From assembly GCA_964016885.1 (NCBI GenBank), contig OZ024740.1, forward strand, positions 311,984,001-312,048,000: 64,000 nt of DNA. Reading direction: 5' to 3'. Position numbers and translations under genes: made by a program. Positions 1 to 64,000 of this stretch are shown one piece after another (within the stretch, counting starts at the first letter, position 1; the number at the start of each line of letters is the position of its first letter). Below the pieces are notes generated by a model that ran no database searches, was not told the DNA's origin, and worked only from the letters and a program-made list of their open reading frames with translations. The DNA comes from Eledone cirrhosa. Lineage: Eukaryota.

Positions 1-964
1 GATTAACCTTTTCTGTGAAAATACAATAGTAAGTATGGAGTAATGTGAATGCTAAAGGGTTAAAGGTGTATGCATTTGTGGAATGCTCAGACACTTGCAC
101 GTTGATTCCATGAACATGCTGTTTCAATGTTCAAACAACTGGAACACTCATCATGAGAGCCAATAGAGGTCTAGTACACACAGACACACACAAGTAATTA
201 AAGCATCAATCATTGATATGCCTTAGATAATATTAAATTTTATATTTATTCGCTCACATCGAATGATAAAAATGAAACATGGACTTCACGAAAGAGACCA
301 TATCACAGACTACACATCAGTCTTTATGTTTAAGCATTAACTTTAAATATTTATATTGAGTTATTTTGATGTTATTTTGATCAACCCTATACTACCTTCC
401 TCACTCTTTCTCTCTATCTCTCCTCTAGTTCTTCTACAATTCTGGGGGTGTCTGTGCATTCATGTGTGCTCATATGTCTGTGTGTTCCTATTTTAGATTG
501 TGTCTGTTCAATACAACATATATGTATATAAGCCAGACAAAATGTTGACTTCACTAAGTTCATGACAATTGATAGTATAACATGCAATTCATGTGCAAAG
601 GTTTGCAAATCTATTGATGGATTGAAAAGACAAAATGTTGTACATTACATACTGATGTTTGCAAGATCTACCAAAAGATAACCAGGAGTTTCATAGGCTT
701 AAAGAGCCACTTTCAAAACACAATTCTCTCTAATAATCAGTCTGTAATTGTCTTCTTCAGAAATAAATAAACAACTATCATGTGTGTGTGTGTGAGTATA
801 TTTTCATATGTGTATGTGTATGTGTGTGTGTGTGAGAGAGAGAGAGAATGCGAGAGTGAAAAAATCTTTACAATTTTTCAATGGCTTTCCATCTTGTATA
901 CCAGCATAGTAAAGGTGTATATATCTTATAGAGTGGTCTGGCACCAAATAATTCTTGCTGTTCT

Positions 965-1300
965 TCAGGGTGATGAGTGTTCCAATTATTTCTTGAATAG
1001 AACAACCTGCTCATGAAATTAATGTGTAAATGGCAGAGCATTCCACAAACGCGTGTACCTTTAATGTAATTCTCAGGGAGATTCAACATGACACAATGTG
1101 TGACAAGGCTGGTTCTTTAAATTACAGGTTCAATCCTTCTGATGAGCTTCCAAGCAGTCCCCATCTACCCAATTTTACTCAGAAGGATAAGTCTACCTTA
1201 GGGTATGATAAAAGACACTTGCCTGAAATGCCATGCAGTGGGACTGAACCCAGGACCCAATGGTTGTGGTCTGAACTTCTTAACCATTCGACCATGCTAC
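965..1300 (-). mobile_element. SINE family C copy
   Basis: Shared block gctgaatctccctgagaa...ggtacacg...tgtggaat...gttaatttc; also at ~60-170, ~32630-32900 and ~39630-39970; tRNA-like head. Confidence 0.6.
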
Positions 1301-1622
1301 ATCTTAACAATCAATACCTTTATAGTCTATAAGAAGAGAAATTAGTTTGAACTCCTATCTTGTTTTTTTGTTGTGTGTGATGCAGTAAACACATGATAAT
1401 TGACATCCACTGAGTGTGTCTCATCATTACCAATATCATCATCATTATCTCTACCATTATATTTTTTTGCATTCATTTTTTTCATGCTTGAATAGGTTGG
1501 ACAACTAACTCATATCCACTATTCAGTTGATTGACACTAATAGCTGAGAGATCCACAAGATAATGTTAATTTTTTTAAAGTCCATTAATTCCATTCTAAT
1601 GGTCTACAATTTTGTCTTCCAG

Positions 1623-1663
1623 GCTTCTTATGCTGCTAGTGTAATTGGTTACCTAACAAGAAG
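1623..1663 (+). CDS. HACL1: HACL1 coding exon (ASYAASVIGYLTR)
   Basis: ttccAG acceptor, GTaaat donor; matches HACL1 ACYAASAIGYLTSR. Confidence 0.9.
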
Positions 1664-1749
1664 GTAAATTATTCTTTTTTTTAGTATAGGAGTACATAGC
1701 TCTTAAGACAAATTCAAATCTTGCAACAGTCCTTGTAGTGTGTCTCTTG

Positions 1750-2175
1750 AGCAAGGAACATAAGTTTACTTGCTTCAATGTAAAAAAATAAATAGATTAG
1801 GGAACACATGAGTTTACTTACTTCAGTGTAAAAAAAATAGAGACACACAAGTTTAATGCAATGTAAAAAAATAAACAGAGCAGGGAACACATGAGTCTAC
1901 TTACTTCAGCAGACCTGCCAAACTCTAAAAATCCAAACAGGAAGTACCATGAAAAAAGTGCCCCAAAACAGGGAAAAATGAGGCAAAATGGGGAGATTTT
2001 ACATAATGAAAGCTATACCCATTTTTGACATCTCTCACTCGACGTGGAGATCTCCCACCCACTTTGTTGACAGTCTGCTTCAGTGTAAAAAATAAATAGA
2101 GCAAAGAACACACGAGTTTGCTTCAATGTAAAAAAATAGAGCAGGGAACACACAAGTTTACTTACTTCATTGTAA
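1750..2175 (+). repeat. Degenerate ~40-45 bp tandem repeat, interrupted at ~1910-2078
   Basis: agagcagggaacacatgagtttacttacttcagtgtaaaaaaaat units. Confidence 0.7.
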
Positions 2176-2639
2176 AATATGTATTGCTATTTCTTCTCTG
2201 CTGAGTGAAGACTTCCCAACTAAGTAAACAATTGCTCAAATAATTTACATGCAAATGTAATTTTAGTTGTATTTTTTTTTAGCTCTTTTATGATTGTATT
2301 TCTAATGAAATACTATTATTTTGATTAATTAATGAAAAATTTGGTGGGACTTACTAAAATTATGAAGATATCATCATCATTCTCATCACCGTTTAATGTC
2401 TATTTTCCATGCTTGTGTATGTTAGACAGATGTCTTATGCTGAGGCCAGACTAGTCAGGTGACTATGTCCTGCTCATACACTTTGTTTTGGCTTGGTTTC
2501 TACAGCTGGATGTCCTTCCTAATGACAACCACATTACAGCATGTACTAGGAATATGGTTTCTATGGGTGAATGCCCTTCCTAACACCAACCACTTTACAG
2601 TGTGTACTGGGAGCATTTTATCATGACTCCTACAATACC

Positions 2640-2880
2640 ACCTTACAGAGTGGGCTGGATGCTTTTTGTCAAGGCACCAGCACTACCACCGTATATGGGT
2701 GGACTGGATGTTTTTTGTCAAGGCACCAGCACTACCACCGTATATGGGTGGACTGGATGTTTTTTGTCAAGACACCAGCACTACCACCATATAGGGTGGA
2801 CTGGATGTTTTTTGTAGTGGAACCAGCACTACCACCATATAGGGTGGACTGGGTGTTTTTTGTAGTGGAACCAGCATTAT
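2640..2880 (+). repeat. Minisatellite, ~47-49 bp x ~5
   Basis: gactggatgttttttgtcaaggcaccagcactaccaccgtatatgggtg repeated. Confidence 0.85.
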
Positions 2881-3291
2881 TTCATTACAGCACTAGGGTG
2901 ATTAGTGTACATGGCTGTGCTAGGGGGGAGGGATTTGAAGCTGGGGGTCCAGCATTTTATTGCTGGAGAGAGGAGAATAGCAGTGCCCGGCTTCCCTTGA
3001 GAGCCTAAAAGTGGAGCATTTATATACTGTTTGAATGTGATTTATATACTGAGAATGTGGCTGGGGTGCGTGCTAGGCTTTCCTGGGTTTGAGATGCAAG
3101 GGTTCAGCAAGGAAGGTGAATCAGATAAGGTTCCTCCTAGATTTCCATGCTTGCATGGGTTGGACTAAGAGGTCAGGAGTATATTGGCAGGTGGGGGTCA
3201 AGCATAAAGGATTGTTATATTTACTCAGTACATTACAAAATTGCTCCTAAACATCACTCAATGCTATGATAATTTCTTCTTACATTTTCAG

Positions 3292-3372
3292 ACCAGCAGC
3301 TTGCCTTGTTGTCTCAGGTCCTGGTTTAGTACATGCTCTTGCTGGTGCTGCCAATGCTATGGAGAATTGCTG
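3292..3372 (+). CDS. HACL1: HACL1 coding exon ([27 protein letters not shown])
   Basis: ttcAG / GTatgt; SGPG motif; phase compatible with neighbours. Confidence 0.95.
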
Positions 3373-5443
3373 GTATGTATTTATTGTCATTCATTTCAGG
3401 TTGCTGAAAGATCAGAGACTACAGTGATTGACAATTGAACAGAGACAATATTAGATCTAAGATCTCAGTCTGGACGATCATGTAACAAAGCACCCAATCC
3501 ATGCTGTAAAGTAGTAGAACTGATTCCACAAAAAATGCATCCGGTGCATCATGTACAGTAGTTGATGTTAGAAAGGGTATCTATCCATAGAAAGTATGCC
3601 AAATAAGAAACATATGAGCAAGACGTGGTCACCTGACCAGTCAAGCCTCAGAATGGGACAACTTATCCAACCCATGCCAGTGTGGAAGTGGTCGTAAAAA
3701 CGATGATGATGATCTGTCTCTAATATATTAAGGAAAGTAAGCTAATAAATTATACTGTTTTTTTATGTTAAAAAATGTTCTGTACTTAGTTGAAAGAAAT
3801 CAGGCACTGTAGATGGAGCTAGCGTCAATAAAATGAAGTAACAGTCCAGGACAGTGAGTTAGAATATTGAAGGAGATACTTTGTAATATTTGTTTTGGCT
3901 TTTCGTATTCTGAGTCCATGGATGGTAGAAATACTATGTATACTCAAATATAAACCGATTTGAATATTAGTCAAGCCTCCATATTATGTCTGAGAAATAG
4001 GCAAAAATTCAAACCCTGTTTATAATCCCAGGCAGGTAATCAACACATGTTTAGATGGTGCAGTTTTGAAATTCTCATGAAGTTTTAATATTTTAATATC
4101 TAAAATGTTTTAAGTGTCATTTAGACACTTTTGTTTCAAAACATAATTATTTTTTACTAATTTCTGACCATTTTGGAGGCCATATTCATTCAAAACATAT
4201 AAAAATACAATAGGAAAGATGAATTTGATGTTAAAAGTGAAAATATTTTAGCACCTCATTTATGTAGAATTTTGAAGTTGGTGAAAATCAGGAAAAAATA
4301 TTAACTTCAAATATAATTTGACCCTCTATTTTACCATCAATCTTTTGGCGAAATATTTCAATCCATCACCCAGTTTAATCCTGCTCCTTGGGTGCTTTTA
4401 GCAGAGTTCATTCTGTTGTAAGTATTTGGGCTAGGTCTCCAGTTTGAAGACACACACACAAACACACACACCATTCCCCCCACCAGTCTTGGAGGCCCTG
4501 AAATAATAACTGTTTCTACTTTTGGCACAAAGCCAACAATTATCCCAGTGCATTACTGGTGCTTTATTTTAGCGACCCCATAAGGATGAAAGCGCAATGA
4601 TTACGATGTGAAGGCGCATGGCTTAGTGGTTAGAACATTGGGCTTGCAATTGAGAGTAAAGAGTTCAAAGCCCTGAAATAATAATGCACAGTAGTTTAAC
4701 ACTTAATGATCTAGTAGAAGGTATCTAAAAGCAGGTTTGTTAATTCAAACCTTTATCACATCTTTACCCAGTGGACAAATCTTTGTAAAAATTTGTAGTA
4801 ATCTAAACTTTTTTAATGTGATGCAGTTATAGTGTTGTTGTTTTTACAAGACTGTCTTGCTAATGTAGTCTCATGCAGTATAGGACATTAAGAGTTAAAT
4901 CTCTACACATATTTATCTTCATTATCACCACCACTGCCACTAGCATTGTGATCATGTATGTATGGTCATGACTGAAATGTCCTTGATCATAAGTCTCCCT
5001 GATCAAGGCTCATCTAAACAGCAACAACCTTAGTGATTCTCCAAAATAAACTAATCTTTTGTAACAGGCAATTATTTCATCACAATCATCAGACATCAAT
5101 ATATTTCCTTCTTGGAGTCATTTAGTACATGATTGAAAAATCATATTGTTATTGCATAGCTCCAGATCAGGTCTGATTGAGCAAACTTATATTGTATAAG
5201 TAGCAGGCTAAACAAATAACTAGGTGTGGTCCAAGGGAGCAATTCTACTTGGTTGCTTGACCTAGGTGTAGTAGCCAAATCTCCTTCAACCTTAACCCTA
5301 TCATCCTAAAAATCAATAATTATACCAAACAATCATATTGTACTAAATGATGGAAAGCTCAGGAAACCTCATTTTTGTTGTGTTTTGAAAACATATTAGA
5401 AATAATTTCTTAATCTTCTGATGAATATAGTCAACTATAAAGA

Positions 5444-6158
5444 TATAACGGCGGCGAAGATTCGAAACCGAATCTGAGCTTTCCCGCCTCTGGGACAAGC
5501 CATGGTAATTTGTTTACGCTCAGGAGACTAACCCCTTGGGAGAGGCTAAACACAGGTCAGAGGTGTTTACGCCTGACAGAAAATAGGTCAGAGGATATAT
5601 CCATCTTTCTGACTTGTTTACGCTTGGCAAACTAATCCCTTGGGAGACTAACCAAAGTTCAGAGGATATATCTATCCTTCTAACTTTAACTCTTATAAAT
5701 AGAGGGATTGTTTACGCCAAAAATAGAAAAACAGTGGATACAGACAAGACGAGTCTCATTTACAGGCTCTCGTCACGAAAACCAGTCTACCACTTATTCT
5801 CACCTTCCTGGCTGATCGCTGACTCCTGCAATACAAATAAGTAAATATACTGATACGCCGCACACACGCAATTCATAGTGAGTCCAACATTTGTACACGC
5901 ACCATTCATTTCTGTTTACACATATTATAATCATATTCTGTGATATTTAAATTTACGTGGCTCGAAGAGCCACCAAATTATTGTATGAATATTTTGTGTC
6001 AATTATTTTATCATTCAATATTCAAATTGAATATTGTTGTAATAAAATAAACTTTGTAACAACACTCCTGGTATTTTTATTTACACTGAAACCACCATAC
6101 CAACAGTTACATCCATCCATCCACTTGTCGTTACAACCACACATAATATTCCGTTACA
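5444..6158 (+). repeat. 5' LTR of element 1 (715 bp)
   Basis: Direct repeat of 10624-11337; termini TATAACGG...CCGTTACA; TATAAAT at 5694; AATAAA near 6041. Confidence 0.95.
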
Positions 6159-6211
6159 ACTGGTGACCCCGTAAAACAAACACACAACCTTCTGATCATC
6201 CACAACAAACG

Positions 6212-7087
6212 ATGTCTCTAGCACACGACGATTCATCAACGGCAGAAATGGCAGTCAGGTCGACATTAAGGATTCCACCATTCTGGCGGCATGATCCAAC
6301 ACTGTGGTTCGCGCACATCGAAGCGCAGTTCGCATCAAACCGGATCGTTAGCGAGGCATCCCATCTCACACATCTCATCGGTTCGATGTCTCCGGAGATT
6401 ATGAATGAGGTTCGAGACCTCATTTTAGCACCACCCGGCTCTGTGTCATATGACACATTTAAAAGAACATTACTTAAGCGGACGTCGGAGTCGCAGCAGA
6501 AGCGCTTGCACCAGCTACTCATATCGGAGGAATTAGGAGATAAAAAGCTGACGCAACTCCTACGGAAAATGAAGCAGCTTCTGGGTGAACATAAACTCCC
6601 GGATTAAATTTTCGAGCAACTCTTCCTCCAGCGTTTACCTTCTGCCACACAAGTGGTACTAGCATCCACCAGGGAGTCCACCACCATAGAAGAACTTGCC
6701 GAGCTGGCAGATAAGATCATGGAGGTACCACATCCGCACTCAACTTTAGCGAATGTGACGCCAGCCGTGCCTTCCACCAATCCTTTCCTTCAGCCCCCCG
6801 GTGCCACAGAGATGCCCGATCTACACCAGTTACTGGCACAGCAAGCAACACAGATACAGGCCTTGATGCAACAAATTCAGGCCTTGTCACTGGGCAACCC
6901 TGCCACACGTCGGTCCAACAGCCGAACTCGCCGATTTGGTGGTCGCTCAAGAAGTCCCAGCGCATCTCGAGATTCACCAGAAATGTGTTGGTACCACCAA
7001 AGATTCGGGAGACGAGCACAAAAGTGCAGCCATCCCTGTTCATTTGTTTCGAAAACAAATCAGGGAAACGACACAGCCAGAAACTGA
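6212..7087 (+). pseudogene. gag: gag of element 1 (one in-frame stop at 6605-6607)
   Basis: PPFWxxDPxLWFxxIEAQF N-terminus; CWYHQRFGRRAQKCSHPC; ORFs at 6212 and 6653 share a frame. Confidence 0.9.
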
Positions 7088-10000
7088 ATGCGACAGACGT
7101 TTCTGGCCCTCATAACCAAAGTCGCCTATTTTTCATACAGGATCGCGTCACAGGCTCGCGTTTCCTGGTCGACACCGGTGCTGAAGTGAGCATCATCCCG
7201 GTTTCCTGCGTTCCTGGAAAAAGGAGAGAGACACCAGCCTGGCTCCAGGCGGTGAATCACTCACATATTCCGACCTATGGAGAACAGTCCCTGACACTAA
7301 ATTTGGGACTACGCCGCACTTTCCAGTGGGTATTTGTTGTTGCTAAGCTGCTGACCCCTATTTTAGGAGCTGATTTTCTTCAGCACTTCTCGCTTCTAGT
7401 GGATCTGAAAAACCAACGTCTCGTTGACAACTCCACTGGTCTCGCTGTGCGCGGCATAGCCGCTAGGACAGCCACAGTCAGTCCAGTCATTTCAAGATCA
7501 ACAACAACAACCCGGCACAACCACATCATCAACAAATACCCAGCCGTAGCTCGACCACTATTCAACGCTTGCCCTGTAAAACATGATGTCACACATCACA
7601 TAAAAACACACGGCCCACCTGTCGTTGCACGACCTAGAAGGTTACCACCAGACCGGCTGAAGTCCGTCAAACAAGAATTTCAGCACATGCTGGATCTCGG
7701 CATCATACGTCCGTCCAGCAGCAACTGGTCCTCACCCATACACTGTGTACCCAAGAAGTCGTCGAACGACTAGCGAATCTGTGGCGACTACCGTGCACTA
7801 AACAACTGCACCGTTCCTGACTCTTATCCAGTGCCTCATCTACAGGACTTCTCTAGCTCGCTGCACGGGGCTCGCATATTTTCGAAGATCGATCTTGTGC
7901 GAGCTTACAATCAGATACCCGTAGAGCCCGCAGATATTCCAAAGACTGCAGTCACAACACCCTTTGGAATGTTCGAATTCCTGCGTATGCCTTTCGGTTT
8001 GCGAAATGCAGCGCAGACATTCCAGCGATTCATCGATACAGTCACCAGGGGTCTACCTTTTGTATACGCATACATTGACGACTTACTGGTGGCCAGCAAC
8101 TCCGATGAAGAACATGAGAAACACCTGGATCTCCTATTCACACGTTTGCGTGAATATGGAATCGTTATCAACCCCAGCAAATGTGAGTTCGGAGTTGCGT
8201 CCCTTATTTTTCTGGGACACATTATTGACAAAGATGGTATTCGCCCACTTAAGGAGAAAGTCAAATCCATCATTGATTTTCCACAACCTATATCTCTCCG
8301 CAAACTGCGAGAATTTCTTGGCCTGATAAACTTCTACAGAAGATTTATACCCAACTGTGCAGAGACAGCCCAACCACTCACAGATTTGCTGCGGCAGCGT
8401 ACAACCAAAAACGCAAACATCAAGCTCAGCGAAAAAGAATGTACCGCTTTCGCTGAGTTGAAGAAAATGTTGTCCGAGGCTACAATGCTGAGTTACCCCA
8501 AACCTGACGCCCCAATGTGTTTATTGACTGATGCATCCGATTTCGGAGTTGGAGGTGTGCTTCAACAACTCTCTGGCGATATTTGGCGACCTGTATCTTT
8601 TTTCTCTAAGCGATTAAAACCCACCGAAACTAAGTACAGCACATTCAGTCGTGAATTATTGGCAGCATACCTTGCTGTCAAGCATTTTCGACACATGCTA
8701 GAAGGTCGTGTGTTCTCTATATACACCGACCACAAACCACTAGTGTACGCGTTCAATGCCAAGCCTGACCGACACTCACCCAGGGAGGTCCGACATCTGG
8801 ACTTCATTTCTCAGTACACCACTGATATTCGGTACATTAAGGGTGCCACCAACTCAGCAGCTGATGCCCTATCGCGCATGGAGCTTAACGCAATCCACAC
8901 CACTGCCACTATCGACCTCCAGAAGATTGCAGCGGATCAACAGAATGACGAGGAACTGCTACAACTCCGGAAATCATCCTTGAAATTGAAGGAATGCCCA
9001 CTGCCCTCTTCTTCGGGTTATATTTGGTGCGACATCTCCACAGGCCACGAGCGCCCATACGTGCCCCGGAAACATTGACGTGACGTTTTCTCGGCACTGC
9101 ATTCTCTGGCACATCCTAGCATCCGCACCACGCAGAAACTGATGGTTGCCAGCTTTGTGTGGCCCAACGTCAACAAGGACACCCGCGAATGGGCTAGGAA
9201 CTGCATCGCGTGCCAGAAGGCGAAAATTCACCGGCACATCAAAGCCCCGATCGGTTCTTTCGCAACACCTGATGCACGGTTCCAACATGTGCATAAAGAC
9301 ATAGTTGGACCTTTGCCTCCTTCTCACAACCACATTCATCTTCTCACCTGTGTCGACCGATTTTCTCGCTGGCCAGAAGCTTTTCCCCTGACGGATACCA
9401 CTGCGGAAACTGTCGCCAAAACGCTAGTGTTTCACTGGGTTTCGCGTTTCGGCACACCCGCGACCATCACTACGGATAGAGGACGTCAGTTCGATTCAAA
9501 CCTATTTACCGAGCTGACTCGTCTCCTCGGGTGCAAACACATCCGTACAACGGCGTAACACCCTGCAGCTAACGGCGTGGTAGAACGCTTACACCGCCAG
9601 CTAAAATCATCTATCAAGGCTTACGAAGACTCCACTAACTGGTTCGAACACCTCCCACTCATTCTTCTTGGTATTCGTTCCACTGTTAAGGAGGGAGTCG
9701 GACATTCTCCGGCTGAAATGGTGTATGGCACCGTACTCACTCTACCCGGACAAATGATTGCTCCTGTTTCGCCACAAGAACTTCCAGACCCTACAAAATA
9801 TGTGCACCGTTTACAGTCATCGATGTCGCATCTGTCTCCTTCAGCCCCTAAACAACAGCACGTTACTTCACACATACCAAAAGACATCGATACATGGACG
9901 CATGTTTTCGTTAGAAATGACGGTATTCCATCGCAACTTCGTCCACCGTATTCCGGGCCCTATAAGGTGATACAGAAACGCCCTAAGTATTTCGTCCTAG

Positions 10001-10245
10001 ACTTGAACGGGAAACGAAATACCGTCTCCATTGATCGTTTGAAGAAAGCGTTCATAGAACAGGAATTGCCACCAGTACCCACCGTTTCTCCAGCAGACTC
10101 ACCAACAACTTTGTCCGACACAAACACGACAAATTATGCACAACCCCGACACACCAAATCCGGAAGAACAGTCCGATGGCCCACGCGATACGTACAAGTT
10201 TATCGGGTAAGTACAAATTATGCATCTGGTCGACATTTTGGCTAA
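7063..10245 (+). pseudogene. pol: pol of element 1 (protease, RT, RNase H, integrase); stops at 7771, 9076, 9556
   Basis: FLVDTGA protease; RMPFGLRNA and YIDD RT; TDASD..RELLA RNase H; H-H-C-C, D..D..E and GPY integrase; four ORF pieces in one frame, -1 relative to gag. Confidence 0.95.
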
Positions 10246-10623
10246 TTTGTACATTTCAACGAATCGGCCAATTTCTGTGGTCATGAACTATTGCTACACA
10301 CAAATCAATTAACTCTGTGCATCACCCACATCAAAAGAACAGACAAAAGAACATTTTTCCGTTTCTATGAAATGAACAAACTTTTAATCAACAAACTTTT
10401 CGTATGAACATTTTCAATTTTATGTAACATCACAGTACATTTTCCTGCATGTAAATTTCTTTTGCTTTGCATGTTTTCTTTCATGTCTCCTGTTTGTAAA
10501 TGACTTTCATCTGTTTTTTTTATTTTTACTGATTTTCTTCAACAACACACCTAGTCATACCTATCTTCATTTCACATGCACCTAGATCGTTCAATCTCAG
10601 CTTTCTCACTGGAAGGGTGGTAC

Positions 10624-11337
10624 TATAACGGCGGCGAAGATTCGAAACTGAATCTGAGCTTTCCCGCCTCTGGGACAAGCCGTGGTAATTTGTTTACGCT
10701 CAGGAGATAACCCCTTGGGAGAGGCTAAACACAGGTCAGAGGTGTTTACACCTGACAGAAAATAGGTCAGAGGATATATCCATCTTTCTGACTTGTTTAC
10801 GCTTGGCAAACTAATCCCTTGGGAGACTAACCAAAGTTCAGAGGATATATCTATCCTTCTAGCTTTAACTCTTATAAATAGAGGGATTGTTTACGCCAAA
10901 AATAGAAAAACAGTGGATACAGACAAGACGAGTCTCATTTACAGGCTCTCGTCACGAAAACCAGTCTACCACTTATTCTCACCTTCCTGGCTGATCGCTG
11001 ACTCCTCCAATACAAATAAGTAAATATACTGATACGCCGCACACACGCAATTCATACTGAGTCCAACATTTGTACACGCACCATTCATTTCTGTTTACAC
11101 ATATTATAATCGTATTCTGTGATATTTAAATTTACGTGGCTCGAAGAGCCACCAAATTATTGTATGAATATTTTGTGTCAATTATTTTATCATTCAATAT
11201 TCAAATTGAATATTGTTGTAATAAAATAAACTTTGTAACAACACTCCTGGTATTTTTATTTACACTGAATCCACCATACCAACAGTTACATCCATCCATC
11301 CACTTGTCGTTACAACCACACATAATATTCCGTTACA
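10624..11337 (+). repeat. 3' LTR of element 1 (714 bp)
   Basis: Direct repeat of 5444-6158, preceded by PPT, followed by TSD AAGA. Confidence 0.95.
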
Positions 11338-12482
11338 AAGAGTTAGTTGAAGACATGTGGCTAAGTGGTTGGGGTGTTGGACTTATGATCATAACGTTGT
11401 GAGTTTGATTCCTGGACTCCTGAACTCTCAGTCGTTTAACACCAATGACGATAAATTCCGACCTTACACACTTGCACCTCTCTAAGACAATGTCACTGGA
11501 CCGAGATCTTTGGCGCTACGCAGTAATACAGAAGACCTGCCTTGCCTATGTACAAAGCGAAACCTTCAGTCAGTAGGCACCTCTTAACCAAATATACACC
11601 CCAATCCACTACCCCTACCCTAACCTCCCACTCTCACCAACACCACCCTTTCTCTGTAAAGTTGGTACCACAACATCCAGTTCAAATAAATGAGATAATG
11701 AGATCGAGATCGTGTAGGTGTCACAAGAAAAAAACACAGTCCACGTTGTAATGTGGCCGTGTAGGTAACACGGTAAAAAGTTCCCAGTTCCACACTGTAA
11801 ATGTGGTTTGTGTTAGGAAGGGTATCCAGCAGTAGAAAACCTGCCAGATAGTCCTATATGAGCGAGACACTGTCACCCGACCAACCTTGCCTCAAGTGGG
11901 ACAACTCCCGTCTAACCCATGCTAGCGTGGAAGATGGACGTTAAACGAAGATGATGATGATGATGATGGAACTGGGATATACCCCAGCCTGATGAGCCTC
12001 AAGGCTTGGGAAAAAAATAAAATAAAATAAAGTGTTTGTAAGAAGCCTTTAATTTGGATTTAAAATGCTTTTTATCATAGATCCGTCAATACTGTACTAA
12101 TAATGAATATAAGACTATATAGGATTGAAAAAAAAACATCTACAATTTACAGTAAGCTGTACTTTAGGATTCACTTCCAGCTTACCATATTATCTATATA
12201 TATATTTGAGTGACTTTCGTCCATCACACAATGTGAATGTATGTTTGTGTAAATGTATGTGTGTATTTGTGTGAATGTATGTGTGTGTTTGTGTGAATGT
12301 ATGTCTGTGAGTGTATTTTTGTGTGTTTTCGCATTTACATTTATATTCTCATACATATAAATGTATGCACATACACACACACACATATACACATACAAGT
12401 CAGCATGTTGAAAAAAATTCTAGTATATTAAATGTGTTGTGTTTTTCAAAAGGGCTTTACTGAACGCTTATATTTCTTCCAG

Positions 12483-12555
12483 GCCAATGTTACTTATTGG
12501 TGGTTCTTGTGAGCGTCAACAGGAAGGCATGGGAGCTTTTCAAGAATTCCCACAG
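12483..12555 (+). CDS. HACL1: HACL1 coding exon (PMLLIGGSCERQQEGMGAFQEFPQ)
   Basis: tccAG / GTaaga; GAFQE motif. Confidence 0.95.
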
Positions 12556-13109
12556 GTAAGAATATTTTCACACATCATTAAACATATTTCCTGGCTTCTT
12601 TCAACCATCTTTTGCTGGGGTGAGGTGGCACACGCTAGTGGCAGGAAGGAGGGGTGTAGTGATGGTGAGAATATATTAGCAGTGATAGTGGAGTGGGCAT
12701 AGGTGGAGTGCATTTGTGTGAAGAGAGTAGCTACTAGAGTGCAAAAGGATTTTAGTGGAGAGACAGCATATATCTGTATCACGTGATAATTTCTCACTCC
12801 CAAGAACTATTCACTTGTAATCAGGTCAAGAAACAGTCCATTAAATTGAGGGGTCTCTTGATAAGCCTATAGCCTCACAGCAATGGTGCACTTTTCTGCA
12901 TGATTGCTGGAAAGCAGTAGGCAAAACTGCAGTTGGGACTTTGAAGAAAAAAACAATATATATATGTATATGAAAGCATATACCATATGTTTATATACAA
13001 TAAACATATGAGAGCCTTGCTATCAAAGAAAAATAATTTTTTTGTTACAAAAAAATTAATTTTCTCTCTTTTACACCGTGAACATGTCACATATATCTTA
13101 GTAGCAGTC

Positions 13110-13166
13110 GAGAATGTCAGATAACTCTTTCAAGATTTGTTAATCTCTCATCAGTGATATCAACTC
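13110..13166 (-). ncRNA. Hammerhead ribozyme motif, type I, partly degenerate
   Basis: Minus strand: gag-tt-gatatca CTGATGA gagat-taacaa-atctt GAAA gagtta TC tgacatt-ctc; stems I and II pair, stem III is disrupted. Confidence 0.6.
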
Positions 13167-13209
13167 AACTAGTACTGAGATTGAAATAGACTAGAGTCTA
13201 CACTATAGA

Positions 13210-14082
13210 TCTTGCTTGCAGTCTGACCTGGACACAATGCAACAATGGATCTCAGACTGGCAACTCAAGCTAGCTGTGGACAAGTGCACCACCATGCATT
13301 TTGGGAGTAAAAACCCAGCGTCCACATACTCCCTCCACAGCACTAATATCAAGAAGTCTTCTTGTGAACGTGACCTGGGCATTACGGTCAGCAGCGATTT
13401 ACGTTGGACGAAGCACATCTCTAAAATTGTTAAGAGGGCCGAGGGTGTCTTAGCATCACTCAGCAAGACCTTTGTCAGCCGCTCTCCAGATATCTATTTA
13501 AGGCTGTACATGGCTATGGTGCGACCACACTTAGAATTTGCATCACCAGTCTGGAACTCCTATCCTGCTCAGAACATTGACCGCCTGGAAACTGTTCAGA
13601 GACGTGCAACCAAGCGAATACCCTCCATCAGGCATCTACCATACTCTGAGCGCCTTGCTTCCCTGGGCATGGATACATTGAAGCTCTGACGCCTGGCAAC
13701 TGACTTGGTAAACACCCACAAAATTGTTAACCATCTTGCCAACAACAACCCTGAGTACCTTTTTGATTTCCATGTGTCTAATACACGTGGACATGCCCAC
13801 AAAGTAAGAAAACAGCACAGTTCCCATGACTTTCGAAAACATTTTTTCACGCTCAGAGTTGCTGAAGCATGGAACAAACTACCTGCATGAGTTGTTAGCT
13901 GTCGAGACACTGCATCCTTTAAGGCCTCAATGCTTCCCGAGATCCGCCAACACTACAGCTAATACATACACACATGTACTTCCCTGACATTTGTGTATTA
14001 TTCTATGTACTATACATACACCTTTGACGAGTTGTAGTGCACCTGAGCACTTTACACAATAATTTCATTATTATTATTATTA
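13210..14082 (+). mobile_element. 5'-truncated CR1-clade LINE
   Basis: RT C-terminus ERDLGI...VRPHLEFASPVW...VQRRATK...TRGH...AWNKLP; 3' UTR ending in (ATT)n; TSD-like TATAGA at 13204 and 14083. Confidence 0.9.
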
Positions 14083-14208
14083 TATAGACTTTACCTAATG
14101 AACATTTTGCTCGAGATGCTTATTCATATATAACTAATAGAAAACATTGGCTGGAAATACTGAGCTAGGTTCTCATATATTTATTGTATATATACTTTCA
14201 TATACACC

Positions 14209-14665
14209 TGTAGCAAGAGTTGCCTCCCTTGTCATGACAATCTCATCACCGCTCTCTAGACAGGAAGTAGCTGGAGTTGCATCCCTTTGGGATTGACAGA
14301 CTCCCTGTTGGTCACTTCCGGTCAACTCTTATAAAAGGAGCAGGTTACCACGATATCTCCCTCTTGCCTCCTGATTTCTGAAGTGGTAACACCTGCGACC
14401 CTAGCTTGTGATGATTCCTTCTTGATAATCCTTCGCTACCAAGAACAATGCAACTTGCAGCCTGAGAACCTTAAGATGTTGATACCAGCCAGAAAAGATC
14501 TCTTCTTTTCTCTACCAACTTCAGCCTCGAGTTATGACCATCGGGTAACAAATCCTTAATATTTAATGCCTTTGACTTCCATGAAGTAAAAACTTTATTA
14601 TAACACACACACCGGTATTTACTGTCTTTTTTATGTTATATGTACACCGATACTAATCTCCTAAA
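14209..14665 (+). repeat. 5' LTR of element 2
   Basis: Direct repeat of 18980-19435; termini TGTAG...CTAAA. Confidence 0.94.
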
Positions 14666-15160
14666 GTGGTGACCCCCGACGTGATTTTTAAAAAAAAAAA
14701 AAAAAAAAAAAGAATGGGAAATGGTATACGGTGTATATAATATAATATAAAAAAAAAAAGAGAGACAGAAGAAAAAGAGAAAAATATAACAATTTAATAC
14801 AAAACGAACACCTACAATTATTGACACACAGACAAACAACAATTGTATAAATGTTTTTGCCTTTTTTTTCTCTCCTTTTCTGCCCTTCTCTTCTCTGGCT
14901 AAAAACTTTTGAGGATGACAAGATGGAGTCTCTCTTCTCCATCAATAGTGTTTTTGGCGCGAAATAGTCCGCCATGTTGGATTTTTTTTTTAGGTTCCTT
15001 GCCCTTACCTTAGTATAACAGCATTCACTTAATCGCTTGTTTGCATATTGTCCCGGATGCATTATTTTTCCGGTCCAGTGGTCTGACGGAAAAATTTTGT
15101 TTTCCTTTTCTGTTACGTTAGAGACATTTTTCCAAACGGTAGATTGCCTGCGGTATACCA

Positions 15161-15955
15161 ATGGCTTCCCACTCTGTTCTGCCAACGTACACGGGTGACG
15201 TGAGGCTATGGTTCTCACAGTTAGAAGCATTCTTCAGGGCGAACAGAGTTGACGAGGAACTACAACATTCTGTGGTCCTTAGTGCAATTCCGTCGGCAAT
15301 TCTCCCAGCGGTAAAGGACCTGGTGTTAGAGGCAACCACAGACTCGTCGTACACGTCTCTGAAGGCTGAAATACTCAGCCGGACAGAACGGTCTTCAGAA
15401 AAAAAATTTAGGGCTCTGGTCCATCTGGAGCATATAGGGGATGGCACCCCATCAAACCTCCTTAGGCGAATGAAGGACCTAACGGAGGGGTCTGCAGCAG
15501 AAACTGTCCTGCTGAAGCAGTTGTTCTTCTCGCGCCTGCCGACCAACGTACAGGCAATTTTGGCCCCCATGAGGGATACAAGCACGGTGGATCAGCTTGC
15601 CGCATCTGCAGACAAAGTTTTCGAGGTGACGAATGCCGGAGGCAGCGACTTCCTTGCCGCTGTTCACCACCCAGCTCGGGCCACACACAGCCATGCGATC
15701 TACGCCGCAGCGCCAACAGACAGCTCGACCATTATAGCGATGCAAAGGTCCATTCAGGAGCTCACCATAGAGCTCCACAAGATGAAGGCCTTGTGTGGTG
15801 GCTGTTCGTGCCCCCGCAGTCGCGGGAGATCGCAAAGTTTTAGACGGCGTTCTAAGTCACCAGCTTCATCTTTATGCTGGTACCACGAGTGATTTGCTGA
15901 GAACGCAAATCACTGCGTGCAACCTTGCTCCTTTCATAAGGTGGGAAACGCATAA
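15161..15955 (+). pseudogene. gag: gag of element 2 (premature TGA at 15890-15892 inside the CHCC motif)
   Basis: LPTYTGDVRLWFSQLEAFF; CWYHE*FAENANHCVQPC. Confidence 0.88.
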
Positions 15956-18363
15956 GAGGTCCGCTGATGGGGACAGCTGACCTCAACATAAAGTCACCAA
16001 ACCGCTATTTCTTCATTAAGGACCTAATGTCCGGAAGAGGTTTCCTCGTGGATACAGGAGCCTCCTGTAGTATTTGGCCGGTCCATTGCCTGAAAGATAC
16101 CCCCATAGAGTCATCTGTTACGCTGCAGGCAGTTAACCACTCGTCTATAAAGACGTACGGGCAAATCTCGCTCCCTCTTAAATTCCTAAATCTTCGAAGG
16201 GATTTTAAGTGGATTTTTACGGTTACCGATTTGCCATATCCCATCTTAGGAGCGGATTTCCTCCACAACTTCTCCTTAACTGTGGACGTCCGTGGCCAAC
16301 ACCTGGTGGATAACATCACCGGCTTTTCAATTCATGGCCAGGAAGCCAATGCTCCAATAGTCAGCCCCATGTTCTTTATCGCTGCCGCTGGAGACGCCTA
16401 CCATGCGTTACTGGGTTTTTTCCCGGAGCTCACGGATGGAAATTTTCGAGTCACTGGCCCAACACACTCAACCGAACATTTCATTTCCACCACCGGTGCT
16501 CCAGTGTTTTCGCGTCCACGTCGCTTACCGACGGAAAAATTAAAGGCAGCACGGTCCGAGTTCGACCATATGCTGCAGCTGGGCATTATTCGCCCATCTA
16601 CGAGTCCTTGGGCTTCACCGTTACACATGGTGCCCAAGACTTCCAGCGACTGGAGACCCACTGGGGATTATAGGAGGTTAAATGCCATGACCGTCTCGGA
16701 TAGGTATCCCATTCCCCATCTCCACGATTTTGCATCTTCACTGCAGGGGTGTAAGATTTTTTCTAAGTTAGATTTAGTGCGAGCCTACCACCAAATTCCG
16801 GTCAGGAACGAGAATATTCTGAAAACGGCGATTACAACCCCTTTCGGATCATTCGAATTTTTTACCATGCCTTTCGGACTCGGGAACACCGCTAGCACTT
16901 TTCAGCGGTTCATAGACGAGGTCACACGTGGTCTGGACTTCGTTTATGCTTACATAGACGATATTCTCGTCGCTAGTTCTTCTCCGGAAGAGCATATGCG
17001 CCACATGCTTCTCTTATTTCGGCGACTTCAGGATTACCGCGTTCGCGTGAATCCTGCAAAGTGTGTTTTCGGTTCCACTTCCCTACATTTTTTAGGCCAC
17101 CTCATCGACGCCGAAGGTATTAGGCCGCTCCCTCAGCGAGTTCAAGCCATACAGGAGTTACCTCCGCCTACTACACTTCACCAGTTGCGTCACTTCTTAG
17201 GCCTAATCAATTTCTATAGGCGTTTCATTCCTCATTGTGCTAATTGGCTATCTTCCCTTACTGACATTTTAAAAAATCGTCGTAAGAAGAAGGAAGACAT
17301 TTCCTTGACACAAGGACAGCTTCAGGACTTCCAGTCTGCCAAGACAGCACTCGCTAGTTCTTCTTTGCTAGCCCACCCAGTACCAGGCCAAGCTTTCGCT
17401 TTGTGTTGATGCATCTGATACCGCTGTGGGAGCAGTTTTACAGCAGTCTTACGCTGAAAACCAACAACCTTTGGCATTTTTCCCGAGGAAGTTGAAACCA
17501 GCAGAAACGTGTTATAGCACATTTGGCCTGAAGCCATCCCTTTACAAGACATGACTGCTGAAACTGTAGCACGTGCCCTGGTATCAGGGTGGATTACCAC
17601 CTTTGGGGTACCAACTACACTCACCACAGACCGTGGTAGACAATTCGAGTCCCATCTCTTCTCTGAGCTCACAAAAATAATTGGAGCTCAACGGATTCGG
17701 ACCACGGCCTATCATCCTGCTTCAAATGGAATGGTGGAACGATTCCACCGCCAATTAAAGGCCGCTCTTCGCGCCTATCCAGACTCTCAACATTGGAGCG
17801 AGTACCTTCCTATTGTGTTATTAGGAATTCGGTCATCAATAAAGGAGGACCTTGGGACCTCCCCGGCCGAATTAATTTACGGTGCTCCTCTAGCATTGCC
17901 TGGGCAAATGCTTGCCCCTGTTGATCTTGCTTTCCAAGATCCGCTTTCCTACGTATCCCGTCTGCGTTCTTATTTTCAGGACCTGCCGCCGATGGATACG
18001 AGGAAGCAAACTGTAAAACCTGCGGTCCCGAGGGATATTGCCTCGTGGACTCATGTGTTCGTAAGGAACGATGCTGTGAGACCACCCCTCACACAACCAT
18101 ACTCTGGACCCTACCGTGTGTTAGCACGCACTGACAAACATTTCACTGTAGATGTTAAGGGGTCCAGAGAGACAATTTCAGTGGATAGACTGAAAAGGGC
18201 ACACAATGACGCTCATACACCCAAGCCACAAATACCCCAATCTTTCTCTCTTGTGCATACACCTGCTCCTTCTGCCCCACCTTCACCTACATACAAGACT
18301 ACGACCCGTTCCGGTCGGAGAGTCCACTGGCCCAAAAAGTTCTGCCAAACTATTTTTATGTGA
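15943..18363 (+). pseudogene. pol: pol of element 2 (PR, RT, partial RNase H, partial integrase; frameshift ~17390; deletion ~17525)
   Basis: FLVDTGA, YIDD, VDASD; the sequence jumps from RNase H YSTFG to integrase WPEAIPL; GPY motif. Confidence 0.92.
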
Positions 18364-18979
18364 ACTGGCCATTGGAGCCTTATATTTTTTTTTTTTCTTG
18401 CTGCTATTGTTATTTATTGATTTATTGTATTACAATGTACCTCTCATTACCATTTCACTGGATGTATATATATGTTTTTCGTTTCCTTTACAACGAACAT
18501 TTTAAGCTATATTCTTCTATTTGCCGGTTTATAAATTTACCACGTAAATTTGCCGTGGAAAACCGCGCATTTATTAAGAATGCTTATTTCTCTGGTCGCT
18601 GGCCTCTTGACCCTTCCAGGTCAACGCATTCACAACATCAACAACAACAACACAGCTTCATCAACAACTAAAACCAGCAGAAAAAGCCAGACAATTTATT
18701 TCTGCAGCACTCTGCCTGTGAGAAATTCCCTTCGGAAGTTGGAAATTTCATGTTATACCACAGACCAGAAACCACCTGCATTCATTCTCTGGAACACATT
18801 CTTTACTGCTGTCATGTGATTGCATACATGTGAACTGTATTTTAGATATTTGAACTTTTGACCTCTTCTCGTACTTTTATTACTTTGTACTATAATTTTC
18901 ATGCCTCTTACATGCTCGCCCTCTTACTCCATGCATGCTTCTTTCGATTTTTATGTTTTAAAAATCTGGCGGGAGGTAA

Positions 18980-19435
18980 TGTAGCAAGAGTTGCCTCCCT
19001 TGTCATGACAATCTCATCACCGCTCTCTAGACAGGAAGTAGCTGGAGTTGCTTCCCTTTGGGATTGACAGACTCCCTGTTGGTCACTTCCGGTCAACTCT
19101 TATAAAAGGAGCAGGTTACCACGATATCTCCCTCTTGCCTCCTGATTTCTGAAGTGGTAACACCTGCGACCCTAGCTTGTGATGATTCCTTCTTGATAAT
19201 CCTTCGCTACCAAGAACAATGCAACTTGCAGCCTGAGAACCTTAAGATGTTGCTACCAGCCAGAAAAGATCTCTTCTTTTCTCTACCAACTTCAGCCTCG
19301 AGTTATGACCATCGGGTAACAAATCCTTAATATTTAATGCCTTTGACTTCCATGAAGTAAAAACTTTATTATAACACACACACCGGTATTTACTGTCTTT
19401 TTATGTTATATGTACACCGATACTAATCTCCTAAA
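18980..19435 (+). repeat. 3' LTR of element 2
   Basis: Direct repeat of 14209-14665, followed by CACC. Confidence 0.94.
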
Positions 19436-19540
19436 CACCCTTATTATGCTTAATGCTGTATATTAGCCACATAGAACTGCATATAGAAGTTGGCTGCATA
19501 TCAAGTGTTGCTCTACTTTAAAAGAAACATTTTTTTAAAG

Positions 19541-19618
19541 GTGGAATGTGCCAGAAATTTCTGCAAGTACAGTGCTCGCCCCAGTTGTCTGCAACGAATC
19601 CCAGTTTTTGTAGAAGCC
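19541..19618 (+). CDS. HACL1: HACL1 coding exon (VECARNFCKYSARPSCLQRIPVFVEA)
   Basis: taaAG / GTaagt; 78 nt, phase 0-0. Confidence 0.93.
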
Positions 19619-21023
19619 GTAAGTATTAATGATTATATATTTTCACAAAACTGTAGGAATTTCAGTGTAGGGTTTAGCTGTAAACAACTGATGGCTATGT
19701 GCATAGCAAAAAGTCAGGTTAAAATATAACCACATATTAAGTGGAAGAATGGAGAGAGGGAGAGAATGGAAGAAAGAGAGTCTAAAGCATGAGATGAGAA
19801 ATGAAAAGGGTATAGAGAGAGAGAAGAGGAGAGTAGAAGGAAAAAGCAGGAATGAGATTGTTTTTAGGAGTTCAATTTTTGTACATGTTTTGATATATAT
19901 ACTCTCAGCATATAAGTGTTGAAGGTAATCATTAACCTGCAAGTTTTCAACAATTCTTTAGAGAATATATCATAACTAGGAAGTGTTCCAAATTATGAGA
20001 ATATGTTTGTATGAACTGGGATGTCATTGGAGAGAAGTGTTATCAGTGAAAAAGAAAGTATGGAAGTGTTACTTTCAGAGTTTGTTGAATGTGGAATATA
20101 TGTAAAATAAGGGACTACCATAACCTTGTGATGGACTGACATGCCATCCATGGGAGAGTCTTGTACTCTCAGTTGCTTAACAGTACATAAAAGTGGGTTG
20201 AGGTCAAAGCCCAGGTGAACACCTACCTGTACATTCAATTCTTACTGAACTTCTTTGCTAACCTTACCTAGAAATATGATACTTGGCAACAAAGAGTTTG
20301 TCTTTTAAGATAAAAGTAACAGATTGTATGAAGTTATGTGTAGGAAAGAAATGTAGGTTGGAAAGAAATGAGTTTTGTGTAATGTTTGATGTGAAGCATT
20401 GACCAGCAAATGGACCAATAGGGTGCTTGCAGAGCTAGATTAACCATTAAACAAAATAAGCACAAGGGACATCAAGAGAAAAGGAATACCATTTTATTCA
20501 AATTAAATGTATGTCATTTCAATTTTTTCTTTTTTGAATACATTATATATGGGGGTGGAGCATAATCTTTTAAGTGTTTAGGCCCCCAGAATATCTTAAT
20601 CTGGCACTGGGTGGCTGAACATTAAAAACATCAGTGGATAAATACATGAGAAGCAGCTTAGTTGGTATGAATCATGAGAGCTGAGTGAAACTGTCATGCA
20701 GAGTTTACCCATTGAAGAGGAGAAGGATGTGGAAAGTTACATGATTAAATTTCAGGATGCTGGGCCTAACAGAAGAGATTTTGAAAGACCTATATTGGTG
20801 GTGATCAGGGATGGATTAAGTCCTTTTGAAGCTCTAAATACTAAAAAAAATAAAGTCCCCACACACCCTGATATTTAAAATCAACAAAAATCTTAGGGGT
20901 AGAGCAGTGAAAATGCATTAAATTTGAATAAATTGGTGGCCCAACTTCCTTTGGGGCCCTAATGTTAAATTTTGATGATGATAATAAGGAGAACATTGAA
21001 GTTCTTTTTACATTTCATATTAG

Positions 21024-21118
21024 GCTGTACGAGTAGCTCTTTATGGTCGTCCTGGAGTTAGTTACATAGATCTTCCTGCTGATATGATTACTGCTTCCAC
21101 TAATTCTTCATCAGTTGT
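21024..21118 (+). CDS. HACL1: HACL1 coding exon (AVRVALYGRPGVSYIDLPAD...)
   Basis: attAG / GTgagt; YGRPG motif. Confidence 0.93.
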
Positions 21119-21480
21119 GTGAGTACATCGTTTTTATCTTGTTTTCTCTTCTATTGGATTCTGTTGTTTCTAGATATATCATCTATTTGTTTTCTCTCTT
21201 AAATCATACCCTACCACCGAGAAAAGGACGGCCATATTGGATAATGCAAAAACAAAAGGTAAAGGGTCCTTAACTCCTGGTGGAGTTGTAGGGGCACCAT
21301 CCTAACATAGAATGTCTTGGGAATTTTGAACCTGGCAGAGCCCATCCTTTTTCAGGCTGGAGGAGAGAGAGAAGGGTTAGAACTAGCTGGCCAAAGAAGG
21401 AATAAAGCCCTCCCTTTACTTTTTACATGTGTACATACATACAGAATTAACTAACTTCTATGGTTTGTGTTAATCAACAG

Positions 21481-21593
21481 ATGGAGCCAAAAGTGTCCTG
21501 ATTCTCCAAGAGTGCATGCTCCTCCTGAGGACATCAAAGAAGCTCTTAGAGTCCTCTCCACTGCCCATAAGCCCTTGGTCATCATTGGCAAAG
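21481..21593 (+). CDS. HACL1: HACL1 coding exon (WSQKCPDSP...KPLVIIGK)
   Basis: aacAG / GTaagc; phases fit. Confidence 0.92.
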
Positions 21594-23010
21594 GTAAGCT
21601 TGTGTTCTTCACAATCACACACACACACATTGATTGAGGCATTTGTTGTTCCTCCTGCAACAAGAAGAGGATATATCTTATTTGAAGCATCATTTTTCTG
21701 TCTTAGTCTTAAAGTATTATTTAACCCTTTTGATACCAACCCACCCCAAACCGTCCCTGGCTCTGTGAAACAGAATCATATATTTTAAAAGGTTCCTATT
21801 CACATTAAAACGTTCCAACATAATTTGGTATGAGAACATTTTGTTAAGTTATATTACAAATATCATTTTAATTATGGAATAATTAATGATTTTAATAAAT
21901 CACTTCAAATTCTTCAATAATTAATTCAGGTGCAATGTATTTCATTAAAAATATAGTAATAAAAGGTTTGATCTGATACATGTGGATTTGACTCAATCAC
22001 TGTTGGTTGATAAAATACTCCTTTGTTATACAGTATATGTACCTGTTGCTTTGACTAATGAATGGTATTTCTTCATGTTACCTATTAATAGTTAAATTGA
22101 CTAAATGTCAATGCACAACATCATAATCACCATTTATTGTCTATTTTCTATGTTTTCATGTGTTAGATGGCTGTTATGAGGCTAACCGTGTCAGGTGACC
22201 ATGTTTTGCTCATCGTTTAACGTCTATCTTCCACATACATATCTATTTTGGGCTTGGTTTTCAATGACTGGATGCCCTTCCACATTTCAGAGAGAGCTTT
22301 TATCGTGGCACCACCAATACCACTTTACAGAGTGGACTGGGTACTTTTCATCATGGCACCAGGACAACCACCTAACAGGGTGGACTGGGTGACAAGTAAC
22401 TAAATACAAACTTCCCAACTTGGACGAAATGGCTGTGTCCATTGCCTTCACAGATCCTCCAAAACCAGTGAGATTGATATGGTTAATGTTCTTGAACATT
22501 TTCAAGTTAATGACTCAGGAAAAAACATGTCCATAGTAGGAATTCCACTCACAAGGATATGTTCTGGGGAGGAAGAACTGTGAATGGGGTTAGTGTAGTG
22601 TTTAGTGTGTGTGTGGGGGGGGGGGTTACACAATATGTGAGACAAGTGGAGGAGAGAGAAGTGAGTCAGGAGTGGATATGCCAACTATGAGGAGCAAAGG
22701 CCTCTTTAGTTGTAATAAAAAAGATAGAGAGATGAGACAAGTCTGTGGTTCAGAGGGATATGCTGTTTATGAGAAACTTTATGCCAATTAGTCAAATATT
22801 ATTTCTTTGGATATAGGTTAACTTTGCCTTTCATCCTTACAGGGTCGATAAAATAAAGTACCAGTAATACACTGGGTAATTGCTGGCCTTGTGCCAAACG
22901 TAGAAACAATTATTTCTTTGGATATAGTATAGGATGCTAAAATGAGCTGTAACTCATTCTTTGAAATATATTTATTTGTCATATAAAATTATGTTTAATG
23001 TTATTTTCAG

Positions 23011-23146
23011 GAGCTGCCTATTCACAGGCTGAGCAAGAACTGCAACACTTTATTTCAGCAACTGGACTACCCTTTCTTCCGACCCCTATGGGCAAGGGAG
23101 TTCTTCCAGACAACCATAAGCAATGTGTTTCTGCAGCCAGATCAAA
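23011..23146 (+). CDS. HACL1: HACL1 coding exon (GAAYSQAE...PFLPTPMGKGVLPDNH...AARS)
   Basis: ttcAG / GTaaaa; conserved PFLPTPMGKG. Confidence 0.95.
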
Positions 23147-23649
23147 GTAAAATTTCAATATTAAATTATTAATTTTTTATCATGTTTGTACAATGCAGGC
23201 ATAGCTTTATCTAGGTGCAAGAATGGCTGTGTGGTTAATAAGTTGCAACCATGTGGTTTTAGGCTCCATCCCACTGAGCAGCACCTTGGGAAAATATCTT
23301 TTGCTACAGTCTTAGACCAAACACTTCCTTATGAGTTAATTTGGTAGATGGAAATTGTAAAGAAGCCAGTCATATGTGTTATAGTTTACCACTTGCATCT
23401 TCGCATCAACAATGTTTAAAGCAAGTAATGTTATGTGTTTATGTCCCATGTAAATAATGTGTCCTGAAGTGTTGTGGATCAATGAAGATGAGTGGTATAT
23501 ATATATCATTTTAAGAAATAAAATATGAATTGTGGAGAAACTGCCACAAAAAATCTTGTTCAAACCATACTAATATGGAAAAAACAGGCATAAAAAAGGA
23601 TGATGTTTATGATGATGATAGTAAATAAAAACATGGTAATAATATTATG

Positions 23650-23990
23650 ATAATATGGTCCCACTCAGTCAAGGATGACCATGGTTTTGCACCTAGTAAG
23701 TTTCCCTCTGAGGCACAAGCCTGGGCAAGGTTTGTTTTGTGGAAGACCAGCAGTTACCCATACATACCAGCCTCCCCTCTCCATACCACTGATGTTGTCC
23801 AAGGGAAAGGCAATGGCCGATACAGCTTGGCACCAGTGGCGTCGCAACTCCTTTCTACAGCTGAGTAAACTGGAGCAACGTAAAATAAAGTATCTTGCTC
23901 AAGGACACAATGCATCACCCGGTCCGAGAATCAAACTCACAACCTCAATTGCAAGCCCAATGCTCTAACCACTAAACCATGCGTCTTCAC
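23650..23990 (-). mobile_element. tRNA-derived SINE family B, near full-length
   Basis: Head CATGGTTTAGTGGTTAGAGCATTGG...GAGTTTGATTC and central GTGTCCTTGAGCAAG block; related heads at ~4612, ~11350, ~41570. Confidence 0.7.
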
Positions 23991-24064
23991 GTTATGATAA
24001 TAACTATGATAATAATAGCAATTTTTCTAACATAATAATTAAAACAATAAAAAAATGTTTACAG

Positions 24065-24170
24065 AGCTCTTCGGGAGGCAGATGTGATTCTTCTACTTGG
24101 TGCACGGCTGAACTGGATACTGCACTTTGGGATTCCTCCTCGTTTCCAACCAAATGTCAAAGTTATTCAG
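24065..24170 (+). CDS. HACL1: HACL1 coding exon ([35 protein letters not shown])
   Basis: tacAG / GTaact; [11 protein letters not shown]. Confidence 0.95.
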
Positions 24171-24430
24171 GTAACTTACAAATTCTTCATAGAAATATAC
24201 AAAAAAATGTTGATGTAAAAAAATATTTCACACTTTCATTCTCTCTCTCTCTCTCAATATATATACAATGTGAAGGTAAATAAGGTTTTGTTTGTGTATA
24301 TCAGTAATCTTCAAAACAATCTCAATTTCTTAATTCCTTTTTCCTCCCTACCCACTCTTCCCTACTCTTAATTTCTACCCTCTCCTTCTCTGTCCTTCTC
24401 TTTATACCTTCTCTACCCTTTCAACCATAC

Positions 24431-27400
24431 AGGGGGAACCTCATGGTGGTCCATAAGTGTGCTAGAAATAGCAGCTAAATAATGGGAACCTCATGGTGGC
24501 CCATAGGTGTGCTAGAAATAGAGCTAAATTAAGGGAACCTCATATTGGTCCATAGATGTACTAGAAATAGCAGCTAAATAGGCAGAACCATAGATATGCT
24601 AGAAATAGCAGTTTCATCAGCTAAACAGGGGAACTGCATGGTGGTGCATAGGTGTGCTAGAAATAGCAGCTAAATTAAGAGAACCTCATGTTGGTCCATA
24701 GGAGTGCTAGGAATAGCAGCTAAATAGGGGGAAACCTCATGGCGGTCTATAGGTGTGCAAGAAATAGCAGCTAAATAGGGGGAACCTCATGTTGGTCCAT
24801 AGATGTGTTAGAAATAGCAACTGAATAGGAGGAACATCATGGTGGTCCATAGGTGTGCTAGAAATAGCAGCTAAATAGGGAAACTCATGATGGTTCATAG
24901 GTGTGCTATAAAAAACAGCTAAATAAGGGGAATCCCATGGTGGTCCATAGGTGTGCTAGAAATAGCAGCTAAATAAGGGAATCTGATGGTGGTCCATAAG
25001 TGTGCTTGAAATACCATCTAAATAGGGGGAAACTCGTGGTGGTGCATAGGTGTGCTAGAAATAGTAGCTAAATAGAGGGACCCTCATTGTGATCCATAGG
25101 TGTGCTAAAAATAGGAGATACATCAGCTTAACAGGAGGAACCACATGGTGGTCAGTAAGTGTGCTAGAAATAGCAGCTACATCAGCTAAACAGGGGGAAC
25201 CTCATATTGGTCCATAGGCGTGCTAGAAATAGCAGCTAAATAGAGGGAAGCTCATGATGGTTCGCAGGTGTGCTAGAAATAGCAGCTACATCAGCCAAAC
25301 AGAGGGAACCTCATGGTGGTCCATAGGCCTATTAGGAAAAGTAGCTATTAGGGGGTACTTCATGTCGTACTATAGGTGTGCTAGAAATAGCAGCTAAATA
25401 GGGTGAACACCATGGTGGTTCATAGGTGTGCTAGAAATATCAGCTATATCAGCTAAATAGGGGGAACCTCATGTTGGTCCATAGATGTGCTAGAAATAGC
25501 AGCTAAATAGGGGGAACCTCAAGCTGGTCCATGGTGTGCTAGAAATAGCAGCTAAATAGGGATAAATCATGATGGTCCATATATGTGTTAGAAATAGCAG
25601 CTAAATAGGGGAACCTCGTGGTTGTCCATATGTGTGCTAGAAATAGCAGCTACATCAGCTAAACAGGGAGAACCTCATGGTGGTCCATAGTCATGCTAGA
25701 AATAGCAGCGAAATTAAGAGAACCTCAAGATGATGCATAGGTGTGCTACAAATAGCAGCTAAATAGGGGAGACCTCATGGTGGTTCATAAGTGTGCTAGA
25801 AAAAACAGCTGAATATGGAGAATCACATGGTGGTCCATAGGTGTGCTGGAAATAGTAGCAAAATAGGAAAACCTCATAGTTGTCCATAAGTGTGCTAGAA
25901 ATCGCAACTAAATAGGGGGAAACTCATAGTGGTGCATAGGTGTTCTAGAAATAGAAGCTAAATAGTTGGGGATCTCATGGTGGTTCATAGGTGTGCTAGA
26001 AATAGAAGCTAAATAGGTGTAACCTCATGGTTGTCAATAGGTGTTTTAGAAAAGCAGCTAAATTGAGGGAACCTCATGGTGTTCCATAGAAATGCTAGTG
26101 ATAGCAGCTAAATAGTGTTAGAGTTGGGAACATCCTGTTGGTCCATATGTGTGCTAGAAATAGCAGCTAAATTGGGGGAACGTCATGGTATTCTATAGGT
26201 GTGCTAGAAATAGTAGCTAAATAGGGGGAACCTCATGGTGGTCCATAGGTGTGCTAGAAAAAGCATCTGAATCAGCTAAACAAGGAGAACCACATGGTGG
26301 TCCATAAATGTGCTAGAAATAGCAACCATATAGGTGAACTTCATAATTGTCCATCGTCTGCTTGAAATAGCAGCTACATCAGCTAAACAGGGGGAACCAC
26401 ATGGTGCTCCATAGGTATGCCAGAAATAGCAGCTAAATAAGGGGAACCTCATAGTGGTCCATAGGCGTGCTCGAAATATTAGCTAAATACGGGAAACCTC
26501 ATTGTGGTTCATAGGTGTGCTAGAAATAGCAGCTATATAGGGGAAATCTTTTGGCAGTCCATGGGTGTTCTAGAAACGACAGCTAAATAAGGTAAACCAC
26601 ATGGTGGTCCATAGATGTGCTAGAAATAGCAGCTAAATAAGAGGAACCTCATGGTTATCCATTAATGTGCTAGAAATTGCAGCAAAATAGAGGGAACCTC
26701 ATGTTGTTCTGCAGGTGTGATAGAAATAATTGCTAAATATGGGAACCTCATAGTGGTCCATAGGTGTGTTACGAATAGCAGCTAAAAAGGGGAAACCTCA
26801 TTATGGTCCATAGGTATGCTAGAAATAACAGCTTCATCAGCTAAACTGGGGTAACCTCATGGTGGTCCAAAAATATGCTATAAATAGTAGCTAAATAGAT
26901 GGAATATTATGGTGGTTCATAAGTGTGCTAGAAATAGCAACTAAATAAAGGGAACATCATGGTAGTCCATAGGTGTGCTAGAAATAGCAGCTAAATAGAT
27001 GAACCTCATAGTGATCCATGGTCAGCTAGAAATAGCAGCTATATCAGCTAAACAGAGAGAACCGCATTGTGGTCCATAGGTTTGCTAGAAATATCAGATA
27101 AGTAAGGGTAAACTCATAGTGGTCCGTAGGTGTGCTAGAAATAGCAGCTAAATAAGGAGAACCTCATTGTGGTCCATATATGTGCTAGAAAAAACAGCTG
27201 CATCAGCTATACAGAAAGAACCACATGGTAGTCCGTAGGCGTTCAAGAAATAGCAGCTAAATAAGAGGAACCTCTTGGTGGTCCATAGGTGTGCTAGAAA
27301 TAGCAGCTAAATAGAGGAAACTCAGGCTGGTCCATAGGTGTTCTAGTAATAGCAGCTATTTCTAGCACACATATGGCCAAGTATGAGGTTCCCCTATTTA

Positions 27401-27480
27401 TCTGCTATTTCTAGCGCACTTATTGACCACCATGTGGTTACCCCTGTTCAGCTAATGTAGCTGATATTTCTAGCACATTT
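24431..27480. repeat. Tandem satellite array, ~49-50 bp monomer with a ~59-60 bp variant, roughly 55-60 units, terminal ~2.5 units inverted
   Basis: Consensus GGGGAACCTCATGGTGGTCCATAGGTGTGCTAGAAATAGCAGCTAAATA; variant adds CATCAGCTAA; orientation flips at ~27355. Confidence 0.97.
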
Positions 27481-28002
27481 AAGGGGCCAGAGAGTTGTCA
27501 TCAGAAAAAAAAGGTTAATCTCCCATCATTGTTGTTATAAGGTAACTAAAAGAGTGAATATATCCTAACAGAGCCAAAAAGTAACACTAACAGCAACATT
27601 AAAGAGACACAAAGCCACAAGGAAGAAAAAATGGTAGTTAGTTAATTGAGGGAGAACATCACAGTACTGCTGTAGATATAAATAGAAGTTTAAAGTAATG
27701 AGAAAGAGACACAACTGAAGCTTTCTCATTTTGACTCCTGTCAGAAATATTCTGCCAATTGTGTTAACATTATTTTCAGTAAATTCATCCACCTACTTCT
27801 CACGGATACTACAGCAAACATCAAAACATAATGCTTGAGAGTGGTTTCTAACTTTAAGATTTAAATCAAATATCAAAACAAGATGATGATGATGATGATA
27901 TATATATATTCATGAAATTGCATTGCCAAGGGTTGACCAATGATGAAGATAGATGCTTTTTTTTTGTTCAGGCCACGATCGTTTTTCTGTGTACAATTTT
28001 GT

Positions 28003-28004
<2 letters not shown>

Positions 28005-28047
<43 letters not shown>

Positions 28048-28152
28048 GCATGGAAAATGGATGTTAATTGATGATGAGAAGGAGGAGGATAATGGTGATA
28101 GCAAGAAAATGGATGTTAAATGTTGGTGATGATGATGATGATGATGATGATG
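28005..28152. repeat. Microsatellites (TA)n and (GAT)n
   Basis: Direct reading; other simple repeats at 781-848 (TG/AG), 44528-44557 (CA), 44758-44776 (C), 44884-44916 (TA). Confidence 0.9.
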
Positions 28153-28178
28153 AAAAAAAAACATTTTTTTTCTCTCAG

Positions 28179-28262
28179 GTGGATATTCACCAAGAAGAAT
28201 TAGGTACTAACATTCGGCCAACTGTTGCTCTTGCTGCTGATATAAAAGCAGCTATTTACCAG
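28179..28262 (+). CDS. HACL1: HACL1 coding exon (VDIHQEELGTNIRPTVALAADIKAAIYQ)
   Basis: ctcAG / GTaaga. Confidence 0.93.
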
Positions 28263-28624
28263 GTAAGATCTTTATTAATTCAAGGTAAAATGAATATGTT
28301 GGTTTATGTCTAAATACCTTCAAACACTCAAACAGAATTTTAATCCTAATTGGATGATTAAAAAATGTTTATTTTTTATTTTTACATCTACGTGTGTGTG
28401 AAATTGACAGAAAGAGAAAGGTGTCAGCCTTCTTGTCTTTAAAAGAAAAGCCCTTAACTCTTTTGATACCAAACCACCTGAAACTGCCCTTAGTTACAAA
28501 ACTTCATTTTAACTGTAAATCAAAAGTCCCATCCAACCCATGCCAACATGGAAAAGTTGAAGTAAAAATGATGATAATAATGAACCTGTGTTAAGATACG
28601 TTCCAAACACCAGCAAAATAGTAA

Positions 28625-28815
28625 TAATTGTTTCTACTTTAGGCACAAGGCCAGCAATTATCCCAGTGCATTACTGGTACTTTATTTTATCGAGCCCGTA
28701 AGGATGAAAGGCAAAGTTAACCTCGGCGGGATTTGAACTCAGATCATAAAGGGACATAATTATGCTGGAAAGCATGGCGTCCGACCCTCTACCGATACTG
28801 CCAATCCACCGCCCT
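28625..28815 (-). mobile_element. tRNA-derived SINE family A, full-length copy
   Basis: A box TGGCAGTATCGG, B box GAGTTCAAATCC, core GCCTTTCATCCTTACGGG-TCGATAAAATAAAGTACCAG, (ATT) tail; 11-bp TSD CAAAATAGTAA. Other copies: ~4505-4592(-), 22817-22908, ~34372-34515(-), ~38408-38590, ~41826-42010, ~42300-42535, ~47595-47810(-), 60241-60334. Confidence 0.85.
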
Positions 28816-29919
28816 CAAAATAGTAAAAATAATGTTAGCTATATAACTAAATCCCTCCAAATTCTAGACTATTTTCCAAAAAACATCATTAAAGAGTCGT
28901 ACAACTTGGAATTACACAATAAAATGTAATGAAGGACAATGACTCTGCAAGCACTGAAGCAGTACTCATCAAATCTATAAGCTGTGGATTATCGTGTAAA
29001 TCCATTGCTAAACTTGAAGTTCACATATGAAACCAAACTAATATTCATATAAATTGACATGACATCCAGCCAACAATTATTGTAATTGACTGTAGTGTAG
29101 CTAAGAAGGGGAGCAGTCTTCCCTTGGCGACATTTTTATGGAGGCAGCACTTTTGGATCTGTTGTATATATTTGAGTAAGCATGGGGGTGTGTTAATTCA
29201 ACAGCTGTCCCAGGTGGCACACACTCTGGCTAAGTCATTGGTCATTGTTATTGTCATCATCATCAGTAACATCTACATGTTACATGTCTGCAGTGCAGCA
29301 AATCACCCCTCACCTCAATTCTATCATTTTATATGTGTGGGCCCAATATCTTTTACTGACTGGTAGGAAATTATTGTCCAACTGACTCCAGCCTCTATTC
29401 TCTTGCAAGCATTTAATCTTTAGTGCCCTAGTATTTTTTATGAGTTGTTTCCCTTAACACTTCATTATATATTAAGGGGAGATCACTCTGTGGTGCTTTA
29501 TGTTGCTGACAGCATGTTAAAGGTTAAATCAAGATTTTGGTTTTTTACTCCCTTCTGCTCTACTAATCTCAAATGCTCTGTAAAAGTCATCAGTGCGGTC
29601 CTTCGTCCTTTGATTAAGCCATTTGAACAAAAAATTACATGTAATTTTCTCACAAACAGAAACAGTAATATTCTTTTACTCTCTAATTGAAGCAGTTACC
29701 TTCCTTTTATTTACACTGGTAATTCCTATGAGTACTGAAATTATAATGCATTGTGTCAAAAGAAACCAGCAATTAGGACATCATGGTAGAAGTTCAGACA
29801 TTGATGAATAAAGGCTCTTCTGCACTTCCACTTAATCTTAATGAATTCTTATTGAATTTGTGGGTCCTAATTATAAAATGTGTATCCTGTTTTGAATAGG
29901 TACATTTTCTCTACTTCAG

Positions 29920-30027
29920 ATGTCAATGGAATTAGATAGTTCTCCAAAACGTTATACCTTTCACCATACAGAACCTTGGTGGAAAGAATTAAAACTGGCA
30001 ATCAACAAAAATAAAGAAAAAGTAAAT
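29920..30027 (+). CDS. HACL1: HACL1 coding exon (MSMELDSSPK...PWWKELK...KVN)
   Basis: ttcAG / GTaagt; WWK motif as in HACL1 SKWWKTL. Confidence 0.88.
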
Positions 30028-30778
30028 GTAAGTTTAACTTATTTTTATGTTTAATAATCTATACTTCTTTACTTCAAATACACTTTAAATATTTTTAAAG
30101 TTTTGTTCATATTCTTAAGCTAGCAGTTTGGTTTTGCAGATTTGGGAGTAGAAATTGAATATCAGACTGAATGTGGTATTGTTGGGTCTGTACCAGGAGA
30201 CCTATGATCAAAAGCATTCTTTCTGTAATAAACTCATCTTTTTTTATTTTCATACTGGTGCCATGATAAAATACACAGGAATATATTTAAGCAAGAAGCA
30301 AGCCCCCAGCCTGTTTGAGCACTCAGTAGAGTACATGAACATATGTAATCAAAATGCAGGACCCCTAAACTGTCAGTAGTTCTGCTAGGGTACTGTGGTC
30401 TGTGGTGATTTGTTCAATCTTTCCTAACAGAGAAGACCAATGTTAAATGATGATGAATGTATAGTAGGACTGCATTGTCTAATATGTCTTTTTTTTATGT
30501 TGGCAGGGTGTAATTCGATGGGATTTAGCTATTTGGTTGTGATCACATAAGAGACTCCATCATTGGTCTGAGATTAAATGTGTGCTCACTATGTGTGGTT
30601 CACTTTGCCTTTAGTCCATACCAGTTGGAATAAGTAAATGCTAGCTAATCAACTATACATCATCTCCACAAATGTATAGCTTTGTACAAAAATTAGAACT
30701 CAAATTTTACAATAGAAATTTCTTGTCATGTTCCTTGAATAATTCCTGATTTTTCAATGTTAAATCTATTTTACTCAG

Positions 30779-30832
30779 GTTTTAAGTACTGATCTAACTG
30801 TGCCTCTCAACTATTACTGTGCTTTCTCTAAA
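30779..30832 (+). CDS. HACL1: HACL1 coding exon (VLSTDLTVPLNYYCAFSK)
   Basis: ctcAG / GTaagt; PLNYY motif. Confidence 0.9.
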
Positions 30833-31937
30833 GTAAGTTAGTCATATTTATTTCTTTGTTAAATTATTATTGTTGTTTTTATAATCCTCACAGATGAAAT
30901 CTAACCTTCTGTTGTACAAAGAAAAAGTAAAGAGCCGTGTTCTTCAAAAACATCCAAATTCACATTTATTATATTAACTGCTTTTAGCCAATGCTGACCA
31001 TCACTGGATTTATCTGACTGATTTTTTCCTTATCAATTTTAGAATATAGTTTAACTATATTTCCATAATAGATAAACAGCCAAGCATAAAGTCTTAGATT
31101 TTTAGAGACGTGGGAAGTGGAATTTGTGACATTCATTGCTTTTTTTTCTCTTTGAACATTAGTAATGTATGTGAAATGAAATAACTACAACCAGGTATTG
31201 AAACCACATAATGAACTTTATTATTCTAGGAACTGACCTTCAACTCTACAATATTTCCACCTAAATGTGGTATCTTTACAATAAAGTAACAATGTTTTAA
31301 ACCCATCACATCTCAGGCTATATGACAGTATCTCAAACTGGTAACATAGATATAACAATATCTGAGGAAGTTCTATATGCCTATATTTCAAACTGATCAC
31401 ATATAAGTCAACTATTTATATCAATAAGAGGAATCTGATATAGTGTGCAAGAAAGAAGACTGAGCAGGTATGGACATGGTCATGGGGGCAGAGTCCTCAA
31501 GCACCACCTTCCAGCAGGTCCTGTCAGAAACAACAGTTTCCAATTGATCTAACTGGATCTCCAAGCAAGACCAGCCAATTGGATTTGACGTATTATATCA
31601 AAAACAACTATGTGTGGTTATATCTAAAGCCTTTCACATAAAATTAAATGCAGTCAATCATAGTTAAGCATGGTGAGCTGAAAATGATTATTAATTAATA
31701 GAAACTATAACCATAATGGGAAGAAAAGTCAAGAGGCAGGAAAAGAATACCCAAAATTTTACTTGATTAAAAAATTTAAAATAAATGCAGGGAACGACTG
31801 GGCCCAATCTTTGGCAGCTATGGACGTGTTTCAGATGTATTAGATGTACTCAGTGAAGCATAGTCAACTCACAACTACCAAGACTTGAGAATGACAAATA
31901 GTTAGAGATGTTTGTATGTCAATAATTCACTGATTAA

Positions 31938-32150
31938 CTCTTTAGCATTTAAACCGGCGGTTTCCAGCCAGAATTCTCTCACCTCTTTCTGTTCAAACCG
32001 GCTGTAACCAGTCACTCATACTGATGTTAAGGTATTGTTCTCAAAATAAATACTTTCAAAATCTCATATATTATGTGAGATAATTATGTGAGATAAAGCC
32101 TTTACTGTGAAATATAATAGTATATATAGAGTAATGTAAATGCTAAAGTG
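31938..32150. mobile_element. piggyBac-type MITE (same family, opposite orientation)
   Basis: TTAA|CTCTTTAGCATTTA...TAAATGCTAAAGTG|TTAA; interior is the reverse complement of 60790-61010; another right end at 1-63. Confidence 0.8.
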
Positions 32151-32245
32151 TTAAGCAAACTAGAATACTGAGGTATAAATCAACAATTAGTAAATTGAGC
32201 AATTTTGGTTCATTAGTATATTCAATTTTTTTCAATTATTTTTAG

Positions 32246-32349
32246 ATTGTGGAAGTTCTTGGAGAAAGAGATGTTCTCATTGTGAGTGAAGGTGCCAACA
32301 CAATGGATATTGGTCGATCCATGTTACAAAACCTATTACCAAGACAACG
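32246..32349 (+). CDS. HACL1: HACL1 coding exon ([35 protein letters not shown])
   Basis: tttAG / GTtagt; [11 protein letters not shown]. Confidence 0.95.
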
Positions 32350-34231
32350 GTTAGTCAGTCTAACTAGGGTTTCTTCATCACATTATATTAATTAGAAACA
32401 GGAGTTACAAACATTTAGTCTTCATGTGTGTGAGTGTGTGTTTAGAAACTAAATAACTAACAAAGAAAGGGGAAAGAGAAAAGGAAAAGAGGAGCAAGGA
32501 GTGGAGGAGAGTAAGGAACAAAAAGTAATTAAAAATAAAATAAAAGCAAATACAGACTTTGCTACTGGGTGATAGATAATCTGGGGCACTAGTTGTATGT
32601 TAGAGTGCACCTACTGCAGTTGATGTGAATGCAGCATGGCCGAATAGTTAGGGAGTTTGTTTTACAATCATTAGGTCCCAGGTTTGATCCTACAGAATCA
32701 GGTTGGCCCATGCTTTGTGAGTGAAATTGGGTAGACAGAAACTGTGGGGAAGCTCGTTGGATGGATTGTACCTGTAATTCAAAGGACCAGCCTTGTCACA
32801 CATAGTGGCAGGCTGAATCTCTCTGTTAATTTCATGAGCAGTTCATTCTTTTGATCAAATAACTGGTACGCTCATCGTCACAACTGACGGAAGTCCATTC
32901 CACTGCAATTGATATAACAATAAACAAAGGTGATAACAAGGATTACAAGGCAACAATCTATTGGTTAATTTTCTCTAGTGTAGTATATGTTATTTTTATT
33001 AACATATCATTTCCTTAAATCAGCAATAGACATGCTATCACACACACACATGCATATTGAGAAGTCAGTAGCGAGAGAAAACAATAGCTCTAATTAAATA
33101 GTGATTGGTCTGTGACAACTCATCAAACCCTTTCTAGCAGGGAAATCAGATGTTAATGATGTTGATGATGATATATGTTTGCATATCAGTTTCCTGTCCA
33201 CTTTTCAATGCTTGCATGAGCTAAATGAGTCCTCTCCAAAATGTCTGCCACTTGCTGCATTCCTTCATCATCTCTTTTGTGAGGTTCAGCATCCTGGAAC
33301 CAGCTTTCACCACTTCTGTCCATATCTTCCATGGCTTCCTTTCACTCAGAACTTCTGGCACTTCTTCACTCAACTGCTGTCATTATGCATATGCATTACA
33401 TGTCCATACCAGTGCAGTTTTCTCCCTTGCATCCAACATCTCATTCCTCTTATATCCAGGTTTTCTCATCTCATCTGTGCTTCCTTGTTCATGCACACCA
33501 ATGTTACACATTCAGCAATGCATGCTCACTTTATTTTTTTTTCAGCCTTCACACATCTTTTGTATTCACCCAGGTAACAGAAGCTATCAACTACTTCTAT
33601 GGAGCCTTCTGAGCATTGGAAAGATGTTATTTTATTGATGCTCTGATTGATGACTATTGTGCATCTGTTAGCCTTCCTGCAATCCCACTAAACCTCTCAT
33701 TTTTTTCATAATTCACATGAGAGTACAACAACAAGAAGCATTTTAAGGCCATCTTCCTGCTAAAGCAAAGGTTAGCCTTGTGGGCTCCATCACAAGCTTC
33801 TCTATTTTTCTCTCACTTGCATCCTCCTTTATGAACATCTTGACTTTCATTTCCTCCCCTATCATTTTTAGTATTTCCTTTCATCTACTTCTTTACTCAT
33901 ACATTTTCATCAAATCACTTTCATCCTTCCTCAACACATAACCTAATCATCTCATTCCATTTCTCTTCAAAACATTCACCACTGGTTCTATTCCCATCTT
34001 CTCCAATTTATTGCTTGTTTTTCTATCCCTAAGCAATACACTTCTCATCCACTGGACCAATGGAAATTTGCATTTCCATTCTTTCCAGCCTTCTCTCACA
34101 TACAGTATACACTTTTCCCTTCAGTTTCAGCAACATTCCTCTCCTCATTAGCTCACCACTTAATTCCTGGAACTTCTTCCATGCACGTCTCACTCTAGAT
34201 AACAAAACATTTTCACTCCTTACCATTCCCA

Positions 34232-34340
34232 ATATAATAATAATGAAATTATTGTGTACAGTGCTCAGGTGCACTACAACTCATCAAAGGTGCATGTATA
34301 GTACATAGAATAATGTACAAATGTCAGGAAAATGAACAGT
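34232..34340 (-). mobile_element. CR1 3' UTR fragment
   Basis: Same 3' end (gagttgtagtgcacctgagcac...aataatttcattatt) as the other CR1 copies. Confidence 0.75.
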
Positions 34341-34518
34341 GTATGAGTCATGATATAATAATAATGATAATAATAATTGTTTCTACTTTTGGCACAAGGC
34401 CAGCAATCACCCAGTAGATCACTGGTACTTCATTTCATCGAGCCCATAAGGACGAAAGGCAAAGTTAACCTCGGCGGGATTCGAACTCAGAATGGCAAGG
34501 GCCGCAACTCTATACGTC

Positions 34519-36858
34519 ACAGTGCCCAGGTGCACCACAACTCATCAAAAAGTGCATGTACAGTACATAGGGCAATGCACAAACATCAGGAAAATGAACA
34601 GTGCACGAGTCATGATACACACATGTGCATGTGTATGGAAGGGGTACATCAGGTGTAGTTTTGGCGTATTTCGGGAAGCATGAGTGTCTTAAAGGATGCA
34701 GTGTCTCGGCAGCTAACAACTGACGCAGGCAGTTTGTTCCATGCTTCAGCAACTCTGAGCGTGAAAAAATGTCTACGAAAGTCATGGGAGCTGTGCTGTT
34801 TTCTGATTTTGTAGGCATGTCCACGTGTGTTAGACACATGGAGATCAAAAAGGTGCTCAGGGTTGCAATTGGCGAGATGGTTAATAACTTTGTGGGTATT
34901 CACCAAGTCCATTGCCAGACGTCGGAGCTTCAATGAATCCATGCCCAGGGAAGCAAGGCATTCAGAGTATGGTAGGTGTCTGATGGAGGGTATGCGCTTG
35001 GTTGCACGTCTCTGAACAGTTTCCAGGCGGTCAATGTTCTGAGCAAGATAGGGGTTCCAGACTGATGATGCGAATTCCAAGTGTGGTCGTACCATAGCTG
35101 TATACAGTTTTAAATAGATGGTTGGAGAGCGGCTAACAAAGGTCTTGCTGAGTGATGCCAAGACACCCTCGGCCTTCTTGACAATCTTAGAGACATGCTT
35201 TGTCCAACGCAAATCGCTGCTGACAGTAATGCCCAGGTCACGTTCACAAGAGGACTTCTTGATATCAGTGTTGTGGAGGGAGTATGTGGACGCTGGATTT
35301 TTCCTCCCAAAATGCATGGTGGTACACTTGTCCACAGCCAGCTTCAGTTGCCAGTCTGTGATCCATTGCTGCATTGTGTCCAGGTCTGACTGCAGGAAAG
35401 AGTTGTCGATTTCAGGATCAGTCCTTTTGATTTCAAGGTACAGCTTGATGTCATCTGCATATTTCAGTACCGTGGCATTCTGTAAGTTGGCATCTATGTC
35501 ATTAATATATGCCACAAACAAAAGGGGACCAAGAACAGATCCCTGTGGTACACCAGATGACATCTCATATGGTGAAGAATGCTGTCCTAGAACCGTGACT
35601 ACTTCTTTTCGGCTGAGAATGAAGGATTTCAACCAGTCGAAAAGATCATCCCTCACACCCATTGCAGAGAGTTTTGCCATAAGTCTTTTGTGTGGCACAG
35701 AATTAAAAGCCTTAGCAAAGTCAAGGTAAACAACATCCACCCATGAGCCGCTGTCAGTGATCCGGGTGATGTCTTCAAGGAACTCGATAAGCTGATCACA
35801 GCAGCTGGAGTTAGGGATAAATCCAAACTGTGAGGGCCGGATGAGGCTGTGAGAGCTCTAGAAGTTCCAAAGTGTTTCTCTGACACAGGATTCCATCAGT
35901 TTGACCATACAGCTAGTAAGACTGACTGGACGATAGTTGACAGGTGACATGCGGTTGCTCTTTTTGAACAGAGGAATGACACTGGCAGTTTTCCACTGCT
36001 CCGGAGTAGCACCATTGTTGAGACAGTATTGAAAGAAGAAAGAAAGCTGGCGCAAAAGGAAATACCCACCACGTTTGAGAAGCAGGTATGTAACACCATC
36101 AAGACCAGGGGAGGCATAGTTGCGCTTATTCTTAAGGTGACGTCGCAACATTGCAGGTGTAAATTCCATAGTTGTTATGGAATTTGATGTTAGAGATGGT
36201 GGAGATGGTATATTCTGGTTTTCAACAGTAAAAATATTTGCATAGCACTCAGCAATGAGTTCTGCGCATTCTTTGGGATCGTCAGTGATCTGGCTTGTGT
36301 GGGGATTGCGAAGAGGACCAACTGGAGAGTGAGGTCTCTGCTTTGAATGAACATATTTCCAGAACACCTTACTGTCAAGATTGGTTGCTATGCACTGTTC
36401 AAATTCAAGCACTGCCTTCTTTGTCACTTGCTTGAGATGGTTAGAAGATTTATTCCGCTTTTTTCTGTTGTCATCTGATTTATGCAGTTTATATTCCCGT
36501 TCAGCGTTCCGACGTTCTTTCCTGGCAAGTCGGACCGCGGAAGTTTCCCAAATTGCACTTTTGGGGTGGTTTTTTATCTGCTTACGTGGCACCGATGCTG
36601 CATATGCTATCCATATTGAGTCCAGGATGCTCTGGAGTATAGTGTTCACATCTCCAGAGTTATACATCTCATGCCAGTTTGGGCGCTGTAGCTCAGTGCA
36701 GTACAAGTTCCAATCTGCTCTCTTCCAATCAGAGCAAGCAGATTGGAGGTGGTTCTGGTTTTTGTTGCTGCCCTCAAGTGCCAGATTGGCAATGATCATA
36801 GCATGATCAGAGTCGCCTAGAGGTTCATCAGTAGTACAACTGATAACCACTTCAGTCA
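34519..36858 (-). mobile_element. CR1-clade LINE ORF2, 5'-truncated (end of APE endonuclease + RT), one premature stop
   Basis: PLGDSDHAMI, NYRPVSLTS, YLDFAKAF, GVPQGSVLGP, YADD; ORFs 36859-35858 and 35740-34649 are one frame split by TAG at 35860-35858. Confidence 0.93.
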
Positions 36859-36879
36859 TGATCCAGCATTTATTCTTAC

Positions 36880-37240
36880 TCTATGCTGTATGATAAGATG
36901 TGTGCCATGAATACAGAATATTTGTGATGGCTGCAAAGAAATGAAGCATGTATGCTCCACTGGATGTGTAATGTTAGTGTGCATGAATGACAGAGCATGA
37001 ATAAGCTGAGTATAAAAGGAATGTATAACAATTGCACTTGTATGGACATGTGATTCGTAAAGAAAGCCGGAGTTGTGTAAAGTGCCTAGTGCTTGAAGTA
37101 GATGGAACATGTAGCAGAGGGAAACCAAGGAAGACATGGGACAAAGTTGTGAGGAATGACCTCAAGAAACTGAAACTCATGGCAAAGGTGACACAGGATC
37201 GTGTTCATTGGCAACTTGTCGTGCTAGAAAAGACCTGGTG
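36880..37240 (+). mobile_element. RTE LINE 3' fragment
   Basis: LYGHVIRKE...CVKCLVLEVDG...RGKPRKTWDKVV; similar decayed pieces at ~33180-33560 (-), ~33960-34225 (-) and ~62940-63075 (+). Confidence 0.7.
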
Positions 37241-37496
37241 AGAGATCAAAGACTGCAGTGGACGAGACATCCTGTATAGTGTTATCACAATAAAATATGC
37301 TCAGTATTCCTTGTAAAATGGTTGATAAACAAACTAAAGAAATGTACTGTCTTGTTGATGGCTGTTTTTTGTTTTACTTTATATTGAAGTGATTTGATTA
37401 CCAAGTTGTTGTTGTTTAACCCCAGGTCAACCTTGATTGAACAAAACCTATGATCAAAGGCATTTCAACCAAGACAAGAACATCCTGCCTTTTTAG

Positions 37497-38405
37497 GCCT
37501 GGACACAATGTAACAATGGATCACAGTGCAACAATGGATCACAATGCAACAATGGATCACAGACTGGCAACTCAAGCTAGCTATGCATTTTAGGAGTAAA
37601 AACCCAGCGTCCACATACTCCCTCCACAACACTGATATCAAGAAGTCCTCTTGTGAATGTAACCTGGGCATTACGGTTAGCAACGATTTGCGTTGGACAA
37701 AGCATGTCTCTAAAATTGTCAAGAAGGCCGAGGGTGTCTTAGCATCACTCAACAAGATCTTTGTCAGCCGCTCTCCAGCTATCTATTTAAAGCTGTACAT
37801 AGCTATGGTGCGGCCACACTTAGAATTTGCATCACCAGTCTGGAACCCCTATCTTGCTCAGAACATTGACCGCCTGGAAACTGCTCAGAGACGTGCAACC
37901 AAGCGAATACACTCCATCAGGCATCTACCATACTCTGAATGCCTTGCTTCCCTGGGCATGGATACATTGAAGCTCCGACGCCTGGCAACTGACTTGGTAA
38001 ACACCCACACAATTGTTAACCATCTTGCCAACAACAACCCTGAGTACCTTTTTGATTTCCATGTGTCTAACACACGTGGGCATGCCAACAAAGTCAGAAA
38101 ACAGCACAGCTCCCATGACTTTCGGAAACATTTTTTCACGCTCAGGGTTGCTGAAGCATGGAACAAACTACCTGCATCAGTTATTAGTTGTCGAGACACT
38201 GCATCCTTTAAAACCTCCATGCTTCCCGAGATTCGCCAACACTTCACCTAATATTCCCCTTCATACACATACACACATGTATATCATGACTCATACACTA
38301 TTCACTTCCCTGACATTTGTATATTATTCTATGTACTATACATGCACCTTTGACGAGTTGTAGTGCACCTGAGCACTTTACACAATAATTTCATTATTAT
38401 TATTA
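37497..38405 (+). mobile_element. 5'-truncated CR1-clade LINE
   Basis: 241-aa ORF of RT C-terminus, 3' UTR and (ATT)n tail; 18-bp unit triplicated near the 5' end. Confidence 0.9.
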
Positions 38406-39337
38406 TCTGGTGAATTGTCAGTATCGGTAGAGGATCAGACGCCATGCTTTCTAGCATAGTTATGTCCCTTTATGATCTGAGTTCAAATCCCGCCGAGGTT
38501 AACTTTGTCTTTGATCCTTACGGGGTCGATAAAATCAAGTACCAGTAATGTACTGGGTAATTGCTGGCCTTGTGCAAAAAAGTAGAAACAATTATTATTA
38601 TCTTTATATAGGACTATGTAACTGTCCATTCTTGTTTAAGATGGTGGTGTTTCGTTTCAAGGAAATTTTTGCTGCTATTTCTAGCAAATTAAGTCACTAT
38701 GTAGATGCTCCTTGGGGTGCCAAGTTTAATCAATAAGGCATTAAGCAGTGACCTTAAACAAAATGTGTTAAATGATATTGTGCATGTTAGTGTATGTACT
38801 CAATATAAATGTTATATAATACTTCGATTACATTGTAGACAAGTTACTTCCCTTGCTTTAGCCAACTAGCTGGAAAACAACTACCACTTTCCTTTCCATT
38901 ATAAACGTTTTGTTGGTTGTCAAGTCACTAAATTATAGGCGACGAATTTGCAAAATCGTTTGAATGCCAGTATTCATTTCAATTCTCTGTGTTCTAAGTT
39001 CAAAATTCACCAAGGTCAACTTTACTTTTCATCCTTTCGAGGTTAATAAAAAAAGTACCAGTCCAATACTAGGGTTGATTGTTTCTCTGTATCTCTTTCT
39101 TAATTCCTTTCTCTCGGCTCTGTTTAAACCTGGAGAAGGGATATGCTCTGCCAGGTTTAAAATATCCAATGTCACTGTAGCACCTCTACGACTCTATCAA
39201 GAGTTACAGGCCCATACATACAAGTCAGTAAATTAGAGTTAAGATTAGTATCAGAAAGAGGCAGTGTGATTGTCCAGCTAAAATAGAATGATTATATATT
39301 CCAAATGATGTTATTTATATGTATTTTTGACTTACAG

Positions 39338-39496
39338 GCTTGATGCTGGGTCTTTTGGAACAATGGGTGTTGGCATAGGATTTGCAATAGCAGCCGCATT
39401 CTGGTGTAAAGAACATAGTAATAATAAGCGTGTGGTGTGTGTTGAAGGAGACAGTGCCATTGGTTTTTCGGCAATGGAACTAGAGACTGTATGCAG
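39338..39496 (+). CDS. HACL1: HACL1 coding exon ([20 protein letters not shown]...[19 protein letters not shown])
   Basis: tacAG / GTaaga; start of TPP-binding motif. Confidence 0.96.
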
Positions 39497-40458
39497 GTAA
39501 GATGACTCTCTAGAGATTATAAAGAGGAATGAAGAAGAAACTGTAGATAGATGCAGATTTATACTACAAGAAAAGAAATGAGTTTACCAATATTGAGAAT
39601 TTTGAGAAGATATATGATATATCTGGATGCAATATGCCCAAATGGTTAAAAGGTTTACTGTGCAATCATTAGGTCCCACTGTGTGGTACCTTGTGTAGGT
39701 AGACATATGCCTTGTGAGTGAAATTGGGTAGTCAGAAACTGTTTGGAAGCCCATTGGATGGACTGTCATTGTAATTCAAAGGGCTAGTTTTGTTACACAC
39801 TGTAATTTAAAGGGCCAGCTTTGTCACTTTCTATCATGCTGAATCTCCCTGAGAACTATATTAAAGGTACACGTGTCTGTGGAATACTAAGCCACTTACA
39901 TGTTAATTTCAGAGTAGTTGTTCCATTGATTGAATCAACTGGAGCACTTGTCATCGGAAACAAGAGAAGTCTAACAACAACCACATATGAGAAGTATGTT
40001 AGTTGTTAGTGAACCTTTCAGTAATGATTTGATGTCCATTTTTGCAAGATGTTATGTTTCAATCTTAACTATGAGGCTTAAAAATAGCCATTAAAAACAC
40101 ATATGCTGATGATGATTATATCTCAGAATTGGTATGCTATGCTGTGAAAGGGTTGTGGGAGACCTCTCATTGTGGCTCCTTCCTCTAAGAAATGTTATAA
40201 AACATGAAACAAAAATTGTCTAAAGAAACCATAGAGCATGGAGTGTGTAGACAGACTGATGTGTTGTATAGCAGAGAATGGTATACCTAATTACATTCTC
40301 TCCAAAAAAGTATGTTTGTCTATGTAAAATTATTATTATTATTATGTAAGAAATTATTATAACTTACAGTAAAAGGATATGTGAAAAATTGAGTTTCATA
40401 GTAAATTAAATGTAGTATTTCTCCCCAAAATAACTTATCTTTCATGATTTCTTTCCAG

Positions 40459-40566
40459 ATACAAACTTCCTATTATATTTCTTGTCTTTAATAATAATGG
40501 AATCTACAGCGGTTTGGATACTGAGAGTTGGCGGTGCCTCCAAGAAGAAAATGATATGGCTCTTGT
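40459..40566 (+). CDS. HACL1: HACL1 coding exon ([20 protein letters not shown]...)
   Basis: tccAG / GTaagt; NNNGIY. Confidence 0.95.
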
Positions 40567-40769
40567 GTAAGTTTTCATTTGATAACTCTGAAAAAATCCT
40601 ATCATGATGTTGTTGTTCAACCACAAGTCAGCTCAGGCTGAGCAGACATGATCAAAGATTTTCCAATCATGACCAACCCTTCTTTCCTTTTGCTCATCAT
40701 GAACTTTTTGACTTCTTGAAGAATGCTATTGTTACTGTCTAGCCCAGGTTAGCCTTTATTAAGCAAACC

Positions 40770-40807
40770 AACCTTCGTATGTGTCCACTTGGACACATAC
40801 GAAGGTT
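40770..40807. repeat. 38-bp palindrome (18-bp arms, 2-nt centre)
   Basis: AACCTTCGTATGTGTCCA-CT-TGGACACATACGAAGGTT. Confidence 0.95.
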
Positions 40808-41288
40808 TGATCAACCTTTATTGGATCACCTGTATGCTATAAGATATGAAACACCCAGTGACTCTAGGATATAACACTAATGATGTGTCTAAGTATTTGC
40901 ATCCATAGATGTATGAAGAACTTGCTGAAATATCATAACTTACATCATTTCAATTCATTTTTAATCCATGAGTAGTGACAACAAACTTCTTACCACACAT
41001 TCCTTAGAAAATTCTTTGTCGTTATTGATATGTTAATACTGTACATTCCTTAGAAAATTGTTTGCTGCTATTGCCATATTTGAACCAGCAGACTCCTTGT
41101 TTCTACAACACCACTGTATGTAATTTACTTAGCCTTACGCTGAACATTAAAGACAATAATATCTTTCATTAAATGTAATTTAATTTATGAGATATGAGTT
41201 ACTGGGAAGAATATAGCTCGAATTATATATAAGGATGCTTCTTCTGCTTCTCTGATAAATCACAAGGAAATGTTATTTACTCTTGCAG

Positions 41289-41475
41289 GGCCCCACCTAC
41301 AGCCCTGGCCCCAGAAATTCGTTATGACAAAGTTATGGAAGTCTTCGGTGGTAAAGGTCAACTGGTAAAAACTCCAGAGGAATTGAGTAATGGTTTTAAA
41401 AGTGCAATGGAAGATGAAGAGGGAGCTTATCTGCTGAATATTTTGATTGACCCAATGGCTACCCGCAAGACACAG
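41289..41475 (+). CDS. HACL1: HACL1 coding exon (APPTALAPEIRYDKVMEVFGGKG...ATRKTQ)
   Basis: tgcAG / GTttgt; FGGKG. Confidence 0.95.
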
Positions 41476-42702
41476 GTTTGTAGTTTAACATTGTTTCACT
41501 TTCTATACTATAGGTTCCAAAATGTCATAGATCAAAGGGTTTTTTTTATTGGTCTAATATATAGTGTGAAGGTCATTGCCTAGTGGTTAGAATATTGGGC
41601 TCAAGATTGTAAAGTCATAGGTTTTTTCCAGGGCTAAGCAGTGTATTGCATCCTTGAGCAAGACACTGCCTTTCATGTTGCTTCAGTCCATTCGGCTGAT
41701 ATAAATGTGGAGCAGCAGCAACAGCTGGAGTTTAACTAGCATCATTAATACAAATGAAACCAAGATAGGCACTTGTCTGATGAGCCTCTGAACTTGTGGC
41801 AGCCTTTTAATATGAACTATAATGCATTGATTGGCAGTATAGGTAGAGGGTCGGACGTCATGCTTTCCAGCATAGTTACGTCCCTTTACGATCTGAGTTC
41901 AAATCCCGCTGAGGTTAACTTTGCCTTTCATCCTTACGGGGTCGATAAAATAAAGTACCAGTAATGCACTGGGTAATTGCTGGCCTTGTGCCTAAAGTAG
42001 AAACAATTATATTAGTTGTCCACAAAACATGAGTTCAAACTCTTGGGTTATGAGTTGACTAAGTCTTGAAATAAAGTATAATCTAATCTGTTTTCTCAAT
42101 TGAGAGAATGACATACTACCAATTCCATTTAGGTACACTGAATCTTGATTTCTTGCAAATTTATCAAACCCTGCCAAGAATCTGTTTTAATAAATCTAGA
42201 AGCTACAGAGACAATATATAGCATAACAGTATCTATGGGTAAAGTTGTAGTGTACCTGAGTATTGTACACAATAATTTTCATTTTTATTATTATCATTAT
42301 TGAGGGTGGTGGATTGGCAGCATCGGTAGAGCTTTGAACACCATGCTTCACGGCATATAGTTCTTTACATTCTGAATTCAAAATCCTGCTGAGATTAGCT
42401 TTTCCTTTCATCTTTACAGGGTCGATAAAATAAAGCAATAAAGCACCAGTAAGTACTGGTGTCGATTTAATCGATTTTCCCCTCCCCTTCAAATTGCTGG
42501 CCTTGTGTCAAATGTAGAAACAACTATTATTATTACATTCAGTTGTTAAATGTTGAGATAAAGCCATCTTTTAGTTATAGATAATACATTTCTACATCAT
42601 TTTGTTTTAACTATTTCACTTGAGGAAAATATAATTTTTAAGAACAAATTCACACATGTATGTAACTTTTAAGTATAGAATTCTCTGCATTATTTTTTTC
42701 AG

Positions 42703-42735
42703 GAATTCTCCTGGCTTACTTCATCTAAATTGTGA
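42703..42735 (+). CDS. HACL1: HACL1 last coding exon (EFSWLTSSKL*), PTS1
   Basis: ttttcAG acceptor; matches HACL1 C-terminus DFHWLTRSNM; TGA at 42733-42735. Confidence 0.93.
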   Translation, partial: EFSWLTSSKL

Positions 42736-43186
42736 GTTCTAAAGGAATCTGTGATATAAAAAAAAACAACAACAAAAAACATTCCAAATAATTCAACAAC
42801 ATTGTAAAGATTTAAAGAAAATAATTAATACAATTAAATATATACTGAACTATTTTTCAAAACTTTTTTTCTGTTGTTAATGGTGTGGTGTTATGTGAAA
42901 TGTAGTATGGATTGGTGTGGTGCGGTGTAGTAGAGAAAAGTGAGGGGTTGGAATCTGTATGAGTAAATGGTGAGTATAATACTGTGTCTTTTCTTCGATA
43001 TTAATTGCAACATTTACAATATATTTATAGTTGTATTATAAAGTCTGATGCAACAGCACCATTATAATGCTACTGTTTCTATGTAAATTTATGTTGTAAG
43101 GTGAGGAAATATTGTAACAACCAGAACATCAGTTGTGTCAGTCAGTGTTAATATCAATAAGATATGATGGTGATATCACTATGGCT

Positions 43187-43311
43187 CTAGTAGAGCTGCA
43201 TGAGAATACTCTTCAGCATTCGTGCTTCATAGGAAACTGTGTTTTTCCCAGGATTTAAAGGTTCTTCTTCCAGTGGCTGTTCTGTCATGGCTTTCACCTC
43301 AAGACCATGAA
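43187..43311 (-). CDS. TTC30: TTC30 last coding exon (HGLEVKAMTEQPLEEEPLNPGKNTVSYEARMLKSILMQLY*)
   Basis: tgcAG acceptor; TAG at 43189-43187. Confidence 0.93.
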
Positions 43312-44524
43312 CTGCAATATAAAAAATTTAACACAAAATCTTTATTTCACAGCTGATATTGACTAACTATGGTTTATTTGAAATAACTAATACATCTATT
43401 TTTGCTGACTGCCAGGTTGCTCATTTTATGAGTTTCTATTGCACATTGATACATGTATCTGGTGCTACTCAACAATACATACTGCAGTTTTTTACTTAAT
43501 GAAATCTTTTCATCATAACCATTGATATGATATTCTTCTGCTCAGCATCTAGTATGAATCACCATTGGCTTAACTCTAGTAGCTCCACAAATATCAATAA
43601 GCCACCATGCTGCCGACCTATGATAGGATTTTTCGTCATAGAGGCTTACTCATCCAAAAACTATTATAGAGGAACTTTTCTTTATGTTCCTTACCAATTA
43701 TAAAATCATTGAAACACTTCTTAGTTGTTCCTGACATTATTACAATTTGGTAGTTTTCTTTCTTGAATTTATGACAAGTATAGCTAAGTGCCTTGTCCAA
43801 GTGATAAAACTATATACCAGGAAGGCATCAATCCTACAATCTCTCGACAAGGAAATCTAAGATGCCACAGTTGAATTATTGTGCTTTGAATCTTAGCCTT
43901 GCAGATGAAAATCCTGATCAGCTTTTTAAAAAGATAAGCAAATCTTGGCAGCATTTCAATTAAGAACTATCTGACTTACATGGATCTCTGTCTTTTAATA
44001 CAACCCAACATATAGCTTTCAATAATTCTATTTGATAGAACAGATTTTACTTTTACGACACAAACAGCTGTTAATAAACATGTTTAGCTCTAGAATGTTT
44101 TACAGTTATTGTAAATTCAATGAAACCACTGATGTGTATTAAATAAACGATTTATTATAGAAGGAAATATTGGAGTGCAAAACAAAGTTTACTGGGTCCC
44201 AGTTGCCAGAGACATGACAACCTATTCAGTGTTGATGCAATGATAAATTCCACCCAATACACCCTGTAAAGTGGTTGACATTAAGAAGGGCATATGGCTA
44301 TAGAAACTATGACAAAACTAAAATGTTAGCAATGTGTGGCTGCCAGCACATCTAGGAGGACAATAGCTTCAATTATGTAATAATTTTCTGATGACCTGTC
44401 CAACCCATGGTAGCATGAAAAAACAGGCATTAAATGATGATGATGATGATATATATATATCATCATCATCATCATATATATATTTTGGAAATAAACATTG
44501 AAGCATTGGGTGACACACATTTAC

Positions 44525-44560
<36 letters not shown>

Positions 44561-44880
44561 TACCTTTGGCCATCCCTGCTCGGACTCCATTTTCCCTCCA
44601 CCCGTTTTTCCCAGACTGATAAACCCATCTCATATTTTTATATTCTGTGTTTTCTTTATATATTCTGTTTAATTCTGTATCTATTTATTTTCACTTCATA
44701 TTTTATATTTATTTTTATTTCTATTTTTCCTGTCCTTTCATGTTTTTTCTACTAACTCCCCCCCCCCCCCCCCCCCGCACACACACACACTCTCCTGATG
44801 AAAGACTTATGTCCGAAGTGTGAAGCTAATAACACCATGTACCACTTACTCCTGCGTTTGTTTGTTTACTTGTTATTTCG

Positions 44881-44922
<42 letters not shown>

Positions 44923-45411
44923 CACTCATACACATGCTTACCCATACATCAACAAAAACAAAAAAATAATAATTCAGACACACACACTAACGTGCACACA
45001 CAAATACTATAAAGACTCAGAAACACACACGTGTACATTATAGACAGAAGCAATAATGCACATGTATGAAATTCACCCCATCAGCACACTCACAATCACA
45101 CCCATGACACACCTGGACTCTCCACCTCACCCCCCCCCCCCCCCTTCTGCCCATTTCTAAATGCTGGACCACTCACCTACCACCCCTAACGTTTTTAAAA
45201 ACTTTTTCCAAACTCCAATGTTCCTACTTGTTCTCTCTCTAAACTCTCCATTTCCTGAAGAAGGACTTAGGTCTGAAGCACTGAACCCTCCTCTACTTCC
45301 TCCTAAGCGTGATACTAATAAGACTTTGTTTTTGCATCCTTGTATTAGTGTTGTCATTTCTTTAACTATACACATATATATAAACAAAGTATATATCATT
45401 GTTTTACTTAC

Positions 45412-45620
45412 TTTCACAATGTTCTAGAAATGTTATACATTCTTGCACCACCGAGTCACGGATCATAACCATGTGCTTGGCCATGTTTTCAATTAATGAC
45501 AAAAAACATCTCTTAGCATAAAACCATGTATCTGTAACAAGCTTCTTCTGATATGGTTCTAAACTCTTGATTACACGAGAAATCCCAAACTCATAGTTTC
45601 CTTTAGCACAGTAAAGGGTT
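45412..45620 (-). CDS. TTC30: TTC30 coding exon (TLYCAKGNYEFGISRVIKSLEPY...FLEHCE)
   Basis: tccAG / GTaagt on minus strand. Confidence 0.96.
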
Positions 45621-46078
45621 CTGGAAGAGAATAGTATATGAGAGTATATTATGTAACAGCTGATGCCTGTGTAGCAACAAGGTTTTACTCTTCATATGAA
45701 GCTTGCATAAAAAATATGATGATGTATGATAGTAAAATGGCCACTGAGTGTGGAACCTGCTGAGCTGGTATGGACATTTGAGGGGTGTTATATACTGTAG
45801 GTGGACAGGGAAGATCTAGGAAGAAGTTATGAAGTTAGATCTCAGGATATTGGGCCACTGTTACAGTGGAGTTGACAAAATACCAAGACAGTAAGCGGTA
45901 TACCAGAGGTTCTCAAACTTTTAGCCCTGCCCCTGGCCATGTAATACCCTCAGCTCCCCCCACCCCTATTTCCAGAGAGATCTACCTACATGCAAATTGT
46001 AAATAATATATAATAAATAAAATTGTTAATCTATATACAAATAATATAATATATATTATGTATAAATAAATATTGTAT

Positions 46079-46450
46079 AATAGAATTAGAATTTAGCTTC
46101 GAACATAGCTGTATACAAATATGTATTTGAATTTCATATTTCTAAAGAAATATGGTATGTTTATAAATAAACATTTAGAAAGCCATAGCTATGAATAACA
46201 CACTGGCAACTAACGCCACCAGGCAGTGCCCGGCAGAAGCAAGAGGACAATCGTCTATGCATTTCGAACTCGACTATTTCTCATCAGGACGATCTCTGCC
46301 GTTCTTGCAACTGCTGGACTTTGAAAACAGGCGAAAATATATAGTTTTTTCATGTGTAAATGAGGTGATTAATCTCATTTGCATATGAAGCTGTATAAGT
46401 TGGTTCAATAGAATTAGAATTTAGCTTCGAACATAGCTGTATACAAATAT
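46079..46450 (-). mobile_element. Putative retrozyme / Penelope-derived hammerhead repeat (328-bp unit + 44-bp terminal redundancy)
   Basis: Perfect 44-bp direct repeat at 46079-46122 and 46407-46450; internal hammerhead; octamer ATGCAAAT (minus strand) at 46377-46384. Confidence 0.65.
46231..46301 (-). ncRNA. Hammerhead ribozyme, type I with minimal palindromic stem III
   Basis: Minus strand: cggcaga-g-atcgtc CTGATGA gaa-atagtcgag-ttc GAAA tgca TA gacgat-(12 nt)-tctgccg; core intact; predicted cleavage after AUA, between 46256 and 46255. Confidence 0.85.
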
Positions 46451-46712
46451 TTTTTATTTTACTATATCTATATATATATATATATATGTATCATTTGATA
46501 TTTAATATACTATTATATCATCTCTACTGCCCACTTAGGCCCCAGTGCCCCCTGGACCTTCTCAACACCCACTTTGAGAACCTCTGAGGTATACAAATAT
46601 GAAAAAAATGGATTTTATAAAAGTAAGAAGAAGGATGAGCAGGAGGTAATGATGGACAGTGGTAATGATGATGATGATTTCTAAGTTACATTTCAGAACT
46701 AAAAATACATAC

Positions 46713-46816
46713 CCAATAACCATATTGACAATACATAAATGGTAGACCTTTTTATCTGGGTCAGTGTGTGCCAGCTTCTCTTCCTCTTGCTCAAGTTTTC
46801 TCATCACAGCCTCTGC
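46713..46816 (-). CDS. TTC30: TTC30 coding exon (AEAVMRKLEQEEEKL...HLCIVNMVIG)
   Basis: ttcAG / GTatgt. Confidence 0.95.
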
Positions 46817-47498
46817 CTGAAATGAAATGTTATATACAAGATTATTTATTACAGTTTACTATGATAGTTACTACAGTTTGATATTAGTTCTGTGTTTGTT
46901 ATTACATCTCTATAACTGATCCAATGTAGTCATTTTATTATTGTTGAATTGCAGTCATGAAGGCTTAACAGTTTTGTTACCATATTTCTAATGAAAAATT
47001 CTATTTATAATTTTCAAGTAATATGGAAAATGATATAGAAGGATTTAGTAATATAAGGAACTTTTTCTTTATTAAGCATAAAGGAACTTTTTCTTTATTA
47101 AGCATAATTTAACAAATGTTGTTTTTTTTTACATAAAATTATGTTTAGCCCCACATCAGCCTGAATAAACAGGCCTTGGATCAAAGGTATTGCAGCCACA
47201 ACCAGCCTTTTTTTCCAAGCATAGCATATCTAAGACTACATTATTCAATGTGTCTTTCCTTTCTTTAGGATGATAGGGTGTGGTGTGAGGGAAATTTAAC
47301 TGCTATATTCAACAGGTTGAGCAACCATCTAGTAGAGCCTTTATCACTGGCTCACTATTACATTATTATGTGAATGAGATTTCAATAGACAAACCAGTTG
47401 TCTTCAGTAGATTGAACTTGAAGTTAAGTGAAATAAATAGAAATGGATAATAAAATGAATAATACAATTGTAAATGTTAAATGATTACAGAAACTTAC

Positions 47499-47570
47499 TT
47501 CTTCATTCTGGTTAGTCATAATATAAGAAACACAAAGGTTAGCCAGAACAATTGCACTGATATCCTGTAA
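47499..47570 (-). CDS. TTC30: TTC30 coding exon (LQDISAIVLANLCVSYIMTNQNEE)
   Basis: tctAG / GTaagt. Confidence 0.95.
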
Positions 47571-48188
47571 CTAGAAAGAAGATTTCATAATGAATATCAA
47601 TTTCTAATTTAGACACAAGGCCAGCAAATTTGGGGGAAGGGCAAAGTTGATTAAATCAACCACAGTACTTAACTAATAATTTATTTCATCAACCTTGGAA
47701 GGATGAAAGTTGAGCTCAGTGGGATATTTGAACTCAGAATGTAAAGAGCTAAAACAAATACCATGTTATTTTATCCAGCGCTCTACCAATTTTGCCAATT
47801 CACCAGCCTTTCATAATAAATATTAGAAACATTTAATACTATAATAATAAATATTAACAACATTTAACACATCAGTATATTACAATAATAAATATTATCT
47901 AAACCACAACTATAAAGTTGAGTCAGGCTATATCATTACAAATTCAAATTTATAACTGTAACTGTGTTTGCTTTACGAAAAGGCAGAAAACACCTCTGTC
48001 TAACTTGGCATTGCTCCACTTTTATTTCACAGTCAAATGATTAGCAGTGGAAGTGTTATCTACATGAGAAAACATTTGCTCATAAGGTACAAACATTTTA
48101 TTGTTGGTGCTGTTGTTTAGCCTAAGATATGATAAAAAGTGTTCCAACAATAACCAACCTCAAGTTTTGTATAACAAGGACAATATTA

Positions 48189-49643
48189 TCTATATATTAA
48201 TTTCAACAATGTCAGTATTCCGTGTGTCATAATTCTCGATTATCATTGGTTCATAGGTTTCAAATAACTCCGCCCACCTCAACGACGCCAAACTTAAATT
48301 AATATGCATAATGCCAATGAGGAAGTGAGAGGGGAGAGTAAGAAACAGAGAGGCAAAGTGAACGCTGTAACTATTACCATGTGTGTGTGTGTATGTACGT
48401 GCGCATATGTTTATGTGTGTGTGCGTGCGTGCAGCGTTCCACAGAAAGTAAAAGCAATTCGACTTTATCAAACAGTGAAGTACAGCGGCAACGGCGAGCA
48501 ACCAGGAATGAAGAAAAACAGGCCGCACAGCACCATCGGAACGCCGAACTTCAGAGGCCAAGACGTGCCGCCATGAATGAAGAGGAGCTGGCTGAACAGT
48601 GCCAACGAAACACTGAAGCCAAGCAGCGACGGCATGCTGCAATGGTTGAAGACGAACTGGCTGAGCATCATCTTTTATATTAATTATCTATATCTATATC
48701 TACATATAATATAAAAGATTGGAACTTCCATCATCCTTTTGAGAAACGTGGAACAGCCACGTCTATAATATAATGAAATTATTGTGTAAAGTGCTCAGGT
48801 GCACTACAACTCGTCAAAGGTGCATGTATAGTACATAGAATAATACACAAATGTCAGGGAAGTGAATAGTGTATGAGTCATGATATACATGTGTGTATGT
48901 GTATGGAGGGGGAACATTAGGTGTAGTGTTGGCGAATCTCGGGAAGCATGGAGGCCATAAAGGATGCAGAGTCTCGACAGCCAACAACTGATGCAGGTAG
49001 TTTGTTCCATGCTTCAGCAACCCTGAGCGTGAAAAAATGTTTCCGAAAGTCATGGGAACTGAGCTGTTTTCTGACTTTGTGGGCATGTCCACGTGTGTTA
49101 GACACATGGAAATCAAAAAGGTACTCAGGGTTGTTGTTAGCAAGATGGTTAATAATTTTGTGGGTGTTTACCAAGTCAGTTGCCAGACGTCGGAACTTCA
49201 ATGTATCCATGCCCAGGGAAGCAAGGCATTCAGAGTATGGTAGATGCCTGATGGGAGGTATATTGAACAGTTTCCAGGAGGTCAATGTTCTGAGCAAGAT
49301 AGGGGTTCCAGACTGGTGATGCAAATTCTAAGTGTGGCCGCACTATAGCCATGTACAGCCTTAAATAGATAGCTGGAGAGTGGCTGACTATGCAATGATA
49401 CACGTTTTACAGTCAGGCAGAAGATGAATCTACTAGAGATCACTATTCTAGGTGGGAGCACCTAGAATTGTTCATATACTATGCATAAACGGTACAACAA
49501 AGAATCTGGTATATCTGGAAGATTTTTTTTACTGTTTTTTGTATCACAGACACCACGGACAAACATCCAATACAGTCATTTTCTCTTTTACCTGTCTTCT
49601 CTTATCATCTGTTTACCCGGGCGAAGCTGGGTATGTCAGCTAG
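48189..49643 (+). mobile_element. Non-autonomous, deleted Helitron
   Basis: A|TC 5' end; 3' hairpin ACCCGG-GCGAAG-CTGGGT then CTAG|T. Helicase remnants: KIGTSIILLRNVEQPRLCNDTR (split by the CR1), SRVG, GTTKNLVY. Charged R/E-rich repeat ORF at ~48470-48670. Confidence 0.85.
48767..49387 (-). mobile_element. 5'-truncated CR1 nested in Helitron
   Basis: CR1 RT C-terminus and 3' UTR; flanked by CTAT at 48763-48766 and 49388-49391. Confidence 0.88.
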
Positions 49644-49984
49644 TCCAATTTATGCTTCCTTTTTTTAAGGGTGTGTTTATTTAAATGATATTTGACTGCT
49701 ATGTCTAATGGCAAAGGCTCCCTCAATGGCTCAAGGTGCAAATATATGAAATACATTTATCTTTCCACTAATAGGGATTGAGTTATAAGAGAGAGTGTAT
49801 GTCTGACTCAGTTAAGTCCTGCCATAGAACAATTATAAAAGTGATCTTTTAAAATATAATGTATAATGACACTGTTATTTAGGTCTAGATTGGCCCTCAT
49901 TGAGCAGACCTATGACCAAAGACATTCTAGTCATGACCATGATGTTTGTTTGAAAATTACATGTTTCTGAGAGAAGTAACTTAC

Positions 49985-50192
49985 TTGTTCATAATTCTTC
50001 TTGAGAATGGCTTCGTAAAAGCCTGTAGCATCTTTATATTTCTCCTGCATAAACAAGACATGTGCAACATTTAGCTTCCATGTATCATGGTCATTGCAAA
50101 ATTCCACTGATGTCTGAAAGATCTTTTCAACTTGGGCATAGTTCTCCATATCCCAGTGGATACGAGCTTGTTGCATCAAGATGGGGATATAT
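49985..50192 (-). CDS. TTC30: TTC30 coding exon (YIPILMQQARIHW...KKNYEQ)
   Basis: cttAG / GTaagt; WKLNVAHVLFMQE. Confidence 0.96.
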
Positions 50193-51353
50193 CTAAGAAT
50201 AAAGACACAAATCTCATTACAATAATCCCTTAATTAATAGCCCCATATATATTCCTAGGTAATGAAATGCCAAACTAAGCAACATTCTACAAGTTTACTA
50301 AAATATAGAATAGAAACAGGATCCTTAAAAATAACCTCACATAACAACATTGTGTTAGATTTTAAACAATTTTATCACTCTAAAAGTTATACAGCTCATT
50401 GAACTATGGTGTGAAATAAGTGTTGGCAACAAGGCAAATTGCAACTCCCAAGTGAACCACTGAAGTGTTCTCTGTAAGTCTCAGACTGTTACAAATTTTC
50501 ATATGTAAGATATAATATACATGTAGGCCATGGGCAAAACTAAAAAAAATCATAAGTGAACAATTACAAAACGTAGTTGCTGATCTCTGGTCTAAAGTTA
50601 TGATGTAATTCATGTCTAAATTAGTAACAGGCACAAATGAAAATTAGTGGCATGAATGAAAGATTTGTAACAACTGCCAGATATAATAGCATGCATGCAA
50701 TTATATCTGGCAGTTTTGTACAAGCATAAAAGTAATCTTTAGAATACATCCAAGCTTTTAGTTCTGATATTTTCATTTCCACAAGAACACAGTTAAGGTT
50801 ATCATGATAAAACAATACTACTATAAATCAATTTGTCTGCTATTAAAAATCAAGTTAGATGAGGTCAGAGTTTTAGCACCAAACAACATTTACTATAAAA
50901 TCTAGCACATTCAGTTAGGGTTAGCAAAATATTATAAGGCATATTATTTCCCTAAATCTATTTTTAAACCATCACTGCTTTTTTCACACTTCTTACACCT
51001 AGAGATTAAAATATAAGAAAACACAACCATATGCTTAATTTTTTTTATTTTTTGAAGTTTCAATTACTTTTAATTAGAAGAATGGATTAGTGGATAAAAC
51101 AAAGTACTATTCATGTACTGGATCAACATAATATTCCATTAAAACATTGTAAATATGAATAGAATAAGTTTTCTTAATAAAAATTAAAAAAATCATAAAC
51201 AAATCACTCCCTCTTCCCCCTCCAATCTGTGACCCTAGAGCCGTTGCCCTTCATTTACTGTTTTTAAATATCTATAGTATGTTTAATTATATATCTTTTT
51301 ACAAACCTGGAAGCAAATAAAAACTAAATAATAAAAAACAAAACTGAGTTTAC

Positions 51354-51430
51354 GTTTCTAATGCATCATCATATTCATTTACAGCTTTCTTTAATGCTTC
51401 TTCATCACCATTCTGTTTTGACAGTTGTAC
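51354..51430 (-). CDS. TTC30: TTC30 coding exon (VQLSKQNGDEEALKKAVNEYDDALE)
   Basis: tcaAG / GTaaac; KKAVNEYD. Confidence 0.92.
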
Positions 51431-51571
51431 CTTGAATTATAGAAAATACAGTAATAACAAGGAGACACCAACACAGACTCAAGTTATCACTATATGCAAA
51501 TGAGCATCTCCAACCAATGTTTCATTACAAAAAAGCATATAAGCTGTAGCTTATTCCTGTTGCAATACTAA

Positions 51572-51628
51572 GTGAGTAAATGTCACTGATGACGGACATA
51601 AATCCAGAAACACGTCTGACATTCTCAC
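51572..51628 (+). ncRNA. Hammerhead ribozyme motif, type I
   Basis: gtgag-ta-aatgtca CTGATGA c-gga-cataaa-tcc-a GAAA cacg TC tgacatt-ctcac; 7-bp perfect stem I with a 5-bp extension; GUC triplet; C-A mismatch at the base of stem II. Confidence 0.75.
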
Positions 51629-51786
51629 ATGGCTACTGAAATAGCTGCGACATGATCAAAGTTTAAAATATTCATAAGACTCTTGTATGTTTATTATAAG
51701 TAAATGTATTGTATATATGCCTTCATATACACCTCAATTATGAACCATAGTATATTAATGCTACTGCTCATATATAGATAATGAAT

Positions 51787-52710
51787 ATAATGAAATTATT
51801 GTGTACAGTGCTCAGGTGCACTACAACTCGTCAAAGGTGCATGTATAGTACATAGAATAATATACAAATGTCAGGAAAGTGAATAGTGTATGAGTCATGA
51901 TATACATGTGTGTGTGTGTATGGAGGGGGAACATTAAATGTAGTGTTGGCGAATCTCAGAAAGCATGGAGGTTTTAAAGGATGCAGTGTCTCGACAGCTA
52001 ACAACTGATGCAGGTAGTTTGTTCCATGCTTCAGCAACTCTGAGCGTGAAAAAATGTTTCCGAAATCATGGGAGCTGTGCTGTTTTCTGACTTTGTGGGC
52101 ATGCCCACGTGTGTTAGACACATGGAGATCAAAAAGGTAATAAGGGTTGTTGTTGGCAAGATGGTTAATAATTTTGTGGGTGTTTTACCAAGTCAGTTGC
52201 CAGACGTCGGAGCTTCAATGTATCCATTCCCAGGGAAGCAAGGCGTTCAGAGTATGGTAGATGCCTGATGGAGGGTATTCGCTTGGTTGCACATCTCTGA
52301 ACAGTTTCCAGGCGGTCAATGTTCTGAGCAAGATAGGGGTTCCAGACTGGTGATGCAAATTCTAAGTGTGGCCACACCATAGCTATAACAGCTTTAAATA
52401 GCTAGCTGGAGAGCGGGTGACAAAGGTCTTGCTGAGTGATGCTAAGACACCCTTGGCCTTCTTGACAATTTTAGAGACTTGCTTCATCCAACGCAAATCG
52501 CTGCTGACCGTAATGCCCAGGTCACGTTCACAAGAAGACTTCTTGATAATAGTGTTGTTGAGGGAGTATGTGGACACTGGATTTTTACTCCCAAAATGCA
52601 TGGTGGTGCACTTGTCCATAGCTAGGTTGAGTTGCCAGTCTGTGATCCATTGTTGCATTGTGTCCAGGTCAGATTGCAGGCAAGATCTAAAGTATTCAGG
52701 ATCGGTCCTG
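51787..52710 (-). mobile_element. 5'-truncated CR1-clade LINE with frameshifts
   Basis: Same RT C-terminus and 3' UTR as the other copies. Confidence 0.9.
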
Positions 52711-52785
52711 ATATGCATACATACAGAAATAGTGCAGACATGCAAAGAGATAGCCTAGATAAAAAGCATATCAAAATGACAGTGA

Positions 52786-55700
52786 TTCATTGCCCTGCAG
52801 GCTATAACCGAAGAGTTTAAGACTGGCTGCCCATGAGATCTTCTGTATGCAGATGATCTAACTCTCATAGCTGAATCTATGGCAGAATTAGAGAAGAAAT
52901 CCAATCCTGGAAGCATGGCTTAGAATCAAGAGGTCTTAAAGTTAACCTGTCTTAGTATGTAGAAAGGAAAACAGGGCCCATTTCCCCTCGGGGAAATGGC
53001 CTTGCTCAGTGTACAGGAAAGGAGTAGGTAGAAATTCCATCCTAAATTCTCAGATGCAAGCTATGGGTACATAAAAGATGTAGTGGGATCACAGGCAGGC
53101 TATCAAAGAACGTAGGTTTTATATGTGGCCGATGCACAGGTGCAGTAAGTAGCAAGTACCCATAGAATACTAGCCCTTTCAAATACCCAGATTGCTCTGT
53201 AGAAATAATCGAAAGTTTCCGTTACCTGGGTGACCAAATCAGCAGTAGAGGAGTGTATTCCAAACATACAGTAGCCAGAGTAAGAACAGGATGGAGAAAG
53301 TTCAGGGAGTTACTACTGTTGCTAGCAACAAAAAGTTTTTCCCTCAAAATGAAGGACAGATTCTACGATGCATGTAAACAAACAGCAATGTTGCATGGTA
53401 GTGAGACCTGGGCACATATTGTAAATGTGCAGAGGACCTGCGAAGATTGGAAAAAAATGAAGCCTGCATGTTCCAATGGATGTAACACAAAGGGCAAAGC
53501 ATAAATGAACTAAGAGAGAAATTGGGCATAAGAGGGATCAGATGCAGCATGAGAGGAGATTGTGTTGGTATGGCCATGTGATATGTATGAAGAAGACGAT
53601 TTAGAGTCATATGACATAGATGATAACTGGAATTTCTTACATGACAACTTACTGCAGGCTACTGAAAAAACTTGTGGCTGGAGCAGAGCTCCATACAGCC
53701 AGAGAGTGACCTGGTGGTGGACCAGCACGGTAGATAGGGCCATTAGAGACAAAAGACTAGCATGGAATGCTTGGAAAAATGGTGGGTGTAGAGACGGATA
53801 CACAGCCGCTAAGAGAGAAGCTAGACATCAGGTGTACTTAGCACAAAGGGAGGCTGAGAGTAGGTGGTTTGCCAATGTTCTGCGACGGAAAGATCAGAGA
53901 AATGCGGTGTTCCGCATTGCAAGGCAGTGTGTCAATGTAAATCAGAATGTTGTTGGAGATAAGTGTGTCCGGAATGATGCCGGTGTACTTAGTGTCATGA
54001 TGATCAGAAAAAGGAGACCTGGAAATGTCATTATGAGAGACTGATGAATGTGGAGAATGAATGGGAGAGAGATAAATTACCCCCAGTAGACCCGACAGAG
54101 GGACCAGCTATTGAGATTGACGAATATAGGGTCCAAGAGGCGATTAAGGAAATGAAAAATGGTAAGGCCGCTAGACCGTCAGGGATAGTTGCTGAGATGC
54201 TGAAGGCATCAGGAGAAATAGGCACTAAACTGGTTGCAAACATCATCAATCAGCCTATATATGGTGGTGTCATACCCAAAGACTGGTGCAGCAGTATTCT
54301 CATAAATTGCTGCAAAGGTAAAGGGGATGCTCTGGAGAGGAGCAATTGTAGGGGCATAAAGCTGATGGATCAGGTTATGAAAGTGGCAAAGAGAATATTA
54401 GCGCAACTAATTAGAGAAAGGGTCAAATTAAATGAGATGCAGTTTGGTTTTGTGCCTCGGAAAAGTACAACAGATGCCCTCTTCTTAGTGAGGCAACTAC
54501 AAGAGAGGTTCTTAGAGAAGAATAAGCCACTATACTTAGCTTTTGTTGACCTAGAGAAGGCCTTTGATAGGGTACCCCCGATCTGTCATTTGGTGGTCCC
54601 TAAGGAAACTCGGTGTAGAGGAATGGCTTGTGAGGACAGTGAAAGCTATGTACAGAGGTGCAGTCAGTAAAGTCAGGGTAGGAATGGAGCTTAGTGAGGA
54701 ATTCCAGATACATGTAGGAGTACATCAGGGTTCGGTCCTCAGCCCACTCTTGTTCATTATAGTCCTCCAAGCCATAATAGAGGAGTTTAAGACTGGCTGC
54801 CCATGGGATCTTCTCTATGCTGATGATCTGATTCTTATAGCAGAATCAGTAGAGGAGCTAGAGAAGAAATTCTGGCTATGGAAACAGCAGTTGGAATCAA
54901 GAGGACTGAGAGTGAACATAGCTAAGACAAAAGTGTTGATAAGTAGAAAAGAGGACAAAACTCTGATTCCATCAGGGAAATGGCCATGTTCGATATGTAG
55001 AAAAGGAACTGGCATAAATTCTATAAAATATACACAATGCAGATCCTGGGTACACAAGAGATGTAGTGGGATAGCAGGCAAACTAACAGGTAGGGAAAAC
55101 TATGTATGCAGTAGATGTACAGGAAATTTGCCAGTAGTAATCGCAGTGATAGACACATTTTTCAAATGCAGGTGGGTTCTATAGAAGTGGTTGATAACTT
55201 CCGGTACCTAAGTGATCAGATTAGCAGGGGGGGGAGGGTTCCAAGGCCATAGTATCTAGAATAAGGACGGATTGGAAGAAGTTTAGGGAGCTGCTTCCTC
55301 TGTTGACAAAGAAGGGTTATATGATGCCTGTGTGAGATGCACGATGCTGCATGGTAGTGAGACATGGGCAGCAACTACAGAGGATATGTGATGGTTGGAG
55401 AGAAATGAAGCAAGCATGCTCCATTGGATGTGCAATGTCAATGTGCGTGAACAACCAAGCATAGATGTATAAGAGTGATCAGTTGTGGTGTGTGGGAGAG
55501 AAGACTGAGATGGTATGGACATGTGATGCGCATGGAGGATAACCATTTGGTAAAGAAGTGCCAAAAAATCCCAGTAGAAGGAAGACGCAGTAGAAGAAGA
55601 CCACGAAAAACATGGGCGGAGGTGGTGAGAGCAGACCTCATATCGCTGAAGTTCACGGAGGAGATAACGAAGGACCGTGACAAGTGGAGAGATGCTGTGT

Positions 55701-55935
55701 TGAATAGGACCTGTCCCACCCTTGCAAGCAGGGAAAAGCAGACGTAAAATGATGATGATGATGACAGCTGTATAAAAAGGTGCAGGGTGATCAAAGTTGA
55801 TGGAAGAGTAGGAAGACTCAGGAGGACCTGGGATGAGTTGATAAAAGCTGACATTGCACAAGTGCATCTCTCAAATACAATGACACAAGATCGAGATCTT
55901 TGGTGTTATGCAGTAATACAGAAGATCCGCCTTCC
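52786..55935 (+). mobile_element. RTE-clade LINE remnants: older copy (~52786-53597 + ~55766-55935) interrupted by a younger copy (~53598-55760)
   Basis: QFGFVP, AFVDLEKAFDRVP, GVHQGSVLSPLLF, LLYADD, C-rich KWPCSICRKG, RLRWYGHVMR, GRPRKTW-like motif; (GAT)n tail at ~55749-55763. Confidence 0.9.
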
Positions 55936-56114
55936 CATGCACACGAACAGAAATATACATCTAGTAGGCAGTTCTTAACCACTATCCTTCCCCGCTCCCA
56001 TGCCCCATGACCCACCTAAATCTGATCACACCACCCTTACATTGTAAAGTTGTTGAGTCAGTATCACAATAAAAAGCATCCAGCCTACACCTGACCTGAC
56101 TTACTGCAAATGGG

Positions 56115-56172
56115 ACAACCCGTCTAACCCATGCTAGCATGGAAAATGGATGTTAAACGATGATGATGATGA
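56115..56172 (+). repeat. RTE-type 3' tail (aacccatgctagcatggaaaatggatgttaaacgatgatgat), dispersed
   Basis: Recurs at ~3670, ~11915, ~28535, ~44400 and reversed at ~2375, ~61405, ~62245. Confidence 0.65.
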
Positions 56173-58080
56173 CAATATATGTGTGTGTGTGTGTTTGTGT
56201 GTGTATGTACATATATACATACATACACCCACAGACAAACAGATATTTACAAATATCAACACAGCTATGAACAATCTCATATCAAGTTCCTTTTATATTT
56301 TTTCTTCCTTTCATTTTTTTTTTTATGTTTTTCCTATGCCAATATGGGGATGCTGATTTTGCATGAACTGTGAAAGTAAAATAACTAATTGCAGGATATC
56401 CTCTGGAAAATCCTAATGCCATTCAATTGTTGTGTCTGTATTTCCTTTAGGTAGACAAGCACCAATAAAATGTGTCATGGTTTGAATATATTAAAGAAAC
56501 AGTCTGCACTAACTAACTAAGTTTATAGATCTGAAGGCAGTTACTATTCTCTAGACTAACTGACAAAACACTATAACAATACAGGCAATATAAAGTTCAA
56601 CTATAATTCTACTTTATTAACTCTTTTATTACCAGATTTCTAATGAAAAATAATGTCTGATTTTCAAATAATTTTGAAAATAATCAAGAATTTCAAAGGA
56701 TTTAGTAATATAAATAACCTTTTCATTATTAAGCTGGTATTTAGAAGATAACTAAACAAAGGTTCTTACATAAAATTATGATGGAAGGTTTTTAGATGAA
56801 TAAACACTTTATAATAGGCAGCTGCCAGTTTTGGAAGGCCCACAGAACTAGATGATTGTGTTGAAATGCATAACAAAGACGCCAGAGGTCTTATTGATAG
56901 TACTCTTTTATAACTCTGTCCTTCAGGTGCATATTCATGATGCACAATGCCTTAATAATCAAAGAAACAGTTAGCATCACCTTGTTTTTTTCTGCACTTG
57001 ACATACTTTTGGGGGCTTTGGTGACATTGGATGTTTCCCTTATGATGACTGAGATTTGGTTACTGGATCTCACCAAAACACTCACATCTTATCTCCAGTT
57101 ATGATGGTATTCAAGAACCTTGTTGACAATATCAGGTGAAATAAAAATGTGATAAGTAATATAGCACTGCCTAGGCTGTCTGTTTGATTGCAACTGATGC
57201 ATCCAGTGAGCTTACCAAAAATAATGCATGCACATCAGAAAAAATAAAGTAGGGTACTTATTCAACAGACATCATATTTATTATGGTTTTCTAAACAATA
57301 TTTACCAGCTTGGTGAGTGGGTGATTTAACACTAATTTGGTTTTAAAACTGCTTTAAATTCTTTTTTTCTGCTGTAACAGATAGTGCTTCAAAACTGAAA
57401 TATTTGCAAATGAATAATTAGAGCATTTGTCTTTACAGTTGTATGTCTTCTTCTCACAAACTCAAAAGTACAGCAGTAACATAATCTATTTTTAGCTATA
57501 AATGATTGATCTAAGTAGAGTAATACTTCTATCAAAAATTGGACACTTGTTTAGTATGCTGACATTTTAACCTTGTATCATTACATTTGTAAGGTGTCAA
57601 TAGCAATGTTTGAACTTTCAACTATGCTACAGCATATTATCCTCATACACATAATATTCCTTAATGAGTTTGGTTCCCTAGGAGTCATATACAGCCTTTG
57701 TGGCCAAGTTCTTCTCGGGTTTCAAATCCCAATCAATTCAATTTGAAGCTGTTTTCTCATTTCAAATTATAATATTGAACCTCTATAAAGGCAACAACTA
57801 CCAACACTACAACATATATGCGTCTCAACAGTAAATCTATAATTATGCTACAATGAACTCTACATATAGTATTTACAATTACTAATTTGAGACAAGAAGC
57901 CTCTGTTGTTGATTGACCTGCTAAAAATAGCAGCCAAATCTCCTTTAAATCACACACAACCATCTTAAAAAACTGGAATGGCACATGGGATAAAACAGGA
58001 TGGTTATGACTGTTTGATCAGGGTTAACCAGGGTACTACTATTACTACAACTACAAAAATAACTACAACAATTAACTTAC

Positions 58081-58200
58081 CTGTTTAGTGAGTTTACGTA
58101 ATATTTCTGTCTTTCTGCTAGCCATCTCATCTAGTTTACGATAAGCATCTTCAGGAGATGTTTGTCTCATGATGACAGCTTCAAGGAAATCATAAAGTTC
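58081..58200 (-). CDS. TTC30: TTC30 coding exon (ELYDFLEAVIMRQTSPEDAYRKLD...LRKLTKQ)
   Basis: tgcAG / GTaagt. Confidence 0.95.
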
Positions 58201-59847
58201 CTGCAGAGAAATAAGAAATGTAACAATGTATAAATTTAACTAAATACTTGAACTGCATACTTACAAGAGAACATGTAGTTTATAACAAGCAGAAGCAAGA
58301 TATTTCAATGAAAAAAGCAGTATGTTTTTTTTGTAAACTACATTAACACTATCCCTAGCTATAAAGTATTTACCTGTGCTGTGCATCCATTATTCAATTA
58401 ACCCTTTTATTACTATATTTCCAATGGACACTAATTATCGTTTTCAAATCATTTTTAAAATAGTCAAAAACTTGAGGGTGTTAGTAATATAACTAACTTT
58501 CTTGTTATTGAATTGATATTTGGTAACAAAACTCAACAAAAGTTTTTACATAAAATTATGATGGAAGGTTTTTAGATAAATATAAACACTTTGAAATAAA
58601 CAGCTTTCTATCTTAGAAAAAGGGACAGTTTCATGCAGTTTGGTAATGAAAAGAATAGACATTTTGGTGTCTTGATAATACATTGCTAACTGTCATGATA
58701 CTACAAAGATAAATGTTTTGATATCACAATACTGTCTTCATTTTACAAAGTTAACAAGTAGGGTTATTGGGACAGAGTCCACAAGCATGCCTTCCAATGA
58801 GTCCTATCAGAAACAACTATCTCCAACCAATCCAGCAGGATCCCTAAGCAAGACCAGCCGAGCTCATGGATATTATCCAACACTCTTGCTCAGTGTCTAC
58901 CCAAAAATTTCCTGTCAGTTGGTTTTGCCCATAAAATCTTTCCAGCAATTCTTTGCTTAGACATTCTGACCACATGTCCATAGTATTGGAGCTGTGTCTC
59001 TGAATTCAGAGACGTAGTGGCTCTGCCTAGGGAAACTCCCTAATCATTATTAGAGAGCTACACACTCTATCGAGTAATGTTACTCCAAAGAATGTTACTC
59101 CAAAGACCCTTCAGAGGAACCCCCCATTTCGGTCATTTGTATTCGCGATCATAGTTGTTGTTCTCCTAAATATATATAACTCAGTCTAAAGGAGCCAGTT
59201 TATTAGTTTATTGGGAGAATTGGTAGTGTTAGACAAAATATCTTGTGGTATTTAGTTACATCCTTTTATGATCTGTTCAGATTTTGTCAGGTTAGACTTT
59301 AGATTTTATACTCTGTGGATCAATAAGTATCAGTCAAGCCCGAGCAATTCATCTTAGCCTTCTATTATAATGAGTTGATGGCACCGATTGCACTCCACCT
59401 CCAAAAATGTCTGACTTTGTAGCTATGTTAGAAATGTTTTATTTAGTCCGAAGAGGAGAGACAATGTCCAAAGATTATGCTTGTTTTTCCTGATTGGTGA
59501 GATCAGCTTGAATTTTAGCTGGCTGATGCCTCTAAAGAAAACATGGGCTTGGAGAGGATATAAAAGATCTTCAGTTTAGTGGGAGCAGGATTGGTAAAGG
59601 GTTAAGTAAGTGGTTTGTAGGGTGAAAATAGCAAAGAGGAAAGGTAGGTGTATCGGGCAATAGGTACATAACCTGCTAGTTCAAAATAGCAGAAGCCATT
59701 GTAGTAGAAATAGAGGAAAACAGAGGAAGAATACAGCATGTTCAGAGACTAATGGTTGTAGACATGTCCAACCTTCAAGAAAAATAGTTGTTGTGATGAT
59801 TAGGATTATGATGATGATGATGTGTTTAACTTGCTTTCAATACTTAC

Positions 59848-59913
59848 TGGCATCAGGTATTTGAATGTAAGGTGGGCATTTTCTGCTAATACATCTGCAG
59901 CAAGATCAAAATA
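59848..59913 (-). CDS. TTC30: TTC30 coding exon (YFDLAADVLAENAHLTFKYLMP)
   Basis: atcAG / GTaagt. Confidence 0.95.
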
Positions 59914-60789
59914 CTGATTTTGAAAAATAGAAAAAGAGAAGCAATTATACATTGAACACGCGTGAGAAATGTAAAATACTGTCTTTTTAGTAACACATTT
60001 TCCACATCTACATCTCAAGAAGTGTTCTTTTTCTTTGAGATAAAGGTAGCTAAATAACAAAGAACACTGAGTGAGTAAGGATTACTAAATTAACACTTTC
60101 ATACCAATAGCATTGTTGATGCTGTTGTGTAGTCTCAAGCCATCCATTTATTGAGTAGTCTTATGATCAAAGACATGTCATGACTATACCATTTTATTTC
60201 AGGACTAGTGTAGATCCAACTTCATTATTCAAAGTGTTCTGGTCGATAAAATAAAGCACCAGTAATGCACTGGGGTAGATTTAATCGAGTTCTTCCCCCT
60301 TCAAACTGCTGGCCTTGTGCCTAAAGTAGAAACAATTATTCAAAGTGTTCTTTTTTAAGATAGTAATATGTAGTTTGAAGAAAATTTGGCTGCTATTTCT
60401 ATCAAGTAGAGAAGTAGCAGATCATGTTGAATTGAATAGCATATGTTATGCCCTGGTGTAAAGTGGTTTACTTTATAATCATCCAAAATATTCCACTGTC
60501 AGAGTTGACATTCAACTGAAAGGATGGTACTCAGAGTAGCAAATGACTATAAAACACCAACAGCTTATACTAATATCTGAATTCAGAGACACAACTAACC
60601 TATATGAATATTTTAAGATAAACATAAAATTCATTATTTCATAAATCATGAGGTGAACACATTATTTTGACATAATATTTTGTGTCATTGGTTTCTATTG
60701 CATCTTTTGTTTTACTGGGATAGATCCCTTGCCCAAACCTCCTCCTCCTCCTCTTGTAACACTTGTCATTTGACAGTGTTGTGATTTAA

Positions 60790-61010
60790 CCCTTTAGCAT
60801 TTACATTAATTTTTATTTACTATTATATTTTCATGGTAAAGGCTTTACTTCACATAATTATCTCACATGATATCGAATCTATGAGATTTTAATATTATTT
60901 ATTTTCAAAACAATACTTTAACATCAGTATGAACAGCCGGTTACAGCGAGTTTGAACAGAAAGAGGTGAGAGAATTCTGGCCAGATACGGCCAGTTTAAA
61001 TGCTGAAGGG
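60790..61010. mobile_element. piggyBac-type MITE
   Basis: TTAA|CCCTTTAGCATTTA...TAAATGCTGAAGGG|TTAA; ~14-bp TIRs and TTAA TSD. Confidence 0.85.
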
Positions 61011-61868
61011 TTAAACCAATGAAGGAATCAATCATTACATGGTTGCTAAACCTGCTACAAAATAGCAGACAAACTTGTCAAATCATACTGTACCATCTTT
61101 ACTCTTTTGTGACCATATTTCTAATTAAATACACTATTTCAATTAATTAATGAAGAATTTTGAGGGATTTAAAATTATTAATTATTTCATTACTAAGATA
61201 GTACCTTAACATATGATCCTTATATAAAATTATGTTGGAAGATTTAAATTTAAATAGGAACCCTTTAAAACGTGACCATATTTCTAATGATATACACTCT
61301 ATTTCAAGTAATTAATGAAGAATTTCGATAGATTTACTAAAATATTTAATTATTTCATTTAGATAGTAACTTAACATAGGATTCTTATGCAAAATTATCA
61401 TCATCATCATTGTCATTTAATGTCCACTTTCCCTGCTAGCAAGTGTTAGAGGGGTCTATATAGATAGAGTCAGTGCAGAAACAGAGCTACTAACCTCCCA
61501 GACAGGCCAGTGGGGGTCTGCATCTCACTTTCGTGTGATCTTACACTCTATCGAATGCACAGGAGAAGTTGTCATGTCTTTGACACATCTGACCTCCCAA
61601 CCTTTTGTTTGGCAGGCTTTCTATGGTTGGATGCCCTTTCCATCACCAACCACTTTACAACATTGGATCTCTATTCCAATTGAACAATTATTCCAACAAT
61701 TTATATGCTGATAACCATATTTTCAAAACCTATCACATATGTACAAGTATAGAAAACTAGATATGAGATTATTTCTTTCTAAATCAAATCAAGAATAAAA
61801 CTATTAGATGAGTTAGATATTAAACTATGCCAAAATCAAACTGTTTTAAATCCTGCAGAAATATTTAC

Positions 61869-62071
61869 TTCATATTTTATATAAAGAATGAGTAGATTTC
61901 CAAAAGTCTCTGGTGGAAAAGTTGGCTGTTGCATGAGGAATTGAAGCTTGCCAAAGCCTCTAGTTGGTTCAGCGTCCATGTTGATAAGTGCCTGATTATG
62001 TAAAGTTACTACATCTAGCTCCTCTTCAGAACGTGGTGGCATGTCAGTAAGTGCTTCACGTGCTGCTTTTA
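61869..62071 (-). CDS. TTC30: TTC30 coding exon (KAAREALTDMPPRSEEELD...PETFGNLLILYIKYE)
   Basis: tctAG / GTaaat. Confidence 0.96.
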
Positions 62072-62722
62072 CTAGAAATATGAGAAAATAAAAATACATA
62101 TTAAAGAATACATATGTGTGTATGTGTATGCGGGTGATAAATCCCACATCTGGCATCAAGATAGACATTTTGTGATAAAATTGTTTGATACTAGATCAGT
62201 CCTAATTTAATTTTGATGTCTGCATATAAATAGGCATCATAACCATCCTCATCATTTAACATCTGTTTTCCTTGCTAGCAGAGATTGGATGGGTTGTTAC
62301 AGTCAGTACTCAAGTGGAGTTACTGGCCTCTTTAACAGACTGGAGACCAGCATCTTTCTTACATAGTTTCCAATATTCTACCAAGTGCCCAAACAGGCCA
62401 GGCGCCTGCATTTTACATGTTCTTGTGCTCTACTGAGTGCATTCTATCATGGCACCAACACTTGGGAGGCTGTCATATCTTTGATCAGTCATATCTTTGA
62501 CACAGCTGAAGAGTCCTCCCTACCCTTCGTTTGGCAGGTTTTCTATGGTGCAATGCCATTCCTATTACCAACTAAATACTAAGCTAAGAAAAAACAGTAC
62601 TCTTTGACTTAAATAAATACATTAAATGCAAGCATTTGTAGATCTGAAGATTTTAAAGACTTTTATAAATTAGAACAAATGAGAAAATAAAAATAAAGAA
62701 TGAGTTCTATTACCCAACTTAC

Positions 62723-62851
62723 TATTTTTTAGCTGATATTCAATGTTAGCTTTAAGATTGAAGGCCTGTACAAGTCCAGTCTCTTGCAATACCAAAGTGT
62801 TACCAACACTCCTTGTTTCAAGCCCCATTGTAGTCATGCCAATATCAAGGT
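62723..62851 (-). CDS. TTC30: TTC30 coding exon (LDIGMTTMGLETRSVGNTLVLQETGLVQAFNLKANIEYQLKN)
   Basis: tgtAG / GTaagt. Confidence 0.95.
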
Positions 62852-63113
62852 CTACAATTAAAAATTAATAGAAATAATATTGATGGCAACAAATATTTTG
62901 TTATTACAAATATGAAAGTAAACATTTCATGTTGTCGTGTAGAAGTAATTGACAGTGTTTGTTACTTAGGTGACCTAATTAACAATTGAGGAGGTTGAAA
63001 ACATAGTAGCTAGAATGGAAAAAGTTTAGGGAGCTACTATCTCTGTTGACAACAAAGGGATTTTCTCTATGGGTTCTTGCATGAAATTGTGATGAAAAGT
63101 TTATATATATACT

Positions 63114-63366
63114 AATACAAGTTAATATAAATTAATATATGATAAACACATAAGTGTTTGTATTGTAAAAGACAAAGTTAGCTAGAATGAAATAAACTAA
63201 TTTAATTGTGCTTTTATTTTATTGATTTTATTGATTTATTATTTTAAATCGAGACAGGCAAACTATATTTTTATTTAAATTAGTTTATTTCATTCTAGCT
63301 AACTTAGTCTTTTACAATACAAACACTTATGTGTTTATCATATATTAATTTATATTAAGTTGTATT
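63114..63366. repeat. Long inverted repeat, 92-bp arms, 69-bp spacer
   Basis: 63114-63205 versus reverse complement of 63275-63366: 2 mismatches by eye. Confidence 0.9.
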
Positions 63367-63550
63367 TCACGGCTCGGAAATGCTTCTTTCTTTGAGCTAA
63401 TTAATTGTAAAGGACTGTTTGAGTTTATAACTCTAAATATAATATAATATATATACTAATATAAATTTAATAATTTCATTAGGGTAAGATATTGTCTAGA
63501 CAAATGTATCCACATTATGCATGTTTATATGATAATATGTTTTATATATA

Positions 63551-63588
63551 CTAGCAGAAAAACCACCCTAGGGTGGTTTTTCTGCTAG
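63551..63588. repeat. Perfect 38-bp palindrome
   Basis: CTAGCAGAAAAACCACCCT|AGGGTGGTTTTTCTGCTAG. Confidence 0.95.
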
Positions 63589-64000
63589 AATGTGTAGTGT
63601 GTATATTGATATTATACATGTAGATATGATACATCAAATAAAATCGTAATTGACAATATACACAGAAATTGAATGAAGTCTATGTTACACTGTCTTCTGT
63701 AATCAGTAAAGTAATCCATGATATATTTTAAAAAATATATTATATATAAACTGCATTAGGAGAAAATTAGTGATGGAAATATATATGATATTTTTATAAG
63801 TGTTATAATATAAGGGCTGCTAACTGGAAGTGTTGACATTTGAAAATTTTAAAGAAGTGAATCTTTAAATAAGCTATAAAATATATTTAATCAACAGCCA
63901 CGAAATTTAGCACATAAATTATGTAATATTCATTCATTATTTATTCAAAGTAATCCAACTTATTTTACAAACGGGGTAAAAAAATATATTCTGGATGCAG

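Follow-up and report, generated by a model that had tools for sequence, protein, structure and literature searches.

Dispersed hammerhead repeats of the octopus Eledone cirrhosa carry a putative internal snRNA-type promoter

How a short non-coding repeat with a predicted self-cleaving ribozyme is transcribed is the question raised by a locus at 51 kb in the stretch of Eledone cirrhosa DNA analyzed here (the window, 64,000 nt of contig OZ024740.1). The initial annotation placed a hammerhead with a 7-bp perfect stem I, a CUGAUGA/GAAA core and a GUC site at 51572-51628 (+), and all of these were found there. The ribozyme is of type I with an extended stem I: AATGTCA (51579-51585) pairs perfectly with TGACATT (51617-51623), CTGATGA (51586-51592) and GAAA (51607-51610) make up the core, cleavage is predicted after C51616 of the GUC, and GTGAG/CTCAC (51572-51576/51624-51628) prolongs the stem. 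It lies in a 5'-truncated repeat copy of approximately 0.95 unit (51479-51768, +, ends approximate), which belongs to lineage A with units of ~306-309 nt.

Upstream of the ribozyme is the octamer-type 13-mer ATATGCAAATGAG (51492-51504, +; octamer at 51494-51501, +), the same as the element upstream of the host RNase MRP gene and one U6 gene. The 13-mer occurs twice in the whole window, here and at 46374-46386 (-), and the chance of finding it within a 30-position band is ~1e-6. As had been claimed, it is present in both the 51-kb copy and a second repeat at 46 kb (octamers at 51494-51501 and 46377-46384), and the distance from octamer end to core, put at about 85-90 nt, is 85 and 90 nt. The octamer is followed by a PSE-like block (51507-51524, +, core C at 51511) and by a TATA-like box, AGCATATAAG (51534-51543, +), 23 nt from the PSE core C, which is the spacing of host Pol II snRNA genes. 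Transcription is predicted to start at a pyrimidine-A at 51564 or 51567 (+), positions taken from host spacing only. GTTGCAA, proposed as a further common element, proved to be a coincidence: among 30 copies of the 51-kb family the 51-kb copy is the sole carrier, and in the 46-kb family the motif is present in 22 of 30 copies in another register.

The 51-kb copy itself is probably an old relic, inactive or poorly active, as judged from its sequence, because it is a lone monomer without a downstream unit, its stem III is short and non-palindromic and its PSE is weakened. The PSE core reads CAA, vs. CAG in its family, and the match is weak (p=0.16) compared with the family consensus (p=0.019). 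Stem III is 6 nt long, 2 nt shorter than the 8 nt of most relatives, and its two-strand pairing was calculated to be -2.9 vs. ~-11 kcal/mol in longer forms; the outer helix of the family carries mutations in this copy, and in folding the copy forms stem I (z -2.2) and not the hammerhead core. The structure predictions indicate that the copy is probably impaired as a self-cleaver, not efficient. Contigs of three runs from one sample span this stretch, and the short stem III is no assembly error, because one of them matches 51200-51813 without differences. In Rfam the copy gave no match at the gathering threshold and no hammerhead match at E<=10; our own covariance model, built partly from this copy, scores its hammerhead at 62 bits.

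The window holds two further hammerheads. The 46-kb copy (46075-46450, -, ends approximate) is of lineage B, extends over more than one unit with terminal redundancy and has its octamer at 46377-46384 and its hammerhead at 46244-46299 (-). The third hammerhead (13108-13166, -) is of lineage A2; a LINE fragment of ~870 nt has inserted at the TATA and parts this hammerhead from its decayed octamer/PSE at ~14081-14132. One LINE family left five fragments in the window (51770-52700, 34240-35860, 37583-38400, 13208-14080 and 48770-49390); the tail of one adjoins the 3' end of the 51-kb copy and another splits the third hammerhead element. The window also contains a ~3 kb tandem array of ~50/59-nt units (24400-27400) and two LTR retrotransposon copies with RT frames and terminal repeats that are 99% identical (5500-11000 and 14200-19300).

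Genome-wide there are at least 1,305 candidates for the 51-kb family and at least 2,791 for the 46-kb family in the 3.0 Gb host genome, and the ~16 lineage copies found in an 800 kb sample suggest, as a rough estimate, tens of thousands of copies in total. Alignments of the best 30 matches of each family gave unit lengths of ~309 nt (51-kb family) and ~338 nt (46-kb family). In both sets the downstream end of the unit matches sequence upstream of the octamer, and the copies can therefore be regarded as windows on a circular or tandem unit. Real tandems exist at the family level, with units of 306, 326, 384 and 542-584 nt, plus 310 nt in family H. All units (306-584 nt) are non-coding and without LTR, and the one GIY-YIG frame lying alongside (L042) is part of a different element. 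A type I hammerhead, short tandem units, no coding capacity and no LTR together give the repeats the sequence characteristics of non-LTR retrozymes. At least two subfamilies had been proposed; clustering of 106 octamer-plus-core elements gave about ten, in six lineages. Over the core region the 51-kb and 46-kb families are 40% alike, a figure that for most other lineage pairs lies at 37-50%. For a set of 29 hammerheads chosen beforehand for their stem pairing, 91% of cells were paired and 11 of the 12 pairs showed two-sided change, with a covariation score of 0.818 vs. 0.281 for shuffled and <=0.134 for slid alignments. Eight rebuilt circular units all folded better than their shuffles (z -3.7 to -11.8). 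Two loci of another family (L236:3558-3687 and L095:1308-1370) have CTGATGA/GAAA words and a long hairpin.

The proposal that octamer and spacing are kept across the family was borne out. The pattern TATGCAAATGA-N78-102-CTGATGA matched 772 times genome-wide, vs. 0 for the reversed pattern. The 12-mer around the octamer is preserved in lineages merely 37-50% alike over the core, lineages that have common ancestry and hence are not independent tests of conservation. We also sampled hammerheads without regard to the octamer, in 800 kb taken mostly from the five largest contigs, using a covariance model trained on the same families, including three of the loci concerned; outside the window 8 matches at E<0.01 were retained and 5 weaker ones dropped. 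At least 9/12 of the 12-mer was found upstream of 13 of 20 hammerhead matches (8 of 13 loci), against a background of 2.6%, and the five loci lacking it comprise two 5'-truncated copies, one copy with an internal deletion and two members of other families. Among copies found by a hammerhead-only pattern the octamer was retained in five of seven. In several loci it is doubled or tripled in short tandem upstream of the promoter (L112, L197 and L172 of lineage D; L109, L116, L193 and L213 of lineage A2/A3).

In inserted copies, with CpG sites included, conservation of the octamer exceeds that of other sites only modestly (mismatch 8.3% vs. 15.4% in lineage A, p=2e-4; 4.3% vs. 6.6% in lineage B, p=0.11), a result that would fit selection on master copies. 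The same modest difference would suit the view that the motifs are an inherited relic, or a recognition site for RNA or protein, and that the repeats are transcribed by read-through from flanking genes; the available text of a 2020 review indeed describes metazoan retrozymes as seemingly promoter-less and assumes read-through transcription (PMC7761336). Against this, three motifs persist in host-gene order and spacing despite divergence to ~40% identity, and in family H the host distal element independently occurs at the distance seen in host genes. We therefore regard the relic explanation as improbable, and it is very likely, as far as sequence can tell, that master copies have a functional snRNA-type promoter.

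To which polymerase such a promoter would belong was approached through the host genes. The host set comprised 29 promoters, from 9 Pol III genes and 20 Pol II snRNA promoters (U1, U2, U4, U5, U11, U12); 13 dispersed U6 matches and most U6atac matches (retrocopy-like, without promoters) were excluded, as were, from a U6 array, 7 copies whose promoter is interrupted by a SINE. In this array (contig C19; L067, L068, L070-L073) the SINE sits at the TATA box of some units and parts the octamer from the gene. A 12-mer, TATG(C/G)(A/T)AAT(G/T)AG, is present at -77 to -80 in seven of the nine Pol III genes (three U6 genes from three lineages, U6atac, RNase MRP and two tRNA-Sec genes), and host and element 12-mers occur in the same two variants, GAG and TAG. 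It was found in none of the 20 Pol II snRNA promoters (best 9/12 anywhere in 310 nt), nor in the 7SK and RNase P promoters. The initial annotation had taken the octamer for the distal element, a role we rejected: in the host it is proximal and confined to Pol III genes, and the distal element is TTACCTCCCTTG at about -260 (-257 to -288 in many genes of both polymerase classes). In host Pol II genes the C of the core, (A)TCAGT, falls at -54 to -57 and a TATA box lies near -30; every host snRNA gene examined, those of Pol II among them, had a TATA-like box at about this position. Host Pol III genes terminate in T5-T9, and a 3'-box consensus was read off the host genes. RNase P and a 7SK candidate (L216:1430-1500, L306:1440-1500) have no octamer and combine a core of the Pol II kind, ATCAGT, with Pol III spacing, so the core alone cannot type the polymerase.

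The restriction of the 12-mer to Pol III promoters among the host genes (7 of 9 Pol III, 0 of 20 Pol II) would agree with a U6-type (type 3) Pol III promoter, in which the 12-mer is, or serves, the Pol III proximal element. A predicted PSE of the Schistosoma japonicum U6 gene, given as a prediction in the accessible part of the source, starts GTGCGAATGAG at -71 (PMC5460494), and lineages A1 and B2 and family H are free of T5 runs. The notion that the octamer is the Pol III PSE itself is weakened by 7SK and RNase P, which are without octamer and have their own separate core.

PSE sequence and placement can set the choice of polymerase in insects (PMC1761439) and, going by the title of one paper, in Xenopus. 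The initial annotation had suggested looking for a PSE by comparison with host U1/U6-type upstream regions, and a PSE-like core at Pol II spacing was indeed found. When the ten subfamilies were scored with a matrix built from 13 host Pol II promoters, every one peaked at the same distance from the octamer's T, an offset of 15; eight of these peaks had p<0.065 (B1 p=0.12; G p=0.61, i.e. background). Element scores (-9.9 to 9.9) are lower than those of real Pol II promoters (7.8-19.9), and host Pol III genes gave p 0.10-0.60 with this matrix at the same offset. In the spacing comparison, from which U5d, U5e and U11b (near-duplicates), SRP, and MRP, which has no CCT core, were excluded and in which the CCT core of host Pol III genes is our own assignment, PSE core and TATA are 22-26 nt apart in Pol II genes (n=17) and 29-31 nt in Pol III genes (n=8), a clean separation. 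The elements have 22-25 nt in nine of ten subfamilies (p=0.004 against Pol III), A3 having lost its TATA, and single copies agree (61 of 69 within 22-26, 1 of 69 within 29-31); the Pol III spacing was found in 0 of 10 subfamilies. The octamer-to-TATA distance, which is independent of the core assignment, is 40-43 in elements vs. 45-48 in host genes, the latter summed by hand. In nine of ten subfamilies a pyrimidine-A stands at the distance from the core at which host Pol II genes start (53-57 nt), a weak sign when taken alone; it lies 47-59 nt ahead of the cleavage site. A point on the other side is that the extended hairpin begins 5-15 nt upstream of the predicted start. The CCT block that follows the octamer in host Pol III genes is at background in the elements (a weak matrix, from 5 genes).

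T5-T9 runs are present in six of eight rebuilt units and at two of four real tandem loci, with a T7 in a near-identical tetramer; the 51-kb family consensus has no run of T4 or more and in this respect would also suit Pol III. In the many units that do contain T5-T9 runs, Pol III would presumably terminate before it had copied the promoter. Owing to the spacing and T-run results, the U6-type promoter was demoted from its place as first reading, and we now consider it unlikely.

Taken together, our results suggest that the promoter is a chimera, with the octamer of Pol III genes on the PSE/TATA geometry of Pol II genes, a combination that none of the host genes examined has; on balance, intact tandems are likely read by Pol II. 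The same chimeric arrangement might also serve both polymerases, Pol II giving read-through multimers for circles and Pol III short linear RNAs that end at T-runs, and in lineages A2, A3, C and G there are T-runs after the hammerhead and before the promoter of the following unit. As neither position nor presence of the T-runs is conserved, and there is a single TATA position, at Pol II spacing, we find dual use hard to credit. The internal snRNA-type module ahead of the hammerhead that had been proposed is common to at least six lineages, and the proposed analogy to newt satellite 2 is supported.

The upstream activator appears to differ between lineages. Lineages A-G have the octamer, and the host distal element was seen in family H (-256) and weakly in lineage B (-262 to -275). 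A distal element throughout the lineages was rejected, as among eight rebuilt units only B1 (p=0.01) and C2 (p=0.04, in the wrong place) had one and six lacked it. Family H (L162:3290-3900; L314-L333, e.g. G000:C1:427449000-427452600, in head-to-head tandem arrays) is very young, with 310-nt units that are 94-100% identical in arrays of up to 6 units. The octamer was not found in it (7/12 at best). Its best PSE position is 76 nt ahead of the core, the same as in lineage A, with a TATA 24 nt beyond (read from the unit), while over the whole unit the PSE match is not significant (p=0.59). The host distal element is matched almost perfectly by the 3' strand of the family H stem I (score 19.3; 0 of 500 shuffles), which lies at -256 from the predicted start of the next unit; in a lineage-B dimer a weaker match was found at -262. 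Possibly, then, there are two routes to an snRNA-type Pol II promoter, the octamer on a Pol II core or a stem I strand that supplies the following unit with its distal element, in which case the full promoter would exist in tandems only. Animal retrozymes would then be promoter-bearing parasites of the snRNA machinery; we put this forward tentatively, as something short of probable. If true, it would explain constitutive high expression and give one design for newts and molluscs.

How such units would spread can be outlined as follows. SNAPc would bind the PSE-like core, with a POU-type factor on the octamer as a short-range activator, an arrangement borrowed from the U6/MRP/tRNA-Sec genes. 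Transcription would begin ~50 nt ahead of the cut site and read into the next unit, and the hammerheads would cut mostly as dimers via the palindromic stem III. The monomer between two cuts would hold the whole promoter and be ligated into a circle, which a Penelope-like RT/endonuclease would copy into (TA)n sites. Copy ends were examined in 60 copies, the best matches to a query covering promoter and hammerhead. The 3' ends cluster in TA-rich DNA (unit position 214-282 in 28 of 30; 262-313 in 29 of 30 for the 46-kb family) and the 5' ends are scattered; no copy ends at the cleavage site (0 of 60), 34 of 60 extend over one unit or more, and copies longer than one unit run across the cleavage site. 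Inverted partner segments, which the part of the literature available to us lists as a Penelope-like trait (PMC8557442), were seen at 15 of 30 lineage-B loci. From these sequence features, mobilization of circles by Penelope-like elements is likely.

The repeats share type I hammerheads, inverted partner segments and (TA)n ends with Penelope-like elements and could be solo pseudo-LTRs of an autonomous element of that kind, whose promoter the module would be; a 2026 preprint, in its accessible text, ties vertebrate retrozymes to pLTRs. Pure tandem arrays of units without ORF speak against this, and in the two autonomous families examined no Penelope-like partner sharing sequence with the units was found. 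The first, a very active RT/GIY-YIG element of 775 aa (L268-L286), has many identical copies, a long CA-rich 3' region and a (TA)n end, and none of its 19 flanks held a canonical hammerhead or octamer. Family I, a longer element with a GIY-YIG-like frame (motif by eye, no Pfam match), has a canonical hammerhead and (TA)n at its terminus, and the promoter module was not found in it. From these tandem arrays and the two families examined, a pseudo-LTR origin seems very unlikely, and with circles as the mobilized form either the 775-aa element or family I could be the helper.

The promoter of newt satellite 2 (Coats, Zhang and Epstein 1994) is said to have an octamer and a PSE, and that of the Schistosoma SM-alpha repeats is reportedly of the A/B-box type. 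Both systems resemble ours. In newt satellite 2, too, an snRNA-type promoter lies inside a hammerhead repeat, and it is reported to be a Pol II promoter (PMC2220036, PMC6765202), a likeness drawn from descriptions and not from sequences. In contrast, the octopus repeats are in an invertebrate host, have a TATA box (as do host Pol II snRNA genes), carry the octamer at the position the host uses in Pol III genes only and are dispersed mobile copies of ~10 subfamilies. SM-alpha is likewise lophotrochozoan, with tandem units in which a promoter precedes the hammerhead, but the excerpted account gives a Pol III promoter there (PMC6765202), as opposed to the upstream octamer-PSE-TATA type here. With host U6/U6atac/MRP/tRNA-Sec genes the elements have the octamer in common, and with U1/U2/U4/U5/U11/U12 genes the PSE core, TATA spacing and start register, although most element lineages are without the host distal element.

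The closest relatives by structure are the metazoan non-LTR retrozymes of coral, mussel and axolotl, which in the accessible text have 300-580 nt non-coding tandem or circularly permuted units, type I hammerheads, thousands of copies and Penelope-like insertion traits (PMC7229834). Circular RNA is demonstrated in that text, whereas the octopus elements are known from DNA sequence alone, and retrozyme circles are described, in the part available, as abundant in all tissues tested of coral, mussel and axolotl. The available portion of a recent preprint on metazoan retrozymes mentions neither promoter, octamer nor snRNA (bioRxiv 10.64898/2026.07.22.740005); here a three-part host-type promoter is conserved. 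In the literature searched, which covered few subscription papers, we found no description of a promoter in invertebrate retrozymes, none of cephalopod retrozymes, and nothing that joins hammerhead, octamer, PSE and satellite. A host-type snRNA promoter across ~10 subfamilies would be a precise and testable answer to how retrozymes are transcribed, and the octopus repeats would carry the newt satellite 2 case over to an invertebrate.

A further observation concerns retrocopies of host snRNAs. In one case (L133:1329-1620) the 5' end of a U6atac retrocopy is joined to a lineage-D hammerhead element in inverted orientation, and other U6/U6atac retrocopies come after (TA)n runs, a placement hinting at template switching by a Penelope-like RT.
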